Shown: positions 1 through 61,532 of the stretch, one piece after another | Layout: every line of letters begins with the position of its first letter | Numbering within the stretch: position 1 is the first letter of the stretch | Assembly (NCBI GenBank): GCA_902793005.1 | Contig: CADBBQ010000005.1 | Span: 1 to 61,532 of the forward strand | DNA length: 61,532 bases | Source: an uncultured Pseudomonadota bacterium | GTDB taxonomy: Bacteria > Pseudomonadota > Alphaproteobacteria > Rs-D84 | Reading direction: 5' to 3' | Program-made: the position numbers and the translations under genes | The notes under the pieces: generated by a model | What the model saw: the letters and a program-made list of their open reading frames with translations, nothing else | Databases searched by the model: none | Told to the model about the DNA's origin: nothing

Positions 1-1
1 T

Positions 2-100
2 CTGAAATGGCGAGACCCTCAGAATATGCCGGCACAAGCGAAAGAAAAAGCAAATAAAATCGTAGAAAATAAGGATTTTAATCATGTTAATGCCAAATAA
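2..100 (+). CDS. rpsC: 30S ribosomal protein S3, C-terminal fragment (5' end outside window)
   Basis: The frame is open from the window edge to TAA at 98-100 and reads ..[24 protein letters not shown]... This resembles the GEIL-x-HDP tail of alphaproteobacterial S3. It lies directly upstream of rplP with a 17-nt overlap. The frame choice is an inference. Confidence 0.4.
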
Positions 101-497
101 AACAAAATTTCGCAAACTGCAAAAAGGTCGTATTCACGGTGTCGCCAAGGGCGGTAGTGAATTGGCTTTTGGTTCGTTTGGTCTGAAAGCAATGAGCCCT
201 GAACGTGTTACTGCACGTCAGATTGAGGCTGCGCGTCGTGCAATTACCCGTCATATGAAACGTCAGGGTAAATTGTGGATTCGTATTTTCCCGGATGTTC
301 CGGTCACAACAAAACCTGCCCAGGTTCGTATGGGTAAAGGTAAAGGTGCCGTTGAATACTGGGTTTGCCGTGTTAAACCGGGCCGTATTATGTTTGAATT
401 GGATGGTGTGAAACCTGAAATCGCATTCGAGGCCTTTGCGTTGGCGGCGGCAAAATTGCCGGTTAAAACAAAAATCGTTGAACGTAAAATCAACTAA
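84..497 (+). CDS. rplP: 50S ribosomal protein L16
   Basis: 137 aa. [16 protein letters not shown] and RMGKGKG motifs typical of L16. S10-operon position. Confidence 0.97.
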
Positions 498-513
498 TTA
501 AAAGGTGATAAAA

Positions 514-708
514 ATGGCAGAAAAAAGCACAAAAAAGGAATCTTTGACAGTTGAAGCCTTGGAAAGTAAATTGGTTGATTTGAAAAAAGAACAAATGAAT
601 CAACGTTTCCAATTGGCCGCAGGTCAATTGCCAAAAACACACGTTTTGCGTAAAACACGTCGCGAAATTGCCCGTGTCAAAACAAAACTGAATGCATCAA
701 AAAAATAA
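514..708 (+). CDS. rpmC: 50S ribosomal protein L29
   Basis: 64 aa from ATG 514 (MAEKSTKK..), preceded by AAAGG. L29-like LRKTRREIARVKT. The track ORF starts at an upstream GTG at 505. Confidence 0.93.
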   Translation: MAEKSTKKESLTVEALESKLVDLKKEQMNQRFQLAAGQLPKTHVLRKTRREIARVKTKLNASKK

Positions 709-793
709 ATAAATGTTGATTTTGGTTGTTTTTTCTAAAATTTAGTATATTATAACCAAAATCGACAGGTAAAAAAATAGAGGAATAACAGTT

Positions 794-1063
794 ATGCCAA
801 AACGTATACTGCAAGGAACAGTTAAAAGTACAGCGAACGATAAAACGGTTGTGGTCGAAGTTGAACGCCGTTTCCGTCATCCGTTGTATGGTAAATTTGT
901 GAAGCAGAACAAAAAATACAAGGCACATGACGAGGCCAATGAATACAAGGTTGGTGATGTTGTTGCAATTGAAGAACATCGTCCAATTTCCAAGACAAAA
1001 TCTTGGATTGTAAAGGGTCGTGTTGGTGTCGCCAAAGACGGTTCTGTGGAAGTGGTGGACTAA
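794..1063 (+). CDS. rpsQ: 30S ribosomal protein S17
   Basis: 89 aa. [33 protein letters not shown] is typical of S17. Confidence 0.96.
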
Positions 1064-1173
1064 TTTTATATTGGTTTGCCAAAAGGGCAGGGTTCTTTGA
1101 GGTCGTGCGCGACAGTCGGGACCCATTAACAAAGCCGCGGGGGATTGCCCCGTGTGCAGGAAAAGGGTAAAAA

Positions 1174-1548
1174 ATGATACAAAATGAAACAGTTATGACA
1201 GTTGCAGATAACTCTGGTGCACGTAAAGCAATGTGCATCAAGGTTTTGGGCGGTTCACATCGTCGCTATGCAACGGTTGGCGATAAAATCGTCGTCGCCA
1301 TCAAGGAAGCAATTCCACGTGGTAAAGTTCAAAAGGGAACAGTTCAACGTGCAATCATCGTGCGCACAAAATTCCCGGTCAAACGTCCAGACGGTTCTAT
1401 TATCCGTTTTGATGATAATGCGGTTGTTTTGATTAATAAAAACAACTTTGAACCAATTGGAACACGTATTTTTGGACCAATTGCGCGTGAAGTTCGCCGT
1501 AAATATGATGTGCAAAAAATCGTGTCTTTGGCACCAGAAGTTATTTAA
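1174..1548 (+). CDS. rplN: 50S ribosomal protein L14
   Basis: 124 aa. [27 protein letters not shown] is typical of L14. Confidence 0.97.
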
Positions 1549-1570
1549 TAGATTCAAAGGACGGTAAAAA

Positions 1571-1873
1571 ATGAAAATTAAGAAAGGCGACGAAGTCGTA
1601 GTTATTTCAGGAAAATACAAAGGCGTCAAAGGCAAAGTGCTGGAAGCGCGTCCATCAGAATCGCGTGTTGTGGTCGAAGGTGTCAATCGCCATAAATGGC
1701 ATATCAAACCAACACAGGACCAAGCCGGTCATATCATTGATCGCGAGGCACCTGTTCACGTTTCTAATGTTGCGTTGGTTGACCCAAAAACCAAAAAAGC
1801 AACCCGTGTTGGATATGAAATGCGTGGCGATAAAAAAGTTCGTGTTTCTAAGAAATCTGGAACAGAATTATAA
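1571..1873 (+). CDS. rplX: 50S ribosomal protein L24
   Basis: 100 aa. KOW motif [22 protein letters not shown]. spc-operon order. Confidence 0.96.
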
Positions 1874-1920
1874 AAATAATTGTTTCCGCTGTTACGGAAA
1901 CCAAGATAAGGGATAAAAAA

Positions 1921-2466
1921 ATGCAAAGCAGATTGCGTGAAATTTATGAAAAAAATGTTGTACCGGAATTGGTTAAAGAATTCGGGTACACAAATGCTTT
2001 GGCGGTGCCGAAATTGACCAAAATCGTTTTGAATATGGGCGTTGGCGAAGCGGTTAATGACAAGAAAAAATTGGATGCGGCGGTTGTTGATTTGACGGCA
2101 ATTGCGGCCCAAAAACCCGTGGTTACACGTGCGAAAAAATCTATTGCAACATATCGTTTACGCGAAGGTCAGGCAATCGGTACCAAGGTTACATTGCGTG
2201 GTAAAAGAATGTATGATTTCTTGGATAAATTGATTACGGTTGCGTTGCCACGTGTAAAGGATTTCCGTGGATTGTCAAAATCTAAATTTGATGGTCGTGG
2301 AAATTATGCGTTCGGTATCAAAGAACATTTGATTTTCCCAGAAATTTCTGTTGATAAAATTGATTCTATCCGTGGTATGGATATTGTCATTGCAACAACA
2401 GCAAAAACAGATGACGAAGCGCGTGCATTGCTGACAAAAATCGGCCTGCCGTTGGTTTTGAAATAA
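1921..2466 (+). CDS. rplE: 50S ribosomal protein L5
   Basis: 181 aa. [35 protein letters not shown] is typical of L5. Confidence 0.97.
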
Positions 2467-2483
2467 AGCAGTAAGGAAAAAAG

Positions 2484-2786
2484 ATGGCTAAATTAGCATT
2501 GATAAACAAACAACACAGACGTGAAAAATTGGTTGCGAAATACGCCAAAAAACGCGAAGCAATCAAAGAAAAAATGTCTGTAAATGCAACACCAGATGAA
2601 CGTATGGAAGCAATGAAAAAATTGGCCAAGTTGCCACGCAATGCGAATCCAACACGTTTACACAATCGTTGCTCGGTTACTGGCCGTGCACGTGGTTATT
2701 CACGTATGTTCGGTCTGTGTCGCCAACAATTACGTACAATGGCATCCGAAGGGAAATTGCCGGGCGTTCGTAAGTCCAGTTGGTAA
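2484..2786 (+). CDS. rpsN: 30S ribosomal protein S14 (long form)
   Basis: 100 aa. C-terminal CRQQLRTMASEGKLPGVRKSSW. Confidence 0.96.
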   Translation: MAKLALINKQHRREKLVAKYAKKREAIKEKMSVNATPDERMEAMKKLAKLPRNANPTRLHNRCSVTGRARGYSRMFGLCRQQLRTMASEGKLPGVRKSSW

Positions 2787-2870
2787 AATTTTAAACACCA
2801 GTTGTGGACAATGCAACTGGGCAAGGGGGATGTGAATTTTTTTCACAAACCATACTTTAAGGAGTAAAAG

Positions 2871-3269
2871 ATGTCATTATCACACCCAATCGGAGATATG
2901 CTGACCCGTATTCGTAATGGTCAAGCGGCCGGTAAAGAATTTATAACTGTCCCGAACAGCAAATTGCGTGTTGCAGTTTTGTCTGTATTAAAGGACGAAG
3001 GTTTCATCACTGATTTTCGCGAAGAAAAAATCGACGAGCATCGTTCAAATTTGGTCGTTGAATTGAAATACAACGGTGGCGTTGGCGCAATCCAGGAAAT
3101 TTCTGTTGTGTCCAGACCAGGTCGTCGTGTTTATTCAAGTTGTGCAAAAATGCCAAAGGTTTTAAATGGTTTGGGTATTGCGATTGTTTCGACTCCAAAT
3201 GGCGTTATGACAGATCACAAAGCACGCTTGATGAATGTTGGTGGCGAAGTGTTGTGCAAGGTTATATAA
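2871..3269 (+). CDS. rpsH: 30S ribosomal protein S8
   Basis: 132 aa. HPIGDMLTRIRNGQAA near the N-terminus. Confidence 0.97.
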   Translation: MSLSHPIGDMLTRIRNGQAAGKEFITVPNSKLRVAVLSVLKDEGFITDFREEKIDEHRSNLVVELKYNGGVGAIQEISVVSRPGRRVYSSCAKMPKVLNGLGIAIVSTPNGVMTDHKARLMNVGGEVLCKVI

Positions 3270-3291
3270 TAGAAAATATAAGGATGAAAAA

Positions 3292-3843
3292 ATGTCTCGT
3301 GCAGGAAAATATCCAGTAAAATTGCAAGATGGTGTGTCGGCGGAAATCAAAGATAATACCGTGATTGTAAAGGGACCAAAGGGTGAGTTGAAAGTTGTTT
3401 TGGATACAAAAAATGCTCATTTGGTTGATGTCGAGGTCAAAGACGGTGCCGTTGTTGTAACACCCAAAGATGCAGAAGATAAAACATCTCGTGCAATGTG
3501 GGGAACAATGACACGTAACATCAAATCTGCGGTGATTGGTGTGACCAATGGTTTTTCAAAAGATATGTATATGAACGGTGTTGGATACAAGGCATCGGTT
3601 GCGGGAAATAAATTGACATTGGTTGTTGGTTTTTCGCACGATGTTGTTATGGAAATACCGGCGGGTTTGTCTGTGAAAATGGGTGAAAAACCAACCGAAT
3701 TTACCATCAGTGGTATTGATAAATGCTTGCTTGGTTTGTTCGCGGATAAAATTCATAAAATCCGTAAAGCAGATCCGTACAAGGGTAAAGGCATCTTCTA
3801 TAAGGGTGAAAATATCCGCCGCAAAGAAGGTAAAAAGAAATAA
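3292..3843 (+). CDS. rplF: 50S ribosomal protein L6
   Basis: 183 aa from ATG 3292 (MSRAGKYPVKL..), preceded by AAGGATGA. The track ORF extends upstream into rpsH. Confidence 0.95.
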   Translation: MSRAGKYPVKLQDGVSAEIKDNTVIVKGPKGELKVVLDTKNAHLVDVEVKDGAVVVTPKDAEDKTSRAMWGTMTRNIKSAVIGVTNGFSKDMYMNGVGYKASVAGNKLTLVVGFSHDVVMEIPAGLSVKMGEKPTEFTISGIDKCLLGLFADKIHKIRKADPYKGKGIFYKGENIRRKEGKKK

Positions 3844-3890
3844 AATTAGGTGATTTCCGCTGTTACGGAAATTAAAAAAAAGGAAAAAAA

Positions 3891-4247
3891 ATGTTAAAAC
3901 ATTTAAGTTCAGATGAAAGACGCACTTTGGCAAATCGCAGTGCGTTGAAAAGAAAAAATCCTGGTAAAATCCGTTTGTCGGTTTTCCGTTCGGGCCGTCA
4001 TATTGAAATCCAGGCTATTGATGATACACGTGGACATACACTGTGTGCGGCATCCAGTAAAGAAAAAGGTTTTGCGGGACACGGTTGGAATATTGCCGGG
4101 GCAGAATTGGTTGGCAAAATGTTTGCCGAACGTGCTGTAAAGGCGGGTATTGTTGAAAATTGTTATTTTGATCGCGGCGGTTTTCGTTATCATGGTCGCG
4201 TGAAGGCTCTGTGTGAAGCAATTCGCGCGGGTGGTGTAAGAATTTAA
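3891..4247 (+). CDS. rplR: 50S ribosomal protein L18
   Basis: 118 aa. RLSVFRSGRHIEIQAIDD and GGFRYHGRVKALCEAIRAGG. Confidence 0.96.
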   Translation: MLKHLSSDERRTLANRSALKRKNPGKIRLSVFRSGRHIEIQAIDDTRGHTLCAASSKEKGFAGHGWNIAGAELVGKMFAERAVKAGIVENCYFDRGGFRYHGRVKALCEAIRAGGVRI

Positions 4248-4263
4248 TTAAACGGAGATTACA

Positions 4264-4821
4264 ATGGCACGTTTTGATGATAAAAAATTACAAACGGATA
4301 ATTTGGTAGATAAATTGGTTTCTATCAACCGCGTTTCCAAAACAGTGAAGGGCGGCCGTAATATGTCTTTTTCCGCATTGGTCGTTGTTGGTGACAAGGC
4401 CGGTCGCGTTGGTTTTGGTAAAGGTAAAGCGTTGGAAGTGCAATCTGCGGTGCAGAAAGCAACCAAGGCAGCCAAGGCAAAAATGGTGCGTGTGCCTTTG
4501 AAAGAAGGACGCACATTGCATCACGATGTCGAAGCAAAATATGGTGCATCTAAATTGGTTGTGCGCAGTGCGGTTCCCGGTACCGGTATTATTGCGGGTG
4601 GTGCGTTGCGTGCGGTGTTTGAATGTTTGGGCGTCCAAGACGTCGTCGTGAAATCCCAAGGTTCGAACAATCCAAATAATATGATTCGTGCGGCGTTCTT
4701 GGCTTTTGCAAAAATGAATTCACCGAAAACTGTTGCGGCCCGTCGTGGTAAAACGGTTGCGGAAATTATTGCAGGCAGAGACGGTAAAAAAATCGACACC
4801 GCAGAAGAAGAAGCAAAATAA
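4264..4821 (+). CDS. rpsE: 30S ribosomal protein S5
   Basis: 185 aa. [27 protein letters not shown]. Confidence 0.97.
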
Positions 4822-4843
4822 TGCGTAACATATGGAGATAGAT

Positions 4844-5023
4844 ATGGCTAAAATAACTGTAAAACAAGTAAAAAGCATTATCGGTCGTCCGGAATATCAA
4901 CGCAAGGTTGTTTTGGCCTTGGGTTTGGGACGCATTGGTAAAACCCGTGAATTAAACGACACAGAAAGTGTTCGCGGTATGGTTGCAAAGGTTTCACACT
5001 TGGTTGAAATCGTTGAAAAATAA
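4844..5023 (+). CDS. rpmD: 50S ribosomal protein L30
   Basis: 59 aa from ATG 4844 ([11 protein letters not shown]..), with GGAGA 5 nt upstream. Confidence 0.94.
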
Positions 5024-5104
5024 TTAATATAAACCGAGTACATAGTACTTGTATTATGTGCGAAATAGACTATATCAATAGTCGTAGGAATAAAGGGATA
5101 AAAA

Positions 5105-5563
5105 ATGAAATTAAATGCATTGATGGATAATTTGGGTGCCCGTAAAAATGTGAAACGCGTTGGTCGTGGTTTGGCATCGGGCTATGGTAAAACAGCGGGT
5201 CGTGGAACCAAGGGGCAAAAAGCCCGTGCGGGTTCGCGTAAACAGGCAACGTTCCAAGGTGGTCAAATGCCAATCTTGCGTCGTTTCCCAAAATTTGGTT
5301 TTACAAATCCATTTGCAAAACATTTTGTCACAATTAATTTGGGTGATATTGAAAAATTCATCAAATCTGGCAAAATTGATGCAAAAAAATCTATTACAAT
5401 GGATTCTTTGTTGGCGGCAAAAATTATCAATCGCAGATTGGATGGATTGAAAGTTTTGGCCAAAGGCGAAATCAAAACGGCCGTCACAATTGTTGCGGAT
5501 AAATGGTCCAAAGCAGCCGAGGCCGCAATTGTGAAAGCAGGTGGGAAAATTTCCAATAAATAA
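5105..5563 (+). CDS. rplO: 50S ribosomal protein L15
   Basis: 152 aa. KRVGRGLASGYGKTAGRGTKGQKAR. Confidence 0.96.
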   Translation: MKLNALMDNLGARKNVKRVGRGLASGYGKTAGRGTKGQKARAGSRKQATFQGGQMPILRRFPKFGFTNPFAKHFVTINLGDIEKFIKSGKIDAKKSITMDSLLAAKIINRRLDGLKVLAKGEIKTAVTIVADKWSKAAEAAIVKAGGKISNK

Positions 5564-5577
5564 TAATCTGATTTTAT

Positions 5578-5599
5578 CCCGGGAATTTTATTTCCCGGG
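5578..5599 (+). promoter_or_regulatory. Intra-operon GC hairpin between rplO and secY
   Basis: CCCGGGAA-TTTTAT-TTCCCGGG forms a perfect 8-bp stem. No U-tract follows it, so it is not a canonical terminator. Confidence 0.4.
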
Positions 5600-5628
5600 G
5601 TGTAAAATTGTATCTGGAAAGTAAAGCG

Positions 5629-6945
5629 ATGAGAGCAATAAAAAACTTTTTCAAAAACCTGAGTGATTTACAAAAACGTATTTTATTTACGTTGGGCGCT
5701 TTGGTTGTTTATCGAATTGGTTCATTTATTCCATTGCCGGGTGTTAATGCATCGGCCGTGTTGCATTTGTTTACCGGCGAGGGCAGTGGTATGTTGGGGA
5801 TGTTTGATATGTTTGCGGGTGGTTCATTGTCCCGTATGTCTGTTTTGGCGTTAAACATTTTCCCATACATTTCTGCATCTATCGTTTTACAATTGTTAAC
5901 CGCAACCAGTAAATCGTTGACTGATTTGCGCAAAGAGGGTGAATCTGGGCGCGTTAAAATTAATCAATATACGCGTTATCTGGCGGTGGTGTTGGCCGTT
6001 GTCCAGGGTTGGGCGGTTATTCGTGGATTGGAATTAATGGCACCGGTAAATGGTGTGCCGGCGGTTGTAAATCCGGGATGGTCGTTTGAATTGTCGGCGT
6101 TGATTGCGCTGGTTGGTGGAACGGTGTTTGTTATGTGGTTGGCAGAACAAATTACCGCACGAGGTGTTGGCCAGGGTGCATCGCTGTTGATTTTTGCCGG
6201 TATTATTGCCGAGGTTCCATCGGGTATTGGTAAATTATTCTCGCTGGGTAGTGTTGGGCAAATTTCTCCAACAATGATTATGTTAATTGTTGCATTTGTG
6301 TTGGGTATTGTTGCGTTGATTGCGTTCTTTGAACAGGCACAGCGTCGTATTCAAATTTTGTATCCACGCCAGGTTATGGCAAATGGTGTTATGAATACAA
6401 ATGCATCTTATTTACCAATCAAGGTGAATATGTCGGGCGTTATGGGCCCCGTGTTTGCGGCGTCTATTATGATGTTGCCGGCGTTTATTCAACGGTTCGC
6501 GCAAAGCGACAGTTTGGTTGTACAATCGATAATTGGGTTCTTTACATATGGGGCGTGGTCTTATATTGCATTGTACACGGTTTTGATTGTGTTCTTTGCG
6601 TATTTCCAAACGGCGGTTGTGTTTAACAGTGAAGAAACCAGCAATAATTTAAGAAATGCCGGTGGTTATATTCCGGGCGTGCGGCCAGGCGAACAGACAA
6701 TGACATATTTGGATGGGGTTGTGTCGCGCACAACTGCGATTGGTGTTTGTTATTTGATTGTTGTTTGCGTTATTCCAATCATTTTAAACACCCACGCGGG
6801 GATGCCATTGGTTATTGGTGGAACCAGTGTTTTGATTGTCGCGGGTGTTGTGTTGGATACAATGACCCAGGTGCAATCTTATTTGGTTGCAAAAAAATAT
6901 AGTGGTGTCGTTAAAAAGACATCCAAGCAAGGTCGTTTCCGTTAA
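5629..6945 (+). CDS. secY: Preprotein translocase subunit SecY
   Basis: 438 aa from ATG 5629. LQKRILFTLGALVVYRIGSFIPLPGV and about 10 hydrophobic segments. The track start at 5608 is TTG. Confidence 0.95.
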   Translation: MRAIKNFFKNLSDLQKRILFTLGALVVYRIGSFIPLPGVNASAVLHLFTGEGSGMLGMFDMFAGGSLSRMSVLALNIFPYISASIVLQLLTATSKSLTDLRKEGESGRVKINQYTRYLAVVLAVVQGWAVIRGLELMAPVNGVPAVVNPGWSFELSALIALVGGTVFVMWLAEQITARGVGQGASLLIFAGIIAEVPSGIGKLFSLGSVGQISPTMIMLIVAFVLGIVALIAFFEQAQRRIQILYPRQVMANGVMNTNASYLPIKVNMSGVMGPVFAASIMMLPAFIQRFAQSDSLVVQSIIGFFTYGAWSYIALYTVLIVFFAYFQTAVVFNSEETSNNLRNAGGYIPGVRPGEQTMTYLDGVVSRTTAIGVCYLIVVCVIPIILNTHAGMPLVIGGTSVLIVAGVVLDTMTQVQSYLVAKKYSGVVKKTSKQGRFR

Positions 6946-6970
6946 AGATTGCGGAAATATAAAACAAGAT

Positions 6971-6998
6971 TTGACTTTTGCCGGATTTAGTATAATAT
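6971..6998 (+). promoter_or_regulatory. Sigma70-like promoter upstream of rpsM
   Basis: TTGACT (6971-6976), then TAATAT after 16 nt or TATAAT after 14 nt. The same TTGACTTTTG context is seen upstream of rpoA. Confidence 0.4.
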
Positions 6999-7098
6999 AA
7001 TTCGGGCAAAATCAATAAGGTTTCAAAGTTTTGGGCACCCCAAAATTTTGAATTTTAATCGGACGAAATTGTCCATAAGTAAAAAAGGATAGTAAAAG

Positions 7099-7476
7099 AT
7101 GGCACGTATAGCAGGTGTTAACATCCCATCAGAAAAACGCATCGAAGTTGCGTTGCAATACATCCACGGTATTGGCCCGGCAAAAGCCGCCCAGGTTTGT
7201 GCCGCGTTGAAATTAAAAGATGGTTTGCGCGCGAAAGATTTGACTGACGAAGATGTTATCAAAATTTCTAATTATATTGAACAAAACTTTAAAGTAGAAG
7301 GCGATGTTCGTCGTGAAGTTGCAATGAACATCAAACGTCTGCAAGATTTGAAAACATACCGCGGTATTCGTCACCGTAACCGTTTGCCGGTTCGTGGTCA
7401 ACGTACACAGACAAACGCCAGAACACGTAAAGGTAAACGCGTTGTGGTTGCTGGGTCTGCGACCAAGGGTAAATAA
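7099..7476 (+). CDS. rpsM: 30S ribosomal protein S13
   Basis: 125 aa. [26 protein letters not shown]. Confidence 0.97.
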
Positions 7477-7535
7477 TTTTTCGGGTAGAGATTAACACGA
7501 TAGTTAATTGAAGACATCTAAATAAAGGTTAAAAA

Positions 7536-7919
7536 ATGGCAATTACTAAATCAAAAAAGAAAGTTGTAAAAAAAGTTTCGCACGGCATTGCGCATGTTGT
7601 CGCGACAAATAACAATACACGTATCACAATTACAGATCCAACGGGTGCCGTGTTGACATGGGCCACCGCGGGTGCAAATAATTTCAAGGGTGCAAAAAAA
7701 TCGACACCATATGCTGCAACGGTTGTTGCGGATGCGGTTGGCAAAAAAGTTGCCGAAATGGGTATGAAAACGGTCGATGTTTTGATGCGCGGTATTGGTC
7801 AGGGTCGCGAATCGGCTGTGCGTGGTTTGGCAAATGCCGGCTTGATTGTGCAATCTATTACTGATACAACACGTATTCCACACAATGGATGCCGTCCAAA
7901 GAAAGTGCGTCGTGTGTAA
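7536..7919 (+). CDS. rpsK: 30S ribosomal protein S11
   Basis: 127 aa. GIAHVVATNNNTRITITDPTG..W.TAG. Confidence 0.97.
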   Translation: MAITKSKKKVVKKVSHGIAHVVATNNNTRITITDPTGAVLTWATAGANNFKGAKKSTPYAATVVADAVGKKVAEMGMKTVDVLMRGIGQGRESAVRGLANAGLIVQSITDTTRIPHNGCRPKKVRRV

Positions 7920-7928
7920 TGTGTTTCA

Positions 7929-7961
7929 AATGCCTTGTCGATTAGACAAGGCATTTTTTTG
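7929..7961 (+). terminator. Rho-independent terminator after rpsK
   Basis: AATGCCTTGTC-GATTA-GACAAGGCATT followed by T7. Confidence 0.8.
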
Positions 7962-8213
7962 TTAAAAAATTAATTAAATTCCATTTGTCAAGTTAAAAAA
8001 AGCCATTGTTGGCATTGACAGGCTTTTTTAGAAAATGTTAAAAATCTGTGTTTTTTTGTAAAAAGTATATAAAATCCGAATCGAAAAATAATGCAAATAG
8101 TGCAGAATTCTGCGGTGTTTAATTTTTTTTGTAATATGTGTATTTTTTGCTTGCGGTAAAATTTTGTTTTTTGCTAACATCTATGTAAAGGAAGAAATAT
8201 ATCAGAGGAAGAA

Positions 8214-8651
8214 ATGAGGAACTCACTGTTTTTTGCTGTTTTTTTGGTGCTTGGCTTTGTCGGTGTGGTGAATGCGTTTCCTGCTGATAACAATACGTAT
8301 CCGAACTATGCATCTGGTAAGCCAACGACTGCGTCGGAATTAACGGTCAAAGATGCAAATGTTCGTGTTGCAACGACAAAGTATGTTGATACCCAGGCAG
8401 CGGGGTTGGAAAGTCCGATTAATACTTTGGCGAATGCGGCGACAACTGATAATACGACGGTTACAACCAATGGTAATGCGATTGGTGCGCCGGCAAGTGG
8501 AAATACGGCGGCAACGGGTTTGTTTGCCAATAAAATTGATGCGCCGACGGGGTCTGGCAATACGTGCCCATCGGGGCAGGTTTGTGGGTATATTTCTGCA
8601 AATGGAACCGGTGGAACAAAACAATGGGTTGTTATCCAAGGGGCGCCATAA
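8214..8651 (+). CDS. Small exported protein of unknown function
   Basis: 145 aa. Signal peptide MRNSLFFAVFLVLGFVGVVNA. RBS AGAGGAAG. VATTKYVDT motif and C-terminal CPSGQVCGY..KQWVVIQ module, both shared with the 30113-31939 protein. Confidence 0.75.
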   Translation: MRNSLFFAVFLVLGFVGVVNAFPADNNTYPNYASGKPTTASELTVKDANVRVATTKYVDTQAAGLESPINTLANAATTDNTTVTTNGNAIGAPASGNTAATGLFANKIDAPTGSGNTCPSGQVCGYISANGTGGTKQWVVIQGAP

Positions 8652-8684
8652 TCAAGATTTTTTGTTTGTTAATCTGATTTGATA

Positions 8685-8711
8685 AAGTCCGATTTTTGTC
8701 GGGCTTTTTTG
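8685..8711 (+). terminator. Rho-independent terminator after the small exported-protein gene
   Basis: AAGTCCGA-TTTTTG-TCGGGCTT (one G-U pair) followed by a T-run. Confidence 0.6.
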
Positions 8712-8740
8712 TTGACTTTTGGGAATTTCCAGTATAAAAT
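8712..8740 (+). promoter_or_regulatory. Sigma70-like promoter upstream of rpoA
   Basis: TTGACT-17 nt-TAAAAT. Confidence 0.5.
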
Positions 8741-8821
8741 TTGCCAGTGCGTTAGAGGACAGATTGTTTTTTAATGCGTGCCGATTGGCGAAAATAATAA
8801 ACTAAGCCGAATGGAGTAAAA

Positions 8822-9850
8822 ATGATTGAAAAAAATTGGATGACTTTGATTAAGCCAAAAAAATTGAATATCAAGGTCGATGAAAAAAATCCTAATATTG
8901 CAACATTGGTTGCGGAACCATTGGAAAAAGGTTTCGGTTTGACATTGGGGACGGCGTTGCGTCGTGTTCTGTTGTCGTCGTTACAGGGTTGTGCGCCGGT
9001 GTATATCAAAATTGATGGTGTGCAACACGAATTTAGTTCTTTGCCTGGTGTTCGCGAAGATATTTCTGATATCATCTTGAATTTAAAGGGTGTATATTTC
9101 AAAGCAAATGCCGAGGGGCAACACAAGGCAACAATCAAGGCCAAGGGGCCTGTGGTTGTGACGGCCGGGATGATTGAAACATCCGCCGGGGTCGAGGTTA
9201 TGAATAAAGACGTCGAATTGTGCACATTGGACAAAGATGCAACATTTGATATGGAAATCACATTGGATTCGGGTCGTGGTTATGTTGCGGCAAATGCACA
9301 CGATACTGATTTGCCATTGGGTGTGATTCCGGTGGATTCTATTTTCTCGCCAATTTTGAATGTTTCGTCTGCGGTGTCCCAGACACGTGTTGGTCAATCA
9401 ACCGATTATGATAAATTGGAATTGACGGTTAAAACAAACGGTGCGGTTTCGCCCGAAGATGCAATCGCTTTTGCGGCACGCATTTTGACAGATCAATTGG
9501 TTGTGTTTATTAATTTTGAAGATCCGGCACAAATCAATGCACCGGCCGAAGAAGACAAGGCCAAAGATGCATTGCCGTTCGATCCAAAATTGTTGAAACA
9601 CGTTGATGAATTGGAATTGTCTGTTCGTGCAAATAACTGCTTGAAGAACGACAAAATCAATTGGTTGGGTGAATTGGTTCAAAAGACCGAGGCTGATATG
9701 TTGAAAACGCCAAACTTTGGCCGTAAATCTTTGAACGAAATCAAAATCCAATTGGAAGCCATGGGTCTGGGCCTGGGAATGGAAGTTCCTGGGTGGCCAC
9801 CAGAAAATATTGCGGAGTTGTCCAAGAAATACGAAGACCCATACAAATAA
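8822..9850 (+). CDS. rpoA: DNA-directed RNA polymerase subunit alpha
   Basis: 342 aa. [17 protein letters not shown] and the C-terminal-domain motif [18 protein letters not shown]. Confidence 0.97.
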
Positions 9851-9861
9851 AATAATTTCTG

Positions 9862-9955
9862 TGGGTTCTTGTCGTGATTGTTGTTCCTTATGTAGCATTT
9901 GTACACCGCGGAACAACAATCACTTCCAAATAACCTCACATAAATTATTTTCTTG
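9862..9955 (+). repeat. Structured intergenic repeat, copy 1 (14-bp covarying stem with conserved 22-nt loop)
   Basis: GTGATTGTTGTTCC (9874-9887) and GGAACAACAATCAC (9910-9923) are perfect reverse complements around TTATGTAGCATTTGTACACCGC. The element is homologous to the copies at 26645-26913. Confidence 0.85.
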
Positions 9956-10089
9956 AAAAGAGCGGATTTTCTGGAATAATACAGAAAACTGAAAATAAAT
10001 CCCATAATACTGGTATGAAAATATTAGGTTATGGTGTCTTAACAAATCCCCGGGGGACCTGGGGCAGAAACAAAAAATAGGAGTAATCA

Positions 10090-10659
10090 ATGAGACATAT
10101 GAAATCAGGTCGCACTTTTAATCGCGACACAAACGCGCGCAAAGCATTAATGATTGGTTTGGCGAAAAACTTAATTGAACGTGAACAAATTAAAACTACA
10201 TTGCCCAAGGCAAAAGATTTGCGCAGTGTTGTTGAAAAATTGATTACACGTGCCAAGGTTGATACTGTTGCCAACCGTCGTTTGATTGCGTCCGAATTGG
10301 GTAATGGCACATCTAAAACTGTTAACAAATTGTTTTCTGTTTTGGGACCACGTTATGCAAAACGCCCGGGTGGATATACACGCGTGTTAAAGGCTGGTTT
10401 CCGTTATGGCGATGCGGCACCGATGGCAATCATTGAATTGGTTGATCGCGATGTTAACGCAAAGAAAACAGTTGTGAAACCAGAAGCGGCAACAGAAGCC
10501 AAAGCAACAGAAGTTGTTGAAGAAGTGGCGGCCAAGGCTGAAAAAGCACCAAAAGCAACGGCGGCCAAAAAAACAGCCAAAGATGCAACCGCAACCAAAG
10601 CCAAAGCGACGGCTGCGAAGAAAACTGTTGCGGTTAAACGTCGTGCAACTGGTAAATAA
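10090..10659 (+). CDS. rplQ: 50S ribosomal protein L17 with Lys/Ala-rich C-terminal extension
   Basis: 189 aa. [20 protein letters not shown].. is typical of L17. The last roughly 65 aa are a K/A/T-rich tail. Confidence 0.95.
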
Positions 10660-10724
10660 TGCAATTTTCAAAGTACAGAGTTCAAATAATGAATAATTGA
10701 TTTTTGGCTTTTGAATGTAAAATT

Positions 10725-10757
10725 AAATCCCTGCAAAAATTTGCAGGGATTTTTTTA
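10725..10757 (+). terminator. Rho-independent terminator after rplQ
   Basis: AAATCCCTGCAA-AAAT-TTGCAGGGATTT followed by a T-run. Confidence 0.8.
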
Positions 10758-10821
10758 TAAATCGTTTTGTAAATGCGGTATTTTATGATAAAATATAAAA
10801 GATAGTTGTAGGAGATATTTT

Positions 10822-13650
10822 ATGAAAAAAATATTTGCGTTTGGTTTAATTGGTGCGGTGTTGTATGGTGTGGCGGCTGATGCGGCGGCAACGCGTTCCA
10901 CGGCGCGGACACGGGCGCCGGCCGGACAAACAACAACAACGCAATCGGCAAATGCGCAAAGCGCGTCTGGGAATACGATGTCGGGGACGGCACGGCGTGC
11001 GCCACGTGCAGCGGTTGCACAACCAAAGCAGAATACGTCTGTACAAACCGCGGCGGCGCCGGCCCAACGTGTAAATGCGCGTGCGGCAACTACGCAAAAG
11101 GCAATAAATGTCGGAACAAAAATTACGGGTGCAACAACAAATACTGTCGTTAGTGAGGAGTGCAAAGAAAAATATTATGGGTGTATGGATTCTTTCTGTA
11201 TGTTGGATAATGCAAGCGGAGGCCGTTGTTTGTGCAGTGATCGCCATACGGAATTGGATAAAGTTTTGGACGAGATTCAAAAATTGGATGAACAAAGTTA
11301 TGCTATGGCGACGTCTGGTGTTGAACGCATAAATATGGGTGCGGATGCCGATGCAGTGCAAAGTATGGTTGATAAAATTACGGGTGATATTCAAAACCCA
11401 AATAAAAAAGATACTCGTGCGCGGACATTAAATTTGGATGCCTGGAATAATATTTATGAAACAGATGAAATGGATGTGTTTGGATCGGCGACAACGGATA
11501 TTACCAATCAAACGGGTGATGCGTTGCACGCGTCTGTATCTGATATGTGTATAAAACAGATTCCAGAATGTTCGGCAAATTTGTCTATGCTGAAATTGAT
11601 GTATGCACAGCAGATTAAATCTGATTGTACGGCATATGAAAACAGTTTGAAAAAACAACGTAATGAAAGTGCAAAAAAATTACAAACGGCCCAGACTGCT
11701 CTGCGCGAGGCTGCGTTGGAACAACATCAAAATGCAAATAAATATGATTTAGGTCAATGCACGATACGTTTTAAACAGTGTATGCAATCAACAGCCGGAT
11801 GTGGTGATGATTTTGCAAACTGTGCATCGGTTGTGGCAACGGAAAATGCCCAGACTCGTGTGGGGACAAAAAATAAAAAATCAAAAACATATGAAATTAA
11901 AACAGGTATGACATCGATTTCTATTGCGGCGTCAACGTACGATATTTTGATATCGAAAAAGCCAATGTGTGATGGTGTTACAAAGCAATGTGTGTCTGTC
12001 CAGGACCAAGTTTGGGATACTTTCCTGCGCGAGGTTGCACCAACGTTGAAATCGGCGGAATTGGTTGCGGAATCAAATATTCGTATGAATTGTATTGCGA
12101 ATATTTCATCGTGTTTCCAACAAGCGTGTAAAGATAATATGGATCCAAATGATCCGGATGGTTCGTATGATATGTGTTTGTCGCGTCCACAAACAATGCG
12201 GTCTTTATGTCGGGTGCAAATCGACCCGTGTGTTGCGGCCGAACCACAAATTTTGGATTTTGTGTATGCGCGACTGGCATCTATGCGTGTTGATGCGTGC
12301 ACGACCGAGGTTAAAGATTGTTTAACAGATGAAAATCGTTGTGGGTCTGATTATTCAAAATGTATCGGTTTGGATTTGCAATCTGTGCGTGATATGTGTC
12401 CGTTGGATAAATTGGTTGCCTGTCAAAAAGATGGCCAGGCGGCTGCGTGGGAAACAATTGATAATATCGTCCAAGGAATTTATCTGGATATTGATAATTC
12501 TTTGTTGACATCGTGTACGAATGCGGTTAATGCGAAAATGATGGAAATTTGTGGCAGTGAAACCGAGTGCTTGGCATTTGATGATGATGAGTATATTGGT
12601 ACCGACAGTTTGACCGGTTATAAAGCGCGTGATGGCAGTTTTGTTATCGAAGGTTTATTGTCGTTTGGTAATGTTAAAATCAAAGAAGCAACAAGTAGTG
12701 CAGATGATGTGAAGTTTAGTAAATATGAATTGGATATTTCTGGATATTCGGACAAGATTAAAAATGTTGATGGAACATCGGCGGTCAAAGATCGTGTGCT
12801 GTCCAGTTTGCAGTCTGTCCAAAACAAGATAAATCAAAAGATTGCTTTGTTGACGTCTGATGCGAAAATCAGTATGTGTGTGAACGGTCGTGATATGCGT
12901 CAGATTCGTGGAACGCGTCAAAATCGTTCAACCCAGGATACGGCACGTTTTCCGCATTTGTTGGATTCACAAATTACGGCAATAATAGATGCTGGTTTGG
13001 ACAAGGCAAATGAAAATTATTCTAAAAAATATGATGAATTGTTTGCCAAGGCTATTGAACAACAAAGCGATGAAAATAAATCTGCGATGTGTGCGGCAAT
13101 GGCGTCGTCGGGTGGAATAAAAATAAATAAATCTGAAAATAATGTAAAATCTCGTGGATTTTTGGGTTTGTTGGAAAAAGCAATGCAAAGCACCCGAAAT
13201 GTGGCGCAGTTATCAAAAGCTGATTTTGCACAAAATGATTTGAGTACTGGCGGTGCCAGTGTTGGGGATTATGATGTGCGCATTGTGTTGGATGGTATGA
13301 CGATGAATAATTTGTTGAATTTGCAATCGTCTGGCAAGGGTGAATTTATCCAAAAGGATGGTTCAGGTAATATGTTGGGTAAAATTACTATGAGTGCGGT
13401 GTATTCTGCGGATACAAATACTTGCACATTGACCACGACAACAACAATGTGTGAAAATATCAAAGATGTTTATAATACGTCCGAGGTTGAATCTTGTGGT
13501 GGTGGTGGATTCTTTACATTTGATGGATGTGGTGGTTTCAGTTTGTTTGGTGGCAGTGGCACCAGTACGACGCCCTCATCTACATTTGCGGGAACGGTGT
13601 GTACCAAAATGGCTCAGCCAGTTATAACAACCCAAGAAATCAAGATGTAA
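10822..13650 (+). CDS. Exported cysteine-rich protein, family member A (942 aa)
   Basis: RBS AGGAGA. Signal peptide MKKIFAFGLIGAVLYGVAADA. T/R/A-rich low-complexity region. Cys knot CKEKYYGCMDSFCMLDNASGGRCLCSD. Modules CGDDFANC and CGSDYSKC. Colinear with the 56948-59410 protein. Confidence 0.85.
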   Translation: MKKIFAFGLIGAVLYGVAADAAATRSTARTRAPAGQTTTTQSANAQSASGNTMSGTARRAPRAAVAQPKQNTSVQTAAAPAQRVNARAATTQKAINVGTKITGATTNTVVSEECKEKYYGCMDSFCMLDNASGGRCLCSDRHTELDKVLDEIQKLDEQSYAMATSGVERINMGADADAVQSMVDKITGDIQNPNKKDTRARTLNLDAWNNIYETDEMDVFGSATTDITNQTGDALHASVSDMCIKQIPECSANLSMLKLMYAQQIKSDCTAYENSLKKQRNESAKKLQTAQTALREAALEQHQNANKYDLGQCTIRFKQCMQSTAGCGDDFANCASVVATENAQTRVGTKNKKSKTYEIKTGMTSISIAASTYDILISKKPMCDGVTKQCVSVQDQVWDTFLREVAPTLKSAELVAESNIRMNCIANISSCFQQACKDNMDPNDPDGSYDMCLSRPQTMRSLCRVQIDPCVAAEPQILDFVYARLASMRVDACTTEVKDCLTDENRCGSDYSKCIGLDLQSVRDMCPLDKLVACQKDGQAAAWETIDNIVQGIYLDIDNSLLTSCTNAVNAKMMEICGSETECLAFDDDEYIGTDSLTGYKARDGSFVIEGLLSFGNVKIKEATSSADDVKFSKYELDISGYSDKIKNVDGTSAVKDRVLSSLQSVQNKINQKIALLTSDAKISMCVNGRDMRQIRGTRQNRSTQDTARFPHLLDSQITAIIDAGLDKANENYSKKYDELFAKAIEQQSDENKSAMCAAMASSGGIKINKSENNVKSRGFLGLLEKAMQSTRNVAQLSKADFAQNDLSTGGASVGDYDVRIVLDGMTMNNLLNLQSSGKGEFIQKDGSGNMLGKITMSAVYSADTNTCTLTTTTTMCENIKDVYNTSEVESCGGGGFFTFDGCGGFSLFGGSGTSTTPSSTFAGTVCTKMAQPVITTQEIKM

Positions 13651-13652
13651 AA

Positions 13653-13677
13653 AAAATCCCCCGTTTGGGGGATTTTT
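13653..13677. terminator. Bidirectional terminator hairpin
   Basis: AAAAATCCCCC-GTTT-GGGGGATTTTT lies between convergent genes. Confidence 0.7.
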
Positions 13678-14632
13678 ACAAATCTTCTAATTTTTTTACA
13701 ACGTGGACGCCGGATTGTTCCCATTCGGCAATTTTTTCATCACACTTCATTATGTTTGTTGCGCCCAAGTATAAGATTGCGCGAATATTGTGTTCGGCGG
13801 CGATGGTGCGTAGTGGGGTGATTGGAGATGGACGCGTTTTGCCAGATGCAAACCATACGGGTTCATCCATAATCCAAAAGTCGTTATCGTTATGTACGGC
13901 GATTGCGGCGGTGTCGGTTATAATAATGTCGTCGTCGGTGATATCAAATTTGCGCCCGTTTTGTGACAAATAATCTATGACCGGATTTGTTTCGTCGTCT
14001 GTGTCTGGTGTGGTATCAAATCCCAAATCGATATCTTGGAACATTGGTGCGGTTGGGACGGGTTGTGTATCGTCAAAATCAAAATCTGGGGGTAATGGCA
14101 TTTCGTCGTGGGATACGGTTGGTGTGGTCGGCGAATTTGTTGGATAAACGTTTGGTGATACACTGCATACACTGCAAATCGGGGTGGCAGTGCGATTAGG
14201 GTGTGTGCGTGCGCGTAAAAACACGGCGCGCATTTCGGCAGGAATATTATCCATCGATGTGTCAATTGGTGCAGTGACCGATTCGTTTTGGGGTTCTGGG
14301 GTTTCATCCGTTTGAGATACTTGCTTTGGAAATAATTTTTCCATTATATGTGAAATAAATTTTGGTACGGGCAGGGCCAATAACGGTTTTCCGGTTCTGA
14401 TGACGATTGTGGTTGTTGCAATGTATAAAGGTATGCACGCAAATATAATTAAGCAAAATGCAAATCCGCCCAGTCCGTGCAGGTGTGCGTTGGCAACACG
14501 ATGCCAATGTGAATACGAGAATATTTCAAAATTAAATAATATGTGCATCAACGCCCAGGTTAGAAATACATAACCACAAGTCCATAAAAATGGAGTTTTG
14601 AGTTTTTTTAAAAAATCTGAGAGTTTTGACAT
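13676..14632 (-). CDS. Membrane protein of unknown function
   Basis: 318 aa. The N-terminal region has 2-3 hydrophobic segments, followed by an acidic/Pro-rich linker and a C-terminal globular part. I recognise no family. Confidence 0.65.
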   Translation of the reverse strand: MSKLSDFLKKLKTPFLWTCGYVFLTWALMHILFNFEIFSYSHWHRVANAHLHGLGGFAFCLIIFACIPLYIATTTIVIRTGKPLLALPVPKFISHIMEKLFPKQVSQTDETPEPQNESVTAPIDTSMDNIPAEMRAVFLRARTHPNRTATPICSVCSVSPNVYPTNSPTTPTVSHDEMPLPPDFDFDDTQPVPTAPMFQDIDLGFDTTPDTDDETNPVIDYLSQNGRKFDITDDDIIITDTAAIAVHNDNDFWIMDEPVWFASGKTRPSPITPLRTIAAEHNIRAILYLGATNIMKCDEKIAEWEQSGVHVVKKLEDL

Positions 14633-14767
14633 ATTTATATTATAGACAAGTTATGATTTTTGTCAATAAAATAATAAATTGTCTATATTTTTTATAATAA
14701 ATGTGTAAAAAAAGTTTTTTTATGGGCTTTTTTATGGTATAATACTTTCAAAAAGGGAGAATGTTTT

Positions 14768-16921
14768 ATGCAAAAAAAGTCTCAATTATTGTGGTCGTGT
14801 GTCGCGGGTTGCGCGGCATTGGTGTTTGTAGGGGCGGCGGGTGCCGCGCCACGTTCGATGGCGACGGGGGCGACGGGGGCGACGAGTGCGCGTATGCCGA
14901 CAATGCCAACGATGTCTATCAATACTATTGGGACACACGCTATATCTGGTGTAGGGACACCGACGGGTGGTGCCGGGACGGTTACGCCGACACCAAATCC
15001 AAATCCAAACCCGAATCCAAATCCGGATCCGGAACCAACACCCGAGGGCTGCGAAGATGGCGGTGTTGCGAATTCTGATTTTACGGTTGATGATTGTATG
15101 CAATCCGTGTTGCAATGTGTGCAAAGTGGCGTTTTGCCAAATGGATTGAACGATTTGTTCAATGAAGATTTGCGCAATTCTATTATTAACGGTATGGGAA
15201 TTTGTGCGTCCCAGATTGATTATTGTATTCGTAATGTACGCGTTGATTGTCGTAATGTTTACGATTCGTCTGTGGATGTGTGGTTGGATTTCAATTCACG
15301 TATTGTTCAACCGGAATATTATAATTTCGTGTTAAGAAAAACTGGATTGACACCGAACCAGGCGGAAAATGTTTGCGAATTGTTGGATAAAAATACTTAT
15401 GGCAAATCTTTTGCGGCGGTCTCGGCATCTGGCAATGTGACAAGTGAATACAACAATAATATTAATGCGTATAATAACAACAGTAATGTTGGTAAAAATC
15501 AACCCCAAGGGCCAATGGTGAATACGACGGCAAATGGAAATGTGTCGGGTGTTGATGGCGAACGTGGGCATTATGCGCGTTGGGATGCAACAAACGGTGT
15601 GTGCAAGGTGCGTGTTGCGGCGTATAACAAAGATAATTTGATTACAAACAAATGGTTGTTTGGTGCGATTGGTGATGACAAAGCGGCCGAGGTTTGGCGT
15701 GATGCGGGTTCGTCATTTACTTGCAACAAGGATTTGTTTGATTTTTCATTGCTGAATGATACGCATACGGCGGCGGTCGTCGGTATGGGCGGCGGAACAT
15801 TGTTGGGTGCCGGTATCGGTGCGTTGACAGGGCATGCAGCCAAGAATTTTGATTGTAATAATGCGGATGCGCGCAAGGAATTGTATAACGCTTTGCAATC
15901 CGAAGGTTTGGTGTCTAAATTGAATCAATATTTGTCGTCAAGTAACAGAGTGCCTGTATCGGGTTCGGAATTTAATGAAAAATCTTGTATTGCGATTAAG
16001 AAATTGGCGAATAAGATGGTTGAGTTGAAAAATGTGATTGACGTTTGTGCACCAACAACGTATGGATGTCAGGTTACTATTGCAGGTCAGGCTATAAAAT
16101 TGGATGTGTGTTCTGCTAAAGATACATTGAGTGTTTCTGGTAATACAGTGACAATTAAGAAGGGTGATGTATCCCAACCTTTTTCAGGTGTGGAAAATGC
16201 AGAAGCGGTGAATGATGTATATAAGGCTTGCACATTGAAGTGTGATCCAAACGCGAAATGTTCTTTCCATAGTTTGAAGGAAATTGATAATTTTGATAGT
16301 ATGGTTTGTGAAGGTGGGCAAGCATGTATGAGTATGTCGGCCTCTCAAGAGGAAGTTAGTGATTTGGAACGTGTGTTTGGCAATGACAAGGTAAACAAAG
16401 TGTTCCAAGGCACCAAGTCCACGGTTGGTAGAAATGCGGCGATTGGTGCGGGAATCGGTTTGGGAACCGGTGGTGTCGCGACGGCAATAACCGCATTTGT
16501 TGAACGCAATAATATTTCTTGTCACGTTGGTGACGGGTTGGATACGGTTGGGTTCGGCAAATCATATACAATTGATTCTTTGAAAAATTTCTATGTGAAA
16601 TGGAATTTGCGTGTGGCGGATTCTATATCACCGACGGCGCGCGTCACGTCTTGCGAGGATTGGATTGCGACGTGTGGTATGTACACAACACCCGAAGATT
16701 GCAATGCGGTAGAGATAAACTATCAAAGACCGGGACGCAATACAACGACATTGGTACGCAGTGCGTGTCGTATGTCGGGCAGTGTGTGTATCGAAAATCG
16801 TTCGGTTGCGATATCGTATGGTGCGTGCCCGCGTAATGGAATCCCGCCGGTTGTTCCGCCGGTTGGACCGATTACACCGGTTAATGGTGGAACGGATGCG
16901 CCGGCCGTGATACAGCACTAG
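14768..16921 (+). CDS. Exported cysteine-rich protein B with PN-repeat linker and two glycine-zipper segments (717 aa)
   Basis: RBS GGGAGA 7 nt upstream. Signal peptide ..CVAGCAALVFVGAAGA. (PN)5PDPEP linker. GMGGGTLLGAGIGALTG and AAIGAGIGLGTGGVA. About 40 Cys residues, but it lacks the CG-x-D-[FYW] module. Confidence 0.8.
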   Translation: MQKKSQLLWSCVAGCAALVFVGAAGAAPRSMATGATGATSARMPTMPTMSINTIGTHAISGVGTPTGGAGTVTPTPNPNPNPNPNPDPEPTPEGCEDGGVANSDFTVDDCMQSVLQCVQSGVLPNGLNDLFNEDLRNSIINGMGICASQIDYCIRNVRVDCRNVYDSSVDVWLDFNSRIVQPEYYNFVLRKTGLTPNQAENVCELLDKNTYGKSFAAVSASGNVTSEYNNNINAYNNNSNVGKNQPQGPMVNTTANGNVSGVDGERGHYARWDATNGVCKVRVAAYNKDNLITNKWLFGAIGDDKAAEVWRDAGSSFTCNKDLFDFSLLNDTHTAAVVGMGGGTLLGAGIGALTGHAAKNFDCNNADARKELYNALQSEGLVSKLNQYLSSSNRVPVSGSEFNEKSCIAIKKLANKMVELKNVIDVCAPTTYGCQVTIAGQAIKLDVCSAKDTLSVSGNTVTIKKGDVSQPFSGVENAEAVNDVYKACTLKCDPNAKCSFHSLKEIDNFDSMVCEGGQACMSMSASQEEVSDLERVFGNDKVNKVFQGTKSTVGRNAAIGAGIGLGTGGVATAITAFVERNNISCHVGDGLDTVGFGKSYTIDSLKNFYVKWNLRVADSISPTARVTSCEDWIATCGMYTTPEDCNAVEINYQRPGRNTTTLVRSACRMSGSVCIENRSVAISYGACPRNGIPPVVPPVGPITPVNGGTDAPAVIQH
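14993..15036 (+). repeat. Imperfect (CCAAAT)n hexanucleotide repeat encoding PNPNPNPNPNPDPEP
   Basis: ccaaatccaaatccaaacccgaatccaaatccggatccggaacc, read directly from the sequence. Confidence 0.9.
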
Positions 16922-16953
16922 TCAATTCGAAATCTTGGGGATTTTGAGTATAT

Positions 16954-16992
16954 GCAAATGCCGATATGTTATCGGCATTTGCTATTTTTTTG
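16954..16992 (+). terminator. Rho-independent terminator
   Basis: GCAAATGCCGAT-ATGTT-ATCGGCATTTGC followed by a T-run. Confidence 0.8.
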
Positions 16993-17062
16993 TTGTATTG
17001 TGTAATGAAAAACAAATTGACATAAAACATATTTTGTCTATAATGATAAAAAAGGACGAAAT

Positions 17063-17923
17063 ATGCAATATGATATAAATTTGAATGATGCGCGGATTGG
17101 GTATAAACCGGATGGTGATTTCAGTCGTGTATTATTTGTTGAAAAATCGCGCAAATTAAATCCGCGTGGGGCGGCGTTTTCGTCTTATTCGCCGGCATAT
17201 ATTTCGTCAAACGAGCAATTGCAATCAATAATGCAGATTTTGAAACCGGCGGGTAAAAATGTGTTGGCCGTTGCGGGCAGTGGTGATGCACCATTGTTTT
17301 TTAGTGCATATGGCGCGCAACATATTGATACATTTGATATATCATATAATGCGCGTGTGGTTATGGATATAAAAACATATATGTTGAAAAATAAATTTAA
17401 ATTTTATGATTATGTGCATATTTTGCGTGATGTGCAAACCGCATCTGATTTATTAGATTGTGCGTCGGGTGACGTTGTTATGCGTGCAGTGACAGATGGT
17501 ACTTTGGATTATTTGCGTGGAATGCGTGGGTGCAAAATTTTTATGCATACATCAAACGGTGAAATTGCTTGCTTTCCAAATGCGACGGAATTTGCCGCGA
17601 TGCAGCAAAATGTGTCGGGACGGTATAATTTTATATGGTCTGATTTATTTGATTTGTCGGGGCATATTTTAAATAAAAAATATGATATTATTTATCTGTC
17701 CAATGTGTTGCAGTATGTTAATGCGGCATCGGATGTTACGGCGGTGTTAAATAATATGCGTGCGCATTTGAACGCGGATGGGGTGATTGTGGTGGATTCT
17801 TTGTTGCAATCGTTGGCATCTGCGCGTCACAAAAAATACAAGACGGTTGGTGATAATGTTTCCAGTTGGGCGGATTTGATTTATGATAAAGCCGCTATGA
17901 CAATGTTTTTGAAAACGCGATAG
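17063..17923 (+). CDS. SAM-dependent methyltransferase-fold protein (possibly DUF3419/BtaA-like)
   Basis: 286 aa. Promoter TTGACA-16-TATAAT upstream. Gly-rich motif VLAVAGSGDAP, then YDIIYLSNVLQYV and LNADGVIVVDS, which resemble class I methyltransferase motifs. The family assignment is tentative. Confidence 0.5.
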   Translation: MQYDINLNDARIGYKPDGDFSRVLFVEKSRKLNPRGAAFSSYSPAYISSNEQLQSIMQILKPAGKNVLAVAGSGDAPLFFSAYGAQHIDTFDISYNARVVMDIKTYMLKNKFKFYDYVHILRDVQTASDLLDCASGDVVMRAVTDGTLDYLRGMRGCKIFMHTSNGEIACFPNATEFAAMQQNVSGRYNFIWSDLFDLSGHILNKKYDIIYLSNVLQYVNAASDVTAVLNNMRAHLNADGVIVVDSLLQSLASARHKKYKTVGDNVSSWADLIYDKAAMTMFLKTR

Positions 17924-17926
17924 TTA

Positions 17927-17983
17927 TTTTCAAAGTTCAGAGTTCAAAGTTCAAAGTTCAAAGTTGCAGTTGTGGTAAAATGT
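17927..17983. repeat. (CAAAGTT)n heptamer element
   Basis: ttttCAAAGTTCAGAGTTCAAAGTTCAAAGTTCAAAGTTGCAGTTGTGGtaaaa lies between two convergent stop codons. Related copies are at 61449-61492 and, shorter, at 10665-10690. Confidence 0.85.
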
Positions 17984-17985
17984 TT

Positions 17986-19722
17986 TTACATATTTTCGCT
18001 GCCCAACAATAATTGTTGACCTTGGTTAAATAATTCGTCGCGTGCATCTATCCCCAAATTGGCGGCGGCGTCGGCCACGGGTTTAGGGACGCCTTCGCTT
18101 TGTGCGGCGGCTGATACCAGTGCCCGTTGTGCGCCGCTTGTTGATTTGTTTATTGAATTTCCAATGGATGCGACTTTTTTAGCGGCATTTTTTATGTTTG
18201 TTCCAAAAGTATTGACGCAGGTGTAATTTTTGTTTGCCTTTTTGCCGTCTGGACAGGTACAGGTGTTATCGTCGTTCCAAGTTCCATCGGAGCCAACACA
18301 TTTATCTTGAAACTCGGTAATTTTCATTTCGTCGTTTGTGCATTTCCCTTGTTTTACACTTTGTAATTTAGAACATTCGCATTTGCCCAATATGGTTAAT
18401 GTTCCGCCTTGTTTATCGCATTGTTCTTTACGTTTTAAATCGACGCAAACGCCGTTTTGTTCTTTTTTATTACCGGTGCAATTGCATTTACCATTGTTTG
18501 GTGTGCCACCAGACGCACTGCATAATTCGTCGGCGGTTTTGTCGATACAGACGCCGTTGTTGGATTTTTTATCGTCATCGCAAATGCATTGGTTGTTTTT
18601 CCAATCACCGTCCGAATTTTCGCATTTTTCTTCCGCGGTCAACTCGCGACATTTGCCATCGTCGCCCAGGATTTTTCCTTCTTGTGTACAGGCACTTTCT
18701 AATGCATCTTTGGCGTTTTTGGTGTCAATTGCGCGACCAATTGCGCCCGATGTTAATGCGCCAACCGCGGTGCCAACACCCGAACCCAACATCGCAGACG
18801 ATGCGGCGGTTTGTGCACGTGTCAATCTGTATGCGTTTTCTTTGAATGTTGTGATGTCAATTCCAAACCAATCGGGTGTGCAATCAAAAACAGAGCCCGC
18901 ATAAAGTTTTTTTGATGCCATTTGTTTGTTGTCTGCAAAAAAGTTTACGGTAAATACGCAATCCAATGAACGTTCGTCAAACAACGCGCCCAATGATTCA
19001 CAAGACTTACGCATATCGTTGCGTAATTCGCGTAATCTTTTTTCATCCACCGCGATTTGTTTTTCGGCGGCTGTGCGGACAATGCCAAATACGCGTCCCG
19101 CGCGTCCCGTCAGTGCAGAATCAGCCTCGCGACATTGGTCGGCAATTGTTTTACATTTTGCAATTGCGCGGTCGCCGGCGGATTTAGATAAACATTTATC
19201 AAATGTTTTGCCGCATTCGCCAATTATGCAATCGTTATATTGATTACCGCAACTTATTACCTTGTTGTATGATGATAATGTGATTTCTTGTTTTTTGTCG
19301 GCCTTGATTTGATTTGCGAATAACGAAAATTCGTGTGCAGTGCAGGTCGTGTTTTTGCGACACGCGGTTAATTTATCTGAAAAAGTTGTGTCGGTGTCGG
19401 TGGCACATTTTGTGTATCCGGTGCCGCACCTGGATTCAATGCATTTGCGTAAATCACTGTCGCATTTGTTTGAAGTTGCGCCGGTGCGCGTTTGTTGTGT
19501 TGCAATTGTTTTGTTGTCTCGTGCGTCAATCGCGGCGCGTTGTGCACGAATTTGTTCAGCAATCGCGGAATCTGATTCATTTGAATTTGATGTTGTGTTT
19601 GATGACAAGCGTGCGCTGAAATTAGAACTTTTGTTTGTAATTGTTGCACAAATGGCATTTTGCGCGAAAAATATTCCGCAAATAAATACTGATAAAAATT
19701 TCCAATTTGTATTATATGCCAT
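17986..19722 (-). CDS. Exported cysteine-rich protein, family member C (578 aa)
   Basis: Signal peptide ..FLSVFICGIFFAQNAICA. Modules CDSDLRKCIESRCGTGYTKC and CGNQYNDCIIGECGKTFDKC. Glycine zipper GSGVGTAVGALTSGAIG. Four tandem roughly 33-aa Cys modules. Confidence 0.8.
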   Translation of the reverse strand: MAYNTNWKFLSVFICGIFFAQNAICATITNKSSNFSARLSSNTTSNSNESDSAIAEQIRAQRAAIDARDNKTIATQQTRTGATSNKCDSDLRKCIESRCGTGYTKCATDTDTTFSDKLTACRKNTTCTAHEFSLFANQIKADKKQEITLSSYNKVISCGNQYNDCIIGECGKTFDKCLSKSAGDRAIAKCKTIADQCREADSALTGRAGRVFGIVRTAAEKQIAVDEKRLRELRNDMRKSCESLGALFDERSLDCVFTVNFFADNKQMASKKLYAGSVFDCTPDWFGIDITTFKENAYRLTRAQTAASSAMLGSGVGTAVGALTSGAIGRAIDTKNAKDALESACTQEGKILGDDGKCRELTAEEKCENSDGDWKNNQCICDDDKKSNNGVCIDKTADELCSASGGTPNNGKCNCTGNKKEQNGVCVDLKRKEQCDKQGGTLTILGKCECSKLQSVKQGKCTNDEMKITEFQDKCVGSDGTWNDDNTCTCPDGKKANKNYTCVNTFGTNIKNAAKKVASIGNSINKSTSGAQRALVSAAAQSEGVPKPVADAAANLGIDARDELFNQGQQLLLGSENM

Positions 19723-19740
19723 TTTGTTGTCTTTGTTTTT

Positions 19741-20661
19741 TTACAGGTTTAATTCTTTGCGGGCCTCGTCCATTAAATCGTCCAATTCTTTTTGTATTTC
19801 TTGTTCCGACAGATTTTTTATGTGTGTGCACGCGGTTTTATGAAATTCGCATAAATTTGTTGCGATTGTTTTGTCGGATGCACAATTGTCGGTGGTATTG
19901 TTTTTGCAAACCGTTTCAACGCATTTGTTAAAATCAGTGTCATTTTTGCATCCGGCGTTTATGCTTTTGACCGTGTCCAGGCGACGACGGACGTGTGATG
20001 CAATAATGTTATTCAGGTTTGATGCAGTGGCATTAATTAAATTTTTGCGTGTGTCATCAATTGTCTTGCGTGCGTTGGTTATAAAGTTTGTACAACCGGT
20101 TGCATCGGTGGCACACGTTGCAAAAAATCCGTCAAATGTGGTGTTGTCTGTGCATTTTGAATAATCTGTGCCACACTTATTGTCGGCGGTAATACAAACG
20201 GTAATTTCGTTCGTGCATTGTGTGGCATTTTTGTTGTTTGTTGCGGATTTTTTCTGTAATGATGCCATATCCATTGCCAGGCCCGCCGCCGTACAAGATT
20301 TTTCAATCAGTGGGTCGTAAGCCTCGTTCACGTCGTCGGTTGTGCAATTAGCGACAATTGACAAGCATTTTTCGGTTGCCCACGCATACCGTTCGCCTGG
20401 GTCGGTGGGTGCGGATTTTAAATCACGCGCCGAAATCGTATTTTTTGATGATGCGGTATTCACAGAACGCAGGTTTGTTGGGGCCGTCCCTGCATCCGCC
20501 GTGCCACAATATTGACACCGGGCGGATGGATTACTGGATATGTTAATCGCACACGCGGAATCCAGACACCGTGTCAAATTTATGCGTGAACACGTCGCCG
20601 CCGGTGCAATTCCGGGCAGGCCAATAAAACAACATACAAAAATCACGGATTTTTTTATCAT
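19741..20661 (-). CDS. Exported cysteine-rich protein, family member D (306 aa)
   Basis: Start ATG 20661 (MIKKSVIFVCCFIGLPGIAPA) directly after GAGAGAG. CSRINLTRCLDSACAIN..CQYCG and CTNEITVCITADNKCGTDYSKC. The track ORF extends to 20739. Confidence 0.78.
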   Translation of the reverse strand: MIKKSVIFVCCFIGLPGIAPAATCSRINLTRCLDSACAINISSNPSARCQYCGTADAGTAPTNLRSVNTASSKNTISARDLKSAPTDPGERYAWATEKCLSIVANCTTDDVNEAYDPLIEKSCTAAGLAMDMASLQKKSATNNKNATQCTNEITVCITADNKCGTDYSKCTDNTTFDGFFATCATDATGCTNFITNARKTIDDTRKNLINATASNLNNIIASHVRRRLDTVKSINAGCKNDTDFNKCVETVCKNNTTDNCASDKTIATNLCEFHKTACTHIKNLSEQEIQKELDDLMDEARKELNL

Positions 20662-20792
20662 ACTCTCTCGCCCGTTTATTATATCAAAAAAAGCCCCCGG
20701 GTAAAAGTGATTTTTGGAAAAGAATATTTTTATTGACAAAAGTATTATTTTGTGTTATTTTGTCAATATGTAAAAATATACAGGAGTAAAAA

Positions 20793-21329
20793 ATGGCGAA
20801 CATTCCAAATACAGAATATATTACTGTAAATGCCAATGGTATTTTTGTTGGAGGCAAACCTGCAACAACATATCGTGGTCAAGAAATATACGATATTGAT
20901 TATGTGAAACATGTATTCGAATGGATGCAAGCACAACATCCAAATATTGCGGAATTTCATATTGGCGCATTTGCAACCCGTGGTGAATATGCAAAACCGG
21001 GCAATCCGGATGGTGTGTTTGGTCCAAATGGATGGTGTCGTGTGAAATATAAAAATGGCAATTTGGGTGCGTGGGTCTTCGACGGCACGTACCGTTTGGC
21101 CGCCAATTGTGCGGGCCACTGTGCGTACAGCTGCGTGCTCTACGTCTGTAATCACGCGTTGTTTCGGTCTGCGGTGTTTGGTTTGGCGAATGATAAACAA
21201 AATTCACAGCCAAAACAAAACGCATTAACAAATGCTTTGAAAGATACAGATTTGTCTAAATTTGTTGGCACACATACAATCGGTTCGTATGAAATTATTG
21301 TTCGTAATAAACAAAATACAAGGGGGTAA
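20793..21329 (+). CDS. Hypothetical protein
   Basis: 178 aa. RBS AGGAG upstream. No signal peptide. Cys cluster NCAGHCAYSCVLYVCNH. It abuts the next gene with a 2-nt gap. Confidence 0.6.
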   Translation: MANIPNTEYITVNANGIFVGGKPATTYRGQEIYDIDYVKHVFEWMQAQHPNIAEFHIGAFATRGEYAKPGNPDGVFGPNGWCRVKYKNGNLGAWVFDGTYRLAANCAGHCAYSCVLYVCNHALFRSAVFGLANDKQNSQPKQNALTNALKDTDLSKFVGTHTIGSYEIIVRNKQNTRG

Positions 21330-21331
21330 AA

Positions 21332-21865
21332 ATGGCGTTTGATGTTAAAAATTTTTTATCACGTGCAAAAGTTCCGGCGATGTTCACTATGCTGGGGGCG
21401 ATATTGGCGTTGAATATTAAAACGTGTTCGGATGGAAACAAATCGCGCGAAACAAATGATGTGGTTAAATCTGTGGCGGAACAAATTGATTCTGTGCAGA
21501 TGGATGCGGATACGGTCAAGGCATATGTAAGGGCTACATATAATGTCGCGGTGGAAAATAACAGCATTGCAAACCGTATAGAAGAGAAAGTTGATAATGT
21601 CAAAGAAACGGTTGATACAATTTTGGCACATGTCGACAGTTGCTGTGATTGTAATGCGCGACCTGTTGTGCGTCCGCGTCGTCCGGCGCCGCGTTCTGTG
21701 CCACGTGATACCGTGCCGGCGGCAAAACCAAAACCTTGTCCGCGTGATACGGTTGTTGTTGTTAAACCTGATACGGTATATGTTCCTGTGTCAAAACCGG
21801 TGGATACAAATCGCGGTATTAGATTGAGCATAGAGTGTGTTAAAGATTATAAACACGTTCGTTAA
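21332..21865 (+). CDS. Hypothetical membrane-anchored protein with PRDTV repeats
   Basis: 177 aa. N-terminal hydrophobic segment VPAMFTMLGAILALNI, a helical region, CCDC, and a Pro/Arg-rich tail. Confidence 0.6.
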   Translation: MAFDVKNFLSRAKVPAMFTMLGAILALNIKTCSDGNKSRETNDVVKSVAEQIDSVQMDADTVKAYVRATYNVAVENNSIANRIEEKVDNVKETVDTILAHVDSCCDCNARPVVRPRRPAPRSVPRDTVPAAKPKPCPRDTVVVVKPDTVYVPVSKPVDTNRGIRLSIECVKDYKHVR

Positions 21866-21995
21866 AAAAAATTGTTTTGTATTGTTATGAAATCGTCATA
21901 CATTTTTTGTTATGGCGATTTTTTATTTCTGTTTTTTTCTGGACTTGTTTTTTTATTATGTGCTAACCTGTATCACAGATATATCGAGAGAGAGA

Positions 21996-24900
21996 TTGAT
22001 TAAATTTAATCGTGTTTTATTTTTATTAATGGTGGGTGCACCGTCTGTGGCGGGGGCGGCGGGTACCGATTTTAATATGGCGGCGCAGTTGTTATCTGCG
22101 GCGCGTAATGGAAATACTCGTTTGATGCAAAATTTAATCAATAGTGGTGCTGATGTGAACTATGTCGATTCGACGGGGGTATCGGTTGTATGTACCGCGG
22201 TTATGAATAATGATATGCGCGCGGTCCAGTTGTTACAAATGTATGGCGCCGATGCGTCGCAATGCGACAGACAGATAAAAAATTATCGTGTGCGTAATAC
22301 ATCGGTTGATGAAACAGGCCTGTTTTCGGGATTGTCGCCAACACATAAATTGGTTTTGGGTTCTGTGGGGGCGATTGGTGCAATTGCGGGAATTTTATGG
22401 GCAACCGATGCATTTGATAGTGATGGTGGTGGCGATTCGTTTACTTCGACCGGCAATCACGGCAGTGGCAGTGGCGGCAGTGGTAATGGTGGAACATCTG
22501 GCTTAACACCAATGTTGACTGTGCCATATAGTCCCGCGTATCTGGCAAATGGTGTTGTGAATCCTGATGCAAGTGTTAGTGCAAATGATTGGGTCGAAAC
22601 CCAGGGGCAAAGGGATTTTAGTTTTATGCAAGCGTCGTCAGAGATGCAGAATTATTTGTTGATTTCGCGTGGGTATAATTTGTTTGCTAATCGGTATAAT
22701 GGACAATTGATATTTCGTGATGCAGCAACTCATGCACCGTTGGCAATGACAGGTGTCGCAGCCGAGGTTGGTGGTGGAACGCCGGCGACGGTTGCATTGA
22801 TTACAACAAATGGTATTGATAATTCGGATGGGTCGTTGGCGCGTGCTGGTGGGATTGCGGTGGCATTGAGTACCAGTGGTGCGGTTACATATTATGATAA
22901 ATACAAAAATTATCAAAATTCTGGCTGTGATGGTACGAGTTGTTCTGGTACGGAAATTACCTCGTTTGATTTGTCGGGACATAATACAGCGGTGGAAAAT
23001 ACTGCGGCGACAGCACGTGATAATAATATTGCAAAAATTGTCGCAGGATGGTTGGCAGGTGGACGTGCAGATGGTGATTATTATGGGTTTATTCCATATG
23101 GTACTTTGGCGGTGTACAGAACAGGTGGTGCCGGTACCAGTTATTTAAATTATCAGGCAATGAAAAATGCAATTAGTAATAGTTCTTTTACGCCGGATGT
23201 TATTGCAAACGCAAGTCAGAATTTGAATTCATTGACAATGGCAACGTATGACACATTGGAAACAATGGATGATATTGCATCGACTGGTCAGTTGGAGGCT
23301 TTTCAGCATAAAATTTCTAATTGGTATGGTACTGGTCAAGGATTGGTTGCGGATGATTTGTTTGCTTCGTATAACATCGCATCTCCGATAATTGTAAATT
23401 CGGTTGGTGGATATAATACCGCAAATTATGCATCTGGGACGGGGGTTGATGCGACGTTTGAAAATTATGCGCCGATTGTATATTCGGATAAAATAGATAA
23501 AAATTTTATGTCTGTGGTTGCCGTGCAACATAGTGGCACAACAGGAACTTCTGGTGCAACAAGTGTGTCGGGTTATGGTGATGGAACCGCTTTTGGTAAA
23601 ATTAGATTATCAATGTGGACTGATGAAAATAATTCTTCTATTGTATATCGTTCGCGTATGTGCGGGATTTCTGGTACTGGAAATTCTTCTACTGATCCTT
23701 GGTGTTTTGCTGCACCTGGTGAAAATTCTGAATATGCCGTTTCGGCAATGGCAGGGGCGGTGGCGTCTTTGAAAAAATCTTTTGATTATATGTCTAATCA
23801 AGAGATATTTAATTTGTTGGCTTTGACGGCAGATGGACCGTTTTTAGCCAAAGATTCAAACGGTGATTGGTTTACAAAAGATAATTTGGTTCAGTACTTG
23901 AAAACTAAGTATACGATATCAAATCAATCTGATGCGTTGAACGGCGATTTATATTTGAATGCATTTTTGGCGAATTTTGGTTATGGATTGATTAATCTTG
24001 AACGAGCAACGACACCTGGACAGCAAATTTATTATTTTTCAGATGGTAATATAGTGTCATCAAATAAAGTGTTTTGGGATAGTTTGCGTACGTCCAGTTT
24101 GCGGGGCAGTGGTGTGTTCGGTGCGCGTGGTGCAACAATTCCGGTGGCGGCGTATGATGTGTTATCGTCCTCGGACGGCGCAATGTCGGTTATGCGTCAA
24201 TGGAATACAGATGTCGCATTGGGTGGGGACGCGTCACACGGGTTGTACCTGGGTGATACTTTGGCGGAATTAAAAACGCGAGATGTGGATAATTCTGTGA
24301 CGGTTGGTAATTTCAAATTTGGTTTTGCACGCAGTGAACGCGCTTATGATGATAATATGTCGGGGCTGGATAGTTTATCGATTGCGTGGAATAATGACCG
24401 ATTCGGTTTTAAATCGGGATATCAACATTATTTGACCGATGGGGCGGGGCGGTTTTCGGGTTTGTCCAATCCGGTGTTGGCGTTGACATCGAATGCGGTA
24501 TCCAATGCGGTGGAATTGAAATCCGGTCGGGTGTCTGTGTCGGGACGCGCGTTTGTTGGTAATATAACAACGGCTGGTTTGTTGGAAAATGACCCGGTGG
24601 TGTCGAATAATTTTGCGGCGGCAAAATTGGGTGATGCGATGGGTGCGGAATCAGGATTGTCTGTCCGTGGTGAAAAATTGTCGATTGCCACAAATGTTGG
24701 AACAAAGAAAGAAAAAAAAACTGTATTGGGAACAGCGGGCTATGGATTTTTGGATTTAGGTGGCGCGGATACAAGATATATCGATTCGACGGTAAAGTAT
24801 GCGTTTAATGATTGGGCAAAATTGACTTTGCGTGGAACATATGCGTGGACGCAGGCGCGTGATGTGGCGGATGGTGTGATAAATGGATTGTCCGAATTAA

Positions 24901-25235
24901 AATCGAACGCGTTTGCAGTGGGTGTGAATTTGGGTAATTTTGATTTGACGGTCAGTATGCCTTTGGCATTGGTTTCGGGCGCGATGCGTTATTCTGTTGC
25001 AGATGTTGCGTTGGATGATAACGGTGCGTTGGTTGTAAATAGTTTAGGGGAACGTAGTATTGATTTGACGCCTGATGTGCGCGAATATCGTTTGAACGCA
25101 TCGTATCGTCATCAATTTGGTGAATGGACGGATGGTGCGCTGGGATTCATATATCGCGTCAATCCAAACAATACAGATGCATTTGGAAACGAATCAATAT
25201 TTATGATGAAACTATCACATCGGTTGGGAATATAA
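21996..25235 (+). CDS. Exported ankyrin-repeat / degenerate subtilase (S8)-like / C-terminal beta-barrel (autotransporter-like) protein
   Basis: The ORF is open from 21912. The proposed start is TTG 21996 in the context GAGAGAGAT-TTG, the same context as the family genes, giving signal peptide (M)IKFNRVLFLLMVGAPSVAGA. Two ANK repeats (NGNTRLMQNLINSGADVN..). Glycine zipper GSVGAIGAIAG and a Gly-rich linker. S8-like blocks VALITTNGID, IIVNSVGG and FAAPGE..AVSAMAGAVASL. The last roughly 300 aa look like beta-strands. The start is uncertain. Confidence 0.6.
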   Translation: MIKFNRVLFLLMVGAPSVAGAAGTDFNMAAQLLSAARNGNTRLMQNLINSGADVNYVDSTGVSVVCTAVMNNDMRAVQLLQMYGADASQCDRQIKNYRVRNTSVDETGLFSGLSPTHKLVLGSVGAIGAIAGILWATDAFDSDGGGDSFTSTGNHGSGSGGSGNGGTSGLTPMLTVPYSPAYLANGVVNPDASVSANDWVETQGQRDFSFMQASSEMQNYLLISRGYNLFANRYNGQLIFRDAATHAPLAMTGVAAEVGGGTPATVALITTNGIDNSDGSLARAGGIAVALSTSGAVTYYDKYKNYQNSGCDGTSCSGTEITSFDLSGHNTAVENTAATARDNNIAKIVAGWLAGGRADGDYYGFIPYGTLAVYRTGGAGTSYLNYQAMKNAISNSSFTPDVIANASQNLNSLTMATYDTLETMDDIASTGQLEAFQHKISNWYGTGQGLVADDLFASYNIASPIIVNSVGGYNTANYASGTGVDATFENYAPIVYSDKIDKNFMSVVAVQHSGTTGTSGATSVSGYGDGTAFGKIRLSMWTDENNSSIVYRSRMCGISGTGNSSTDPWCFAAPGENSEYAVSAMAGAVASLKKSFDYMSNQEIFNLLALTADGPFLAKDSNGDWFTKDNLVQYLKTKYTISNQSDALNGDLYLNAFLANFGYGLINLERATTPGQQIYYFSDGNIVSSNKVFWDSLRTSSLRGSGVFGARGATIPVAAYDVLSSSDGAMSVMRQWNTDVALGGDASHGLYLGDTLAELKTRDVDNSVTVGNFKFGFARSERAYDDNMSGLDSLSIAWNNDRFGFKSGYQHYLTDGAGRFSGLSNPVLALTSNAVSNAVELKSGRVSVSGRAFVGNITTAGLLENDPVVSNNFAAAKLGDAMGAESGLSVRGEKLSIATNVGTKKEKKTVLGTAGYGFLDLGGADTRYIDSTVKYAFNDWAKLTLRGTYAWTQARDVADGVINGLSELKSNAFAVGVNLGNFDLTVSMPLALVSGAMRYSVADVALDDNGALVVNSLGERSIDLTPDVREYRLNASYRHQFGEWTDGALGFIYRVNPNNTDAFGNESIFMMKLSHRLGI

Positions 25236-25260
25236 AAACTCGCCAATTGGCGAGTTTTTT
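25236..25260. terminator. Bidirectional terminator hairpin
   Basis: AAAAACTCGCCAA-TTGGCGAGTTTTTT lies between convergent genes. Confidence 0.8.
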
Positions 25261-25261
25261 A

Positions 25262-25678
25262 TTATCTTAATTTTTCCAGGGCTGTATCCAACTTTTTCAT
25301 ATAAATATTTTGTTGTTCTTGTGCTTGTTTGGCGGCTCTTTTTGCTTTTTCTTGTTCTTCGACTTTTGCAGTTTTTTTGGCAAAATTGTAAGATGCGTTT
25401 TTTGCAAAATTGCAGAAGTCGCGCAATAATTTGTATCGTGTTTGTGAGTCTGTATCATTATGCCATTTGCAATCAAGAGAAATGATTTTTTCTTCTGTAT
25501 CCGTTCTGGAAACAGTCAATGTGCCATCCATGTTGCATACAATAACAAAATTGTTGTCAATTGTGAAAGTATCAGTTATGGCAGTTTCTTCATATTTAAT
25601 AGAATAAGCTTTCTTAAATTTTTTTATTAATTCTTGGAATATTTGTTTTTCTTTACGTAATTGTTTGCTTTCAAACAT
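25262..25678 (-). CDS. Hypothetical protein
   Basis: 138 aa from ATG 25678 (MFESKQLRKEK..), with AAGGGG 7 nt upstream. The C-terminus is Lys/Glu-rich and helical. The track ORF extends to 25762. Confidence 0.55.
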   Translation of the reverse strand: MFESKQLRKEKQIFQELIKKFKKAYSIKYEETAITDTFTIDNNFVIVCNMDGTLTVSRTDTEEKIISLDCKWHNDTDSQTRYKLLRDFCNFAKNASYNFAKKTAKVEEQEKAKRAAKQAQEQQNIYMKKLDTALEKLR

Positions 25679-26100
25679 TTTATACCCCTTATGTTTCGTT
25701 TGAATTGTATTAAAAATATATGTATTAGTCAAAAAATTACTACTTCGGTTCGATTCCGTCATAAAAAATATGGCTGGCCCGTCTTCGCCAGTGAGTAATT
25801 TCGAATAAAAAAATTTGTTGTGATACAGATGACTATCGTTGACTGCAGTTGCTACGCCGAGGCACTCAATTTTGTTAAGAAAAAATCACCCGTTTGGGTG
25901 ATTTTTTGCTAACCAAAATTGGTGGTGGCTCTGATCGGAATGTAAATTCCCACTCATTTCATTCGTGGGCCCCTTTCGCGTCGTAAGATTCAAACTTCGT
26001 TTCACTCGTTTTCATCAACTATCCGCTCCGAACCTGTGTTCGATTCCGTCTTCGTCAATCCGTAAATAAAAAAACACCCAAAAGGGTGTTTGTTTATTTA

Positions 26101-26185
26101 TGGTGGCTCTGATCGGAATCGAACCGATACTCCTTGCAGAACTTGATTTTGAGTCAAGCGCGTCTACCAGTTCCGCCACAGAGCC
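26101..26185 (-). tRNA. tRNA-Leu (anticodon CAA)
   Basis: The reverse complement folds as a cloverleaf. Acceptor GGCTCTG/CAGAGCC, anticodon arm CTTGA-CTCAAAA-TCAAG, long variable arm, T arm ATCGG-TTCGATT-CCGAT, encoded CCA. Confidence 0.92.
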
Positions 26186-26202
26186 ATCTGCCGCCGCCGC
26201 AA

Positions 26203-26571
26203 TTATTTTGCGGTTTTCGCGGAAACTTTTTTTACCAAACGGGCCGAACGATTTGCCTTGCGCACAGGTTTTTTCGCAGGCGTTGAAGTTTTGCCCATCT
26301 TTTTTTCAATTGCGCGTTTGATTGCCGCCATATCATCGGTCAAGCGGGATACAGGTTTTGCCATTACATATCCGTCCAAACCGCCGTGTTTGGTCAATGT
26401 ACGCAGACCCGCGGTCGAAATACGCAATGCAAAATCGCGCCCCAGAATATCACTGTGGAATTTTAATTTTTGTAAATTTGGTAAAAATGTACGTTTAGTC
26501 TTGCGTTCCGAGTGGGACACATTGTGACCAACAGTTGTTTTTTTACCAGTAACATCACATACACGTGGCAT
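26203..26571 (-). CDS. rpmB: 50S ribosomal protein L28 with basic C-terminal extension
   Basis: 122 aa. MPRVCDVTGKKTTVGHNVSHSERKTKRTFLPNLQ is typical of L28. K/A-rich tail. Confidence 0.93.
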   Translation of the reverse strand: MPRVCDVTGKKTTVGHNVSHSERKTKRTFLPNLQKLKFHSDILGRDFALRISTAGLRTLTKHGGLDGYVMAKPVSRLTDDMAAIKRAIEKKMGKTSTPAKKPVRKANRSARLVKKVSAKTAK

Positions 26572-26644
26572 CTTATATATCCTTTAATTGCAGGGCATAA
26601 TTTAGAACAAAAATCCACAAAAGTCAAGTATAAATTAAATTTTA

Positions 26645-26913
26645 TGGATTCTTGTCGTGGTCGACGTTCCTTATGTACCATTTGTACACCGCGGAACATC
26701 GACCACTTCCAATAATCTCATAAAATTTAATTTCTTGGCGAGGGCTTTGGATTCTTGTCGCAAAAGTCAAACCTTATGTAGCATTTGTACACTGCGGTTT
26801 GCCTTTTGCTTCCAATAATCTCATAAAATTTAATTTCTTGGCCGAGGACCTGGATTCTTGTCGCGATTGGCGTTCCTTATGTAGGTCAACTACACTGCGG
26901 TTTGTCTTGTGAA
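26645..26913 (+). repeat. Tandem array (about 2.6 units, roughly 103-nt period) of the structured intergenic repeat
   Basis: Units start near 26645, 26748 and 26850. The flanks GGATTCTTGTCG and CTTCCAATAATCTCATAAAATTTAATTTCTTGG and the loop TTATGTA(C/G)CATTTGTACAC(C/T)GC are conserved. The stem arms differ between units but remain complementary. The last unit is degenerate. Confidence 0.88.
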
Positions 26914-26914
26914 A

Positions 26915-28357
26915 CTACCCAAGGTGTGCCGTATCTAATAAATCAGATACCTTTTTGACGGGGGTGAATGTCGTGTTTGGAACGGATACAAATATCGTTA
27001 TCCATCCCGCCATTGCCCCGTTCCATAAACCGGGACGTTCCATTGCGCGCAAGTCGCGTCCATTATATGATTTTTCGGATATGAATCCGGTTTGTTCGTC
27101 GATAAATTTTGTTAAATCGAATTTTTTGCCGTCTATATCGCGGGTGCTGCATACTAAATCAACCGGGTTAAAGTGGGTCGATTGGTTCATAATTTCGCGC
27201 GCAGACGGGGCAATTTGGCTGGATTCTGTGATTTGCAGGTGTTCGCCACGTGCGTCGCGAACCCAAAATGGGCCACCGCCCGGTGCACCGGTGTTTTTTA
27301 CCATACCGCATATACGCACAGGGCGATTTAATATGTTTAATAACGTGTCGCGTGTTGGGTTTTGTGGCAATGTAATGCATAATTGATGTGTTATAAAATC
27401 TTGTAAGTTAGTTTCGTTATATGTGTTATTTTGTAAATCGGTTATAAATTTTTTGATTTGGTTTTTGGTTTTAATCAAAATGCCGCCTAATAATTTTTTA
27501 TATCGGATTGTGTCAGCGCGATGTTCGTCGTTTGTTATGTTGTCTATGTTTTTTATAAATATTATGTCCGAATCGATTTTGTTCAGGTTTTCTATTAATG
27601 CGCCGTGTCCCGATGGGCGAAAAACCAATCTCCCATTGTTGTCACGAAAAGGCGTGTTATCAAAATTAACCGCGATTGTGTCGGTGCTGGGCGATTGGGT
27701 TGATGTAGTGATGTGAAATTTGACATTATATGTTTTGGAATATTTTGGCAAAATTTCATCCATTAAATTGTTAAATTTTTCAACGTGTTCCGGTGACAGT
27801 GTGAAATGTATGTGGACCGTGTCGCGTGTTGTGGCGTATTGGGTGCCTTCGATTAAATGTTCGGCGGCGGCGGTGCGGAATTCGTTTTTGTATTTATGAA
27901 ATTTAATTAGGGCCTTGGGTAAATTGCCCAGGTTTAATTTGTCCGCCCCCAGCATTCCCGATACTATGTCGTGTGCGGTTGGGGTGGGGGGTAAAAATTG
28001 TTTTAAATCATCATAAAAAGCGAATCGGTCGATGTTGTTAATAACGCTGGTTGTTGTTGGATTTAATTCGCCGGTGGACATAAATTCAAATAAATCGCGA
28101 AACATTCGTGTTGCGGCGCCTGATGCCGGAACGAATTTAGTAATGGTGTAATTATCGTGTGTGTCGTCGTAAATTTTTATAAATTCGTTTATTGCGTTTT
28201 CGTCGTATTCAAAAATTCCGTCACCAATTGTCGCAGGGCGTGTGATATCTGCAAAAGGAAATCCGGATTTAAAATGTTCAATTTGTTGATTGACGGCGTC
28301 CAATGTTAATCCGTGCTGTTCGATTTGTTTTATATCTTGGTCAGAAAATTTTATCAT
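26915..28357 (-). CDS. DUF4301-family protein (nucleotidyltransferase-like)
   Basis: 480 aa. The N-terminus MIKFSDQDIKQIEQHGL....QI..F..G and FVPASGAATRMF recall DUF4301. The assignment is from memory only. Confidence 0.6.
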   Translation of the reverse strand: MIKFSDQDIKQIEQHGLTLDAVNQQIEHFKSGFPFADITRPATIGDGIFEYDENAINEFIKIYDDTHDNYTITKFVPASGAATRMFRDLFEFMSTGELNPTTTSVINNIDRFAFYDDLKQFLPPTPTAHDIVSGMLGADKLNLGNLPKALIKFHKYKNEFRTAAAEHLIEGTQYATTRDTVHIHFTLSPEHVEKFNNLMDEILPKYSKTYNVKFHITTSTQSPSTDTIAVNFDNTPFRDNNGRLVFRPSGHGALIENLNKIDSDIIFIKNIDNITNDEHRADTIRYKKLLGGILIKTKNQIKKFITDLQNNTYNETNLQDFITHQLCITLPQNPTRDTLLNILNRPVRICGMVKNTGAPGGGPFWVRDARGEHLQITESSQIAPSAREIMNQSTHFNPVDLVCSTRDIDGKKFDLTKFIDEQTGFISEKSYNGRDLRAMERPGLWNGAMAGWITIFVSVPNTTFTPVKKVSDLLDTAHLG

Positions 28358-28414
28358 TTTGTTTCTCCATTGGTTATTGATAAAAATAAAATCCCACGAA
28401 AAACATTGGGATTA

Positions 28415-28621
28415 TTATTTTTTTACCGCCATATATAATGCCGCCAGCCATCCGATGCCCGTCCAGCCCAACAGCCAACTGTATATCCGAATCCATACGG
28501 TTGTAGTTTTGTTTTTCTTGGTTTGACGGGCCAGCCACGCCGGCGCCAAAATAATCGTTATGCAAATTATGATTGCCAGTGCGTATTTCAAATATAAAAA
28601 AACAAAACCAATCCAATTCAT
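28415..28621 (-). CDS. Small membrane protein, superinfection-immunity (Imm_superinfect)-like
   Basis: 68 aa with two TM segments. The C-terminal LLGWTGIGWLAALYMAV matches the GWTGIGW motif of that family. Confidence 0.6.
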   Translation of the reverse strand: MNWIGFVFLYLKYALAIIICITIILAPAWLARQTKKNKTTTVWIRIYSWLLGWTGIGWLAALYMAVKK

Positions 28622-28675
28622 TTTTTATTTTTTAGGGGGCGTTTTGTTTTGCGCCCCCCTTTGCATTTTATTTAA

Positions 28676-29950
<1,275 letters not shown>

Positions 29951-30112
29951 CTATGCTTCTTGTTTCTTTTCTATTTTTTGTGCGGGGTTATTTATCGCAC
30001 AAAGGTGGTGAACTTGCAAGTGCATTTTTGAAAAATAATTAAATTTTTATATTTTTGTATTTTTATATGGGGGCAATTTGTGGTATAATGTTTAGCAATA
30101 GAGAGGATGCGT

Positions 30113-31939
30113 ATGCGGGAAATATTGGATTTAAAACGGTTTTTTGTTGTGTGTGCTGTCGCGGTTTGTGCGTCGATGGTGGCGCGTGGTGCGTTGGCGG
30201 CGGATGCGTCGTGTGGCGTCAATTTGTTTAATCCAATGATTTTGACCGAGGCCGATTTTAGGGCCGGCAATGATAATAGTTATAGTGGTCAATGGAATAA
30301 AAATTTATTAAATGCGTATTTATCGACAAGTGATTTTGGATTTGATGCAACGAAAAAATATTCTTTGCGCTATAAAATGAAGTGTGATGGCGATAATGGA
30401 AAATTCTTTTTTGTTTTGAAAAATTCCGATGGTCAGGTTTTTGGACCGAATAACAATACGCGTCTGGATGAAATTAATGTGTGTGCAACAAATCCCGGTA
30501 CCGTGGTAGAGATTAAAATCGATAATGTTGAGAAAGTTGTTGCCGTCGAGGCGTATGGTGATGGTACGGGGGCTGTTCAAATATCGGAAATTATGTTGGG
30601 GTTGTCGACAAATATTGACAGGGCAACGAATTTTATTGCGTATAGTCCGTGTATAAAATTGGCGACGACCAAAATGAACGAGACGCGTATGTCCGCGATT
30701 GAAAATCGTTTGGATGGTGTGCGCACAACGATTAATAATTTGATAACCCAAATGCAGACAAACAGCGGAAATATTGGTGGTTTACAGGTGGATAAACAAA
30801 CGCGTCCGAATTCATCTTGCCCGGCGGATAAAAAATGTTTATTGGTCAAAGATATGCAAAATAACGATAATTGGTATGAAATTGTCGATTGTAATGAAAA
30901 TGCGGTTTTAAGTAATTTAAATTATGACTGGGGTCTTGTTCGTTTTGGTCCCGGTGAACCGTGGGGGTGGCAAATTTCCAGTGGTAATCAAGATTTAATG
31001 TGTTCTGCATCGGAAATTGGTTGTCAAGATGGTGAATGGGTGACCAGTTATGATAGGGTGGTTCCTGGCGATAATCATCCATATGGATTAGAAATTGTTT
31101 TTGGTGTGATGCGTCGTGTTGCGATTGTGAATGATACACGTGGAACAATTGTTAGATTGCCCGGTGGTGTGCAATCGGGTAATGTGTGCGTGTGTCGTGC
31201 AACCAGATATCGTGTTTGGGATAATGCAACATCTGCATATGGGGCCAGCCAAAGTATAAATACGGATAAATGGTTTGTTGCGGGCACGGCATATGATGAT
31301 GAAAACTGTTTTGATATGTGTGGTGATGAAAGGCGTGGTGTAACTAAACTGGCGTATTATCGTGATATTTCGACATCGTGCAGTCCTAATGCGTCCGAGG
31401 CCAGTATGTGTTATTATCATACATTCTTTGCGACCGCGGCGGACAGTCAGACCGATCCAACAAATGGATTGGGATTTACGGTAGGCGATTCAAATGGAAC
31501 TGGTATGTGTGCGACGGGCGGCGCATTTGCAAACAGTTCGCATTGTGCCACGGCGGGTTCGTGGATTGTGCAATATAAAAATAGTGACTCGAACACGACG
31601 GTTGGTTATGTATATGGTATGGCCAGGGCGGTAACTGTTCCCGATGGCACGGAGCAGTATTCAATAGTTGATGTGAATATGTCGGATTTGTCTTTGACCA
31701 GGACGGGACATAATGCAGTTGTCTGTGTCGTCCAAGGGTACAAGGCTCAATCGGATGCATCGGAAACAGATGTTAATTTGAACAAGGCGTTTGTGGTAAG
31801 TGTCGGTGAAATTGGTGATGGTGATGTTACGGGCTATAGTCGTTATTGTGCTGATGCCGTGGTTTATACTAATCATCAGGAATATACACCTGCGATGAAT
31901 TGGTATCGTCAATTGGCGAATATGTGCGTGACGGATTAA
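30113..31939 (+). CDS. Exported cysteine-rich protein H (608 aa)
   Basis: Extended -10 TGGTATAAT at 30081-30089. RBS GAGAGG. Signal peptide ..FFVVCAVAVCASMVARGALA. LATTKMNET and CPADKKCLL..NWYEIV module, shared with the 8214-8651 protein. An alternative ATG is at 30107. Confidence 0.78.
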   Translation: MREILDLKRFFVVCAVAVCASMVARGALAADASCGVNLFNPMILTEADFRAGNDNSYSGQWNKNLLNAYLSTSDFGFDATKKYSLRYKMKCDGDNGKFFFVLKNSDGQVFGPNNNTRLDEINVCATNPGTVVEIKIDNVEKVVAVEAYGDGTGAVQISEIMLGLSTNIDRATNFIAYSPCIKLATTKMNETRMSAIENRLDGVRTTINNLITQMQTNSGNIGGLQVDKQTRPNSSCPADKKCLLVKDMQNNDNWYEIVDCNENAVLSNLNYDWGLVRFGPGEPWGWQISSGNQDLMCSASEIGCQDGEWVTSYDRVVPGDNHPYGLEIVFGVMRRVAIVNDTRGTIVRLPGGVQSGNVCVCRATRYRVWDNATSAYGASQSINTDKWFVAGTAYDDENCFDMCGDERRGVTKLAYYRDISTSCSPNASEASMCYYHTFFATAADSQTDPTNGLGFTVGDSNGTGMCATGGAFANSSHCATAGSWIVQYKNSDSNTTVGYVYGMARAVTVPDGTEQYSIVDVNMSDLSLTRTGHNAVVCVVQGYKAQSDASETDVNLNKAFVVSVGEIGDGDVTGYSRYCADAVVYTNHQEYTPAMNWYRQLANMCVTD

Positions 31940-31963
31940 AATCAGATTTTTGTGTGTGGGACG

Positions 31964-31998
31964 GGGTTGTAAAAAAATTACAACCCTGTATTTTTTTT
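31964..31998 (+). terminator. Rho-independent terminator
   Basis: GGGTTGTAA-AAAA-TTACAACCC followed by T8. Confidence 0.8.
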
Positions 31999-32021
31999 AT
32001 TGGATTTTTATCATATGAATA

Positions 32022-32048
32022 TTGAAATTTTTGCGTGGCGCATTATAT
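32022..32048 (+). promoter_or_regulatory. Possible sigma32-type heat-shock promoter upstream of clpB
   Basis: aTTGAAA-13 nt-CATTATAT, compared with the consensus CTTGAAA-N13-15-CCCCATnT. The match is weak. Confidence 0.3.
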
Positions 32049-32075
32049 ATTCTGCAACGAATAAAGGAGTCGCAT

Positions 32076-34133
32076 ATGAATCCAGAAGAAATGAACGAGA
32101 CACCGCAACAGGCGATTGAAAAATATACAACCGATTTTACAAAATTGGCGGCGGATGGGAAATTGGACCCGGTGATTGGTCGTGATGAAGAAATTCGTCG
32201 GACTATCCAGGTTTTATCCCGTCGAACCAAAAACAATCCCGTTTTAATTGGAAATCCGGGTGTTGGTAAAACCGCAATTGTCGAAGGTTTGGCGGAACGC
32301 ATTGTGTCGCGTGATATTCCGGAAAATTTACAGAATAAAAAATTGCTGTCGCTGGATATGGGCGCGTTAATGGCGGGCGCGATGTATCGCGGTCAATTCG
32401 AGGCTCGGTTAAAGGCGATATTAAAGGCCGTCAAAGATTCAAATGGTCAAATTATTTTGTTCATAGATGAATTGCATACTCTTGTGGGGGCCGGCAAAGG
32501 CGAGGGCTCTATGGATGCGGGCAATTTATTAAAACCAATGTTGGCGCGTGGGGAACTGCATTGTTTGGGCGCAACCACATTGGATGAATATCGGCAATAT
32601 ATCGAAAAAGACCCGGCGTTGGCGCGTCGTTTTCAACCGGTCTATGTCGAAGAACCGACGGTTGAAGATACAATTTCAATCTTGCGTGGGTTGAAAGAAA
32701 AATACGAGGGACATCACGGCGTGCGTATTTCGGATTCGGCGTTGGTGTCGGCGGTAAAATTGTCCAATCGTTATATCACAGACCGGTTTTTGCCGGATAA
32801 AGCAATCGATTTAATTGACGAGGCCGCCGCCCGTGTTCGTATCGAGGTGTCATCTAAACCAGATGCCCTGGACGAGGTTGACAGACGTTTGCAACAATTA
32901 AAAATCGAACAACAGGCGTTGAAAAAAGAAAAAGACGAAGAATCAAAACGGCGTCTTGTTGAATTGGAATCTTTGATTGCCAAGACCGAAGCGGAATCAA
33001 AAAAACTGACCGACGAATGGCACGCGGAACAACAGAAAATGCGCGGCCTGTCGGATGCAATGGCGGCGTTGGATGCGGCCCGGGCCGAGGTTGCAAATGC
33101 CGTGCGCAGTGGCGATTATGAAAAGGCGTCTGCATTGCAATATGGAAAAATACCAGAACTGACAGAAAAAATTAAAAAGATGAATGCGGATGCGCGCGAA
33201 TATAAAACGGTGTTGCCGGAACATATCGCGGCCGTGGTCAGTAAATGGACCGGCGTGCCGGCGGATAAATTGTCTACCGAAGAACAATCAAAATTATTAA
33301 ATATCGAAGACGAATTGCGCAAACGCGTCGTGGGTCAAGATGCCGCGTTAAATGTTATTGCACGCGCAATCCGGCGTTCACGCGCAGGCTTGTCCGACCC
33401 GCGTCGCCCGATTGCAAGTTTTATGTTCTTGGGGCCAACCGGTGTTGGTAAAACCGAGGTTGCAAAAGCGTTGGCGGAATATCTGTTTAATGATGATACG
33501 GCGATGACGCGAATTGATATGAGTGAATATATGGAACCGCACTCGGTTGCGCGTTTAATTGGTGCGCCCCCGGGATACGTCGGTTATGATCAGGGCGGAG
33601 TGCTGACGGAATCTGTGCGCCGTCGCCCGTACCAGGTGTTGCTGTTTGATGAAATCGAAAAAGCGCACCCGGATGTGTTCAATGTGTTTTTACAAATTCT
33701 GGACGATGGTCGTTTGACCGATGGCCAAGGGCATATCGTCAATTTCACAAACACTATTATTATTATGACCAGTAATTTGCCGTCGATGGATGCGGTTAAA
33801 AAACATTTCAGACCAGAATTCATCAATCGTATTGATGACATTTTGTTCTTTAATGAATTGGCACCCGATGTGATGGATGGCATTGTTAAAATCCAGTTGC
33901 GTAATTTGTCGCGTCGCTTGGCCGAACGCAATATTACAATGGATGTGACGGCGCCGGCGATTAAATGGTTGGCAACGCACGGGTATGATGCGGCGTTTGG
34001 TGCGCGACCGTTGAAACGACTGATAATGACGGCGGTCGAAGATAAAATCGCAGATTTGATTTTGTCTGGCGCGATAACCGATGGCGCGACCGTTTATGTC
34101 GATGTGCACGGCGATGAATTAACGGTAAAATAA
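32076..34133 (+). CDS. clpB: ClpB-type AAA+ disaggregase lacking the N-terminal domain
   Basis: 685 aa from ATG 32076, after [52 protein letters not shown] lies about 40 aa from the start. A coiled-coil middle domain and a second Walker A (GPTGVGKTE) are present. Confidence 0.92.
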
Positions 34134-34160
34134 AAATCGGGGTTTAACCCCGATTTTTAT
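34133..34160. terminator. Bidirectional terminator hairpin
   Basis: AAAATCGGGGTT-T-AACCCCGATTTT. Confidence 0.75.
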
Positions 34161-34531
34161 TTTGTTTTGTATGCGATGTGTTGATTTAATATTGATTGGC
34201 GGGTTGCAGAATCTTGGTTTATTTGTTTTATTGTTTGTGTGATTTTGTCTAATTTGCCATTAATCGAATTTATTTGTGTGTCTTGTTCGATTTTTTTGAC
34301 ATTTGTTTTGGATTCAATCAAATTGGTTAAATCGCCGACGGTTTTTAATTTTACTAATTCGTCGTCTGTCATATCTATTTTGAATTCTGATTCACAGTTC
34401 AAAACAACATTTAAAAAATCCAATGAATCGCAATCCAAATCATCGAAAGTTTTGTTTGCTCTGATTGATTTTATGTCTATACTGGTTGTTTCTGAAATCA
34501 GTTTATAAATTTTATATTGTGTTTGTGTCAT
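34157..34531 (-). CDS. Acyl-carrier-protein-like protein with coiled-coil C-terminal extension
   Basis: 124 aa. FDDLDCDSLDFLNVVLNCESEFKIDMTDDEL matches the ACP DSL phosphopantetheine-site helix pattern. About 45 extra Q/N/K-rich residues. Confidence 0.6.
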   Translation of the reverse strand: MTQTQYKIYKLISETTSIDIKSIRANKTFDDLDCDSLDFLNVVLNCESEFKIDMTDDELVKLKTVGDLTNLIESKTNVKKIEQDTQINSINGKLDKITQTIKQINQDSATRQSILNQHIAYKTK

Positions 34532-34544
34532 ATTTTAACCTTTG

Positions 34545-35270
34545 TTATATTGTGTTTGATTTAAATGTTTCCAGCAAGTGTGAAATGATTTGTTGTTTTT
34601 CTTCCTGGGTTTTCTTTTGATAGTTGCTGGTTGATAATAATATTGAACCGTTTGGTTGGATTTCTTGGGTTAAATCGAATTGATCCATTGCCAGATAGTT
34701 TGGAAAACGGCTGAACGTGATGTTTATATTGTTCGATTTCAATAAAATTAATTTATAATTTTTTCCAGAATTATCGATAACAAAACAAGTGTCGCTGTTT
34801 GATAACAGGTGCGGAAAATTTGCCATAACCCGTGGATAGCGGGATTCTATGTCGCTGACCGGGACATTGTGGCCACCGTTTTCAACACGATGTTTAACGC
34901 GTTGGATGCTTAATTCCGGACTGGCCAGACCAATAAACACCGTCATCACTTTGAATCCGTTGTTTTGTGCGGTGTTGATTATGCGCAAGTGGCGACGGTC
35001 GGCCGCAACGGTTTCGTATATAAATCCGCATTTTTGTTCCAAACAATATGTTTGCTTTTCCAATATGATTTTCCCGGCGTTTAATCGCGCGGTTTTTTCA
35101 GTTATATCGCAATGTTCGTGCAAGAATTTTATGGTTTCTTCATCCCAATTTAATGACACAAAATCAGAAAATATTGGGTTGGGTTCCAAAAAATTTTGCC
35201 GAAATGTTGTCTTGCCCGCGCCATTTGGCCCGGCCAATAAAATCATAATTGGTTGATCGTTTTTGTTCAT
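34545..35270 (-). CDS. Zeta-toxin-like P-loop kinase (COG4185-like)
   Basis: 241 aa. Walker A LLAGPNGAGKTT, then ..YETV.. and RVKHRVENGGHNVPVSDIESRY, which is typical of the zeta/AAA_33 family. Confidence 0.7.
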   Translation of the reverse strand: MNKNDQPIMILLAGPNGAGKTTFRQNFLEPNPIFSDFVSLNWDEETIKFLHEHCDITEKTARLNAGKIILEKQTYCLEQKCGFIYETVAADRRHLRIINTAQNNGFKVMTVFIGLASPELSIQRVKHRVENGGHNVPVSDIESRYPRVMANFPHLLSNSDTCFVIDNSGKNYKLILLKSNNINITFSRFPNYLAMDQFDLTQEIQPNGSILLSTSNYQKKTQEEKQQIISHLLETFKSNTI

Positions 35271-35416
35271 AATCTCTCGGTTTGGTTTTTATTTTATTCG
35301 ATAAAATTATATATCAAAAAATAAATTTGTCAACTTTTTTGATGTTTTTTTATTTGACTTTATGAAAATAAATGTATAAAATAAGTGGGCTTTCTGGAAT
35401 AGAAAGATAGAGTTCT

Positions 35417-35492
35417 GGGGTCATAGCTCAGTTGGTAGAGCACCTGCTTTGCAAGCAGGGGGTCGTCAGTTCGAGTCTGATTGGCTCCACCA
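35417..35492 (+). tRNA. tRNA-Ala (anticodon TGC)
   Basis: GGGGTCATAGCTCAGTTGGTAGAGC..CTTTGCAAG..GTTCGAGTC..TGGCTCCACCA. G3:U70 identity pair. Encoded CCA. Confidence 0.95.
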
Positions 35493-35576
35493 CCCTTCGC
35501 GTCTGCGACGCTATGGGTGGCAGGCCACCAATAGTGGTTTGCCAAAAAATTAGTGTCGCGTCGTAGGCGGACGAAG
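35490..35576 (+). other. Conserved tRNA-trailing structured element, copy 1
   Basis: CCACCCTTCGCGTCTGCGACGCTATGGGTGGCAGGCCACC ... CGTAGGCGGACGAAG. It matches 41364-41463, with a compensatory G->A/C->T change in the inner hairpin. Confidence 0.7.
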
Positions 35577-35626
35577 ATATAAATAAAGAATAACACAAAA
35601 ATTCGCCAAAAGGGGGTGAATATATA

Positions 35627-35833
35627 ATGGTTAAAGTTTTGGTACGTGATAATAACGTTGAACAGGCACTGCGTGTTGCGAAACGTAAATCGCAAAAAGA
35701 AGGTCTGTATCGCGAAATGAAAGAACGTCAACGTTACGAAAAACCAACAACAAAACGTAAACGCAAAGCAGAAGAGGCTGTGCGTAATGAAAAAAAGCGT
35801 CAGTCGAAACAACGTATGGTGTTTGGGTTCTAG
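35627..35833 (+). CDS. rpsU: 30S ribosomal protein S21
   Basis: 68 aa. [38 protein letters not shown]. Confidence 0.95.
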
Positions 35834-35861
35834 TGTAAGGCGTTTTGTTTTGAAGAATGTT

Positions 35862-35887
35862 GCCGCCCAAATTTGGGCGGTTTTTTA
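35862..35887 (+). terminator. Rho-independent terminator after rpsU
   Basis: CCGCCCAA-A-TTTGGGCGG followed by T6. Confidence 0.8.
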
Positions 35888-35916
35888 ATCGGAAAAAAAT
35901 ATAAAAGGTTTGTCAT

Positions 35917-36333
35917 ATGAAAAATAATTTAACAAGTGAACAAATGGCAATGGCGTTGTATTTGCTGTGTTCGGATGTTGTGTTGCTGCGTGTGAATTGT
36001 GAGTCTTTTTATTATTTTAAACCGCGTGAAAAATCAAATGCGTTGGCGGTTCAATATGTGTTGCGTCAAAATGGCGTGCCGTCAAATCGGCATCGGTCGC
36101 ATTATTATGATACTTCGTTTGGTTCAACCTGTTTGGTTGTACGTGTGTCCAAAAATGATTTTCAAAGATATGCAAAAAACGAATTTAGATTGGTTTTTGA
36201 ACAAATGTATTCTAATCGTGATTTTTATTTACAACGTAGTGGTTTAAAAAATACGGTTGATAATTTATTTTGGTTGAAAACAAAATCTGGCAAAGAAAAA
36301 GTTTTGGAACGGATGTTGGAAAGAAACAGATAG
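35917..36333 (+). CDS. Hypothetical protein
   Basis: 138 aa. RBS AAAAGG upstream. I recognise no motifs. Confidence 0.5.
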   Translation: MKNNLTSEQMAMALYLLCSDVVLLRVNCESFYYFKPREKSNALAVQYVLRQNGVPSNRHRSHYYDTSFGSTCLVVRVSKNDFQRYAKNEFRLVFEQMYSNRDFYLQRSGLKNTVDNLFWLKTKSGKEKVLERMLERNR

Positions 36334-36390
36334 TATTTTAATTTTTATAATTTTTGTGATATAATAATGGCCGTAAAGAGAGAATTTTTT

Positions 36391-38361
36391 ATGGCCTTTT
36401 TTCGTGCGATTTTTTGTGGTGTGTTTTGTGCGCTGATGTCGTTGCCCGCGGTTGCTGATGGGGTGGCAAATGGTAAATCTGTGTCGTCTGTGGATCCTCG
36501 TAAGCTTGTTGATTGGTCGGATTATAAACAAATTGTTCATATACAGGGATTTGTTTCTGGTGATGAAAATGGTGTGTTTAGTGCCTGTACGGGTCAATAT
36601 GTTTCACCAAATTTAATTTTAACCGCTGCGCATTGTATAATGAATAGCAGAGGAGATATGTATAAAGGAATTAATGTGGTGACGTACGCGGGCAAGAAGT
36701 GTGCAGCACAACAAGCGTTTTGGGTTGGTAATTATCTGACTGCGGACTATGATTTTCCATACGATTTTGCCGTTCTTGAAGTAGAACCGGAATGTTATTC
36801 GTCAATAAATTACAAAATAGAAGTTTCAGATATAGATAAAGATATTGATGTTTATAATGTTGGTTTTGGGTCTTTGACAATATTATCAGATGCCGAGATA
36901 AAAAAGTTGAGGGATAAATTTAAGAATTTGCCACCTGAAAGTCAGACAAATGCAGGTATAGTTGAACAAGAATTTACATCTGTGTTGGGAAGACCGATAA
37001 GGGATGTTTTTGATAATCATAAATTAAAATTGGATGCAAGGTGTTCTGGATACAGACAGCAATCGGATAATGTGTTCTATACAAATTGTTATGATTGGAA
37101 CGGTAATTCTGGGGGACCGATTGTTCAAAGGGGAACAAATAATTTGATTGGTGTTATGGCTGGTTCTAATAATAGCAATTACGAAAATATAGGTACAGAT
37201 GAAGAGTTTGTATCTGGTGGTGCATCGACATTTGTTTTTGAAAAATGGTTGTCAGAAAAAATAAAGGATTATCCGCCCACCCAAAATGGGGTTGTTGATA
37301 ATTCGTCCCAAAAGGGTAATGGTGATAATAATACAATGACAATTACAAATATTGAACGTGCACCTGGGTTGAATGTATGGGATGGTCCGGCAATAGTAAA
37401 AAAAGGAGAAGGTGTTCCGGTACCTGAAATACCAACTGAAATCCCTGGTGCAGAAACAAGGGAAGTAGTAGAGCTGGAAAAGACGCCTGGTTTGAGTGTG
37501 GATGATATTATAATGAGTATGAATACATCATCAGGGGCACCGACAATAGGACATATGGATTACAGATCGAATTATACACCGGATTGGAGTGCTTTTGTTG
37601 AAGAAGTGGAAGAAGAAAAAGAAGAAAGGCAACAAGAGTTGAATACTTTTGTTAACAAGGAACAAACTACGGATAAAGAATTTGTTTATGGTGTTTTGGA
37701 AAATGTAATCGAGATAAACAGATTGTCAAAACTGGAAGAGGATTATAAAAAAGCCAAGGAACGCGAAACATCTGTGGCAAATCGTATGTTAAGTGGGGCG
37801 ACGATTGCGGCGACGGGATTGGGTGGTATGGAACTGGCGCGGGGAATCGCCGAACAATCGGTGGATCGTGATGCGGCGGCGGATATGGCGGCATATATGG
37901 CGACGTTCCAATGCAAAATTGGTGACAATGGTAATAAAGTAAATGGTGGCGATATGGGTATTACGACACCCGGCGCGAACCAGTTGATAAATTTGTATCA
38001 ATCTTATGTTGATTTGGCGGCGAGTGTAAAGGCGCGCAAGGCGGATTTGGGGTTGCGACCTGGAATCGAGGCGGATGTTGTGTTGGATAAATCGGCAACG
38101 GGTTTATATGACGACAAAGGAAATGGTGTTCAAAATGGAACATATGCGTCGCTGTATCGTGCGGCCCGGGGGAATCAATCCGATATTGATAAATTGGCGG
38201 AACAATCCGATGCGTCCACCAATCGCGTTCAAATTGGTGGCACGGCGGCGGGCGTGGGTGCCGTTGGTGGTGCGGTTGGAAATGTTTTGATAAATAAAGA
38301 TGGGGTAAATCCTGACCAGAATATTTTACAACAGGCCGCTGGATTGTTTTTAGGGAAATAA
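36391..38361 (+). CDS. Exported trypsin-like serine protease with long C-terminal glycine-zipper region
   Basis: 656 aa from ATG 36391. The extended -10 TGATATAAT at 36357-36365 excludes the 36367 ATG. Signal peptide MAFFRAIFCGVFCALMSLPAVA. Catalytic motifs LTAAHC, DFAVLEV and GNSGGPIV. The C-terminus has ATGLGGMELARG and GGTAAGVGAVGGAVG. Confidence 0.8.
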   Translation: MAFFRAIFCGVFCALMSLPAVADGVANGKSVSSVDPRKLVDWSDYKQIVHIQGFVSGDENGVFSACTGQYVSPNLILTAAHCIMNSRGDMYKGINVVTYAGKKCAAQQAFWVGNYLTADYDFPYDFAVLEVEPECYSSINYKIEVSDIDKDIDVYNVGFGSLTILSDAEIKKLRDKFKNLPPESQTNAGIVEQEFTSVLGRPIRDVFDNHKLKLDARCSGYRQQSDNVFYTNCYDWNGNSGGPIVQRGTNNLIGVMAGSNNSNYENIGTDEEFVSGGASTFVFEKWLSEKIKDYPPTQNGVVDNSSQKGNGDNNTMTITNIERAPGLNVWDGPAIVKKGEGVPVPEIPTEIPGAETREVVELEKTPGLSVDDIIMSMNTSSGAPTIGHMDYRSNYTPDWSAFVEEVEEEKEERQQELNTFVNKEQTTDKEFVYGVLENVIEINRLSKLEEDYKKAKERETSVANRMLSGATIAATGLGGMELARGIAEQSVDRDAAADMAAYMATFQCKIGDNGNKVNGGDMGITTPGANQLINLYQSYVDLAASVKARKADLGLRPGIEADVVLDKSATGLYDDKGNGVQNGTYASLYRAARGNQSDIDKLAEQSDASTNRVQIGGTAAGVGAVGGAVGNVLINKDGVNPDQNILQQAAGLFLGK

Positions 38362-38392
38362 AAAACTCCGTCATTTGGACGGAGTTTTTTTG
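38362..38392. terminator. Bidirectional terminator hairpin
   Basis: AAAAACTCCGTC-ATTTG-GACGGAGTTTTTTT. Confidence 0.8.
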
Positions 38393-38399
38393 TCTTTTA

Positions 38400-39641
38400 T
38401 TATTTTGACAATTTGTGGATGACCAAACCACTGCGTAATTTTGGTTCAAACCAAGTTGTTTTTGGTGGCATAATGTTGCCTGTGTCGGCGATGTCAATGA
38501 TTTGTTTCATTGTCACCGGATACAATGCAAATGCCGCAACCATTTCGCCGGAATCAACGCGCTTTTGCAATTCGCCAAGGCCACGAATTCCACCAACAAA
38601 ATCAATTCTGTTTGATGTGCGCAGGTCCCCTAGGTTCAAAATTTTATCAAATACCAAATTCGACAAAACCGTCACATCCAAAACGCCAATTGGGTCGTTG
38701 TCATTGTACGTGCCGGGACGCGCGGTCAATGAATACCAATGTCCACCCAAATACATTCCAAAGTTATGTAATGCGTTTGGTTTGTAAATTGATGTACCCA
38801 TATCGCGGACTTCGAAAGATTCATTTAATTTTGCCAAAAATTCAGATTCTGACAAACCGTTCAAATCTTTGACAACGCGGTTGTAATCAATCACGTGTAA
38901 TTGGGATGCCGGGAAAATCACCGCCAAGAAATAATTGTATTCTTCTGTACCGGTGTGATTTGGATTTTGTTCGCGTTTTTCGGCGCCAACGCGTGCCGCC
39001 GCGGCGGTTCTGTGGTGACCGTCGGCAACATACATCGCCGGAATATTTTTGAATATTTCGGTAATGCGTGCGTTTGTCGCGTCGTCGTCAATTTTCCAAA
39101 ATGTATGACCAAAACCATCGGCCGCCACAAAGTCATATTCAGGCGCGTGATTTTTTACCCAATCGGCAACAAGAGAGTTCATTTCATCTACATCCGGATA
39201 TGCAAAGAACACAGGTTCCAAATTTGCGTCCTGGATACGAACGTGAATCATACGGTCGTCTTCTTTTTCCTTGCGTGTTAATTCGTGTTTTTTAATTTTG
39301 CCGGTCATATAATCATCGACATTTGCCGCCGCAACCAAACCGTATTGTGTGCGACCATCCATTGTTTGTGCATAGATGTAATACATTTCTTTGTCATCTT
39401 GGACCAGCCAGCCATTTGATTGCCATTTTTTGAAATTTTCAACGGCTTTGTCATAAGTTCTTTGTTCGTGTTCGCCGGCAATTGGGTCAAAATCAATTTC
39501 AGGTTTGATAATGTGCAATAATGATTTTTCGCCAGCCTCGGCCTTGGCTTCGACAGAGTTCAAAACATCGTATGGACGGGATGCCACTTCGGTTGCAAAT
39601 TCACGTGGTGGACGAACGCCCGCAAATGGTTTTATTTTCAT
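38400..39641 (-). CDS. DUF1015-family protein
   Basis: 413 aa. MKIKPFAGVRP......RPYDV near the N-terminus and the ADGHHR motif (MYVADGHHRTAAA). Confidence 0.8.
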   Translation of the reverse strand: MKIKPFAGVRPPREFATEVASRPYDVLNSVEAKAEAGEKSLLHIIKPEIDFDPIAGEHEQRTYDKAVENFKKWQSNGWLVQDDKEMYYIYAQTMDGRTQYGLVAAANVDDYMTGKIKKHELTRKEKEDDRMIHVRIQDANLEPVFFAYPDVDEMNSLVADWVKNHAPEYDFVAADGFGHTFWKIDDDATNARITEIFKNIPAMYVADGHHRTAAAARVGAEKREQNPNHTGTEEYNYFLAVIFPASQLHVIDYNRVVKDLNGLSESEFLAKLNESFEVRDMGTSIYKPNALHNFGMYLGGHWYSLTARPGTYNDNDPIGVLDVTVLSNLVFDKILNLGDLRTSNRIDFVGGIRGLGELQKRVDSGEMVAAFALYPVTMKQIIDIADTGNIMPPKTTWFEPKLRSGLVIHKLSK

Positions 39642-39708
39642 TATGATTACTCCTTTTGATAAAAATCGGTGATTTGATTATACTCACCCTTTTTACAAAA
39701 GGCAAATC

Positions 39709-40767
39709 TTATTCGTTATTTATTTGAACCGGGATTATGGTTTCGCGTTTGGTATCGTCCAGTGGGGCAAACTGGAATGGGACGGTTTCAAAATTGATTG
39801 CGTTCATATCTATTTTGCGGATGGTGCGGTTATACATTGTGTGATAATAAATTACTTTGTTTTTCAAATCAGTCGCAATCGTCCATTGGGTGGCAGACGG
39901 CATATTTGTTTTTGTATCAAATATCGGCACATCCAGATTGTTTAGTATATGAAATGCAATTGGAACGGTGGATTCGGTGCTTGGTTGTTGTGGTGCAAAA
40001 TTACCCAAGAAAGCCGCACGAACAAAACGCGACGGGGATGAAAAATCACCCGGCAGGCCCAGCAGCCCCGTTCCGCCACTGAAAGATGTCAGGGTGTCTG
40101 GCCCCAATTTTAATGGCTTGGCGGTGTCGGCGCGTAAATTTACATAATTGTTCAGGTTCGTCAATTGCCAATCAAATCTGGGCGCGTTTGCAATTACACC
40201 GATTTCGTCTTCGTGAAATACCGGTTCGCCGTTGATTATTTCCATAACAACCACGCGGCCGGACGCTTCGGTTATGCGCCAATGTGCGGTTGAAGAGTTG
40301 GGGTAAATGTTTATCACGCGAATGTTGTTTATGTTGTTGCGGACTTCGTCAATGGTTGCAAAATTCGATAATATCCACGACACAACTTGCAGGTCGGCGA
40401 CAGATGTGTTGCGTGCGGCTTCGTCATATTTTTGGTATTCACCGTAATCGGGGAAATAAAATAAGCCCGCGTTCAGGCCGGCCTCGTTCGTGCCGTCAAC
40501 AACGAATTCTGGGCGTTCAGGGCCCAATCCCACAAATCCATATTTTGCGACAAATGTCATTCCGTTTTGTGTTCCGTCTGGCAACAGTGAACGCGATACA
40601 TATCCGCGCGGAACAACGGTGTAAATGTTATTTGTGGCGGATTCTGCCCAATCGATTGTGCGGGCGGAAACCGTACCGCCGTCGCGTGCGTGCAGAGTGA
40701 CGCCGGTGCAGGCAATGGCGGGTGTGGACATTATAAATACACAAAAAATGTAGATAAATTTTTTCAT
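39709..40767 (-). CDS. Choloylglycine hydrolase-family Ntn-hydrolase (linear amide C-N hydrolase)
   Basis: 352 aa from ATG 40767, with GGAG upstream. Signal peptide followed by the nucleophile Cys (..PAIA-CTGVTLHARDGG..ARTIDW). Confidence 0.8.
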   Translation of the reverse strand: MKKFIYIFCVFIMSTPAIACTGVTLHARDGGTVSARTIDWAESATNNIYTVVPRGYVSRSLLPDGTQNGMTFVAKYGFVGLGPERPEFVVDGTNEAGLNAGLFYFPDYGEYQKYDEAARNTSVADLQVVSWILSNFATIDEVRNNINNIRVINIYPNSSTAHWRITEASGRVVVMEIINGEPVFHEDEIGVIANAPRFDWQLTNLNNYVNLRADTAKPLKLGPDTLTSFSGGTGLLGLPGDFSSPSRFVRAAFLGNFAPQQPSTESTVPIAFHILNNLDVPIFDTKTNMPSATQWTIATDLKNKVIYYHTMYNRTIRKIDMNAINFETVPFQFAPLDDTKRETIIPVQINNE

Positions 40768-40882
40768 ATGTGGGCTCCGTTGGTTGTTATATATTGTGTC
40801 AAAAATCGGATTTCCCCGACATAGGTTAGATTTCCATAAAAACACCGCCCAGCGGCGGTGTTGTTTTTGAAATAATTTTTTA

Positions 40883-41158
40883 TTAAAACTTTGTTTTGAT
40901 AAATGCAATAAATTGTTTTAATTCAATCCATGTGTCGGATATAAAACTGTCAATCATATTGTGGCCGTGTAATGTGCCGGCATATCGATAACAATAATAT
41001 GCCAAAACCGCAAATAACAAAGTGCATAAAATGCGGAGCAGGGTTGATGTACCGCCCATAATCCCGTGTATCATACATCTGATACCAACCACCGCGCATA
41101 CGAACGCCAATACATACATAACGGTTGAAGAATTTAAAATAATTGAAAAAATTTCCAT
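40883..41158 (-). CDS. Small membrane protein of unknown function
   Basis: 91 aa with 2-3 hydrophobic segments. Confidence 0.45.
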   Translation of the reverse strand: MEIFSIILNSSTVMYVLAFVCAVVGIRCMIHGIMGGTSTLLRILCTLLFAVLAYYCYRYAGTLHGHNMIDSFISDTWIELKQFIAFIKTKF

Positions 41159-41292
41159 ATGTGTTTCCTTTGATTAATAGATATGTATATGATATCACAA
41201 ATGCACTTTTTATACAAAGGTTTTGTTGGTGCGACGGGACACAAAAAATAATTTGCAAAACAGATATAATCGATTATAATGCAGGGCGTCAT

Positions 41293-41366
41293 TGGGGCAT
41301 AGTTTAATGGTAGAACATCGGACTCTGACTCCGCTAGTGTTGGTTCGAATCCAGCTGCCCCAACCA
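41293..41366 (+). tRNA. tRNA-Gln (anticodon CTG)
   Basis: TGGGGCA..GTTTAATGGTAGAAC..ACTCTGACT..GTTGGTTCGAATCCAGC-TGCCCCA-A-CCA. U1:A72 pair. Promoter TTTGCA-17-TATAAT upstream. Confidence 0.9.
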
Positions 41367-41780
41367 CCCTTCGCATCTGCGATGCTATGGGTGGCAGGCC
41401 ACCCGATGCAGAGCAGTGTAGGCGAAGGAGTGTCCACCGTAGCCTTGGCGTAGGCGGACAAGCAAATATGTTTTATGTTTATTTATTAAAAAGCATTTCC
41501 ACCCCAGAACAACGATATATTGGTCAAACTGATGATTTAAAAAAACGGTTAAAAGACCATAATTCCGGATATTCAATACATACGGCAAAATATAAACCTT
41601 GGGAATTGGTAAATTATTTTGCGTTTAGTTCTAAACAGGCCGCTTTGGATTTCGAAAAATACCTTAAAAGCGGTTCTGGTTATGTTTTTTCAAAACGACA
41701 TTTTTGGAAATAGTGTGCCGCGTGAGGAAATCCAGCTGCCCTTTCTTTTTTTTGATTTTTGTTATTGTGTATCGAGGCAC
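41362..41780 (+). mobile_element. Putative insertion into the tRNA-Gln 3' end (structured element plus GIY-YIG gene), flanked by partial tRNA 3'-end repeats
   Basis: AATCCAGCTGCCC of the tRNA (41348-41360) recurs at 41729-41741. CCAGCTGCCCC recurs at 41781-41791, just before a terminator at 41806-41835. Confidence 0.5.
41468..41713 (+). CDS. GIY-YIG nuclease-family small protein
   Basis: 81 aa. MFYVYLLKS..RYIGQTDDLKKRLKDHN (GIY..YIG..R..H.N pattern). The track ORF starts upstream, inside the conserved element. Confidence 0.8.
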   Translation: MFYVYLLKSISTPEQRYIGQTDDLKKRLKDHNSGYSIHTAKYKPWELVNYFAFSSKQAALDFEKYLKSGSGYVFSKRHFWK

Positions 41781-41805
41781 CCAGCTGCCCCCGTCCAAGA
41801 TAGAC

Positions 41806-41835
41806 AAGCCCGCCAACAAAGGCGGGTTTAATTTT
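41806..41835 (+). terminator. Rho-independent terminator (probably the original tRNA-Gln terminator)
   Basis: AAGCCCGCC-AACAAA-GGCGGGTTT followed by AATTTT. Confidence 0.65.
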
Positions 41836-41890
41836 GAAAAACCTCAAAAAATTGGCATTTTCGAACTCTTTGTGCTATAATTCCTATGCT

Positions 41891-42790
41891 ATGAATTTAC
41901 TGGGGGTCTTGGTCGCTTTTATCAGTCCTATGGCGCATGCGGTATCAAATATCTTTGATGCCTATGTGTCTGGCACAGTATTCAAGCGTATTCCAACGAC
42001 TATATTTTATGTAAATTTAACCAATATTCTGGGGATTATATGCCTGCCACTGTTTGGACCAATTCATTCTTTATCGTTGTCTGCGTGGCTGTTTGTGTTG
42101 TTGCTGGCCATCATAAATGTTGGATACCAGTTTCCGTATTATGCCGCACTGAATAAAACAGATACATCGGTGGTGGCGGCCCTGTTTCAATTGGAAAAGG
42201 TCTTTATACCATTGTGGGCTTTTTTGATTGTTGGCGAAGTTTTACATCCGGTTCAATATGCTGGCTTTGGTATCATAATTTTGTTTTCGTTGCTGCTGAA
42301 TATAAATCCAAAGGCGAATATAAAAATCAATACTGGGTTTTGGCTGATGTGCCTGACGGCGATAATACTGTCGTTTGATGGTGCTTTTTACAAAGCATTG
42401 TTGGGATATACCGATTGGGTGTCGGCGGCATTCTGGGTGGCGGTTATGTCTTTTGTTGTCCAATTCATGATGATATTCTATCGTCCGGTGCGCACCGATA
42501 TTGTTAAAAACTTTGGCAAATATCGCAAAAAGTTCGGTATGTTTTTGTTTGTGGAATTCTTTGATCAATTGGGTTCATTCAGTCCTATATTCGCATTATC
42601 GTTGATTCCGGTTTTGGTTGATTCCGGGATTGAATCAGTTCAGCCAATTTTTGTCGCACTTTATGGTCTAATACTGGCGCGATTTTTCGGCAAGCGATTC
42701 CACGAAGATATTTCACGCGGTGCAATGATTAAAAAGATAGTTTGTTTCGTTATGATTGGTGTCGGTGTAATGATGACATTGATATCATAG
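41891..42790 (+). CDS. EamA/DMT-superfamily transporter
   Basis: 299 aa from ATG 41891, about 10 TM segments. The extended -10 TGTGCTATAAT (41871-41881) lies 9 nt upstream, so the mRNA may be leaderless. The track start at 41834 lies inside the terminator. Confidence 0.7.
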   Translation: MNLLGVLVAFISPMAHAVSNIFDAYVSGTVFKRIPTTIFYVNLTNILGIICLPLFGPIHSLSLSAWLFVLLLAIINVGYQFPYYAALNKTDTSVVAALFQLEKVFIPLWAFLIVGEVLHPVQYAGFGIIILFSLLLNINPKANIKINTGFWLMCLTAIILSFDGAFYKALLGYTDWVSAAFWVAVMSFVVQFMMIFYRPVRTDIVKNFGKYRKKFGMFLFVEFFDQLGSFSPIFALSLIPVLVDSGIESVQPIFVALYGLILARFFGKRFHEDISRGAMIKKIVCFVMIGVGVMMTLIS

Positions 42791-42791
42791 G

Positions 42792-43337
42792 TTATCTATA
42801 AATATAAATTTTGCAAAAACAGGCGCGGCAATTTCTGCCTTTGTTCACGCAATACGGACAATATCCATGGTCGCGATAAAAAGATGTTCCCATATCGGCG
42901 AGCAACTCAAACGAACATTTGGAAAGCATTTTATATGAATTCACATCGCCGTTTTTTATTTCGCCCCATGCCTCGTAAATCACAGGATAATTGTGAATAT
43001 CTCTCAGGCAACTTTTTAACAGCATTGTGCCGATTCCTTGCCTTTGGTAATCTTGGCTAACAACCACATATAAAACGTCGCGGTGTTTACCTATATCCAG
43101 CGCATAATCGTTATCCGATTTGACTTCGCCGATGCCACATAATCCAACAACGGTTCCATTATCATCAATTGCGACCCGATAATAATCAACCGTATCTGTC
43201 AGTTCGGCAATGTTTCGGGCCATAACATCGTTATTCGCACCTTTGATAAGGTTGCAAGTTCCCAGGTTTTGCGTGATAAGTTCCGCCATCTGAGGGATAT
43301 GTGATTTATCTGCTTTTATGATTTTTATATTATTCAT
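42792..43337 (-). CDS. GNAT-family N-acetyltransferase with Cys-rich C-terminal tail
   Basis: 181 aa. The acetyl-CoA motif QRQGIGTMLL. Tail CPYCVNKGRNCRACFC. An alternative start is at 43358. Confidence 0.7.
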   Translation of the reverse strand: MNNIKIIKADKSHIPQMAELITQNLGTCNLIKGANNDVMARNIAELTDTVDYYRVAIDDNGTVVGLCGIGEVKSDNDYALDIGKHRDVLYVVVSQDYQRQGIGTMLLKSCLRDIHNYPVIYEAWGEIKNGDVNSYKMLSKCSFELLADMGTSFYRDHGYCPYCVNKGRNCRACFCKIYIYR

Positions 43338-43534
43338 TTCAAACGCTTTTACTAACATTATCAATCATATGCAAAAAAAACGCAAAAAATCAAGATGTTT
43401 AGCATAAATTCGGCAACCCAAGTTTATCTTTCAGATTCTTTATTTCTTTACCGATAGCTATTAAATCTTGATAGTAATCGGCTCGCGAATTGCGTGGGTG
43501 GGGGCGTGCGTGATGCAGGGTAATATTTTTTTTG

Positions 43535-43562
43535 TTGACAAAAGGATGTTTTGGGGTAAAAT
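43535..43562 (+). promoter_or_regulatory. Near-consensus sigma70 promoter reading antisense into the ccrM 3' end
   Basis: TTGACA-16 nt-TAAAAT. Downstream are CAGAGG and a 39-codon ORF (43594-43713), almost entirely antisense to ccrM. Confidence 0.35.
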
Positions 43563-43603
43563 CTGCCGGTGTAGAAAAAACAGAGGTTTTATTATGAAAA
43601 AAA

Positions 43604-44701
43604 CTAAAAATCCATATGTGTTGCTGGATGTGCCGATGGTTTGTTGCGCAAATCGTCGATTGGAACCAATGTGCCGTCGCGTTTTTGTGCCGACCAATAA
43701 TCCCATCCGTTGAAACTGACACTATGTTGGATGCGGGCCGCCATAACGTGGATTGATGCCTTGCCGTACAAGGTGTGTGCTAAATTCCCGTCGTGGGTTA
43801 TCATAACGCGTTCGCCACGTGGGCTGACCAATGTTTGCCCGACATACAGCAGGCCTGCCTCGATAAGTTCGCGGAATGCAACACGAACCTCGTCACGTTT
43901 GGGTTTGGCAACCTCGATATCAGATAAATCAATTGGTTGAACGGACGCCACGCGTTCGCGTGCGGCGGCAACATATGTTTCGTCGCGGTCAATGCCGATA
44001 AATTGCCGGCCCAATTCCTTGGCGGCGGCGGCGGTTGTGCCAGATCCCACAAATGGGTCCAATATTATGTCGCCCGGTTTGGTTGATGCCAAAATAACGC
44101 GGCGCAATAAATCCAGAGGCTTTTGCGTGTTGTGCAGGCTTTTGCCGTCGGCACCCTTAATCCGTTCGTGGCCCAGGCATATGTCCAAATTCCAATCGGA
44201 ACGCATTTGTTTGCCGCCGTTTAATTTTTTCATTGTTTCGTAATTAAATGTATATTTTCCGGTCTTGGTCGGCGTTGCCCAAATCAATGTTTCGTGTGCG
44301 TTGGTAAAACGTGTACCACGAAAGTTCGGCATTGGGTTTGTTTTTACCCAAACTATATCGTTTAAAATCCAAAAGCCCAGGTCTTGCATTATTGCGCCGA
44401 TTTGAAAAATGTTGTGGTATGAACCAATTGCCCACATTGCGCCGTTCGGTTTTAATATGCGTTTGCATTCACGCAGCCAATCTTGGCAAAATTGATAATA
44501 TTCCGCAGGACTGGTAAAAGAATCCCACGCGTCGCGCACGGCACGTGCGGCGGTTTGATCTTCGGGACGATAGAGTGTTTTTTCGCCCAATTGTAAATTA
44601 TATGGGGAATCTGCAAAAATCGCATCCACAGACGCGTCCGGCATTTTGCGCATTAATTCAATGCAATCGCCAGCCAAAATTTTGTTTAAAAATTTTTCCA
44701 T
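43604..44701 (-). CDS. ccrM: CcrM-type (beta-class) N6-adenine DNA methyltransferase
   Basis: 365 aa. The N-terminus ILAGDCIELMRKMPDASVDAIFADSPYNLQL (DSPY in place of canonical DPPY), NGAMWAIGSYHNIF, and FVGSGTTAAAAKELGRQFIGID. Confidence 0.9.
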   Translation of the reverse strand: MEKFLNKILAGDCIELMRKMPDASVDAIFADSPYNLQLGEKTLYRPEDQTAARAVRDAWDSFTSPAEYYQFCQDWLRECKRILKPNGAMWAIGSYHNIFQIGAIMQDLGFWILNDIVWVKTNPMPNFRGTRFTNAHETLIWATPTKTGKYTFNYETMKKLNGGKQMRSDWNLDICLGHERIKGADGKSLHNTQKPLDLLRRVILASTKPGDIILDPFVGSGTTAAAAKELGRQFIGIDRDETYVAAARERVASVQPIDLSDIEVAKPKRDEVRVAFRELIEAGLLYVGQTLVSPRGERVMITHDGNLAHTLYGKASIHVMAARIQHSVSFNGWDYWSAQKRDGTLVPIDDLRNKPSAHPATHMDF

Positions 44702-44879
44702 CTCTCTCTTTGGTCCCCTATGCGAGATATTATATCACATTTTCGGGTGCTTTTTTTTGTGTCGAAACGCATTTTTTGATAAAAAGGTCTTGATTTTTTT
44801 GAAAATTGCATTTTTTAAAATTTTGATGAAAAAAAATATGCTTTACAGTTTTGTTTTAGATTGCTAAATTTATATAGTT

Positions 44880-45380
44880 ATGAGATGTCCATACTGTAAT
44901 TCTACTGACTCTCGGGTGCTGGATTCCCGCCCCGATATCGAAGACGCGATAATTCGTCGTCGCCGTGTTTGCAACCAATGTGGTGCACGGTTTACAACGG
45001 TTGAACGCGTCCAAATGCGTGATTTGATGGTCCGAAAAAACAGTGGAAAACTGGAACCGTTTGACCGGGAAAAATTAACACGCAGTATCAAGTTGGCGTG
45101 CCGTAATCGTGATGTGGGGGATGAACAAATTGAAAAATTGGTGACGTCCATTCATCGTCGATTGGAAACAGAAAATGCCGATGAAACGGTGACGTCTGCG
45201 GCGGTTGGACAAATGGTGTCGGATTCTTTGTTGAATTTGGATCCGATTGCGTTTGTACGGTTTGTATCGGTATATCGCAAGTTTTCAAAAATTTCTGATT
45301 TCAAAAAAATTATTGACCAAATACCAGAGGACGAAGATAACGCAATCGTATGCAAATTGCCAAAAACATCGTTGTTTTAA
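44880..45380 (+). CDS. nrdR: Transcriptional repressor NrdR
   Basis: 166 aa. MRCPYCNSTDSRVLDSR..RRRR.C..CG.RFTT.E. Confidence 0.95.
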   Translation: MRCPYCNSTDSRVLDSRPDIEDAIIRRRRVCNQCGARFTTVERVQMRDLMVRKNSGKLEPFDREKLTRSIKLACRNRDVGDEQIEKLVTSIHRRLETENADETVTSAAVGQMVSDSLLNLDPIAFVRFVSVYRKFSKISDFKKIIDQIPEDEDNAIVCKLPKTSLF

Positions 45381-45381
45381 A

Positions 45382-46887
45382 ATGAGAAAAATAATTGTAA
45401 TCTTGATTGCTGTATTTTGTGTGCACGTGGCGGTGGCGGCGCCGGTATTGGATGTTTTGACGGATGGGGATGCGGAAATTTATCAACAAATCTTTATGTT
45501 GCAAGGCAAGGAAAAAATTGATGCCGCAAAAAAATTGGAATCCAAGTTAACCAATAAATTATTAATGAACGAGGTTTTATATCAACGGTTCTTTTCCAAA
45601 ACATATAAAACAAAAGGCGCCGAGATTTCAAATTGGATGAATAAATATTATGATATGCCCGGTGCAGAACGCGTCGAAAAGTTAGCCAAAATTAAAAAGG
45701 TCAAAGTACGCAAGCCTGTTGTGTATTCGTCGTTGACGGCAAAATCGGGTGGTGAATCCGCGCAAAGTGAAACTTGGACGACAAAAACATATTCTAAATC
45801 AATTGATAATAAAATTACCGCTTTCAAGCGCGCAATTCGCAGTGGCGCAACAAAACGGGCGCGTAATATTTTGGAAGATAAAAAATTTAAAAAGGCTTTA
45901 AGTTCGGTTGATTATGGACGCTTGGCGGGCAGACTGTCGTATATTTATTATACAAATGGTGAATTGGAATTGGCAAAAAAATGGGGCTTTGTTGCGTCGG
46001 ATGCTAACAGTGAATATGGCCTGTGGACGATGGGATTGATTTATTATAAAGAGGCCAAGTATAAAGAGGCAGAAAAGTATTTCAGCAAAATTTTGGATTT
46101 ATCGCAAATCAACGATGCCCGCAAGGTCGAGGCCGCTTTTTGGGCGGGACGCGCGGCGGACGCAAATGACGATATGGACCGGGCCAAGAAATATTGGGAA
46201 ATCGGTGCAACACGTCCGATGGCGTTTTATGGCGCGTTGTCGGCCACGATGTTGGGACGTACGCCGGAATACGAATTTTTTGAACAAGATTGTTCGGACG
46301 AAGATGTTGCAACTTTACAGGAATTAAAATTGGGTCGGGTTGCGCTGGCACTGATTCAGATAAATCAAAAGGCGCGTGCGGAACAATATTTGAAATCTTT
46401 GATTACAACACGGGCATCTGATAAAACATTGCACGCGATAAATTCAATCGCGACGGCGTATGGTTTGCCACGAATTGCCATCCAGATTTCTGGGGTGGTG
46501 CGTGACCGTGGTATTTTGGAAATTGATGATGATATTATTTATTCGGCGCAATATCCGTTGCCGGATTGGGAACCGATGGGTGGATGGTCAATTGATAGGG
46601 CGTTGTTGTTCGCGATTACTAAACAAGAAAGTGGTTTTCGCACAACCGCGAAATCGGGTGTTGGTGCAAACGGCGTTATGCAACTGATGCCGGGAACGGC
46701 AAAATTGGTTGCGCATAAAAACAAGGTTAAATGGTCGAATATTGATATGTCAAAGCCGGAACATAATATGTTTTTGGGACAACAATATATCGTTGATTTG
46801 TTGCAACAACCTGTGATTGATAACAGTATTATTAAGATGTTGGCGGCATATAATGCGGGGATTGGTAATGTGCAAAAATTCGAATAG
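45382..46887 (+). CDS. slt: Soluble lytic murein transglycosylase (Slt-type), ending at an in-frame TAG
   Basis: ATG 45382 (MRKIIVILIAVFCVHVAVA, a signal peptide). SLT motifs ITKQESGFR and GVMQLMPGTA, AYNAG. The reading frame continues after TAG 46885-46887 (see next feature). Confidence 0.85.
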   Translation: MRKIIVILIAVFCVHVAVAAPVLDVLTDGDAEIYQQIFMLQGKEKIDAAKKLESKLTNKLLMNEVLYQRFFSKTYKTKGAEISNWMNKYYDMPGAERVEKLAKIKKVKVRKPVVYSSLTAKSGGESAQSETWTTKTYSKSIDNKITAFKRAIRSGATKRARNILEDKKFKKALSSVDYGRLAGRLSYIYYTNGELELAKKWGFVASDANSEYGLWTMGLIYYKEAKYKEAEKYFSKILDLSQINDARKVEAAFWAGRAADANDDMDRAKKYWEIGATRPMAFYGALSATMLGRTPEYEFFEQDCSDEDVATLQELKLGRVALALIQINQKARAEQYLKSLITTRASDKTLHAINSIATAYGLPRIAIQISGVVRDRGILEIDDDIIYSAQYPLPDWEPMGGWSIDRALLFAITKQESGFRTTAKSGVGANGVMQLMPGTAKLVAHKNKVKWSNIDMSKPEHNMFLGQQYIVDLLQQPVIDNSIIKMLAAYNAGIGNVQKFE

Positions 46888-47106
46888 ACTTTTAATACAT
46901 ATGACCCGTTGTTGTATATCGAAAGTTTCCCCGCGTATGAAACACGTGGGTATATTAAACGCGTGCTGTCAAATTTGTGGTTGTATCGTGCGCGGTTAAA
47001 TCAACCATTGACATCAATGCAAGAATTGGCAAATGGTCAATGGCCACTGTATAATAGTGAAGATGAATATGTGCAACAACAAATAGAAAATCGTATGTCG
47101 ATTTAG
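46888..47106 (+). other. In-frame continuation of slt beyond the TAG (conserved Slt C-terminus)
   Basis: In the same frame, the sequence reads TFNTYDPLLYIESFPAYETRGYIKRVLSNLWLYRARL.. This matches the ES-IP-x-ETR-x-Y-V-K-x-VL tail of Slt70-type enzymes. Confidence 0.7.
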
Positions 47107-47601
47107 TTATCGTTCGTATTTCATCAATATGTGATGAATTGTTTGATTGATTTGTTCTGGGGTTATGGTGTCATCCGTTATGTCCGGAATTTCATCGCGA
47201 TATGTTTTTGCAATTCCGTGAGTTAGTGCAGGTGTTGCACTGCGTAATATATTTTTTAATGCGTTATGTTGTTGGGACACATCGTTTAATTCGGATTGTA
47301 AAATATTTTTTGTCTTGTCCATATCGAAACCGTGTTTTGCAAAATACAATATTACGGGTAAATACCATAAAAATAGCAAAATTTTATTTTCGTTGCGAAA
47401 TGTGTAATTGATTCCAAATACGCCGTTTAAAATAGCGACGCCGTGTGATGCAAATGATGCGATGTGTGCGCGTTTTGCTGTTTTTTGTTTTAATTTTACT
47501 AGTGCCATTGACGCGAATAATAAAGATTTTATGTCTTCGGAATCTTTATCGGCACGTTGTAAAATATCTTGGATATTAAGAATTTCGCGATCAATATTCA
47601 T
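47107..47601 (-). CDS. Hypothetical membrane protein
   Basis: 164 aa with a central pair of hydrophobic segments. It is the last gene of a tightly packed three-gene minus-strand unit. Confidence 0.55.
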   Translation of the reverse strand: MNIDREILNIQDILQRADKDSEDIKSLLFASMALVKLKQKTAKRAHIASFASHGVAILNGVFGINYTFRNENKILLFLWYLPVILYFAKHGFDMDKTKNILQSELNDVSQQHNALKNILRSATPALTHGIAKTYRDEIPDITDDTITPEQINQTIHHILMKYER

Positions 47602-47606
47602 TGGTG

Positions 47607-47768
47607 TTAAAAACCCAAGTTGCTACGTGTCATTTCAAACATTTGTTTTTGCATTTTTGCAACCATTTGTTGAACAAAAGCGGCCTGGGCATTAACCTGT
47701 AATGTGGTTTGTGTTTGGTTTTTATAAATTTGTTTTGTTGCGGTTGCAACGATTACGGTGTTTGGCAT
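47607..47768 (-). CDS. Small hypothetical protein (53 aa, below the track cutoff)
   Basis: ATG 47768 (MPNTVIVATATKQIYKN..MFEMTRSNLGF) to TAA 47607-47609. It fills the gap between two minus-strand genes, with gaps of 10 nt and 5 nt. Confidence 0.4.
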   Translation of the reverse strand: MPNTVIVATATKQIYKNQTQTTLQVNAQAAFVQQMVAKMQKQMFEMTRSNLGF

Positions 47769-47778
47769 TTTATTTTCC

Positions 47779-47991
47779 TTATTTTTGTTTGTGATTTAAT
47801 CTGTAATAATGAATAGCGCGCATCGCAGTAAGGGCGGTCAGTGCGCCAGATACAATTATTCCGTTTGTGGCGTTTTGTCCGTCACATGCATCACGAATAT
47901 TAGTAATTAAATTTCCTGTGCACAGACCGTTGGCCAAGATATAGCCCCATAAATATAATTCGTTTATAACTTTTTTGTCTTCTTCGTTCAT
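47779..47991 (-). CDS. Small hypothetical protein
   Basis: 70 aa from ATG 47991 (MNEEDKKVINELYLWGY..). The longer track ORF would overlap rnhB. Confidence 0.45.
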   Translation of the reverse strand: MNEEDKKVINELYLWGYILANGLCTGNLITNIRDACDGQNATNGIIVSGALTALTAMRAIHYYRLNHKQK

Positions 47992-48075
47992 AATGTTTGT
48001 GATTATTGCACAAGAAGAAGGTTTGTCAAGTGAAAATCCTGTTGTTTTTTGGGAATTTTTGGTATGATAAAAGTG

Positions 48076-48702
48076 ATGAAAACAAACCCAAATTTTGATT
48101 TTGAATTGGCGCAATCTGGCATTGTTGCCGGTGTGGACGAGGCAGGGCGCGGCCCGCTGTGTGGCCCGGTTGTTGCGGGCGCGGTGATTTTCCCGGATAA
48201 AAATATTGAAATTCCGGTGGTTATACGCGATTCAAAGCAAATGAGTGCGCCCCAGCGCGATGCGGCATACGATTGGATAACGCATAACACAATTTGGGCA
48301 ACAGGGATGTGCAGCCCGGCGGAAATAGACGAATTAAATATATTGTGGGCATCGATGCGCGCGATGGAACGGGCGGTTGCAAATTTGACGCGCACGCCTG
48401 ATTTTTGCCTGATTGACGGAAATCGTGTGCCGGCGGGGTTGCGTGGGGCGGCGGTGGTCAAAGGGGATGCGAAATCATTATCTATTGCGGCGGCGTCCAT
48501 TATCGCCAAGGTGACGCGTGACCGTTTGATGCATAAATTGGCACAAAAATATCCCGGGTATCATTGGGAAAAAAACGCCGGATATCCAACGCCCGAACAC
48601 TTGCGCGCGATAGAAAAATATGGTATAAATGAGCATTATAGAAAGTCTTTTGGACCAGTAAAAAAGATTTTGGAAAGGGGTAATGGAAATGAAATTGCGT
48701 AG
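48076..48702 (+). CDS. rnhB: Ribonuclease HII
   Basis: GVDEAGRGPLCGPVVAGAVIF and DSK..S...R motifs. The start is uncertain (48049, 48064 or 48076). Confidence 0.9.
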   Translation: MKTNPNFDFELAQSGIVAGVDEAGRGPLCGPVVAGAVIFPDKNIEIPVVIRDSKQMSAPQRDAAYDWITHNTIWATGMCSPAEIDELNILWASMRAMERAVANLTRTPDFCLIDGNRVPAGLRGAAVVKGDAKSLSIAAASIIAKVTRDRLMHKLAQKYPGYHWEKNAGYPTPEHLRAIEKYGINEHYRKSFGPVKKILERGNGNEIA

Positions 48703-49855
48703 TGTTGATTATAATTCTGTGCGTGGCAAATATGTTTTGTTGCGGGTGGATTTTAATGTGCAAATTGAAAATGGAAAAATTTTGGATACTTTCCGCATTG
48801 AACAATCGATGCCGACCATAAATAAACTGCGCGATGCTGGGGCGCGTGTTGCAATATGTGCGCACCTGGGGCGGCCCGGGGGCGTGGCAAGCCCGGAATT
48901 ATCATTGCGCCCGGTGTCAGATTATATGAAAATTCCATTTGTTGCGGATTGCCTGGATAAAAAATTTATGGCGGGGATGCGTGATGGCGATATTGTGCTG
49001 ATGGAAAATGTTCGGTTTTATGCGGGCGAAGAAAAAAATGATGCGGAATTTGCCGGTGCGCTGGCGCGTGGTTTTGATTTGTTTATAAATGATGCGTTTG
49101 CGGTGGCGCACAGGGCGGCGGCGTCAACGGTTGGTGTTGCAAAAATTTTGCCCGCGTTTGCCGGGGAATTGTTACGCACAGAGGTAGAAAATATTTCACG
49201 CATAATGGAAAATCCAAAACGTCCATTACTGGCGATTGTTGGTGGGGCGAAGGTGTCCGGTAAAATCGGCGTGTTAAAAACTTTATGCAAATTGGCGGAT
49301 ACGGTGATTGTTGGGGGTGCAATTGGAACAACATTTAATTATGCGTGTGGGGCAAATCCCGGAAATTCCCTGTACGAACCGGATATGGTGGCGACCGCAC
49401 GTGAAATTATGGATATTGCAGCGGCGAATAACTGTAAATTTTTAATGCCGATTGATAAAGGTGTTGGTGCAAAATTTGAAAAAACGGCAAAACGCGAAAA
49501 TAAAAGTTTGGATGAAATCACAGATGTGGATGTAATAATTGATGACGGACCAAAAACCGCGGACCGTAATATTGATGAAATAAATCGTGCCACGACGGTT
49601 GTTTGGAACGGAACTTTTGGTATGGCCGAATGGGGCGCGGTTTGGGGCGAATCCAGTTTCCGCGTTGCGCGTGCGATTGCAGAACGGACGGCGGCCGGCA
49701 AATTGGTCAGTATTGTTGGTGGCGGTGAAACGGTTGCGGCCGTGGATGCGGCTGGTGTGCGCGGGGACATAACATATGTTTCGACCGGCGGCGGGGCATT
49801 TTTGGAATTTATAGAAAAGGGTACCTTGCCAGCTATTGAAGTTTTGACCATTTAG
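48689..49855 (+). CDS. pgk: Phosphoglycerate kinase
   Basis: 388 aa. VLLRVDFNVQ..., AHLGRPGG and the C-terminal STGGGAFLEF. Overlaps the rnhB stop by 14 nt. Confidence 0.95.
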   Translation: MKLRSVDYNSVRGKYVLLRVDFNVQIENGKILDTFRIEQSMPTINKLRDAGARVAICAHLGRPGGVASPELSLRPVSDYMKIPFVADCLDKKFMAGMRDGDIVLMENVRFYAGEEKNDAEFAGALARGFDLFINDAFAVAHRAAASTVGVAKILPAFAGELLRTEVENISRIMENPKRPLLAIVGGAKVSGKIGVLKTLCKLADTVIVGGAIGTTFNYACGANPGNSLYEPDMVATAREIMDIAAANNCKFLMPIDKGVGAKFEKTAKRENKSLDEITDVDVIIDDGPKTADRNIDEINRATTVVWNGTFGMAEWGAVWGESSFRVARAIAERTAAGKLVSIVGGGETVAAVDAAGVRGDITYVSTGGGAFLEFIEKGTLPAIEVLTI

Positions 49856-49943
49856 ATTATATAAAAAAGTGGCGGAAAATTTGCGAACAGCTTTTTTTTG
49901 TGCTATAATTACAGAAAAACAATGAATTTGAAAAGGTGGTAAT

Positions 49944-50525
49944 ATGGCTTTGATACCTATGGTTATAGAAGAATCGCCACGTGGCGAACGTTCTTTTGAT
50001 ATTTATTCGCGCCTGTTGCGGGACAGAATTATTATGGTGACGGGCGAAATTGAAACAAATATGGCAAATGTTATTGTTGCCCAGTTGTTATTGTTGGAAT
50101 CGGAAAATCCAAACGCAGATATTTCTATGTATATCAATTCTCCGGGCGGTGATGTTTCCGCAGGCGAGGCAATTTTGGATACTATGCGTTATATCAAGGC
50201 ACCGGTTTCGACAATCGGTATGGGGTTGGTTGCATCTATGGCTTCTGTATTATTAGCAGGTGGCGAAAAAGGCAAACGTTTTGTTTTGCCAAATACATCA
50301 ATTATGATTCATCAACCAATGGCCGGCACACAAGGGCAAGTGACCGATATGGAAATTCATGTGGCAAAATTCAAAAGAACCAAAGAAATGTTAATTAAAC
50401 AAATGTCTGAATTTACCGGGCGTAAAGAAAAAGAATTGTTTGCGGCGATGGAACGTGATAATTGGATGACGGCGAACGATGCTAAAGATTTTGGTTTGAT
50501 TGATGGAATTTTGGTGCGGAAATAA
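49944..50525 (+). CDS. clpP: ATP-dependent Clp protease proteolytic subunit
   Basis: 193 aa. [24 protein letters not shown] (catalytic Ser) and IMIHQP (His). Promoter TTGCGA-17-TATAAT with extended TG at 49881-49909. Confidence 0.97.
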
Positions 50526-50547
50526 TTTTTGATTTACGGGGATGGAT

Positions 50548-51807
50548 ATGAGTGACGAAAAAACAACTTCATCTGAAAAAAATAACCAGTTTTGTTCTTT
50601 CTGTGGCAAAGCGGTATATGAAGTAAAAAAATTGGTCAGTGGTCGTAATGTTTGCATTTGCGATGAATGTATCGCGTTGTGCAATGATATTATGGCCGAT
50701 GATTTGCGGACGGATACGGTCCAAGGTGGTGCCGCAAAATTGCCAACCCCACACCAAATCTATGATTTTTTAAATGAATACATTATTGGTCAGGTGGATG
50801 CAAAACGCGCGTTGTCTGTGGCGGTGTATAATCATTATAAACGGCACGCGGTTAATGTCACGGATGTGGAAATTCAAAAATCTAATGTGTTATTGATTGG
50901 TTCAACCGGAACGGGTAAAACTTTGTTTGCGCAAACATTGGCGCGAATTTTGGATGTGCCGTTTGCAATCGCAGATGCAACCACTTTGACCGAGGCCGGA
51001 TATGTTGGTGATGATGTTGAAAGTGTGTTGGCGCGCTTGTTGCAAAATGCAAATTTTGATGTAGAAAAGGCCAGTCGCGGAATTATCTATATCGACGAAA
51101 TCGATAAAATTGCTCGCAAATCTGAAAATCCATCATTAACGCGTGATGTGTCGGGCGAAGGTGTGCAACAGGCATTATTGAAATTGGTCGAAGGAACCGT
51201 TGCAAATGTGCCGGTTGGCGGTGCGGGGCGCAAACACCCAGGCGAGGCCACAGTGCAATTGGATACATCAAAAATTTTATTTATCTGTGGTGGGGCGTTC
51301 GATGGATTGAATAAAATTATTGGGCAACGCAAAAGTGTGCGTGCCGGTATCGGATTTGGTGCAGATGTGGCGTCAAAGAAAGAACGTGAAGAGAAAAATA
51401 ATTTAGCCGATGTGCAACCCGAAGATTTGGTTAAATTTGGTATTATTCCGGAATTGGTTGGACGTTTGCCGGTTATTACAACATTGCAAGATTTGGACGA
51501 GGCTGCATTGGTGAAAATTTTGACCGAGCCTAAAAATGCGATTGTTAAACAATATGTTGCGATGCTGAATATTGATGGTGTGAAATTAACCGTGACACCG
51601 GATGGATTACAAGAAATTGCGCATTTGGCGGTGCAACGTAAAACGGGTGCGCGTGGTCTGCGCAGTATTTTGGAAAAATTATTGTTGCAACCAATGTTCG
51701 ATGCACCGGAAAAAGATGGTTTGCAAGAAATCGTTATTGATAAAGATGTTGTGTTGGGTAAAAAACCATATGTGGAAATTTTTGCCGAACCTAAAAAGGC
51801 GGCATAA
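50548..51807 (+). CDS. clpX: ATP-dependent Clp protease ATP-binding subunit ClpX
   Basis: Zinc ribbon CSFCGK...C.CDEC, Walker A GSTGTGKT, and IYIDEIDK. Confidence 0.97.
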
Positions 51808-51828
51808 AAAATCACAATAAAAAAAAAT

Positions 51829-51855
51829 AAAACCGTCTTATTCGACGGTTTTTTA
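51829..51855. terminator. Bidirectional terminator hairpin
   Basis: AAAACCGTC-TTATTC-GACGGTTTTTT lies between convergent genes. Confidence 0.8.
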
Positions 51856-54276
51856 ATTTGATTCAGGTTCCGCAGTACATAGTGTGTTTATACTGGCGTC
51901 GTTAGCATAAGTCCATTTGGCGTGTAATGTTGTACTGCCAGATATATCCCACGCACGTGTTGCAGTGCCAAAGGCATTATAATATTGTGTGCCGGTTCCG
52001 TTTTCACCCGTATAATATCCGCCAAATGTGCAACTGGTGTTATTTGTGCCAACCGTTTTTTGTGGTATTATAGTAATTCTATTCATTTTTTTACCGTATG
52101 TGACGTCGGCCGTGTATGTGTTAGTATCGCTGTTGTGATTGTTAAATGTGACAACATATGTTTCACTGGTGGTGACGGGGGCCTTGCAATAACCCCATTT
52201 TTTGTTTGTACCGGTTTCTGTGTAAAATTGTTCCTGTAATGCAATGGATGTGTTCGTGTATGGTGTCGTGACCCATATTCCACCCAAACGTTCGCATTCG
52301 CGCGATAATTCATTACCCATAGATATACGCATTTTATCCATAACGATATTTATGTCTTGTAATACGGCCGTTGGAACAACCAATTGTGCTGGTGTATCGG
52401 TTGTTGCAGATTTTGCATAATTTTCATATTCAGATGGACGAATACAAACCTGCATTGCATAGTGAACAAATCGTTGATATAAACTGTCAACATAATCGTT
52501 GCCACAATCGGCGGAATTTGCGTTTGCCGCATTGCATTTTGGAATTGATGCGTATTCTTGGTCGCCCGGTGCATAGACGCGACACGCGTATGGGTATGCG
52601 TGTAATGTATCACTGGATTGGACCGAACACAGGTTTTTACCAAAATCGGTTAATAAATTTTGACATTCGGCGATAATGCGTTGGTCAACAATGTCGTGCA
52701 TCGCGTTTACCAATTCCGTCAGTCCCGATGTACCACCGCCGTACAGATTACTGCACGTGTCTAATTTTTCGCGACATAAATCTTCGACGGTTTCCATTGT
52801 CAGGCCCAATAATGTTTTGTTATCAACGTTACTGAAATCTTTTAATGAATTTGTTTGTTCGTCATAACATTGGTTAACCACGCCCAGACATTCGTTTTTG
52901 ACCGTTCTGATTTTTTCTTGTTGTTTTTGATGAATTTCAATTATAGCCTGGCGCATAAATTCGTCCCAAATATCGCCGGATAAATCACGGCATTTATCCA
53001 ATGATTTTTCCGCAAATATTTTTTTGTTATTTAACGCGTTTACAAACATATGGTTTGTTTGGTTGGATAATATGTTGCCATCTAATGAAATCTGGTTTGC
53101 CAGGTTGAAAAAGTTTTTCGTGTATAATGGTTCACCGGTATCAATGTTTAAATATAATCCCGTCACGTCCAAGCAATGCACAAAATCGGGGCCGCACGCG
53201 GTGTTGGCGGTTAAATCGGTACGAATACTGGCAATACAATCGTTGATTGATAACGAATTGTGTGCATCGTAATTTTCTAGACGCGCGATATTCATTTCGC
53301 GTTCTGTTTCACGAATTGCAGACCCAGCAGAATTTTTTTGTTTGGTTAAATTTGTTGCCAATGCCGCACAGTCATTTTCGATATACATACCATATGCGGA
53401 TATTACCATATTTAATATTGATGATGAACATTGTGATGTCACCATTTCGGAACATTGGGCGTTGACGGCGTTATATAAACTTTCCCCCGTCAGGTTTGCG
53501 ATGTTTGCGCCATTTGCCAAATCCGTGGTCGTCCAAATCGATTTGATGTCGCCACCGGCATCCAATGTGCCGGCGGTTGATAAAGATTTTGTTTTGGTTT
53601 TTTCCAATATATCACCGATTGCACTTAATTGTTGGGCGGATGCCGATTTATCCTGGGCGGTGGTGGCAATTAATTCGCCGGTTGTTGCGGATGTTATGGC
53701 GGCAACCTCGGCCGCGGATTTTTTGATAATGTCTAAATTTAAATCGTGAAATGTCGTCAAAGAGTCGGATGTTTCAGAAATCGCCGATTGCTTTTGTTTT
53801 ATTTCGGTAAGTCTGGATGAACAAACACAGCGACGATATGTTTCGTTCGCGTTTGCACAAAATTGATCCATACACGTGAAATATGCATCGCGACACGTAT
53901 TATATTCATTGCCAAAATTAGATTCCGGAATGATTGGCGTCATATCTAATGTTGCGGCGCGACCGATAACCTGTTTGGTTTTGGATGGTGTGGTTAATAA
54001 TCCGGCACGATTTGAAATCATTGTGCGGGTTTTTGTTCGTGTGGGTGTTGTTTTGGTTGTTGTCGTGCGTCCAGATGTTGGTGTGCTGGTTGTACGTGAT
54101 TTTATTATTGGTCGTGTGGAATTTTGAGAACGCACAGAAATTGTTGCGCGGGCATTACCAGATTGTGCCGCCATATTTCCACGCAATGTTGTGGGCGTGG
54201 AACGGTCAGCCGCGTGGGACATACCAATGGCGGTTAAAATTGATAAAAATAAAAATAGAAAACCTTTCTTCCTCAT
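51853..54276 (-). CDS. Exported cysteine-rich protein, family member E (807 aa) with C-terminal Listeria-Bacteroides-type repeat
   Basis: Signal peptide MRKKGFLFLFLSILTAIGMSHA, then ADRST. T/R-rich region. Knot CRDAYFTCMDQFCANANETYRRCVCSS. CGPDFVHC. C-terminal YVVTFNN..VTYG..CTFGGYYTGENGTG..LHAKW. Extended -10 TGGTAGAAT lies 9 nt upstream of the ATG. Confidence 0.82.
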   Translation of the reverse strand: MRKKGFLFLFLSILTAIGMSHAADRSTPTTLRGNMAAQSGNARATISVRSQNSTRPIIKSRTTSTPTSGRTTTTKTTPTRTKTRTMISNRAGLLTTPSKTKQVIGRAATLDMTPIIPESNFGNEYNTCRDAYFTCMDQFCANANETYRRCVCSSRLTEIKQKQSAISETSDSLTTFHDLNLDIIKKSAAEVAAITSATTGELIATTAQDKSASAQQLSAIGDILEKTKTKSLSTAGTLDAGGDIKSIWTTTDLANGANIANLTGESLYNAVNAQCSEMVTSQCSSSILNMVISAYGMYIENDCAALATNLTKQKNSAGSAIRETEREMNIARLENYDAHNSLSINDCIASIRTDLTANTACGPDFVHCLDVTGLYLNIDTGEPLYTKNFFNLANQISLDGNILSNQTNHMFVNALNNKKIFAEKSLDKCRDLSGDIWDEFMRQAIIEIHQKQQEKIRTVKNECLGVVNQCYDEQTNSLKDFSNVDNKTLLGLTMETVEDLCREKLDTCSNLYGGGTSGLTELVNAMHDIVDQRIIAECQNLLTDFGKNLCSVQSSDTLHAYPYACRVYAPGDQEYASIPKCNAANANSADCGNDYVDSLYQRFVHYAMQVCIRPSEYENYAKSATTDTPAQLVVPTAVLQDINIVMDKMRISMGNELSRECERLGGIWVTTPYTNTSIALQEQFYTETGTNKKWGYCKAPVTTSETYVVTFNNHNSDTNTYTADVTYGKKMNRITIIPQKTVGTNNTSCTFGGYYTGENGTGTQYYNAFGTATRAWDISGSTTLHAKWTYANDASINTLCTAEPESN

Positions 54277-54361
54277 ACAATAAAAATTCTACCAAAAAAG
54301 TTTTTTTGTGGGCAATAAAAAAATGCACCAAATGGTGCATTTGTTTTGTGTGAATTTTTAC

Positions 54362-54610
54362 TTAATTTGCAGGTGTATCAGGTGTCGCATTGTTTTTTTC
54401 AACAAATGTGATGCGACCCTTGTCCAAATCGTATGGTGTCATTTCAACGCGAACACGTTTGCCAACATTGACCCAGATGCGTGCCTTGCGCATTTTGCCA
54501 CATACGGTTGCCAAAATTTCGTGGCCGTTGTCCAACTTTACACGAAACATAGTATTCGGTAATTTGTCGGTTACGGTACCTGTGAAAACGATAACGTCGT
54601 CTTTTGCCAT
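54362..54610 (-). CDS. infA: Translation initiation factor IF-1
   Basis: 82 aa. [34 protein letters not shown]...GKMRK..I. Confidence 0.96.
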
Positions 54611-54744
54611 AAATTAAATCCTTTATTGTTGTTGCGTCTATGATATATCGGGGATGGAAAAATATCAAGATTTTTTTACTTGGGCTTGATATAGGGTGTT
54701 TTTTTTGATAAAATAAACACGATAGTATTATAGTGGAGAGAGAT

Positions 54745-56925
54745 ATGAAATTCAAAAATATCGCATTGTTTTTGTGTGTTGTGCCAATTGCCTGTTGGGC
54801 GGCAGACCGGACAACAAACAGTGGCGCACGTGTTGGTATGCGGCCAATGGTTGCAACAACGGTGCGGTCAATGCCTGGGGCCACGGGAAAAGCGACTGCG
54901 CCGGTGGTGGAACAACGTGCGTCCAGTGCCGCAATTGTCGCAAATAATGATGGGGGGGCGGATGTTGCCGTTGATGAAACCGCTGCAACAGTAGAAAAAA
55001 CACCGGAAAATTGTCGTGATGCATATCGGCAATGTATGGATGATTTTTGCTTGCTGGATGAAACCGAGGGTGGCAGATGTGCGTGTTCGGATAATATTTC
55101 ACGGTCAAAAAAATTAATTTTGGAAATTCAAAAAATCCAAACCGAGGCTGATGATTTATACACAACTGGTGTTGAACGCGAAAAATTGGGTGCGCGTGCA
55201 AAGTTGGTTTTTGGTGAATCTGATGCGGCCAAGAAAAATAAATCCGGAATTGATTTTTCGGCGTGGTTGAATTTGGATGATGCGGATGATGGCGAATTAT
55301 CAGAAGATGTTGATATCGGACAAAATCTGTATGCAATGGCGGCGGATGCGTGTCGGGCAGAATTGGCGGCGTGTGGTGCAAAATCTGGGGCCGAAGAAAC
55401 TTTGTATTCGCGTATGATTGTTGCGGATTGTAAATCGTTTGATACATATTTATCTGACCAGAAACGTGATGCGACGGCGAATAAAAAAACGGCCGAGGCG
55501 GCTGTGCGTGCGGCGCGTTTGGAAATGTTGGATACAACAAATAAATACAATCGTGGGGAATGCTTGCTGGCGTTTCGTTCGTGTGTTGCGGACAAGGGCG
55601 GTTGTGGTGTGAATTTTGAAAACTGTTTGGATGCGGGATTGTTGTCGCGTCGTGCAAATGCGTGCGAAGATGTGTTGGATCAATGTATGGCGGTGCGTCG
55701 TGATGTGTTAAAAGATTGGGATGACGAATCTGTTTTGATTTTAAAGGATGCTGAAAAATATGCGGATAGAAACAGCCGCGCAATGTGTTTGGCGAAAATT
55801 CAGAACTGTTTGGAAGAGGGGTGTTCGACATCCACAAATTCTGCGTGTTTAACCGATGTAAATGTGGCGGCGGGAATTTGTCCGGTTATTACAGATTGTG
55901 AAGAAAAGATTCCTGGAATACAAAGTGTGATAAATGATAAATTGGCATATCTGCAAACGAAATTTTGTGAAAATGATTTGGATGCCTGTTTAAAAGACAG
56001 ATGTGGTGTTGATTTCACAAAACCGGAATGTGTTGGCAAGGGCGCGACCGATATTGCAAAATTGTGTCCCCAAGATATGTTCCCGTCTTGCAAAGGTGCA
56101 AGTCAGTACCAAGTTTTGGTGAATGCGGCAATGATGAAAATGGATTATCAATTGTTGACGGGGTGCATAAATCAATTTGCGGAAAAATTGACTAACGTTT
56201 GTGGAACCGATATGGCGTGCATTTCGCCCGCAGAATTATTGGATGGTATTGATACCAGCAAATGGGTTGATGTAAATTCATTGATTGGCAAGGTTGATGC
56301 GTCATCACGTGCGGCGGTGGATAAATTCTTTACAGATTTTGAGCGTGATTTAACTTTGTCGGCGTGTCAAGATGTGTACGGCAAAAGCAATACTAAATTG
56401 AAAAATCGTATCAGTATGATTGACGGGGTGAATACAACGGCGAAAATGATTGCATACCGTGAGGCAAAAAATCGCGCCTTGCGCGAACTGTCGTCGATAA
56501 TGGATGATTTGAAACAAAAAGAAGAAACAAATCGCAATCATAAATATTGCCTGGCTAAATATAAAGAAGAACAAAAACCGGATGCGGACGGTGCAATCAG
56601 TTATATTCGCAGTGTTTCATACGAACCCGATTTGCGTAATTGCCACGTGTGTCGTGTGCAACGCGTGTGCGAAAAGGGCGGCGAGAGCAAAGCGACATCT
56701 GCATTGAAATCGGCGGCGGGCGGACTGTCGGCAGGTGCGGCGGCTGGAACAATGGTCAGCCCAGGTTGGGGCACGGCAATCGGTGCGGTAATCGGTGGTG
56801 TTGGTGCCGGTATTATGGGCGGTATATCCGGTGGCGAGGAAGAATTCTGCCAGGAATTGGAATCGTGCGAAGATATCAATGTGGGTAATATCACGGAAGA
56901 AATGCTGAACGATTTGTTAAAATAA
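54745..56925 (+). CDS. Exported cysteine-rich protein, family member F (726 aa) with C-terminal glycine-zipper segment
   Basis: Start ATG 54745 in the context GGAGAGAGAT-ATG. Signal peptide MKFKNIALFLCVVPIACWA, then ADRTT. Knot CRDAYRQCMDDFCLLDETEGGRCACSD. CGVNFENC. C-terminal GGLSAGAAAGTMVSPGWGTAIGAVIGGVGAGIMGGISGG. Confidence 0.85.
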   Translation: MKFKNIALFLCVVPIACWAADRTTNSGARVGMRPMVATTVRSMPGATGKATAPVVEQRASSAAIVANNDGGADVAVDETAATVEKTPENCRDAYRQCMDDFCLLDETEGGRCACSDNISRSKKLILEIQKIQTEADDLYTTGVEREKLGARAKLVFGESDAAKKNKSGIDFSAWLNLDDADDGELSEDVDIGQNLYAMAADACRAELAACGAKSGAEETLYSRMIVADCKSFDTYLSDQKRDATANKKTAEAAVRAARLEMLDTTNKYNRGECLLAFRSCVADKGGCGVNFENCLDAGLLSRRANACEDVLDQCMAVRRDVLKDWDDESVLILKDAEKYADRNSRAMCLAKIQNCLEEGCSTSTNSACLTDVNVAAGICPVITDCEEKIPGIQSVINDKLAYLQTKFCENDLDACLKDRCGVDFTKPECVGKGATDIAKLCPQDMFPSCKGASQYQVLVNAAMMKMDYQLLTGCINQFAEKLTNVCGTDMACISPAELLDGIDTSKWVDVNSLIGKVDASSRAAVDKFFTDFERDLTLSACQDVYGKSNTKLKNRISMIDGVNTTAKMIAYREAKNRALRELSSIMDDLKQKEETNRNHKYCLAKYKEEQKPDADGAISYIRSVSYEPDLRNCHVCRVQRVCEKGGESKATSALKSAAGGLSAGAAAGTMVSPGWGTAIGAVIGGVGAGIMGGISGGEEEFCQELESCEDINVGNITEEMLNDLLK

Positions 56926-56947
56926 ATTTTCATAGATGGAGAGAGAT

Positions 56948-59410
56948 ATGAAAAAGTTTTTGCGTTTTGGAATTTTTGTTGCGGCGGTGTTGGTTGCAAT
57001 GCCGGGGTGGTCGGCGACAACAAAATCTGCGTCTAAACAATCCGCAATTCAACAGGGAACCAAGGTTCGGGCGAAAACCGCGGCGGCGGGTGTGTATAAC
57101 CAGGAATGCTATGACGCGTATTATGGATGTATGGACCAGTTTTGTATTTTGGATAACGAAGACGGTGGGTCTTGTGCGTGCAGTGATAAAAACGCTGGCT
57201 ACGAGGCGAGATTAGAAAAAATCAAGGATACTTTGGCCGAGGCCGACAGATTACAGACTGAGGAAGTTGAACGTGTCCAGGCGGGCGCAAATGCCGATAT
57301 TATATTTAATGGTGTGCGCGAATATGATTCTAAAACAGGCGATGTTGCGAAAACATCAAAACAAAGTGCGGCGGAAAAACGCAAATCTTTGTTGGCAATG
57401 TGGGATGATGCGGGGGCGGATGACGATGTGTTTGATGATATCGAATCTATTGCCGATAAAACAGGTGATGCTTTGTTTGCGGCGGCGGATAATTTGTGTC
57501 GTGAACAAATCGATATGGATATGTGTTCCAAAGATTATACTTTGTTGAAACAAATGTATTCGCGGCAAATCGTGTCGGATTGTAAAGGTTTCGAAAACAG
57601 TATTGCAAAGCGCGAGGCCGAGGCGAAAACCGCGATGAATAATGCCAATGCGGCGGTGCGCAGTGCGTTAAAAGATTCTTTGGCGTCGGCGAATAAATAC
57701 GACCGTGGCGAATGTATGGTTGAATATAAAAAATGTATGCAAGGGCCAGATGCGTGTGGTGCCGATTGGGCAAATTGCGTGTTCACAATCGCGGGTGAAA
57801 ATATGCAAAATAATCAGGCAACCAGTACCGCAAAAACCAAGGTTAAAAAAACTGTCACATATGATATCACCGATTCAACAATGGAAATTTTGGAATCAAA
57901 ACGTTATATCTGTGAACGCGTGTTAGATCAATGCGTTGCGGTGCGTGATAATGTGTGGAACGACTTTTTACGCGAAGCCGCACCAACAATTAAATTGGCG
58001 GAAAGTAAAATTGAATCAAAAAAACGTCAATCTTGTTTAACCGATATTTCAAATTGTATTCAAAAGGCGTGCAAAGATGATATTGCCGGTAAAGGCAAGG
58101 ACACTATGGATGCGTGTTTGGCACGTCCCGATATGGCACGCAGTTTCTGTAAAGTTGAAATCGATCCGTGCGAACGGATGGAACCGCAAATTTGGGCGTA
58201 CGTCAAAGATAAATTGGCGGCGATGCGAGTGGACGCGTGTACCGCCGAGGTCAAAGATTGCTTTACCGATGAAAATCGTTGCGGCGAAAATTTCCAGAAC
58301 TGTATAGGTATGGATTACGCATATATTCACGATATTTGCCCAATCGATAAATTGGTTGTTTGCAAACAGGCGAATCCAAAGTTTTCTATGGACGATTTGG
58401 ATTCTATGTTGATGGGATTGTATTTGAATATTGATAATTCTGCGTTGGAAACGTGTCAGAATCTGGTTGAAGAAAAAATGACTGAGGTTTGTGGTTCAAC
58501 CACCGATTGTAATAAGTTCGCAGCCGATGACACAATGGGAACGGGTTCGTTGCGTTCGCAAAAATCTGGAAACACATATCGTGTGACAGGTATGATATCG
58601 TTTGGTTCAATCAAGATGGGCGAAGCGTCCAGTAATGTGACAGACGGCGAAGACAAATTGGCACCTGGGGAAATTGGTGTTGCTGATTATATTGCGTCTG
58701 TGCGGACACGTTTCGCAAATGAACCAGATGCAGATGCGATTATCCCAACAATCGAAGAAGAATTGAATAATATCGCAGGCACAATCAATAGAACAATCGA
58801 AATGATTGAACAAGATCCAAAGATTCAATTTTGTATCACTGGGCGCAATTTGGAACAGATAACTGGTAAAAAAGAAAAAACATCTGCACGTTTTCCAAAT
58901 TTATTAAACCAGGTTAAAATGGAAATCGCAATTGCGGCATTGCGCCAGGCCCAAGATAATTATAATAAAAAATTTACAACCCAAGTTGCCGAGGCAACCA
59001 AAAACGCATCGGCTGATTTGGCACAATATATGTGTCAAAAGATTGGAACATTGGGAAATACTGGTGTTGGCGGTATTGCCCCCCAAGAACCATTGACACC
59101 ACCATACGCAATCAGTTATGACGTTGCCGCCGGTGTGAATAATGCTGATTTGACCAAGGGTGGTAATGGAACGGCCAGTTGGTTGAATAAATTAAAAAGT
59201 GGTAATTCCAGTTCTTCGGCAGGTGGTTTGACCAAGACATCAAATGCGGTGTTTAATCGTGATACGCGTATATGTCATTATTGCTCATCGACAACAACAC
59301 AAAATTGCAGCACCAAAGGTGGTAGTTATGTGTGGGGATTGGTTGATACCCGTAAAACTGTTTGCGATGATCCAAAAACCACAGAAAAATGCGAAGATAT
59401 TCAGATGTAG
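56948..59410 (+). CDS. Exported cysteine-rich protein, family member G (820 aa)
   Basis: Start ATG 56948 in the same GGAGAGAGAT-ATG context. Signal peptide MKKFLRFGIFVAAVLVAMPGWSA. Knot CYDAYYGCMDQFCILDNEDGGSCACSD. CGADWANC and CGENFQNC. Colinear with member A. Confidence 0.85.
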   Translation: MKKFLRFGIFVAAVLVAMPGWSATTKSASKQSAIQQGTKVRAKTAAAGVYNQECYDAYYGCMDQFCILDNEDGGSCACSDKNAGYEARLEKIKDTLAEADRLQTEEVERVQAGANADIIFNGVREYDSKTGDVAKTSKQSAAEKRKSLLAMWDDAGADDDVFDDIESIADKTGDALFAAADNLCREQIDMDMCSKDYTLLKQMYSRQIVSDCKGFENSIAKREAEAKTAMNNANAAVRSALKDSLASANKYDRGECMVEYKKCMQGPDACGADWANCVFTIAGENMQNNQATSTAKTKVKKTVTYDITDSTMEILESKRYICERVLDQCVAVRDNVWNDFLREAAPTIKLAESKIESKKRQSCLTDISNCIQKACKDDIAGKGKDTMDACLARPDMARSFCKVEIDPCERMEPQIWAYVKDKLAAMRVDACTAEVKDCFTDENRCGENFQNCIGMDYAYIHDICPIDKLVVCKQANPKFSMDDLDSMLMGLYLNIDNSALETCQNLVEEKMTEVCGSTTDCNKFAADDTMGTGSLRSQKSGNTYRVTGMISFGSIKMGEASSNVTDGEDKLAPGEIGVADYIASVRTRFANEPDADAIIPTIEEELNNIAGTINRTIEMIEQDPKIQFCITGRNLEQITGKKEKTSARFPNLLNQVKMEIAIAALRQAQDNYNKKFTTQVAEATKNASADLAQYMCQKIGTLGNTGVGGIAPQEPLTPPYAISYDVAAGVNNADLTKGGNGTASWLNKLKSGNSSSSAGGLTKTSNAVFNRDTRICHYCSSTTTQNCSTKGGSYVWGLVDTRKTVCDDPKTTEKCEDIQM

Positions 59411-59423
59411 GGGGTAGGTTGAT

Positions 59424-60338
59424 ATGGATAATATGAACGAGGTTGTTGCGGCAGATATTCAAAATAAATTGCAACATATGGCGGATGTTCAACACGAATT
59501 GGTGACAACGCCGCCCGAAACACCTGAACAATGGCAAAATTTAATTCAAAGTATGTTGGGTGGCGCAATTGATTTTTGTTTGAAACTGATTGCGGCGGTT
59601 GCCATTTTATGGGCCGGGATGTGGATTGCAAAACGCATAACCCGTTCTGTTAAATTCGCAATGGAACGGCGTGAATTGGAACCGTCGTTGGTGACGTTTA
59701 TTTCTTCGTTTATAAATATTTTATTGCGTATTTTTGTTATCATTATCGTTTTGACAACGGTCGGCGTGCAAATGACATCTATTGTTGCGGTATTGGGCGC
59801 GGGCGCGTTGGCGGTTGGTATGGCTCTGTCTGGGACTTTCCAGAATTTCGCCGGTGGTATAATTATTTTGTTTTTAAAACCATTTAAAGTTGGTGATGTG
59901 ATTCAAACTGCATCGGGGCGGATGGGCACGGTTAAAAAAATTATGATTTTTACAACCGAATTACATACTTTTGATAATCAGGTTGTTTTTATTCCAAATG
60001 GCCCATTGGCAAATGGTGAAATTATAAATTTGTCTGATACGCCAAATCGTCGTGCCGAAATTCAAATTGCAATTTCGTATGGTGATAATGTTGATGCCGC
60101 GCGCAAAGTTATTTTGTCTGTATTATCCAAAGATAAACGCGTGATGAAAACACCGGCACCGGTTGTATTTGTGTCGGATTTGGGCGACAGTGCGGTTGTG
60201 TTATCGGTGCGGTATTGGACAAAATTTGCCGATAATTTTGATTCCCAGGGTGACCTGCGCGAGGCGTTATATCGCGAATTGCCAAAGAAAAAAATACATT
60301 TTCCATTTCCACAAATGGATGTGCATATTCAAAAATAA
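59424..60338 (+). CDS. mscS: Small-conductance mechanosensitive channel (MscS family)
   Basis: 304 aa. Three TM segments, then FQNFAGGIIILFLKPFKVGDVIQ and ..TTELHTFDNQVVFIPN. Confidence 0.88.
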   Translation: MDNMNEVVAADIQNKLQHMADVQHELVTTPPETPEQWQNLIQSMLGGAIDFCLKLIAAVAILWAGMWIAKRITRSVKFAMERRELEPSLVTFISSFINILLRIFVIIIVLTTVGVQMTSIVAVLGAGALAVGMALSGTFQNFAGGIIILFLKPFKVGDVIQTASGRMGTVKKIMIFTTELHTFDNQVVFIPNGPLANGEIINLSDTPNRRAEIQIAISYGDNVDAARKVILSVLSKDKRVMKTPAPVVFVSDLGDSAVVLSVRYWTKFADNFDSQGDLREALYRELPKKKIHFPFPQMDVHIQK

Positions 60339-60366
60339 AAATGCCCGTTTGGGCATTTTTATTTTT
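60337..60366 (+). terminator. Rho-independent terminator after mscS
   Basis: AAAATGCCC-GTTT-GGGCATTTT followed by a T-run. Confidence 0.8.
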
Positions 60367-60448
60367 GCCAATCAATCCTATATGAACTGTGGGGGTGGGG
60401 CGGTATAATTTGTTTGCGTAAATGAAATTTTAACCAAATGGAGAGCAT

Positions 60449-60850
60449 ATGAAAAAAATTTACACTGTCGCAATGTTGTCTGCGTTGGTTGCCGGAAATG
60501 CTTTGGCGGGACCGGGAATGCACAGCAATAAAAATAATAATGGGATGAATTCTGTTACAATTACAACAATGGTTGAACCGGTTGTTGATGAAATTGTGAC
60601 GGTCGAACAAATCCCAGTGATGCGTGATAACCAAAATGTCGTTATGACGGGATATATTGTTGAAAACTTGGGGGATGAAATGTATATTTTCCAAGATTCA
60701 ACCGGCACAATTCATATTGAAATCGAACCTGTGATTTTGGGCGAAATGGTTATCGTTCCAAATACAAAAATGAAAATCAAAGGCGAAATCGATAAAGGCG
60801 AAAATGGCGAGCCAGATGTTATCGAGGTCGATTATATTACAACTATGTAA
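60449..60850 (+). CDS. YgiW/YdeI-type OB-fold (BOF) periplasmic protein
   Basis: 133 aa. Signal peptide MKKIYTVAMLSALVAGNALA. TVEQI....DNQNVVMTGYIVENLGDEMYIFQDSTGTIHIEIE fits the BOF pattern. Confidence 0.7.
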   Translation: MKKIYTVAMLSALVAGNALAGPGMHSNKNNNGMNSVTITTMVEPVVDEIVTVEQIPVMRDNQNVVMTGYIVENLGDEMYIFQDSTGTIHIEIEPVILGEMVIVPNTKMKIKGEIDKGENGEPDVIEVDYITTM

Positions 60851-60876
60851 ATTTTCGTTTGTTTTATGTATTGTGG

Positions 60877-60906
60877 CGCCCTGGGGAAAACCGGGGCGTT
60901 TTTTCT
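60877..60906 (+). terminator. Rho-independent terminator
   Basis: CGCCC..GGGCG stem followed by TTTTTTC. Confidence 0.55.
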
Positions 60907-60918
60907 TATAAATTTTAC

Positions 60919-60948
60919 TTGATAGAACGGTTGTTTCTTTGATAAAAT
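60919..60948 (+). promoter_or_regulatory. Extended -10 promoter with no obvious downstream CDS
   Basis: TTGATA-18 nt-TAAAAT, with a TG motif (TGATAAAAT). Confidence 0.4.
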
Positions 60949-60954
60949 AGTGAT

Positions 60955-61183
60955 GAATCTAATTGGGAATTGGGTTCGGGGCTGTGATAAGCTTTTGTAT
61001 GTTCGGCATAATTCGTGGCATTTGGGGGCGTATTTGTATGCAAGGTGTCACGATTATGTCGTTATTTTTTATACACATTTTTATAGATTGGGGTGCCGTT
61101 GGTGTATAAAATACTGATTCGTTCTGGAAGATCAACGGAGTCAAAGCATACTGATTTATCAACACCCCAACCGCTTTTTTTTC
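60955..61183 (+). ncRNA. Candidate non-coding transcript 1
   Basis: It lies between the promoter at 60919-60948 and a T8 run at 61174-61182. Nested helices GGGGTG-CCGTTG (61090-61101) pair with CAACGG (61133-61138) and CACCCC (61163-61168). There is no convincing ORF. Confidence 0.3.
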
Positions 61184-61254
61184 ATCCGCTTGCGCTGGCG
61201 CTACAGCGAGATTTCTGTTTTCAAAGTGTGTTAAATGAATTATTAAAAATAAAT

Positions 61255-61283
61255 TTGCAAATGCGTTGATTATCCGTTAAAAT
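61255..61283 (+). promoter_or_regulatory. Sigma70-like promoter
   Basis: TTGCAA-17 nt-TAAAAT. Confidence 0.45.
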
Positions 61284-61290
61284 ATAATTG

Positions 61291-61447
61291 CATTGGTGTG
61301 TTGCCAGTGTGGGACAAGAAAACCCTTAAAGATATAACTCCGCCACTATGTGGTTGGAGGGTTGCGAATATATCGAATAAGCGACGCTACTTTATATCTT
61401 TGTAGTTTTCTTGCCTCCAACCGCGCTTTTTTCCGCGGTATTTTTAT
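61291..61447 (+). ncRNA. Candidate structured RNA 2 (riboswitch- or sRNA-like) with its own terminator
   Basis: CAAGAAAAC (61315-61323) pairs with GTTTTCTTG (61405-61413). AAAGATATAA (61328-61337) pairs with TTATATCTTT (61392-61401). There is an internal hairpin CTCCGCCAC-TAT-GTGGTTGGAG. GGTTGGAGG (61352-61360) can alternatively pair with CCTCCAACC (61414-61422), which overlaps the terminator ACCGCG-CTTTTTTC-CGCGGT followed by ATTTTT. Confidence 0.45.
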
Positions 61448-61448
61448 A

Positions 61449-61492
61449 TCAAAGTTCAAAGTGCAAAGTTCAAAGTTCAGTTGTGGAAAATA
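61449..61492. repeat. (CAAAGTT)n heptamer element
   Basis: ATCAAAGTTCAAAGTGCAAAGTTCAAAGTTCAGTTGTGGAAAA is homologous to 17927-17983. Confidence 0.85.
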
Positions 61493-61532
61493 ATTATTTA
61501 TTATCGGACATTCCCCGTCTTTTCTTGCGTAG

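Follow-up and report, generated by a model that had tools for sequence, protein, structure and literature searches.

What is the repeat in the spacer between rpoA and rplQ, in which the stem arms change from copy to copy around a conserved loop? An earlier note on this DNA had described a structured element of about 94 nt in this 239-nt spacer (rpoA ends at 9850 and rplQ begins at 10090), with further copies beside rpmB, and had taken the complementary arms and conserved loop as signs of selection on a folded RNA or single-stranded DNA. We followed the element through the window (the whole 61,532-nt stretch of DNA analysed here) and through related genomes. Our leading reading, to which we give a probability of about 0.45, is that it is a mobile or recently mobile non-coding DNA hairpin, similar to REP dimers and foldback MITEs, whose apex is recognised in trans.

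The hairpin and its copies in the window

The window holds three intact copies (9849-9955, 26632-26737, and 26748-26840) and one degenerate copy (26851-26914). A covariance model of the family, described below, recovers exactly these three plus one, with 68-72 bits for the intact copies versus 18 for the degenerate one. The copies, their parts, and the neighboring genes are as follows.

8822-9850, + strand: rpoA (Pfam RNA_pol_A_bac, RNA_pol_A_CTD, RNA_pol_L), upstream of copy 1 and co-oriented with it, with its stop codon at the base of copy 1
9849-9955, + strand: copy 1 (type i) in the rpoA-rplQ spacer, a full long hairpin (9849-9951) plus a CTTG tail
9849-9858, + strand: left arm of the basal stem P1 of copy 1, AAAATAATTT, paired in the predicted fold with AAATTATTTT at 9942-9951
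9874-9887, + strand: left arm of the variable upper stem P3 of copy 1, GTGATTGTTGTTCC, the exact reverse complement of 9910-9923
9888-9909, + strand: conserved 22-nt apex of copy 1, TTATGTAGCATTTGTACACCGC, holding the mini-stem TGTA/TACA
9910-9923, + strand: right arm of P3 of copy 1, GGAACAACAATCAC, the exact reverse complement of 9874-9887, with covariation across the family
10090-10659, + strand: rplQ (ribosomal protein L17; Pfam Ribosomal_L17), downstream of copy 1
26203-26571, - strand: rpmB (ribosomal protein L28; Pfam Ribosomal_L28), with the array upstream of it and antisense to it
26632-26747, + strand: array unit 1, a complete type i unit with hairpin (26632-26733), CTTG tail, and a 10-nt G-rich linker
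26748-26850, + strand: array unit 2, without the left basal-stem arm (covariance model 67.7 bits)
26851-26914, + strand: array unit 3, degenerate or chimeric (18.2 bits; fold z -0.35)
26915-28357, - strand: DUF4301 gene (Pfam DUF4301, E 2e-190), whose 3' end abuts the array and to which the array is antisense

When folded, the intact window copies form one long hairpin of ~105 nt (-38 to -42 kcal/mol, z about -7.7), which from base to tip consists of an AT-rich basal stem (P1), P2 with an internal loop, a 14-bp variable stem (P3), and the 22-nt apex. Copy 1 folds at -38.1 kcal/mol (z -7.7) and scores 72.4 bits with the covariance model. The two 14-mers in the spacer are, as the earlier note had said, perfect reverse complements, whereas the size of about 94 nt given there is too short: the hairpin spans 9849-9951, and its basal stem begins within the TAA stop codon of rpoA (9848-9850). 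A terminator-like site was also looked for at copy 1, and none was found. The core of a type i unit reads TGTC, stem, loop, stem, and TTCCA, and the outer ends are conserved across non-orthologous copies as AAATnAAnTATAAT... and ...TTnATTT (AAATnAA at the 5' end).

The apex itself contains a mini-stem of 4-5 bp (TGTA/TACA) with unpaired TTA and CYRC on its flanks. A second form, the class B apex, reads TGTAG-GNNNA-CTACA and has a compensated G:C pair and a different loop; because apex variants keep pairing through this G:C compensation, we regard the mini-stem as confirmed. By-eye comparison of the apex with the consensuses for dif/XerD, the DnaA box, IHF, Tus-Ter, gyrase, SlmA, and NrdR was unconvincing, the sole likeness to an XerD arm being TTATGT (against the dif consensus), and the same was true, again by eye, of LexA boxes, HUH nick motifs, positions 1390-1406 of 16S rRNA, tRNA loops, and promoter hexamers.

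In the array beside rpmB, unit 1 has its arms at 26657-26670 and 26693-26706 around an apex at 26671-26692 (-42.1 kcal/mol, z -7.7; 67.8 bits), and unit 2 has its arms at 26760-26773 and 26796-26809 around an apex at 26774-26795. The apex 22-mer of copy 1 matches both of these apices with one mismatch each, and was matched in 0 of 100 shuffles. The earlier claim that the copies at 26645-26913 keep the flanks and the loop therefore holds for two of them, in which the flank motifs recur as well, but not for the fourth copy of the window. This last unit has a changed, class B apex (TTATGTAGGTCAACTACACTGC, 26877-26898), unpaired arms, and no right flank; its right arm resembles that of unit 2, and the unit is cut off beside the minus-strand stop codon of the DUF4301 gene (26915-26917). 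Similarly, the array arms had been called almost entirely different from those of copy 1 yet still complementary. The first part was overstated, as GTGGTCGACGTTCC differs from the arm at 9874 at 4 of 14 positions and GCAAAAGTCAAACC at 9. The second is right for two copies, save for one stem mismatch each (C.A and T.C), and wrong for the fourth (26851-26914), whose arms are non-complementary.

A family with a constant apex and covarying arms

An exact-pattern scan of species-representative genomes yielded 94 loci, nearly all from MAGs of gut or rumen origin that bear the label Candidatus Enterousia or uncultured Alphaproteobacteria, one of which (L057, MAG RUG14746) is almost identical to the window. 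These MAGs fall in the order Rs-D84, in which genomes are mostly smaller than 1 Mbp (PMC12306168). A covariance model was trained on 64 distinct copies and run over these loci, finding 135 copies in 672 kb from ~60 Candidatus Enterousia/Rs-D84 genomes. Several subfamilies occur within single genomes; their arms and outer parts differ, and the apex is common to all. The apex is near-invariant in the 135 copies, and 19 of its 22 columns are invariant among the 64 distinct copies, although those 64 were found by exact apex match, so that the conservation is partly an artefact of a scan that required the apex.

At the Rfam gathering score the element was unmatched, the only matches in the window being three tRNAs, and the permissive E-value mode gave only generic miRNA-hairpin noise on both strands. 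Scanning viral contigs with a degenerate apex returned 9 matches, all of which we attribute to chance because they have no hairpin arms, and a BLAST search of plasmids gave no meaningful match to the element. The family thus appears to be a previously undescribed set of palindromic intergenic repeats of ~105-125 nt. Palindromic gene-end repeats are already known as a kind; what appears to be undescribed is this family, its inverted pattern of conservation, the occurrence of its apex in more than one bacterial class, and how abundant it is in genomes smaller than 1 Mb.

Across the 64 distinct copies, all 14 pairs of the upper stem change on both sides, with 88% of cells paired; the score for covariation is 0.77, versus 0.18 for shuffled and 0.13-0.27 for slid controls. 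Covariation on this scale means that the arms are constrained to pair, and plain duplication, which the earlier note had already set aside, is excluded. Its companion claim of selection on a folded RNA fared less well, as the pairing does not look specific to RNA. Structured RNAs contain far more G.U than A.C oppositions. Here the whole arms contain 135 G.T and 109 A.C oppositions; in 76 of 91 copies, moreover, the more stable fold belongs to the complementary strand. For these reasons we take the covariation to reflect the upkeep of a DNA palindrome. By region, the G.T to A.C ratio is 54:23 in the upper stem, which favours the sense strand, and 61:73 in the middle part; a replication-linked C-to-T mutation bias would itself yield an excess of G.T on the sense strand. 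As an account of the covariation, a DNA-level palindrome is no worse than selection on an RNA. We also considered the reversed wobble pattern at the antisense rpmB locus (0 G.T versus 7 C.A) as a sign of which strand folds, and rejected it because type i copies at sense loci have inherited the same C.A oppositions.

Gene ends, replication strand, and turnover

Where a long ORF ends within 60 nt of a copy, the two are co-oriented in 38 of the 39 cases, with the apex starting 28-51 nt past the stop codon. That stop codon is TAA in 36 of 37 such cases (scored by eye), as compared with 79% of the window ORFs of at least 120 aa. Recoding of UGA was rejected as a cause of this pattern, because coding already reaches 91.5% under translation table 11 and nothing is gained with table 4. 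A TAA belongs to the element itself, in its conserved 5' end. The surrounding genes run in the same direction at 46 loci and converge at 13, and truly divergent contexts are almost absent. Among the copies seen, none reaches a coding region beyond the last few codons. At fabF and ftsK, the final codons of the gene form the left basal arm, and in fabF a synonymous AAA-to-AAG change is matched by a T-to-C change in the right arm.

The genes upstream of copies include rpoA, dnaN, dnaA, rho, ftsK, groEL, fabF, efp, yebC, the PBP1A gene, murG, rpsR, rpsL, and rpsM. The ribosomal-protein neighborhood to which the earlier note had drawn attention is therefore incidental, as copies also follow dnaN, dnaA, rho, ftsK, groEL, fabF, efp, yebC, PBP1A, and a tRNA. 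Many copies lie within operons (among them rpoA-rplQ, rpsR-rplI, rpsL-rpsG, and rpsM-rpsK) or stand between a stop codon and a separate canonical intrinsic terminator; because of these two placements, the element is not itself a terminator. As for the transcription that the earlier note had wished to see checked, metatranscriptome contigs X30 (9722-10050), X34, X46, and X48 run from rpoA through the element. They establish transcription by read-through only and carry no strand, end, or reliable depth information, and read-through from rpoA is expected because the element sits in an operon spacer.

Throughout the window it is the + strand that is G-rich (skew about +0.2), including where the genes are on the minus strand, and both window loci lie on it, the rpmB array being antisense to both DUF4301 and rpmB. 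The G-rich strand is the lagging-strand template. Across the family, the G-rich strand carries 92 of 98 locus copies and 27 of 29 independent metagenome copies (119 of 127 together, the exceptions having a skew near 0), although leading-strand genes dominate, so that replication and transcription are separated at only 2-3 independent loci. Antisense to both neighbors and still consistent with the skew are the rpmB array (in four species), L008, and perhaps L208.

Orthologous positions can be filled or empty. Downstream of efp, 9 species have a filled site, with different subtypes and single or double units, and the site is empty in 6 close relatives whose EF-P proteins are 91.5-98% identical to the query (L058). 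Likewise, one RNA contig from run X30 joins 9850 to 10072 via 52 unrelated bases and thus represents an empty rpoA-rplQ allele. As close relatives have empty alleles, the element is dispensable. Comparison of filled with empty sites gave no clear target-site duplication, and sharp ends could not be defined. The RGIG3039 MAG contains arrays as well as near-identical copies at several different loci, which we read as recent spread. At the other extreme, orthologous rpsR-rplI copies are kept in 20 species. Orthologous copies that persist across many species with the apex intact and the stem paired look like selection at each locus rather than purely selfish turnover.

Arrays have periods of 86-104 nt. 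One of them, L019, reads [A-left, apex, A-right][B-left, apex, A-right][B-left, apex, B-right], which is exactly the order that unequal exchange at the shared apex would give. Non-complementary arms, which the earlier note had said would count against its reading, are found in about 15% of apex-bearing units, these being chimeras or truncated units. Losses are polar, with ~15 units lacking the left part versus 2 lacking the right part, and L029 has three consecutive right halves, each with an A-run in front of it and a start within the apex. This 5' truncation is compatible with slippage in palindromic arrays as well as with a polar copying mechanism.

Known repeats and candidate readings

REP, BIME, REPIN, and MITE sequences are common in bacteria, and their spread and role are poorly understood. 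With REP dimers, BIMEs, and REPINs the element shares a great deal: all are short, non-coding, extragenic palindromes near the 3' end of an upstream ORF that sometimes supply its stop codon, have inverted halves that form one large hairpin around a sometimes conserved spacer, share the transcript of the upstream gene, are vertically persistent, and occur in arrays (PMC3733652). The distance of REPs from ORF 3' ends is below 20 bp, and a stop codon can come from a REP terminus (PMC3733652); the extragenic position of our element near an upstream 3' end, between unidirectional or convergent genes, is that of a REP. The differences are equally clear. REPINs have conserved stems and a more variable spacer, and here the opposite holds, with an invariant apex and variation at all 14 stem pairs. 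The arms are not small GC-rich REP hairpins and carry no terminal GTAG/CGTC tag, GTAG occurring only inside the apex, and a REP unit of 20-40 bp compares with a single hairpin of ~105 nt. REP families usually exceed 100 copies per genome, as against 4 units in the 61.5-kb window. The CGTC-tagged REPs of Di Nocera et al. 2013 resemble the element in their alphaproteobacterial hosts, in having no known dedicated transposase, and in a tag-stem-loop-stem-tail layout for which TGTC and CCA are listed tag and tail variants. They differ in having a stem of 8-9 bp and a loop of 4-5 nt, compared with 14 bp and 22 nt here; moreover, TGTC/CCA is found here in type i only, and the unit is embedded in the outer stem of a ~105-nt hairpin.

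A RAYT gene is single-copy and usually flanked by its own REPs or REPINs. No RAYT lies beside any element copy examined, and no transposase was found beside the copies, every nearest neighbor examined being a housekeeping gene. The search for a REP-associated transposase that the earlier note had suggested was carried out by tblastn with IS200 TnpA and YafM queries; it returned 0 Y1/RAYT homologues in ~1.6 Mb of DNA that bears the element (817 kb and 761 kb) and, with the same queries, no TnpA homologue near element copies. As for the possibility, also raised there, that the element belongs to a known REP or MITE family, its behavior is REP/MITE-like and its sequence matches no described family.

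Correia/NEMIS elements of Neisseria are foldback MITEs of about 100-150 bp with long inverted repeats that fold in the transcript, lie next to genes, and are polymorphic for presence and absence. The element shares with them its hairpin size, its gene-adjacent insertion, and its filled and empty alleles (at the efp site, and at rpoA-rplQ in X30), and its ends are inverted (AAATnAA... and ...TTnATTT); no autonomous relative was found. The Correia inverted repeats are conserved and accompanied by a TA duplication, whereas here the arms vary, and to our knowledge Correia elements have not been reported with a strict orientation relative to replication. Such an orientation is a property of IS200/IS605 elements, which follow replication because they need single-stranded DNA of the lagging strand, whose template folds into the hairpins on which they depend (PMC3971601), and our 119 of 127 copies are in like manner locked to the lagging-strand template. 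Nevertheless, IS200/IS605 elements have two distinct subterminal hairpins and TnpA/TnpB, in contrast to one hairpin and no gene here, and they insert 3' of a fixed tetra- or pentanucleotide; the TAA found at the 5' boundary in 36 of 37 cases is also the element's own A-rich end.

The nick sites of HUH Rep proteins, in rolling-circle plasmids and gemini- and circoviruses, present a loop on extruded or single-stranded DNA, and we know of no other well-known case in which a loop is conserved while stems differ. These are, however, single replicon origins rather than dispersed chromosomal repeats; no match of the apex to their nick motifs was seen by eye, and no Rep gene was found. Two other kinds fit poorly: attC and Xer dif sites have conserved recombinase-binding arms, as opposed to a conserved centre with varying arms, and an intrinsic terminator has a GC-rich stem with a U-tract directly behind it, a site of which there was no sign at copy 1. 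The palindromic elements of Rickettsia (100-150 bp) lie in frame within genes; the copies seen here reach only the last few codons.

Under the mobile-hairpin reading, the family would have expanded in Candidatus Enterousia/Rs-D84 genomes of <1 Mb; its occurrence in other Proteobacteria is sporadic. Its A-rich 5' end carries a TAA that overlaps or supplies the stop codon, and copies are co-transcribed with the upstream gene. The sense strand, as the lagging-strand template, would be transiently single-stranded at the fork and could then fold and display the 22-nt apex, that is, the mini-stem of 4-5 bp flanked by TYA and CYRC. The constant loop, with arms that change in step, points to the loop as the seat of recognition, and the displayed apex may be the recognition or cleavage site of a putative trans-acting protein that copies or maintains the element. 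Such a protein would most likely be a single-strand-DNA enzyme of the HUH/RAYT kind, for which the arms would need only to pair, and their complementarity would be kept by hairpin processes at the DNA level, such as intra-element conversion or template switching, rather than by selection on RNA. We would like to note that the enzyme is the weakest link of this reading, as no candidate turned up beside the copies examined or in the ~1.6 Mb of searched DNA. The persistence of orthologous copies locus by locus, the failure to define a target-site duplication or sharp ends, and the small number of loci (2-3) behind the orientation argument also tell against it.

A serious rival, if on balance a somewhat unlikely one, is that the element acts in cis as an RNA, within the 3' UTR or an intercistronic spacer of the mRNA: its hairpin would stop 3' exonucleases or be processed by RNase III/E, a conserved RNA-binding protein would recognise the apex, and the basal stem at the stop codon would couple folding to termination of translation. 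Much of the placement data suits it, namely the start at a co-oriented stop codon (38 of 39 close cases), the copies inside operons, where a terminator would do harm, the frequent position between a stop codon and a separate terminator, the contigs that cross from rpoA, the basal stem that covaries with fabF codons, the orthologous rpsR-rplI copies in 20 species, and the G:C compensation and GNNNA loop of the mini-stem. It is harder to reconcile with a G.U count that is not in excess over A.C, with better folding of the antisense strand, with the rpmB array and L008 being antisense to their neighboring genes, and with the finding of 0 copies in the lagging-strand sense even though 19 of 50 window ORFs are on that strand. 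Empty alleles in close relatives also speak against it, as do the missing Rfam match and the arrays, chimeras, and half-units, which are typical of repeat DNA. Rather improbable, in our judgement, is a host DNA site of the BIME/RIP kind, in which a protein of the nucleoid or of DNA topology, such as gyrase or IHF/HU, would bind the apex as duplex DNA behind highly transcribed genes, and the inverted arms would promote cruciform extrusion. E. coli BIMEs bind gyrase and IHF, highly expressed genes precede our copies, and the apex is kept even where the arms pair poorly (L209, L211, and L151). The conserved spacers of head-to-head REP dimers (PMC3733652) count for it as well. A duplex site would not need arm covariation and would not be expected to show strict strand orientation; furthermore, the compensated mini-stem points to a single-stranded fold, and by eye the apex is unlike the IHF, DnaA, dif, gyrase, SlmA, and NrdR consensuses.

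The polarity of truncation brings up a further reading, which we consider very improbable: a retro-mobile, SINE-like element in which a reverse transcriptase reads the 3' hairpin or apex and copies the transcript into lagging-strand template DNA. This predicts fixed 3' ends, variable 5' truncation, and homopolymer-rich linkers, and it is in keeping with the ~15 units without a 5' part versus 2 without a 3' part, the three right halves of L029 that start inside the apex after A-runs, and array linkers that are G-rich or A-rich; the same replication bias is known from the retrohoming of EN-less group II introns. The truncations may equally come from slippage or unequal crossing-over in palindromic arrays (which L019 fits exactly), the linkers are conserved tails in some subfamilies, strand-symmetric pairing favours a DNA palindrome, and no reverse-transcriptase gene was present among the nearest neighbors examined.

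Apex hairpins were also found further afield: between rpsL and rpsG in a Burkholderiales MAG, in an Alysiella MAG, and after a tRNA-Leu gene in a soil Pseudomonadota MAG. In GC-richer metagenome lineages, unrelated arms of up to ~40 bp carry the apex variant TCATGTA.C.T.TGTACAC. It is conceivable, though we think it unlikely, that the 19-22-nt apex T(T/C)ATGTA-N-C(A/G)T(T/C)TGTACAC is a widespread undescribed recognition motif read by a conserved protein. It may range over Alpha- and Betaproteobacteria and the GC-richer lineages, always at the tip of a hairpin that is otherwise free to vary, and its reader may be a domesticated single-strand-DNA (HUH-type) enzyme or an RNA-binding factor. If so, it would be a REP-like system with its specificity in the loop, not the stem, surviving in genomes smaller than 1 Mb. 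The sharing of an apex by very different bacteria is unusual, and the family thrives in streamlined <1 Mb genomes with a coding density of ~90%, where useless DNA is normally lost. A partner protein, if found, would provide a tractable new system for the recognition of hairpin DNA or hairpin RNA and a marker of replication direction in uncultured gut Alphaproteobacteria, and if no such protein exists, the family would plainly exemplify a DNA palindrome that keeps itself symmetrical.

Both arms also carry ATCT direct repeats, which are identical at 9 of 9 or 13 of 14 positions in some copies. We considered whether they mark a target site duplicated when an inner module entered the loop of a terminator and did not retain the idea; the repeats are suggestive, and may equally be a conserved internal-loop motif.

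Tails, tandem units and a possible promoter

Type iii elements, one of the subfamilies of the palindromic gene-end hairpin family that differ in their arms and outer parts, have a 3' tail hairpin, CCCCAGTGCAAGGGG, which is conserved and leads into G/T-rich sequence. Where type iii units form arrays, this tail hairpin stands in place of the next unit's left outer part. Tandem organization was also found at the rpoA-rplQ spacer, where a sheep-gut metatranscriptome run (X34) contains a related strain with a second unit after the copy at window positions 9862-9955, and in which a 36-nt linker, TGTTGCAAGGAGTGAATTGTTAAATGTTGCCGGTTT, runs back into an apex. The length of the rpoA-rplQ array therefore differs among strains.

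At the end of copy 1, the element copy in this same spacer, the CTTGAAA tail creates a -35-like TTGAAA, with a TG-extended -10-like AATAAT 16 nt downstream of it (window 9953-9980; 10/12 matches). Copy 1 may thus supply part of a putative rplQ promoter, the count of such sites being not above chance.

Other hairpins and apex-like sequences

Sequence features found with or resembling the element (L-numbers are apex-matching loci from other genomes or metagenome contigs)
Type iii 3' tail hairpin: L003, L018, L039, L081, L086, L094 (MAG RGIG3039, which has several near-identical copies); L027, L049
Small hairpin near rplI, 20-60 nt downstream of the rpsR-rplI element and ~30 nt upstream of rplI: L011, L012, L024, L047 and others
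Terminator-like hairpin downstream of efp and dnaN: L013, L017, L073, L082, L092 and others
Apex-pattern context lacking arms, human-gut metagenome contigs: L106, L119, L130, L134, L140 and others
Secreted-looking proteins near elements: window 10822-13650 and 8214-8651; L061, L021/L086

The ribosome-binding site of rplI (AAGGACAGATAAAATG) is directly preceded by a small hairpin of the form TTTGGG-N4-7-CCCTAACTT, which is conserved in some 20 species and may represent an rplI leader or regulatory structure distinct from the repeat. A terminator-like hairpin, AACGGCGC-ATCT-GCGCCGTT followed by a T-run, recurs downstream of efp and dnaN and contains a motif, GCGCATCT, that is also present in the right half of type ii elements. 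The far right arm of some copies has two possible partners, either the local terminator-like sequence or the distant left arm. The recurring human-gut context ...CCTCCTCTTGCCTT-TCATGTACCATTTGTACAC-TTATCTGTGTC... fits the apex pattern without hairpin arms and is unrelated to the element, probably being a chance match inside a common gut organism or element.

Coding and strand composition of the window

Across window 1-61532, the non-overlapping ORFs that reach 60 aa or more hardly use TGA as a stop codon (TAA 48, TAG 13, TGA 3), and the three TGA-ending ORFs, which lie inside the ribosomal-protein operon, look like spurious antisense ORFs. Because reading TGA as a sense codon (table 4) made the gene map of the window no better, UGA seems to be avoided here rather than recoded. 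The GC skew of the + strand is very strong and uniform at ~+0.2 over all 61.5 kb, dropping to +0.02-0.09 at minus-strand genes; this places the entire window on a single replichore whose leading strand is +. ORFs for several secreted-looking proteins, large or small and Cys-rich or Ala/Thr/Asn-rich, adjoin elements, for example a 942-aa ORF after rplQ; these have no assigned function.

What the first reader, a model, noticed from the sequence alone, without database searches (positions are those of the whole stretch)
10822..20661. Locus 1 of an expanded family of large exported cysteine-rich proteins (C-x6-C-x4/6-C-G-x-[DN]-[FYW]-x2-C modules)
Downstream of rplQ nearly every gene encodes an exported or membrane protein. 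Three of them carry signal peptides and repeated roughly 22-aa Cys modules: 10822-13650 (942 aa), 17986-19722 (578 aa) and 19741-20661 (306 aa). The modules are CTIRFKQCMQSTAGCGDDFANC and CTTEVKDCLTDENRCGSDYSKC in the 942-aa protein, CDSDLRKCIESRCGTGYTKC and CGNQYNDCIIGECGKTFDKC in the 578-aa protein, and CTNEITVCITADNKCGTDYSKC in the 306-aa protein. The same module recurs in three proteins at 51.8-59.4 kb. I cannot place this signature in any named domain family from memory. The six signature-bearing genes total 12.6 kb, about 20% of the window. Adding two other Cys-rich exported proteins (14768-16921 and 30113-31939) brings this to about 27%. That density is extraordinary for a region otherwise made of core genes. 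A 2-3 TM protein (13676-14632) and a SAM-methyltransferase-fold protein (17063-17923) are embedded in the locus. One possible function is a disulfide-cross-linked surface or periplasmic lattice; another is a variable host-interaction repertoire. Both are speculation.
Basis: partly seen in the sequence, partly recalled or inferred. Interest (0 to 1): 0.85.

Follow-up and report, generated by a model that had tools for sequence, protein, structure and literature searches.

The report
Orphan disulfide-rich exported envelope proteins
A group of uncultured gut bacteria with very small genomes keeps a conserved set of large, secreted, cysteine-stapled helical proteins that match no known family; these proteins probably build part of the cell envelope or a contact structure, but nobody has studied them.

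Summary
All ORFs and all quoted Cys modules are at the stated coordinates, although 17986-19722 and 19741-20661 lie on the minus strand. The strict motif occurs 8 times against 0.00015 expected by shuffling.

A942, F824, E730 and D807 are true paralogs, 20-39% identical over 400-700 aa. B578 and C306 are homologous to each other and share only the roughly 22-aa module with the large proteins. G717 and H608 are unrelated in sequence.

Nothing matches Pfam, NCBIfam, PHROGs, PDB sequences or PDB folds. Every named homolog is a 'hypothetical protein' from uncultured Alphaproteobacteria MAGs (Rs-D84/Ca. Enterousia type, genomes of about 0.75-1 Mb). The family has 993 clusters at 50% identity.

The locus is not a variable repertoire. 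It is a syntenic core cluster (rplQ-A942-TM318-G717-MT-[protease]-B578-C306-Ank protein) kept in most of 79 species. dN/dS is 0.14-0.31.

Cysteines are 84-95% conserved in A942, G717 and C306, against 39-47% for other residues. They are lost or gained in pairs, which is the signature of disulfides.

AlphaFold gives elongated all-helical rods.

Best reading: a lineage-specific, disulfide-stapled extracytoplasmic scaffold or complex. The function is inferred, not shown.

The parts
10822..13650 (+). A942: exported 942-aa Cys-rich helical protein and prototype of the large paralog family. Layout: signal peptide about aa 1-22; basic acid-free disordered tail aa 23-110; N-module aa 114-138 (nt 11161-11235); twin-Cx6C modules aa 313-334 (nt 11758-11823) and aa 493-514 (nt 12298-12363); C-terminal beta-rich domain about aa 820-942 ending in IKM.
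   Evidence: ORF. Paralogy. More than 1,123 homologs. Cys conservation 0.95 against 0.42 for other residues. AF2 model. The two internal modules match each other at hhalign probability 95%. Tail composition. C-terminal motif.
10725..10794 (+). Terminator-like hairpin after rplQ (10725-10752), followed by a promoter-like site (10767-10794) upstream of A942. A942 is probably its own transcription unit.
   Evidence: These are consensus matches only.
13676..14632 (-). TM318: orphan protein with two N-terminal TM helices, a Pro/Asp-rich linker and a conserved C-terminal domain (H247, D249, D256, W260 invariant). It is convergent with A942 and is syntenic with A942 in most of the 79 loci.
   Evidence: No Pfam or PDB match. 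Its Cys are not conserved (0.12), which makes it the internal control.
14768..16921 (+). G717: exported 717-aa protein with 26 Cys in the mature chain, unrelated in sequence to the family. Features: invariant RMPTMP motif (nt 14891-14914), PNPNP linker (14993-15037), and two Gly-zipper-like segments (15770-15841 and 16427-16498).
17063..17923 (+). MT286: cytoplasmic class-I SAM-dependent methyltransferase. It recurs next to A942 or G717 in most related genomes. A perfect -35/-10 consensus lies at 17017-17044.
   Evidence: Pfam Methyltransf_12/23 above threshold. Synteny. Promoter.
17986..19722 (-). B578: exported protein. Features: N-terminal Cys-helical domain with two modules (nt 19405-19464 and 19192-19251) and 15 conserved Cys; Gly-zipper-like segment (18727-18807); four tandem C-x12-C-x-C-x10-C repeats (18217-18624) whose number varies among orthologs.
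   Evidence: Homology to C306 at hhalign probability 93%, E 4e-7.
19741..20661 (-). C306: exported 306-aa all-helical protein with 20 invariant Cys. N-module at nt 20506-20592 and twin-Cx6C module at nt 20152-20217. It lies immediately upstream of B578.
   Evidence: AF2 pLDDT 78, with a 65-residue helix. No fold match in PDB.
21912..25235 (+). AT1107: large exported protein with ankyrin repeats (aa 53-120), a Gly-zipper-like segment near aa 147, and an orphan C-terminal region that looks beta-rich by eye. It is a conserved end member of the cluster. The true start codon is probably downstream of 21912.
36367..38361 (+). S664: exported trypsin-fold (glutamyl-endopeptidase-like) protease with a C-terminal Gly-zipper-like segment. 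In many related genomes it sits between G717 and B578; in this window it has been relocated.
51853..54276 (-). D807: the most divergent large paralog. N-module at nt 53821-53895 and degenerate module at 53173-53238.
54733..56925 (+). E730: large paralog. N-module at 55012-55086, modules at 55561-55626 and 55966-56031, C-terminal Gly-zipper segment at 56713-56835.
56936..59410 (+). F824: closest paralog of A942 (39% identity over 700 aa). N-module at 57107-57181, modules at 57713-57778 and 58238-58303.

Best explanation
The locus encodes a lineage-specific set of Sec-exported, elongated, almost all-alpha-helical proteins. Their helices and loops are pinned by many intramolecular disulfide pairs.

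Four large paralogs (A942, F824, E730, D807) and the smaller C306/B578 pair reuse a short helix-loop unit, C-x6-C-x4/6-C-x6-C. Most begin with a low-complexity N-terminal tail. That tail is strongly basic and acid-free in A942 and F824, and net basic in D807.

These proteins are core, vertically inherited genes of reduced-genome gut Alphaproteobacteria of the Rs-D84/Ca. Enterousia type. They belong to a conserved cluster of about 9 genes. The other members are a 2-TM orphan protein, a cytoplasmic SAM methyltransferase, another Cys-rich exported protein (G717), a trypsin-fold protease and an ankyrin-bearing large exported protein. Several of these carry glycine-zipper-like, weakly hydrophobic segments that could anchor or co-assemble them in a membrane.

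Most likely they form a stable extracytoplasmic scaffold or complex in the periplasm or outer envelope of these bacteria.

Shown: export signals, paralogy, synteny, purifying selection, Cys conservation and pairwise Cys co-variation, helical models, and absence from all curated libraries.

Inferred: that the pairs are disulfides in vivo, where the proteins sit, that they assemble together, and the structural role.
For: - Real genes and real family: blastp A942/F824 E 6e-164, A942/E730 1e-57, A942/D807 6e-24. There are at least 17 invariant Cys across the four paralogs.
- Module is a true recurrent unit: 8 observed against 0.00015 expected. Module 1 against module 2 of A942 gives hhalign probability 95%, E 2e-8. 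A480-600 against B578 gives 90% over 82 columns. B578 against C306 gives 93% over 175 columns.
- Conserved core cluster: the order rpoA-rplQ-[MT]-A942-TM318-G717-[MT]-[S664]-B578-C306-...-AT1107 recurs in most of 79 species-level loci at 43-85% identity. It also recurs in two further metagenome contigs, one from JGI and one from Logan.
- Purifying selection: dN/dS is 0.14-0.31 for all cluster genes.
- Cys under special constraint: mean conservation of Cys against other residues is 0.95/0.42 (A942 group), 0.84/0.47 (G717) and 0.87/0.39 (C306). B578's 15 N-terminal Cys are at 0.97-1.00. The non-exported control TM318 gives 0.12/0.41.
- Disulfide signature: Cys disappear or appear in twos. Examples are A942 C500+C526 (twice) and C892+C903; G717 C434+C448, C488+C492, C427+C498, C514+C520 and C629+C687; C306 C252+C260; B578 C381+C392. 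Even counts occur in 74/89 A-type and 54/60 G717 sequences.
- Export: all have N-terminal hydrophobic segments. AxA motifs are conserved in the B578, C306 and G717 orthologs inspected. A942, C306, D807 and F824 have no further segment above the hydropathy cut-off apart from one marginal peak in D807.
- Shape: the AF2 model of C306 has pLDDT 78, is all helix and includes a 65-residue helix. The AF2 model of A942 has pLDDT 62, with helices of 58, 48 and 35 residues plus a C-terminal beta domain.
- Organism context: Rs-D84/Enterousia genomes are about 0.75-1.0 Mb, fermentative and non-flagellated, and are thought to depend on a partner. They encode many unexplained membrane proteins (PMC12306168). 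Keeping about 22 kb of these genes in such a genome argues for an important function.
Against: - No experimental datum exists for any member.
- There is no homology or fold match to anchor a function.
- AF2 global confidence is low (pTM 0.40-0.43). I could not read coordinates, so Cys-Cys proximity in the models is unverified.
- The hosts are strict fermenters without respiratory chains. No Dsb/VKOR-type gene is in the window or in the few flanking unknown ORFs scanned with Pfam. The oxidation route is therefore unexplained.
- Subcellular location (periplasm, outer membrane or cell surface) is not determined.
- The Gly-zipper segments score below Pfam thresholds.
- The proteins evolve about 3-5 times faster than rplQ in amino-acid terms. 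This fits envelope proteins but also fits interaction surfaces.
Confidence: 0.5

Rival explanations
1. Partner- or host-contact apparatus. The same proteins are displayed on or released from the cell. They mediate attachment to another cell (bacterium, protist or gut epithelium), or form pores in it, so that this metabolically dependent bacterium can acquire lipids, nucleotides and amino acids. Glycine-zipper segments would insert into the target or own membrane. Ankyrin repeats and the protease would act on the partner.
For: - Rs-D84 bacteria lack lipid, nucleotide and amino-acid synthesis and standard transporters, and are proposed to live off a partner.
- An ankyrin-repeat exported protein and a trypsin-fold protease are conserved in the cluster.
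- Gly-zipper-like segments occur in five cluster proteins. Gly-zippers are known channel-forming elements, for example in VacA (own knowledge).
- B578's distal Cys repeats vary from 0 to 9 copies among orthologs, as expected for an exposed part.
- Amino-acid divergence is higher than in rpoA and rplQ.
Against: - No adhesin, pilus, secretion-system or toxin domain was detected.
- No dedicated secretion machinery was seen in the flanks examined.
- Gene-wide dN/dS is well below 1.
- Core regions and all Cys are strongly conserved.
Confidence: 0.3
2. Metal-binding or redox proteins. The 4-Cys modules coordinate Zn or Fe-S clusters rather than forming disulfides, for example for metal storage or extracytoplasmic electron transfer in an anoxic habitat.
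For: - Modules contain four Cys.
- The habitat is anoxic, and no Dsb-type oxidase was seen in the window.
Against: - Cys are lost in pairs, not in fours. One pair (A942 C500-C526) links a module Cys to a Cys outside the module.
- Leaders are Sec-type with no twin-arginine motif, so export of pre-folded cofactor proteins is unlikely.
- There are no CxxC/CxxCH-type motifs and no Pfam metal-domain hits.
Confidence: 0.07
3. Variable surface-antigen or phase-variable repertoire. The paralogs would be interchangeable variants used to evade host immunity or phages.
For: - Several paralogs lie in one window.
- Lineage-specific tandem duplications of the A942 type occur in some genomes, for example three copies in L014 and two in L042, L046, L063 and L075-L077.
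- B578 has a variable repeat number.
Against: - Orthologs are one-to-one and syntenic in most of 79 species.
- The paralogs are ancient, at 20-39% identity.
- dN/dS is 0.14-0.31.
- No invertible or repeat-mediated switching elements were seen around the genes.
Confidence: 0.05

Closest known systems
Chlamydial cysteine-rich outer-membrane complex proteins (OmcA/OmcB with MOMP and Pmp autotransporters); comparison from own knowledge
   Same: - Obligately host-dependent Gram-negative bacterium with a reduced genome.
- Several large Sec-exported proteins with many conserved Cys.
- Proposed role as a disulfide-stabilised envelope.
- Co-occurrence with a large exported protein that may sit in the outer membrane.
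   Different: - No sequence or fold similarity.
- OmcB is beta-rich, while these proteins are predicted all-helical.
- Rs-D84 bacteria are reported to keep peptidoglycan and rod-shape genes.
- Intermolecular cross-linking is not shown here.
Helicobacter cysteine-rich proteins (Hcp family, Sel1-like repeats); comparison from own knowledge
   Same: Secreted or periplasmic alpha-helical repeat proteins of a host-associated bacterium, in which helix pairs are stapled by conserved disulfides. They also form a paralogous family.
   Different: - No Sel1/SLR Pfam hit in any member.
- The repeat length and Cys spacing differ.
- The proteins here are much larger (300-1000 aa) and are not built from regular 36-aa repeats.
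CHCH / twin-Cx9C helical hairpins of the mitochondrial intermembrane space; comparison from own knowledge
   Same: A short helix-loop(-helix) unit carrying two pairs of Cys at fixed heptad-like spacing, thought to be pinned by two disulfides.
   Different: - The spacing is Cx6C rather than Cx9C or Cx3C.
- There is no Pfam CHCH hit.
- At least one module Cys (A942 C500) appears to pair outside the module.
- The context is bacterial and exported.
Glycine-zipper outer-membrane lipoproteins (SlyB/Pcp, rickettsial 17-kDa antigen; Pfam Gly-zipper_Omp and Gly-zipper_YMGG)
   Same: B578, E730, G717, S664 and AT1107 contain GxxxGxxxG-rich, weakly hydrophobic segments like those that embed these lipoproteins in a membrane.
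   Different: - Scores are far below the Pfam cut-offs, at about 13 bits against 25-29.
- There is no conserved lipobox.
- The segments are embedded in large multidomain proteins.

Membership tests
Any curated protein family (Pfam-A, NCBIfam, PHROGs) | Score above the family's curated threshold | tested here: not met
   No hit above threshold for A942, B578, C306, D807, E730, F824, G717, H608 or TM318. Scanning 37 A-type and 40 C306-type homologs individually gave no recurrent significant family.
Any solved structure (PDB) | Sequence-profile or fold similarity to a solved chain | tested here: not met
   Profile hmmsearch best E 0.48. Foldseek best E 0.28 for A942 and 5.2 for C306. The models have low pTM, so the fold test is weak for A942. 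It is fairer for C306 residues 145-300, where pLDDT is mostly above 85.
Chlamydial OmcB/OmcA cysteine-rich envelope proteins | Sequence homology to OmcB/OmcA families | tested here: not met
   No Pfam hit to chlamydial OMP families.
Chlamydial OmcB/OmcA cysteine-rich envelope proteins | Intermolecular disulfide cross-linking into a detergent-insoluble envelope complex | not testable with these tools
   This needs non-reducing gels or sarkosyl fractionation. The only hint is the odd number (15) of conserved Cys in B578.
Sel1-like-repeat Helicobacter cysteine-rich proteins | Tandem 36-aa SLR repeats detectable with the Sel1 model | tested here: not met
   No Sel1 hit at E<=1 in any member.
CHCH twin-CxnC hairpin | Two Cx9C (or Cx3C) motifs on antiparallel helices that pair with each other | tested here: not met
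   The spacing is Cx6C...Cx6C. In the C306 model the second half of the module is a loop, not a helix. A942 C500 co-varies with C526, which lies outside the module.
Disulfide-bonded exported proteins (general class) | Sec signal peptide | tested here: met
   All have N-terminal hydrophobic segments. AxA motifs are conserved in the B578, C306 and G717 orthologs inspected. This is heuristic, because no SignalP was available.
Disulfide-bonded exported proteins (general class) | Cys far more conserved than other residues, even Cys counts, and loss or gain of Cys in pairs | tested here: met
   The control protein TM318 shows no such bias. B578 is the exception to the even-count rule: 29 of 33 orthologs have an odd count.
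Disulfide-bonded exported proteins (general class) | Presence of an oxidising system (DsbA/DsbB or VKOR) in the genome | not tested
   Only 61.5 kb of the genome was available, and none was seen in it.
Variable surface-antigen multigene family | Non-syntenic, rapidly turning-over copies with diversifying selection | tested here: not met
   Synteny holds in most of 79 species. dN/dS is 0.14-0.31.
Glycine-zipper OM lipoproteins | Pfam Gly-zipper model above threshold plus a lipobox | tested here: not met
   Scores are about 13 bits against cut-offs of 25-29. No conserved lipobox Cys is present.

The most novel reading that the evidence does not exclude
The cluster encodes a previously undescribed envelope or contact machine of partner-dependent gut Alphaproteobacteria. 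It would be a set of disulfide-stapled helical rods, Gly-zipper membrane inserts, a protease and an ankyrin protein. Together they would form either a proteinaceous exoskeleton or a cell-to-cell feeding structure, assembled in an anoxic habitat by an unknown oxidation route.
Probability: 0.3. Interest if true: 0.8.

Novelty: new variant of a known kind. Interest (0 to 1): 0.6.

Why it matters
Rs-D84/Enterousia-type bacteria are widespread in rumen, livestock, human, mouse, bird and termite guts. They have never been cultured, and their roughly 0.9-Mb genomes do not explain how they obtain lipids, nucleotides or amino acids.

This cluster takes up about 22 kb here, roughly a third of the window and about 2-3% of a typical genome of this group. 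It is the kind of large, conserved, wholly unannotated investment that could hold the answer to how these cells hold together or attach to a partner.

It also defines at least three new protein families for database curation:
- the A942 type,
- the C306/B578 type,
- G717.

TM318 is a further orphan family.

Finally, it poses a concrete biochemical puzzle: dozens of conserved cysteine pairs in exported proteins of a respiration-less anaerobe.

Tried and rejected
- Curated libraries: Pfam, NCBIfam and PHROGs scans of all cluster proteins gave nothing above threshold. Scans of 37+40+20 homologs one by one also gave nothing. Weak recurrent hits (EGF_Pikachurin at E 0.32, DUF7795, HEPN_RES_NTD1) were rejected as compositional or coiled-coil noise.
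- Solved structures: the PDB profile search gave only E~0.5 noise. Foldseek of both AF2 models against PDB gave no match with E<0.28. Partial alignments to levivirus coat proteins and SMC/colicin coiled coils were rejected (TM<0.36, probability <0.6).
- TM318 C-terminal domain: tested for a PDB or Pfam relative, with none found.
- MT286: phmmer gave an 'ankyrin' E 1e-6 with zero passing stretches, which I treated as an artefact.
- Co-transcription with the ribosomal alpha operon: rejected, because a 12-bp-stem terminator and a promoter-like site separate rplQ from A942.
- Lipoprotein anchoring of G717 (VAGC) and B578: rejected, because those Cys are not conserved in orthologs.
- G717 and H608 as family members: rejected by blastp and, for G717, by hhalign.
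- Mobile-element or phage origin: no PHROG hits, and GC content is uniform across the window.
- Literature: searches for Rs-D84 plus cysteine-rich found nothing.
- Not done: I did not spend the third large homolog search, because it would not have changed the verdict.

Full report

- A942: 10822-13650 (+)
- TM318: 13676-14632 (-)
- G717: 14768-16921 (+)
- MT286: 17063-17923 (+)
- B578: 17986-19722 (-)
- C306: 19741-20661 (-)
- H608: 30113-31939 (+)
- D807: 51853-54276 (-)
- E730: 54733-56925 (+)
- F824: 56936-59410 (+)

They form a tandem pair, with C306 upstream.

Every quoted Cys module is present verbatim. The strict pattern occurs 8 times in the six proteins. It occurs 0.00015 times per set in 20,000 shuffles that keep each protein's composition.

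D807 carries only a degenerate copy with the second Cys missing. E730 has an additional loose copy.

A second module, C-x6-C-x4-C-x9-C-x-C, opens the structured part of A942, D807, E730 and F824. C306 has a variant of it.

The size arithmetic (20.4% and 26.9% of the window) is correct.

**2. How the proteins relate to each other**

- A942, F824, E730 and D807 are full-length paralogs. A942/F824 are 39% identical over 700 aa (E 6e-164). A942/E730 are 26% identical, A942/D807 23% and E730/F824 29%. They share at least 17 invariant Cys.
- B578 and C306 match the large proteins only through the module in blastp.
- Profile-profile comparison of ortholog alignments shows that B578 aa 46-225 and C306 aa 107-306 are homologous (probability 93%, E 4e-7).
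- A942 aa 491-580 matches B578 aa 85-173 (73-90%).
- The two modules of A942 match each other (95%, E 2e-8).
- G717 is unrelated apart from a glycine-zipper stretch shared with B578. H608 showed no similarity in blastp.

**3. Who carries the family**

A942 has more than 1,123 homologs at E<=1e-3 in the 90% clustered collection. An exhaustive profile search of 1.84 billion representatives finds 993 clusters at E<=1e-3 and 812 at E<=1e-10.

Every name attached to a homolog is 'hypothetical protein' from MAGs labelled Alphaproteobacteria or Proteobacteria.

In GTDB species genomes, 535 loci were confirmed. The titles of the 79 loci kept name Candidatus Enterousia, uncultured Alphaproteobacteria, 'Rickettsiales bacterium' and the like. 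The samples come from cattle, sheep, goat, yak, buffalo, deer, horse, chicken, mouse and human guts, among other sources.

This is the order Rs-D84. A recent paper describes it as follows (PMC12306168):
- genomes of about 0.75-1.0 Mb;
- fermentative, without respiration or flagella;
- without lipid, nucleotide or amino-acid synthesis;
- probably dependent on a partner;

**4. Gene context**

I called ORFs in the 79 loci and labelled them by blastp with the window's proteins. This shows one conserved cluster:

rpoA - rplQ - [MT286-like] - A942 - TM318 (convergent) - G717 - [MT286-like] - [S664-like protease] - B578 <- C306 - small ORFs - AT1107.

Further context:
- The cluster is also seen in a very close relative and in two further metagenome contigs, one from JGI and one from Logan. 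There all members lack Pfam hits except the ankyrin protein.
- In some genomes D807/E730-type genes lie next to the same cluster (L056, L071, L023, L044). The window's two loci are therefore one functional neighbourhood that has been split here.
- S664, the protease, has been moved to 36.4 kb in this genome.
- Some lineages have tandem duplicates of the A942 type.
- Amino-acid identity is 43-85% where rpoA is 82-98%.
- dN/dS against two close relatives is 0.14-0.31 for every cluster gene, compared with 0.02-0.03 for rpoA.

This is a vertically inherited core cluster under purifying selection. It is not a shuffling repertoire.

A terminator-like hairpin (10725-10752) and a promoter-like site (10767-10794) separate rplQ from A942. 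Perfect -35/-10 consensus sites precede TM318 and MT286.

**5. The cysteines**

| Protein | Sequences aligned | Cys conservation | Non-Cys conservation |
|---|---|---|---|
| A942 type | 89 | 0.95 | 0.42 |
| G717 | 60 | 0.84 | 0.47 |
| C306 | 32 | 0.87 | 0.39 |
| TM318 (not exported, control) | 64 | 0.12 | 0.41 |

In addition, the 15 N-terminal Cys of B578 are at 0.97-1.00, and C306 keeps 20 invariant Cys in 40 database homologs.

Where Cys do vary, they vary in twos:
- A942: C500 with C526 (two independent sequences), and C892 with C903.
- G717: C434/C448, C488/C492, C427/C498, C514/C520 and C629/C687.
- C306: C252/C260.
- B578: C381/C392.

Counts are even in 74/89 A942-type and 54/60 G717 sequences.

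Paired loss is what disulfides predict and what 4-Cys metal sites do not. It also shows that at least one module Cys (A942 C500) bonds outside the module.

B578 keeps an odd number (15) of conserved Cys, which would allow one intermolecular bond.

The unexplained point is the oxidant. The hosts lack respiratory chains. No Dsb/VKOR-type gene is in the window or in the few flanking unknown ORFs I scanned. A genome-wide check was not possible.

**6. Shape and topology**

*Models.*
- The AlphaFold2 model of C306, built with 40 homologs, has mean pLDDT 78. It is almost entirely helical, with one 65-residue helix. pLDDT is mostly above 85 from residue 145 to 280.
- The AlphaFold2 model of A942, built with 37 sequences, has pLDDT 62 and pTM 0.40. 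It has helices of 58, 48 and 35 residues, two small beta regions and a C-terminal beta-rich domain.
- In both models the first Cx6C lies on a helix and the third Cys lies in the following loop.
- Neither model matches any PDB fold.

*Export signals.* All eight Cys-rich proteins have N-terminal hydrophobic leaders. AxA motifs are conserved in the B578, C306 and G717 orthologs inspected.

*Other hydrophobic segments.*
- A942, C306 and F824 have no other segment above the hydropathy cut-off.
- D807 has only a marginal one.
- B578, E730, G717 (two), S664 and AT1107 carry Gly/Ala-rich GxxxG-type segments of borderline hydrophobicity. These give sub-threshold Gly-zipper hits.

*N-terminal tails.* The mature N-termini of A942 and F824 are basic, acid-free, low-complexity tails. 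A942 aa 23-110 has 11 K+R and 0 D+E. D807's tail is net basic.

*Other sequence features.*
- A942 orthologs end in a conserved ...IKM.
- G717 orthologs all carry RMP[ST]MP after the leader.
- B578's part beyond its Gly-zipper varies from 0 to 9 four-Cys repeats.

**7. What it most likely is**

*Best reading (confidence 0.5).* This is a lineage-specific extracytoplasmic scaffold or complex. It is made of disulfide-stapled helical rods: the A942 family, C306 and B578. These work together with G717, a protease, an ankyrin protein and a 2-TM protein. The assembly would be partly anchored by Gly-zipper segments.

*Main rival (0.3).* The same parts form a contact or feeding device directed at a partner cell. 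This fits the organism's dependence, the ankyrin repeats, the protease and the variable distal repeats.

*Minor rivals.* Metal binding (0.07) is disfavoured by the paired Cys loss and by the Sec-type leaders. A variable-antigen repertoire (0.05) is contradicted by the synteny and the dN/dS values.

Which steps are shown and which are inferred is set out under the best explanation.

**8. Comparison with known systems**

The nearest analogues, from my own knowledge, are:
- the chlamydial cysteine-rich outer-membrane complex;
- the Helicobacter Sel1-like cysteine-rich proteins;
- CHCH twin-CxnC hairpins;
- Gly-zipper lipoproteins.

Each defining sequence feature that could be tested was not met (see the membership table). 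The resemblance is one of principle only: exported proteins stabilised by conserved disulfides in a host-dependent bacterium.

**9. Verdict**

The finding is real, statistically solid and uncharacterised. It is better described as a conserved orphan envelope gene cluster of Rs-D84 bacteria than as an 'expanded repertoire'.

I rate it a new variant of a known kind, namely disulfide-rich exported structural proteins. There is a fair chance that it is something more unusual. Interest: 0.6.

Noticed in passing
window 30113-31939 (+): H608 is an exported protein with 20 Cys in the mature chain. By eye it has a mostly beta-type sequence and a short coiled-coil-like stretch. It is unrelated to the family by blastp and was not seen in the loci examined. 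No Pfam, NCBIfam or PHROG hit.
   Followed up: partly
window 21912-25235 (+): AT1107 has ankyrin repeats at aa 53-120 and a Gly-zipper-like segment near aa 147, followed by about 950 orphan residues that look beta-rich at the C-terminus by eye. Orthologs start with a plain signal peptide (MKFIRLF...), so the ATG at 21912 is probably too far upstream.
   Followed up: partly
window 36367-38361 (+): S664 is an exported trypsin-fold protease whose nearest PDB relative is a glutamyl endopeptidase. It has a C-terminal Gly-zipper-like segment. In many related genomes it lies between G717 and B578, so it belongs functionally to the cluster although it is displaced here.
   Followed up: partly
window 13636-13650; A942 orthologs: A942 orthologs share a conserved C-terminal end, ...T-x-x-I-K-M, preceded by a Thr-rich TCTxTTTTTMC strand. 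F824 ends in DIQM. This could be a sorting or assembly signal.
   Followed up: no
window 14891-14914 (G717 aa 42-49): The motif RMP[ST]MP lies shortly after the signal peptide. It is invariant in 60/60 G717 orthologs and is also present in 6/33 B578 orthologs.
   Followed up: partly
window 18217-18624 (B578 aa 367-502): B578 has four tandem repeats of about 34 aa with the pattern C-x12-C-x-C-x10-C, distal to the Gly-zipper segment. The copy number ranges from 0 to 9 among orthologs, and ortholog length ranges from 375 to 877 aa.
   Followed up: partly
L056 12700-13398, L071 12975-13673, L023 15494-16216, L044 14756-15469: A further conserved exported protein of about 235 aa with 9-11 Cys (…ATPWWLQPTVCRLNPTNCY…) sits beside the D807 ortholog in other genomes. 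It has no Pfam hit, and no copy lies next to D807 in the window.
   Followed up: partly
window 26645-26908: A 103-bp tandem repeat (2.0-2.3 copies, 76-82% matches) lies in the intergenic region between rpmB and the DUF4301 gene.
   Followed up: no
window 17929-17965 and 61449-61479: There are two heptamer arrays: TTCAAAG x5 between MT286 and B578, and TCAAAGT x4.4 near the window end.
   Followed up: no
window 17017-17044 (+) and 14666-14639 (-): Perfect TTGACA-16-TATAAT promoters lie in front of MT286 and TM318.
   Followed up: no
window 39709-40908 (-), 43604-44701 (-), 34545-35270 (-), 34157-34531 (-): Four other genes stand out: a gene of the choloylglycine (bile-salt) hydrolase family, a CcrM-like adenine methyltransferase (named from its sequence by eye; no tool was run on it), a zeta-toxin-family kinase-like gene, and a carrier-protein (PP-binding) gene next to it.
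   Followed up: no
L073 (CAVGNU010000007.1): This contig is titled 'Bacteroides fragilis' but carries the typical Rs-D84 rpoA-rplQ-MT-A942 locus. The bin is probably mislabelled or contaminated.
   Followed up: no
window 1-61532: GC skew is positive in almost every 2-kb bin, and cumulative skew rises almost monotonically. The whole window therefore appears to lie on one replichore.
   Followed up: no

Follow-up and report, generated by a model that had tools for sequence, protein, structure and literature searches.

A tRNA-Gln gene in the 61.5-kb stretch of DNA analysed here (the window) is followed by a small GIY-YIG nuclease gene and, beyond it, by two partial copies of the tRNA's own 3' end. 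This arrangement raises the question of how the nuclease gene came to lie there and whether the repeated ends are its footprint. The first-pass annotation had answered with a GIY-YIG cassette that inserts at the tRNA 3' end, regenerating that end in one or two successive rounds. Every coordinate that it gave for the region was correct on recheck: ARAGORN and Rfam place an intact tRNA-Gln at 41293-41366, the 81-aa product of 41468-41713 matches PF01541 (E=2e-15), AATCCAGCTGCCC at 41729-41741 equals 41348-41360, CCAGCTGCCCC at 41781-41791 equals 41351-41361, and the good terminator consists of a hairpin (41806-41828) followed by TTTAATTTT, with a fold of -16.1 kcal/mol (z=-4.7). There are exactly three copies of the 10-mer CCAGCTGCCC in the window, all at the tRNA-Gln region, against 0.03 expected; this number was reached in 0 of 100 shuffles, which rules out a chance origin of the three copies. 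The features discussed below are as follows.

35493..35575, + strand: solo leader, partly decayed, directly behind the CCA of tRNA-Ala(TGC) (35417-35492)
41252..41280, + strand: promoter-like site TTTGCA-17-TATAAT upstream of tRNA-Gln, the sole such site before the ORF
41293..41366, + strand: tRNA-Gln(CTG) gene with encoded CCA (41364-41366), called by ARAGORN and Rfam
41364..41394, + strand: hairpin H1, CCA-CCC / TTC / GCATC-TGC-GATGC / TAT / GGG-TGG, from the fold and arm covariation
41367..41467, + strand: leader (structured element), from the first base past CCA up to the start codon
41389..41404, + strand: alternative hairpin H1b, GGGTGG-CAGG-CCACCC, its 3' arm a repeat of the junction CCA/CCC
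41422..41432, + strand: 3' strand of the long-range helix P1, GCGAAGG-A-GTG, pairing with (CA)CCCTTCGC at 41365-41374
41432..41459, + strand: hairpin H2, GTCCACC-GTA-GC-CTTG-GC-GTA-GGCGGAC, with a G.A / W.W / A.G internal loop
41468..41713, + strand: GIY-YIG nuclease gene, 81 aa, of Slx1/UPF0213 type
41714..41741, + strand: relic 1, right-end remnant of a type-b miniature element (GTGCCGCGTGAGGAA) and the 13-nt AATCCAGCTGCCC (41729-41741)
41742..41797, + strand: relic 2, right part of a type-c miniature element (TTTTTTTGATTTTTGTTATTGTGTATCGAGGCAC) and the displaced original tRNA 3' end
41798..41835, + strand: native tRNA-Gln trailer and terminator (AGATAGACAAGCCCGCC...GGCGGGTTTAATTTT), which adjoins CCA directly in empty sites

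A leader and a nuclease gene directly behind the tRNA

The leader and the 81-residue gene form a unit of ~350 bases placed exactly behind the CCA of tRNA-Gln, and no promoter-like or terminator-like site is found between the tRNA-Gln and the start of the ORF. In metatranscriptomes, contigs span the tRNA, and one run also yields 180 nt of the ORF; they show no ends or joints. The conserved structured element proposed at this position is well founded, as a second copy stands behind tRNA-Ala and the element folds better than shuffles (z=-3.5 to -3.9). This second copy keeps H1 and H1b intact, has lost the 5' arm of H2 and carries no ORF, with rpsU coming next. Positions 35493-35529 align with 41367-41403, and the two window leaders differ by a compensatory change in the hairpin GCRTC-TGC-GAYGC.

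Placement of the nuclease

The protein contains the GIY-YIG core, that is Y3/Y5, Y17-x-G19, the catalytic Arg and the metal-binding Glu, and residues Y3, Y5, Y17, G19, R27, H31 and E63 are invariant across 23 sequences. Its AlphaFold2 model (pLDDT 92.6) has the strand and helix order expected of the beta-beta-alpha-beta-alpha core. A PDB profile search retrieves 1zg2 (E=1e-8) and Slx1 (1e-7 to 7e-6), and Foldseek aligns the model with HIGLE and Slx1 (E~1e-4, TM 0.7; the Slx1 chains at 31-38% identity) and with the UvrC domain at E~0.7. The closest matches in sequence and fold, which are Slx1, HIGLE and UPF0213 proteins (BH0048, YhbQ-like), share the same catalytic residues. Sequence profiles and the predicted fold thus place the nuclease in the Slx1/UPF0213 branch, rather than with UvrC or I-TevI. 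It is no homing endonuclease of the I-TevI kind, which has a DNA-binding domain.

The protein is a single domain of 81 aa without any DNA-binding module. Slx1 carries a RING/zinc-finger and works with Slx4, whereas the unit's protein has neither. Searches of PADLOC, PHROGs and NCBIfam return weak domain-level matches at best. UPF0213/Slx1-like bacterial mini-nucleases form a large family (3,238 cluster representatives at E<=1e-10) for which we know of no role, and in the searchable literature no tRNA linkage or leader is reported for Slx1, HIGLE or UPF0213 proteins.

A covarying leader with a putative pairing to the tRNA end

The ~100-nt leader comprises two irregular hairpins, H1 and H2, both supported by covariation. 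In the predicted fold of the window copy (-17.5 kcal/mol, z=-3.8), H1 pairs the tRNA CCA and the first 3 nt of the leader with the internal GGGTGG, around a 3x3 pyrimidine internal loop. Across loci, the CCA and the leader's first 3-6 nt face an internal 'anti-junction' GGN'TGG, and the TTC/TWY mismatch loop is conserved. All six arm positions of H1 are paired in 45 of 51 loci, which comprise 11 arm types; pairing in the arms amounts to 87.5%, and double-change cells number 35, compared with 10 in shuffles (0/500); for H2 the figures are 88% and 47 against 13 (0/500). The TGG that faces CCA is conserved and the neighbouring NCC/GGN' covaries; the CCA itself is invariant and has no covariation signal of its own.

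H1 and P1 are mutually exclusive, the alternative to H1 being a perfect long-range P1 together with H1b. P1 appears in the minimum-free-energy fold and is conserved and covarying across loci, and H1b recurs in other loci as GGN'TGGC-loop-GCCANCC. Hairpin H2 contains tandem G.A pairs, and its 3' arm doubles in many relatives as the Shine-Dalgarno sequence (AAGGAGG, 5-9 nt before ATG). We infer that translation of the nuclease is kept in check by H2 and by the H1/P1 switch. H1 and H2 may act as RNA or as single-stranded DNA.

When the window and eight loci were compared with Rfam 15 (gathering threshold or E<=10), only tRNA/tmRNA matches were returned. A weak match to sX4 was set aside, as that family contains tRNA-Ser and the leader was not what matched. 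Other candidate features were also rejected: a pairing of GCTWCGG with the CCGWAGC of H2 shows no covariation (for example in L040), among the pattern-scan matches the leader NCC does not duplicate the discriminator with its CC, and a T-box-like UGGN:NCCA covariation does not hold, the base after TGG being almost always C irrespective of the discriminator.

tRNA and tmRNA linkage across bacteria

The link with tRNA genes extends to relatives in many phyla, examined in locus sets capped at the best 80 and at 120, which are mostly MAGs. A same-strand tRNA or tmRNA ends shortly upstream of the ORF in 63 of the best 80 loci, selected by protein, and the linked tRNAs include Gln, Thr, Pro, Val, Ser, Ala, Asn, Arg, Leu, Cys, Glu and Asp. 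With 10-kb flanks, 58 of 71 eligible loci have the ORF 80-250 nt past a same-strand tRNA/tmRNA gene, against 0.008 (0.8%) expected from the tRNA density of the same 71 loci. Where no tRNA was called, the leader in most cases still comes after a tRNA-end relic. The leader begins at the first base past CCA and always has the orientation of the tRNA; where CCA is not encoded, it follows a CCA made by the acceptor end itself (TM6 tRNA-Gln, planctomycete tmRNA).

An independent DNA-pattern scan for H1 gave 127 matches, of which 75 are preceded exactly by CCA (~2 expected), and 52 of these 75 follow a tRNA/tmRNA called by ARAGORN. The first leader base pairs with N' in 71/75 CCA-preceded matches compared with 16/52 chance matches. 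The ORF is present in only 14 of the 75; solo leaders are ~4x as common as leaders with the gene (~80% of copies), and some retain the first ORF codons. Linkage and leader in about 80% of relatives, from many phyla, uphold the proposed specificity of the element for tRNA 3' ends.

The genes neighbouring the unit are ordinary chromosomal or core genes, with no integrase and no PF00589 among the called neighbours, and each 20-kb locus holds one intact copy. A protein search of plasmids found no relatives, and only 2 were found in 2.9 million viral contigs; one IMG/VR contig carries relic, leader and ORF.

Presence and absence of the unit at one tRNA-Gln

Metagenome contigs with an identical tRNA-Gln 3' end were compared with the window. 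Empty sites, which had been proposed as a check, exist: in L324, L332, L345 and L391 the CCA is followed directly by the native terminator, the site reading CCA+AGATAGAC... In L375, a 105-nt solo leader separates CCA from the native terminator; compared with the empty L345, it was inserted cleanly and duplicated nothing. Copies with both leader and ORF are found at this tRNA-Gln in L310 and L392, and L312 has a solo leader from which the ORF is deleted and ATGTTTTAC is retained. As judged from these filled and empty sites, insertion is shown to occur without target duplication and without copying of the tRNA end. DNA metagenome contigs over the locus display assembly breaks at repeats and nothing more.

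The presence of the unit at one tRNA differs among related strains, and no more than 5 of the 88 sites with this tRNA-Gln end have a leader. EamA lies downstream whether or not the unit is there; in L083, which lacks the unit, this gene is 96% identical. In close relatives (70-85% protein identity) the unit sits at different tRNAs (Gln-TTG, Gln-CTG, Thr and Pro). Relatives also show tandem arrays, truncated ORFs and nonsense copies, one of the last being in an Akkermansia-labelled MAG (nonsense codon at Tyr5), for which no matching RNA runs were found. Leader starts are nearly identical in unrelated phyla, and most other tRNAs of the same loci have no leader.

These patterns, together with the excess of solo leaders, argue against a host-kept operon that is immobile today, in which a useful nuclease (for example in repair at highly transcribed or structured DNA) would be expressed from the tRNA promoter, the leader would be a cis-acting RNA for processing and translation control, and differences between strains would reflect rare rearrangements. 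We consider this explanation unlikely, even with several observations in its favour: dN/dS values of 0.02-0.24, which indicate purifying selection, intact ORFs in 77 of 80 loci, high protein conservation across phyla, a single intact copy per locus among ordinary chromosomal neighbours, the Shine-Dalgarno sequence within H2 and the lack of a visible promoter of its own. Several Enterousia-like genomes have the unit at tRNA-Gln(TTG), where it is apparently stably inherited, and this inheritance and the strong purifying selection would also fit a host-useful gene.

Origin of the repeated tRNA ends

The two repeated ends behind the ORF belong to larger relics. In relic 1, the 13-nt copy corresponds to the T-loop/acceptor strand of the tRNA and is preceded by the type-b right end, which is better kept in L310 (GCCGCCCGAGGGAAT). 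Relic 2 aligns with L083, with further support from L355/L356 and L310, and in it the displaced tRNA end CCAGCTGCCCC is followed by CGTCCA, decayed from AACCA. The right-end motifs of the relics (GCCGAGGGAAT; ATTGTGTATCGAGGCAC) mark elements that occur, intact and without a GIY-YIG gene, in relatives such as L083, L033, L008, L355 and L310. Judging by these motifs, the copies at 41729 and 41781 are the right ends of other att-type miniature elements and were not left by the unit. In L033 and L006 the unit is placed behind a displaced tRNA end, which fits displacement by other elements. A comparable insert with duplication of the 3' end is present at the window's tRNA-Leu; the 13-nt repeat near this tRNA gene, GACGGAATCGAAC, forms no T-arm.

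The first-pass model, in which an integrative element recombines within the tRNA gene, brings its own 3' end and displaces the old one, in two rounds, is largely refuted by these findings, and we regard it as improbable. Its appeal lay in the 13-nt repeat, whose two copies enclose precisely the leader, the ORF and 15 nt, and there are comparable cases in L008, where a 14-nt tRNA-end repeat lies 50 nt past the ORF, and in L106, where a 17-nt repeat and a second leader fragment lie 1.4 kb downstream. However, such a repeat past the ORF is absent in 58 of 62 loci, within both 900 nt and 10 kb, and mean alignment scores equal those of controls. The unit starts past CCA, its clean insertion in L375 left no repeat and no integrase is nearby, all of which speaks against a cassette that regenerates the tRNA 3' end. 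Nor do the two nested copies record successive cassette insertions, given that both relics are preceded by right-end motifs of other elements. What stands of the insertion reading is a unit of insertion type that is specific for tRNA 3' ends and that neither regenerated the end nor left the nested copies. The case cautions that a duplicated tRNA end near a small gene need not be that gene's footprint.

In the Enterousia-like clade (the window, L003-5 and L008), a right-end remnant of another element is always found within ~50 nt past the ORF. This, together with L106, leaves room for some tie of the unit to att-type recombination. That the unit is merely the tRNA-proximal leftover of larger integrase-borne islands, a replacement trailer without mobility of its own, is very improbable: islands replace the 3' end of the tRNA, which obliges them to bring a trailer, the miniature elements in this region open with a terminator right past CCA, L106 has an island-like 1.7-kb insert with leader and ORF on its tRNA side, and the IMG/VR contig has relic, leader and ORF together, but a tRNA-end repeat lies within 10 kb in only 4 of 62 loci, the neighbours are core genes with EamA unchanged by the unit, L375 is a clean solo insertion without an island, and relatives are nearly lacking from viral contigs and lacking from plasmids.

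A candidate mobile element and its proposed mode of movement

We conclude that the region is probably one copy of a compact mobile element living at tRNA/tmRNA 3' ends. As far as we can find, the element is undescribed, with no Rfam family and no paper; full-text literature searches found nothing on its tRNA linkage or its leader.

Such an element would have no promoter of its own and be transcribed by read-through from the tRNA promoter, and host 3' processing would still free the tRNA. The nuclease may cut structured DNA at tRNA gene ends, with CCA recognised through pairing with the leader TGG, much as flanking targets are read in IS200/IS605, and host repair or ligation could then copy the unit behind another CCA. 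Neither ligation nor strand transfer is within the reach of an 80-aa GIY-YIG domain, and any move would therefore need host functions. Later loss of the ORF would give solo leaders. In the window, the unit would have come in behind a tRNA-Gln that was already flanked, on its 3' side, by what was left of two other miniature elements of att type.

The leader could be the working part of a new transposable element, a possibility that we put forward tentatively and with considerable doubt. Its single-stranded DNA hairpins would present the junction to the minimal Slx1-like nuclease, the CCA beside the folded tRNA end being chosen via the element's TGG, with an IS200/IS605-style guide and host repair; in addition or instead, the leader RNA would direct exact cleavage after CCA, making the insertion silent for the tRNA. 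The DNA strand concerned is the RNA-like one, exposed at heavily transcribed or replicating tRNA genes.

Relation to known elements

The unit resembles the GIY-YIG homing genes of the I-TevI and T4 Seg type, free-standing or intron-borne, in being a small selfish gene at a conserved site, with presence/absence among strains and decay, and resembles group I introns with homing endonuclease genes, where a structured RNA sometimes accompanies the nuclease and keeps the insertion harmless. Unlike I-TevI and Seg, its protein is a bare 80-aa catalytic domain of the Slx1/UPF0213 branch, with no DNA-binding domain; its target is the end of any tRNA/tmRNA gene and not one allele, and its companion RNA is no intron and matches no Rfam ribozyme. 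Tyrosine-integrase islands and prophages at tRNA/tmRNA 3' ends use the same target genes, tmRNA included, and the att-repeat type that they represent is that of the window's two relics and tRNA-Leu insert. The GIY-YIG unit differs from them in having no integrase and no tRNA-end repeat, and in starting past CCA and not inside the tRNA.

IS200/IS605 elements and their miniature derivatives also insert 3' of a short fixed sequence (here CCA) without target duplication; they have hairpins near their ends and abundant gene-less derivatives, and they pair the flanking target with an internal guide, as the leader's TGG may do with CCA. The putative likeness is one of logic only: the unit has neither an HUH (Y1) transposase nor TnpB, and a hydrolytic GIY-YIG nuclease takes their place. 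Bacterial group II introns of class C insert behind terminator hairpins; they likewise recognise a structured non-coding gene end and leave the host unharmed, but the unit has no reverse transcriptase or intron ribozyme and differs in target and size.

Elements that target tRNA/tmRNA gene ends have so far been mostly integrase-borne islands. If confirmed, the unit would add to them a widespread class of very small selfish elements, give the UPF0213/Slx1-like family a biological context and provide a conserved RNA or DNA fold (the H1/P1 switch and H2) that touches the CCA end of the tRNA. This fold could bear on tRNA 3' maturation and on the aiming of a bare catalytic domain. The leader also accounts for many unannotated 100-nt 'trailers' past tRNA genes.

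A tRNA-linked mini-nuclease gene and its folded leader

The locus lies in the genome of an Enterousia-like rumen alphaproteobacterium. All the parts that the first-pass annotation had claimed for it are present:

41293-41366, tRNA-Gln(CTG) with encoded CCA (ARAGORN and Rfam)
41468-41713, GIY-YIG ORF of 81 codons (domain match E=2e-15)
41729-41741, 13-mer AATCCAGCTGCCC, repeating the tRNA-Gln T-loop/acceptor strand (relic 1, with the element right end before it)
41781-41791, 11-mer CCAGCTGCCCC, repeating the same strand (relic 2, likewise)
41806-41835, strong hairpin with a T-rich tail

The 10-mer common to the tRNA-Gln end and both copies occurs three times in 61.5 kb, always at this locus, against 0.03 expected. 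The conserved structured element proposed for the 100-nt spacer between tRNA and ORF also holds up, as the spacer folds better than shuffled sequences and its first 37 nt are seen again at 35493, right behind the tRNA-Ala CCA, where one hairpin carries a compensatory change. This second copy is a decayed solo leader, a leader without the GIY-YIG gene. A promoter-like site lies upstream of the tRNA-Gln (41252-41280) and no promoter-like or terminator-like site falls between tRNA-Gln and ORF, which makes read-through transcription the simplest reading. Direct RNA evidence comes from one metatranscriptome contig covering 41517-41696.

The ORF encodes an intact, selected Slx1-like mini-nuclease whose close relatives number in the hundreds and mostly span 80 aa, in a family of 3,238 cluster representatives (E<=1e-10). 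Invariant residues in a 23-sequence alignment include the GIY and YIG tyrosines, R27, H31 and E63. Among nine clade members dN/dS ranges over 0.02-0.24; of 80 ORFs, 77 are full-length, and decayed copies are also found. The AlphaFold2 model is confident (pLDDT 92.6), and both sequence and fold match best to UPF0213 BH0048 and to the nuclease domain of the structure-specific nucleases Slx1 and HIGLE. UvrC and I-TevI match poorly. In L231 (7073-7315), from a MAG that bears the label Akkermansia muciniphila, TAA replaces the codon for Tyr5 in the GIY motif; this copy has either become a pseudogene or been mis-sequenced.

The spacers share a leader whose covarying fold engages the CCA. Their common plan reads CCA / NCC-TTC-GC(stem-loop)GC-TWY-GGN'TGG-C-(loop)-GCCANCC in the 5' part and GCGAAGGN'TG - YCCKCC-GWA-GC-YTYR-GC-GWA-GGMGGR - 5 to 40 nt - ATG in the 3' part. 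In the folding H1, the tRNA CCA and the first 3-6 leader nt pair with the internal GGN'TGG, leaving a conserved 3x3 pyrimidine loop between the paired parts. In the alternative P1, the 5' strand of H1 pairs perfectly with GCGAAGGN', which frees GGN'TGG for a hairpin (H1b) with the downstream junction copy CCANCC. In H2, a G.A/W.W/A.G internal loop separates the 7-bp outer stem from two inner pairs, which are capped by a tetraloop; in many loci its 3' arm is AAGGAGG, 5-9 nt upstream of the ATG, so H2 is predicted to mask the ribosome-binding site. With H1 located by rules blind to its arms, all six arm positions pair at 45 of 51 loci, and 11 arm sequences are represented (87.5% pairing; 35 double-change cells versus 10 in shuffles, 0/500). 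Likewise, with the inner core of H2 as the sole anchor, pairing reaches 88% and double-change cells number 47 versus 13 in shuffles (0/500), and P1 covariation reaches the central triplet (TAC with GTA, GTC with GAC). Variants have a longer arm (TCCTGC), the permuted order P1 hairpin - H2 - anti-junction, or a minimal H1 + H2 form. The leader matches no Rfam 15 family, and neither leader nor unit (leader with or without its gene) is described there or in the full-text literature searched, outside which most subscription journals fall.

The unit is specific to tRNA and tmRNA gene ends

The unit is discrete and tRNA-end-specific. Using the 23-sequence alignment as query against one-genome-per-species contigs, we selected the best 80 loci, mostly from MAGs; 63 have a same-strand tRNA or tmRNA gene end upstream of the ORF, typically at 77-250 nt and in a few loci at up to about 530 nt. 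The first-pass annotation had named a lack of this linkage and of the element in other GIY-YIG copies as a refutation. Instead, among loci with 10-kb flanks, 58 of 71 eligible ones are linked, with the leader, where the density of tRNA genes across the rest of these loci predicts a fraction of 0.008. Protein-selected loci use twelve tRNA types plus tmRNA, in Alpha- and Deltaproteobacteria, Verrucomicrobiota, Lentisphaerae, Planctomycetota, Acidobacteriota, Omnitrophica, TM6, CPR groups and others. Where no tRNA is called, the locus in most cases still shows a tRNA-end relic and then the same leader.

An independent scan of genome contigs with an H1 pattern, part of its sequence fixed and CCA left out, returned at least 127 matches from up to 120 loci, again mostly of MAGs; among those listed, 75 have CCA exactly before them, against about 2 expected. 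ARAGORN calls a tRNA (18 named types) or tmRNA before 52 of these 75. Pairing between the first leader base and N' is seen in 71 of the 75, versus 16 of 52 chance matches listed. As a rule, the leader starts behind a CCA that closes the tRNA. In a TM6 tRNA-Gln gene with no encoded CCA the leader lies behind a CCA made by the last acceptor bases, its first G being the discriminator, and in the tmRNA genes of planctomycetes and actinomycetes it comes after CC plus A73. One IMG/VR contig (L291, 2960-3000) has H1 arms CTAACT/AGTTAG preceded by CTA, not CCA, possibly a variant with a different flanking triplet.

Gene-less copies are abundant. An ORF lies within 1.2 kb of 14 of the 75 CCA-preceded matches listed; the remainder are solo leaders, many complete, many truncated, and some between two tRNA genes. 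Units of about 100 nt also form tandem arrays between tRNA/tmRNA and ORF (five in L037, 972-1500; two in L008, 1256-1500; others in L062, L074 and L015), in which later units are missing ~14 nt from the leader's start. A partial second leader begins at the ORF stop codon in several loci. Of 30 further tRNA genes within the same 20-kb stretches, 26 have no leader.

Clean insertion: occupied and empty sites

Presence and absence of the unit at one site are clean. Empty sites, suggested earlier as a check, exist at this very tRNA-Gln: the relative L083 (EamA neighbour 96% identical) has the same tRNA-Gln and no unit, and a metagenome scan with the last 25 nt of this tRNA (98 sites, 88 informative) yields four more (L324, L332, L345, L391) where AGATAGACA.CCCGCC..GGCGGG stands immediately behind CCA, a terminator that is also the one at window 41798-41835. 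Of the 88 informative sites, just 5 carry a leader. Of these tRNA-Gln sites, L375 carries a 105-nt solo leader between CCA and native terminator with no duplicated bases, L310 a leader and ORF of the window's type, L392 a leader and ORF with the next gene 4 nt past the stop codon and no relic, and L312 a solo leader retaining the ORF's first 9 nt (an ORF deletion).

The earlier claim that the cassette regenerates the tRNA 3' end is largely contradicted by the clean L375 site and by the protein-selected loci, 58 of 62 of which show no tRNA-end repeat of at least 10 nt within 900 nt after the ORF. Repeats of at least 12 nt within 10-kb flanks occur in only 4 of 62 loci, and local alignments of ORF downstream sequence with the tRNA end score no higher or lower than mismatched controls. 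The unit arrives by insertion without making a repeat.

The tRNA-end copies belong to other inserts

Most sites of this tRNA-Gln in the metagenome scan carry other small inserts. Type b has a terminator directly after CCA, then ...GGTTCGA..AGTAG.TTTG... and the right end GCCGAGGGAAT, followed by a 14-21-nt tRNA copy from T-loop to CCA (e.g. L083, L033, L008); type c has the right end ATTATTGTGTATCGAGGCAC, then a tRNA-end copy (L355, L356). The nested tRNA ends that had been ascribed to the cassette carry such right ends. Window 41762-41835 aligns with L083 over the right end, the copied tRNA end and the native terminator, and also matches the type c right end, so relic 2 is the displaced original 3' end (AACCA decayed to CGTCCA). 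Directly before relic 1 stands GTGCCGCGTGAGGAA, whose L310 counterpart GCCGCCCGAGGGAAT is the type b right end. A displaced tRNA end precedes the GIY-YIG unit in L033 and L006, as expected if other elements do the displacing. In the Enterousia-like clade (window, L003-L005, L008) the ORF is always closely trailed by the right end of such an element and never followed by its left part; unit arrival may have been accompanied by loss of adjacent sequence.

A miniature att-type insert also occurs at another tRNA of the window:

26101-26185, minus strand, tRNA-Leu(CAA), insert at its 3' side (whole 25923-26185, minus)

Its order is terminator, about 135 nt, an 18-nt 3'-end copy (TTCCGATCAGAGCCACCA, 25923-25940) and a second terminator, resembling the tRNA-Gln inserts of relatives, with terminator left and tRNA-end copy right. 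A third kind of small insert after the tRNA-Gln CCA consists of a terminator and then an inverted acceptor/T-stem copy (GGGGCAGCTGGAT); it is found in L298, L313, L316, L323, L329, L331, L334, L336, L374 and L379, and its right part matches window 41742-41780.

A probable selfish element

We consider the unit to be probably a selfish element, mobile now or recently and unrelated to the relics. It would be co-transcribed with the tRNA and harmlessly processed, with H2 masking the translation start and an H1/P1 switch tied to processing. The nuclease may cut structured DNA at tRNA gene ends and so move the unit, the CCA being selected through pairing to TGG and the copy completed by host repair. 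The leader could act either as RNA or as single-stranded DNA, and the specific guide-like mechanism is a tentative proposal that we consider rather unlikely.

The main rival holds that the host keeps a nuclease gene coupled to the tRNA, with the leader in a regulatory role. It is consistent with the strong selection, but it is at odds with the patchy, polymorphic, multi-tRNA distribution and with the excess of solo leaders, and we regard it as unlikely. The cassette that renews the tRNA end and pushes the old one downstream is largely contradicted by the clean insertions, the lack of repeats and the other origin of the relics, which leaves it improbable. An island remnant is more improbable still, being largely contradicted by the lack of repeats and by ordinary, integrase-free neighbours: in two cultured or near-complete genomes the neighbours are ordinary chromosomal genes with no integrases among them. 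A plasmid search with the protein found no relatives, and viral contigs contain two.

Other repeats in the window and clade

An ~83-103-nt repeated element occurs at 9847-9929, 26630-26712, 26733-26815 and 26809-26911, three copies being in tandem near 26.7 kb. Its flanks (GGATTCTTGTC...CTTCCAA) and its loop (TTATGTAGCATTTGTACACYGC) are conserved, while the copies differ in the 14-bp stem by compensatory changes. The fold is good (z -3.3 to -5.9), and the element matches no Rfam family. Boxes GAGTTCGAAAGT ... ACTTTCGAAC recur upstream of genes in this clade, around promoter-like sites (window 41852-41881; L083 2300-2330 and 2915-2945; downstream regions of L003-L005), and in L083 two such ~25-nt repeats bound a 650-nt insert with a 126-aa ORF. 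A short tandem motif, (TCAAAGTTCA)n, is found at two distant places in the window, 17930-17974 and 61449-61479.
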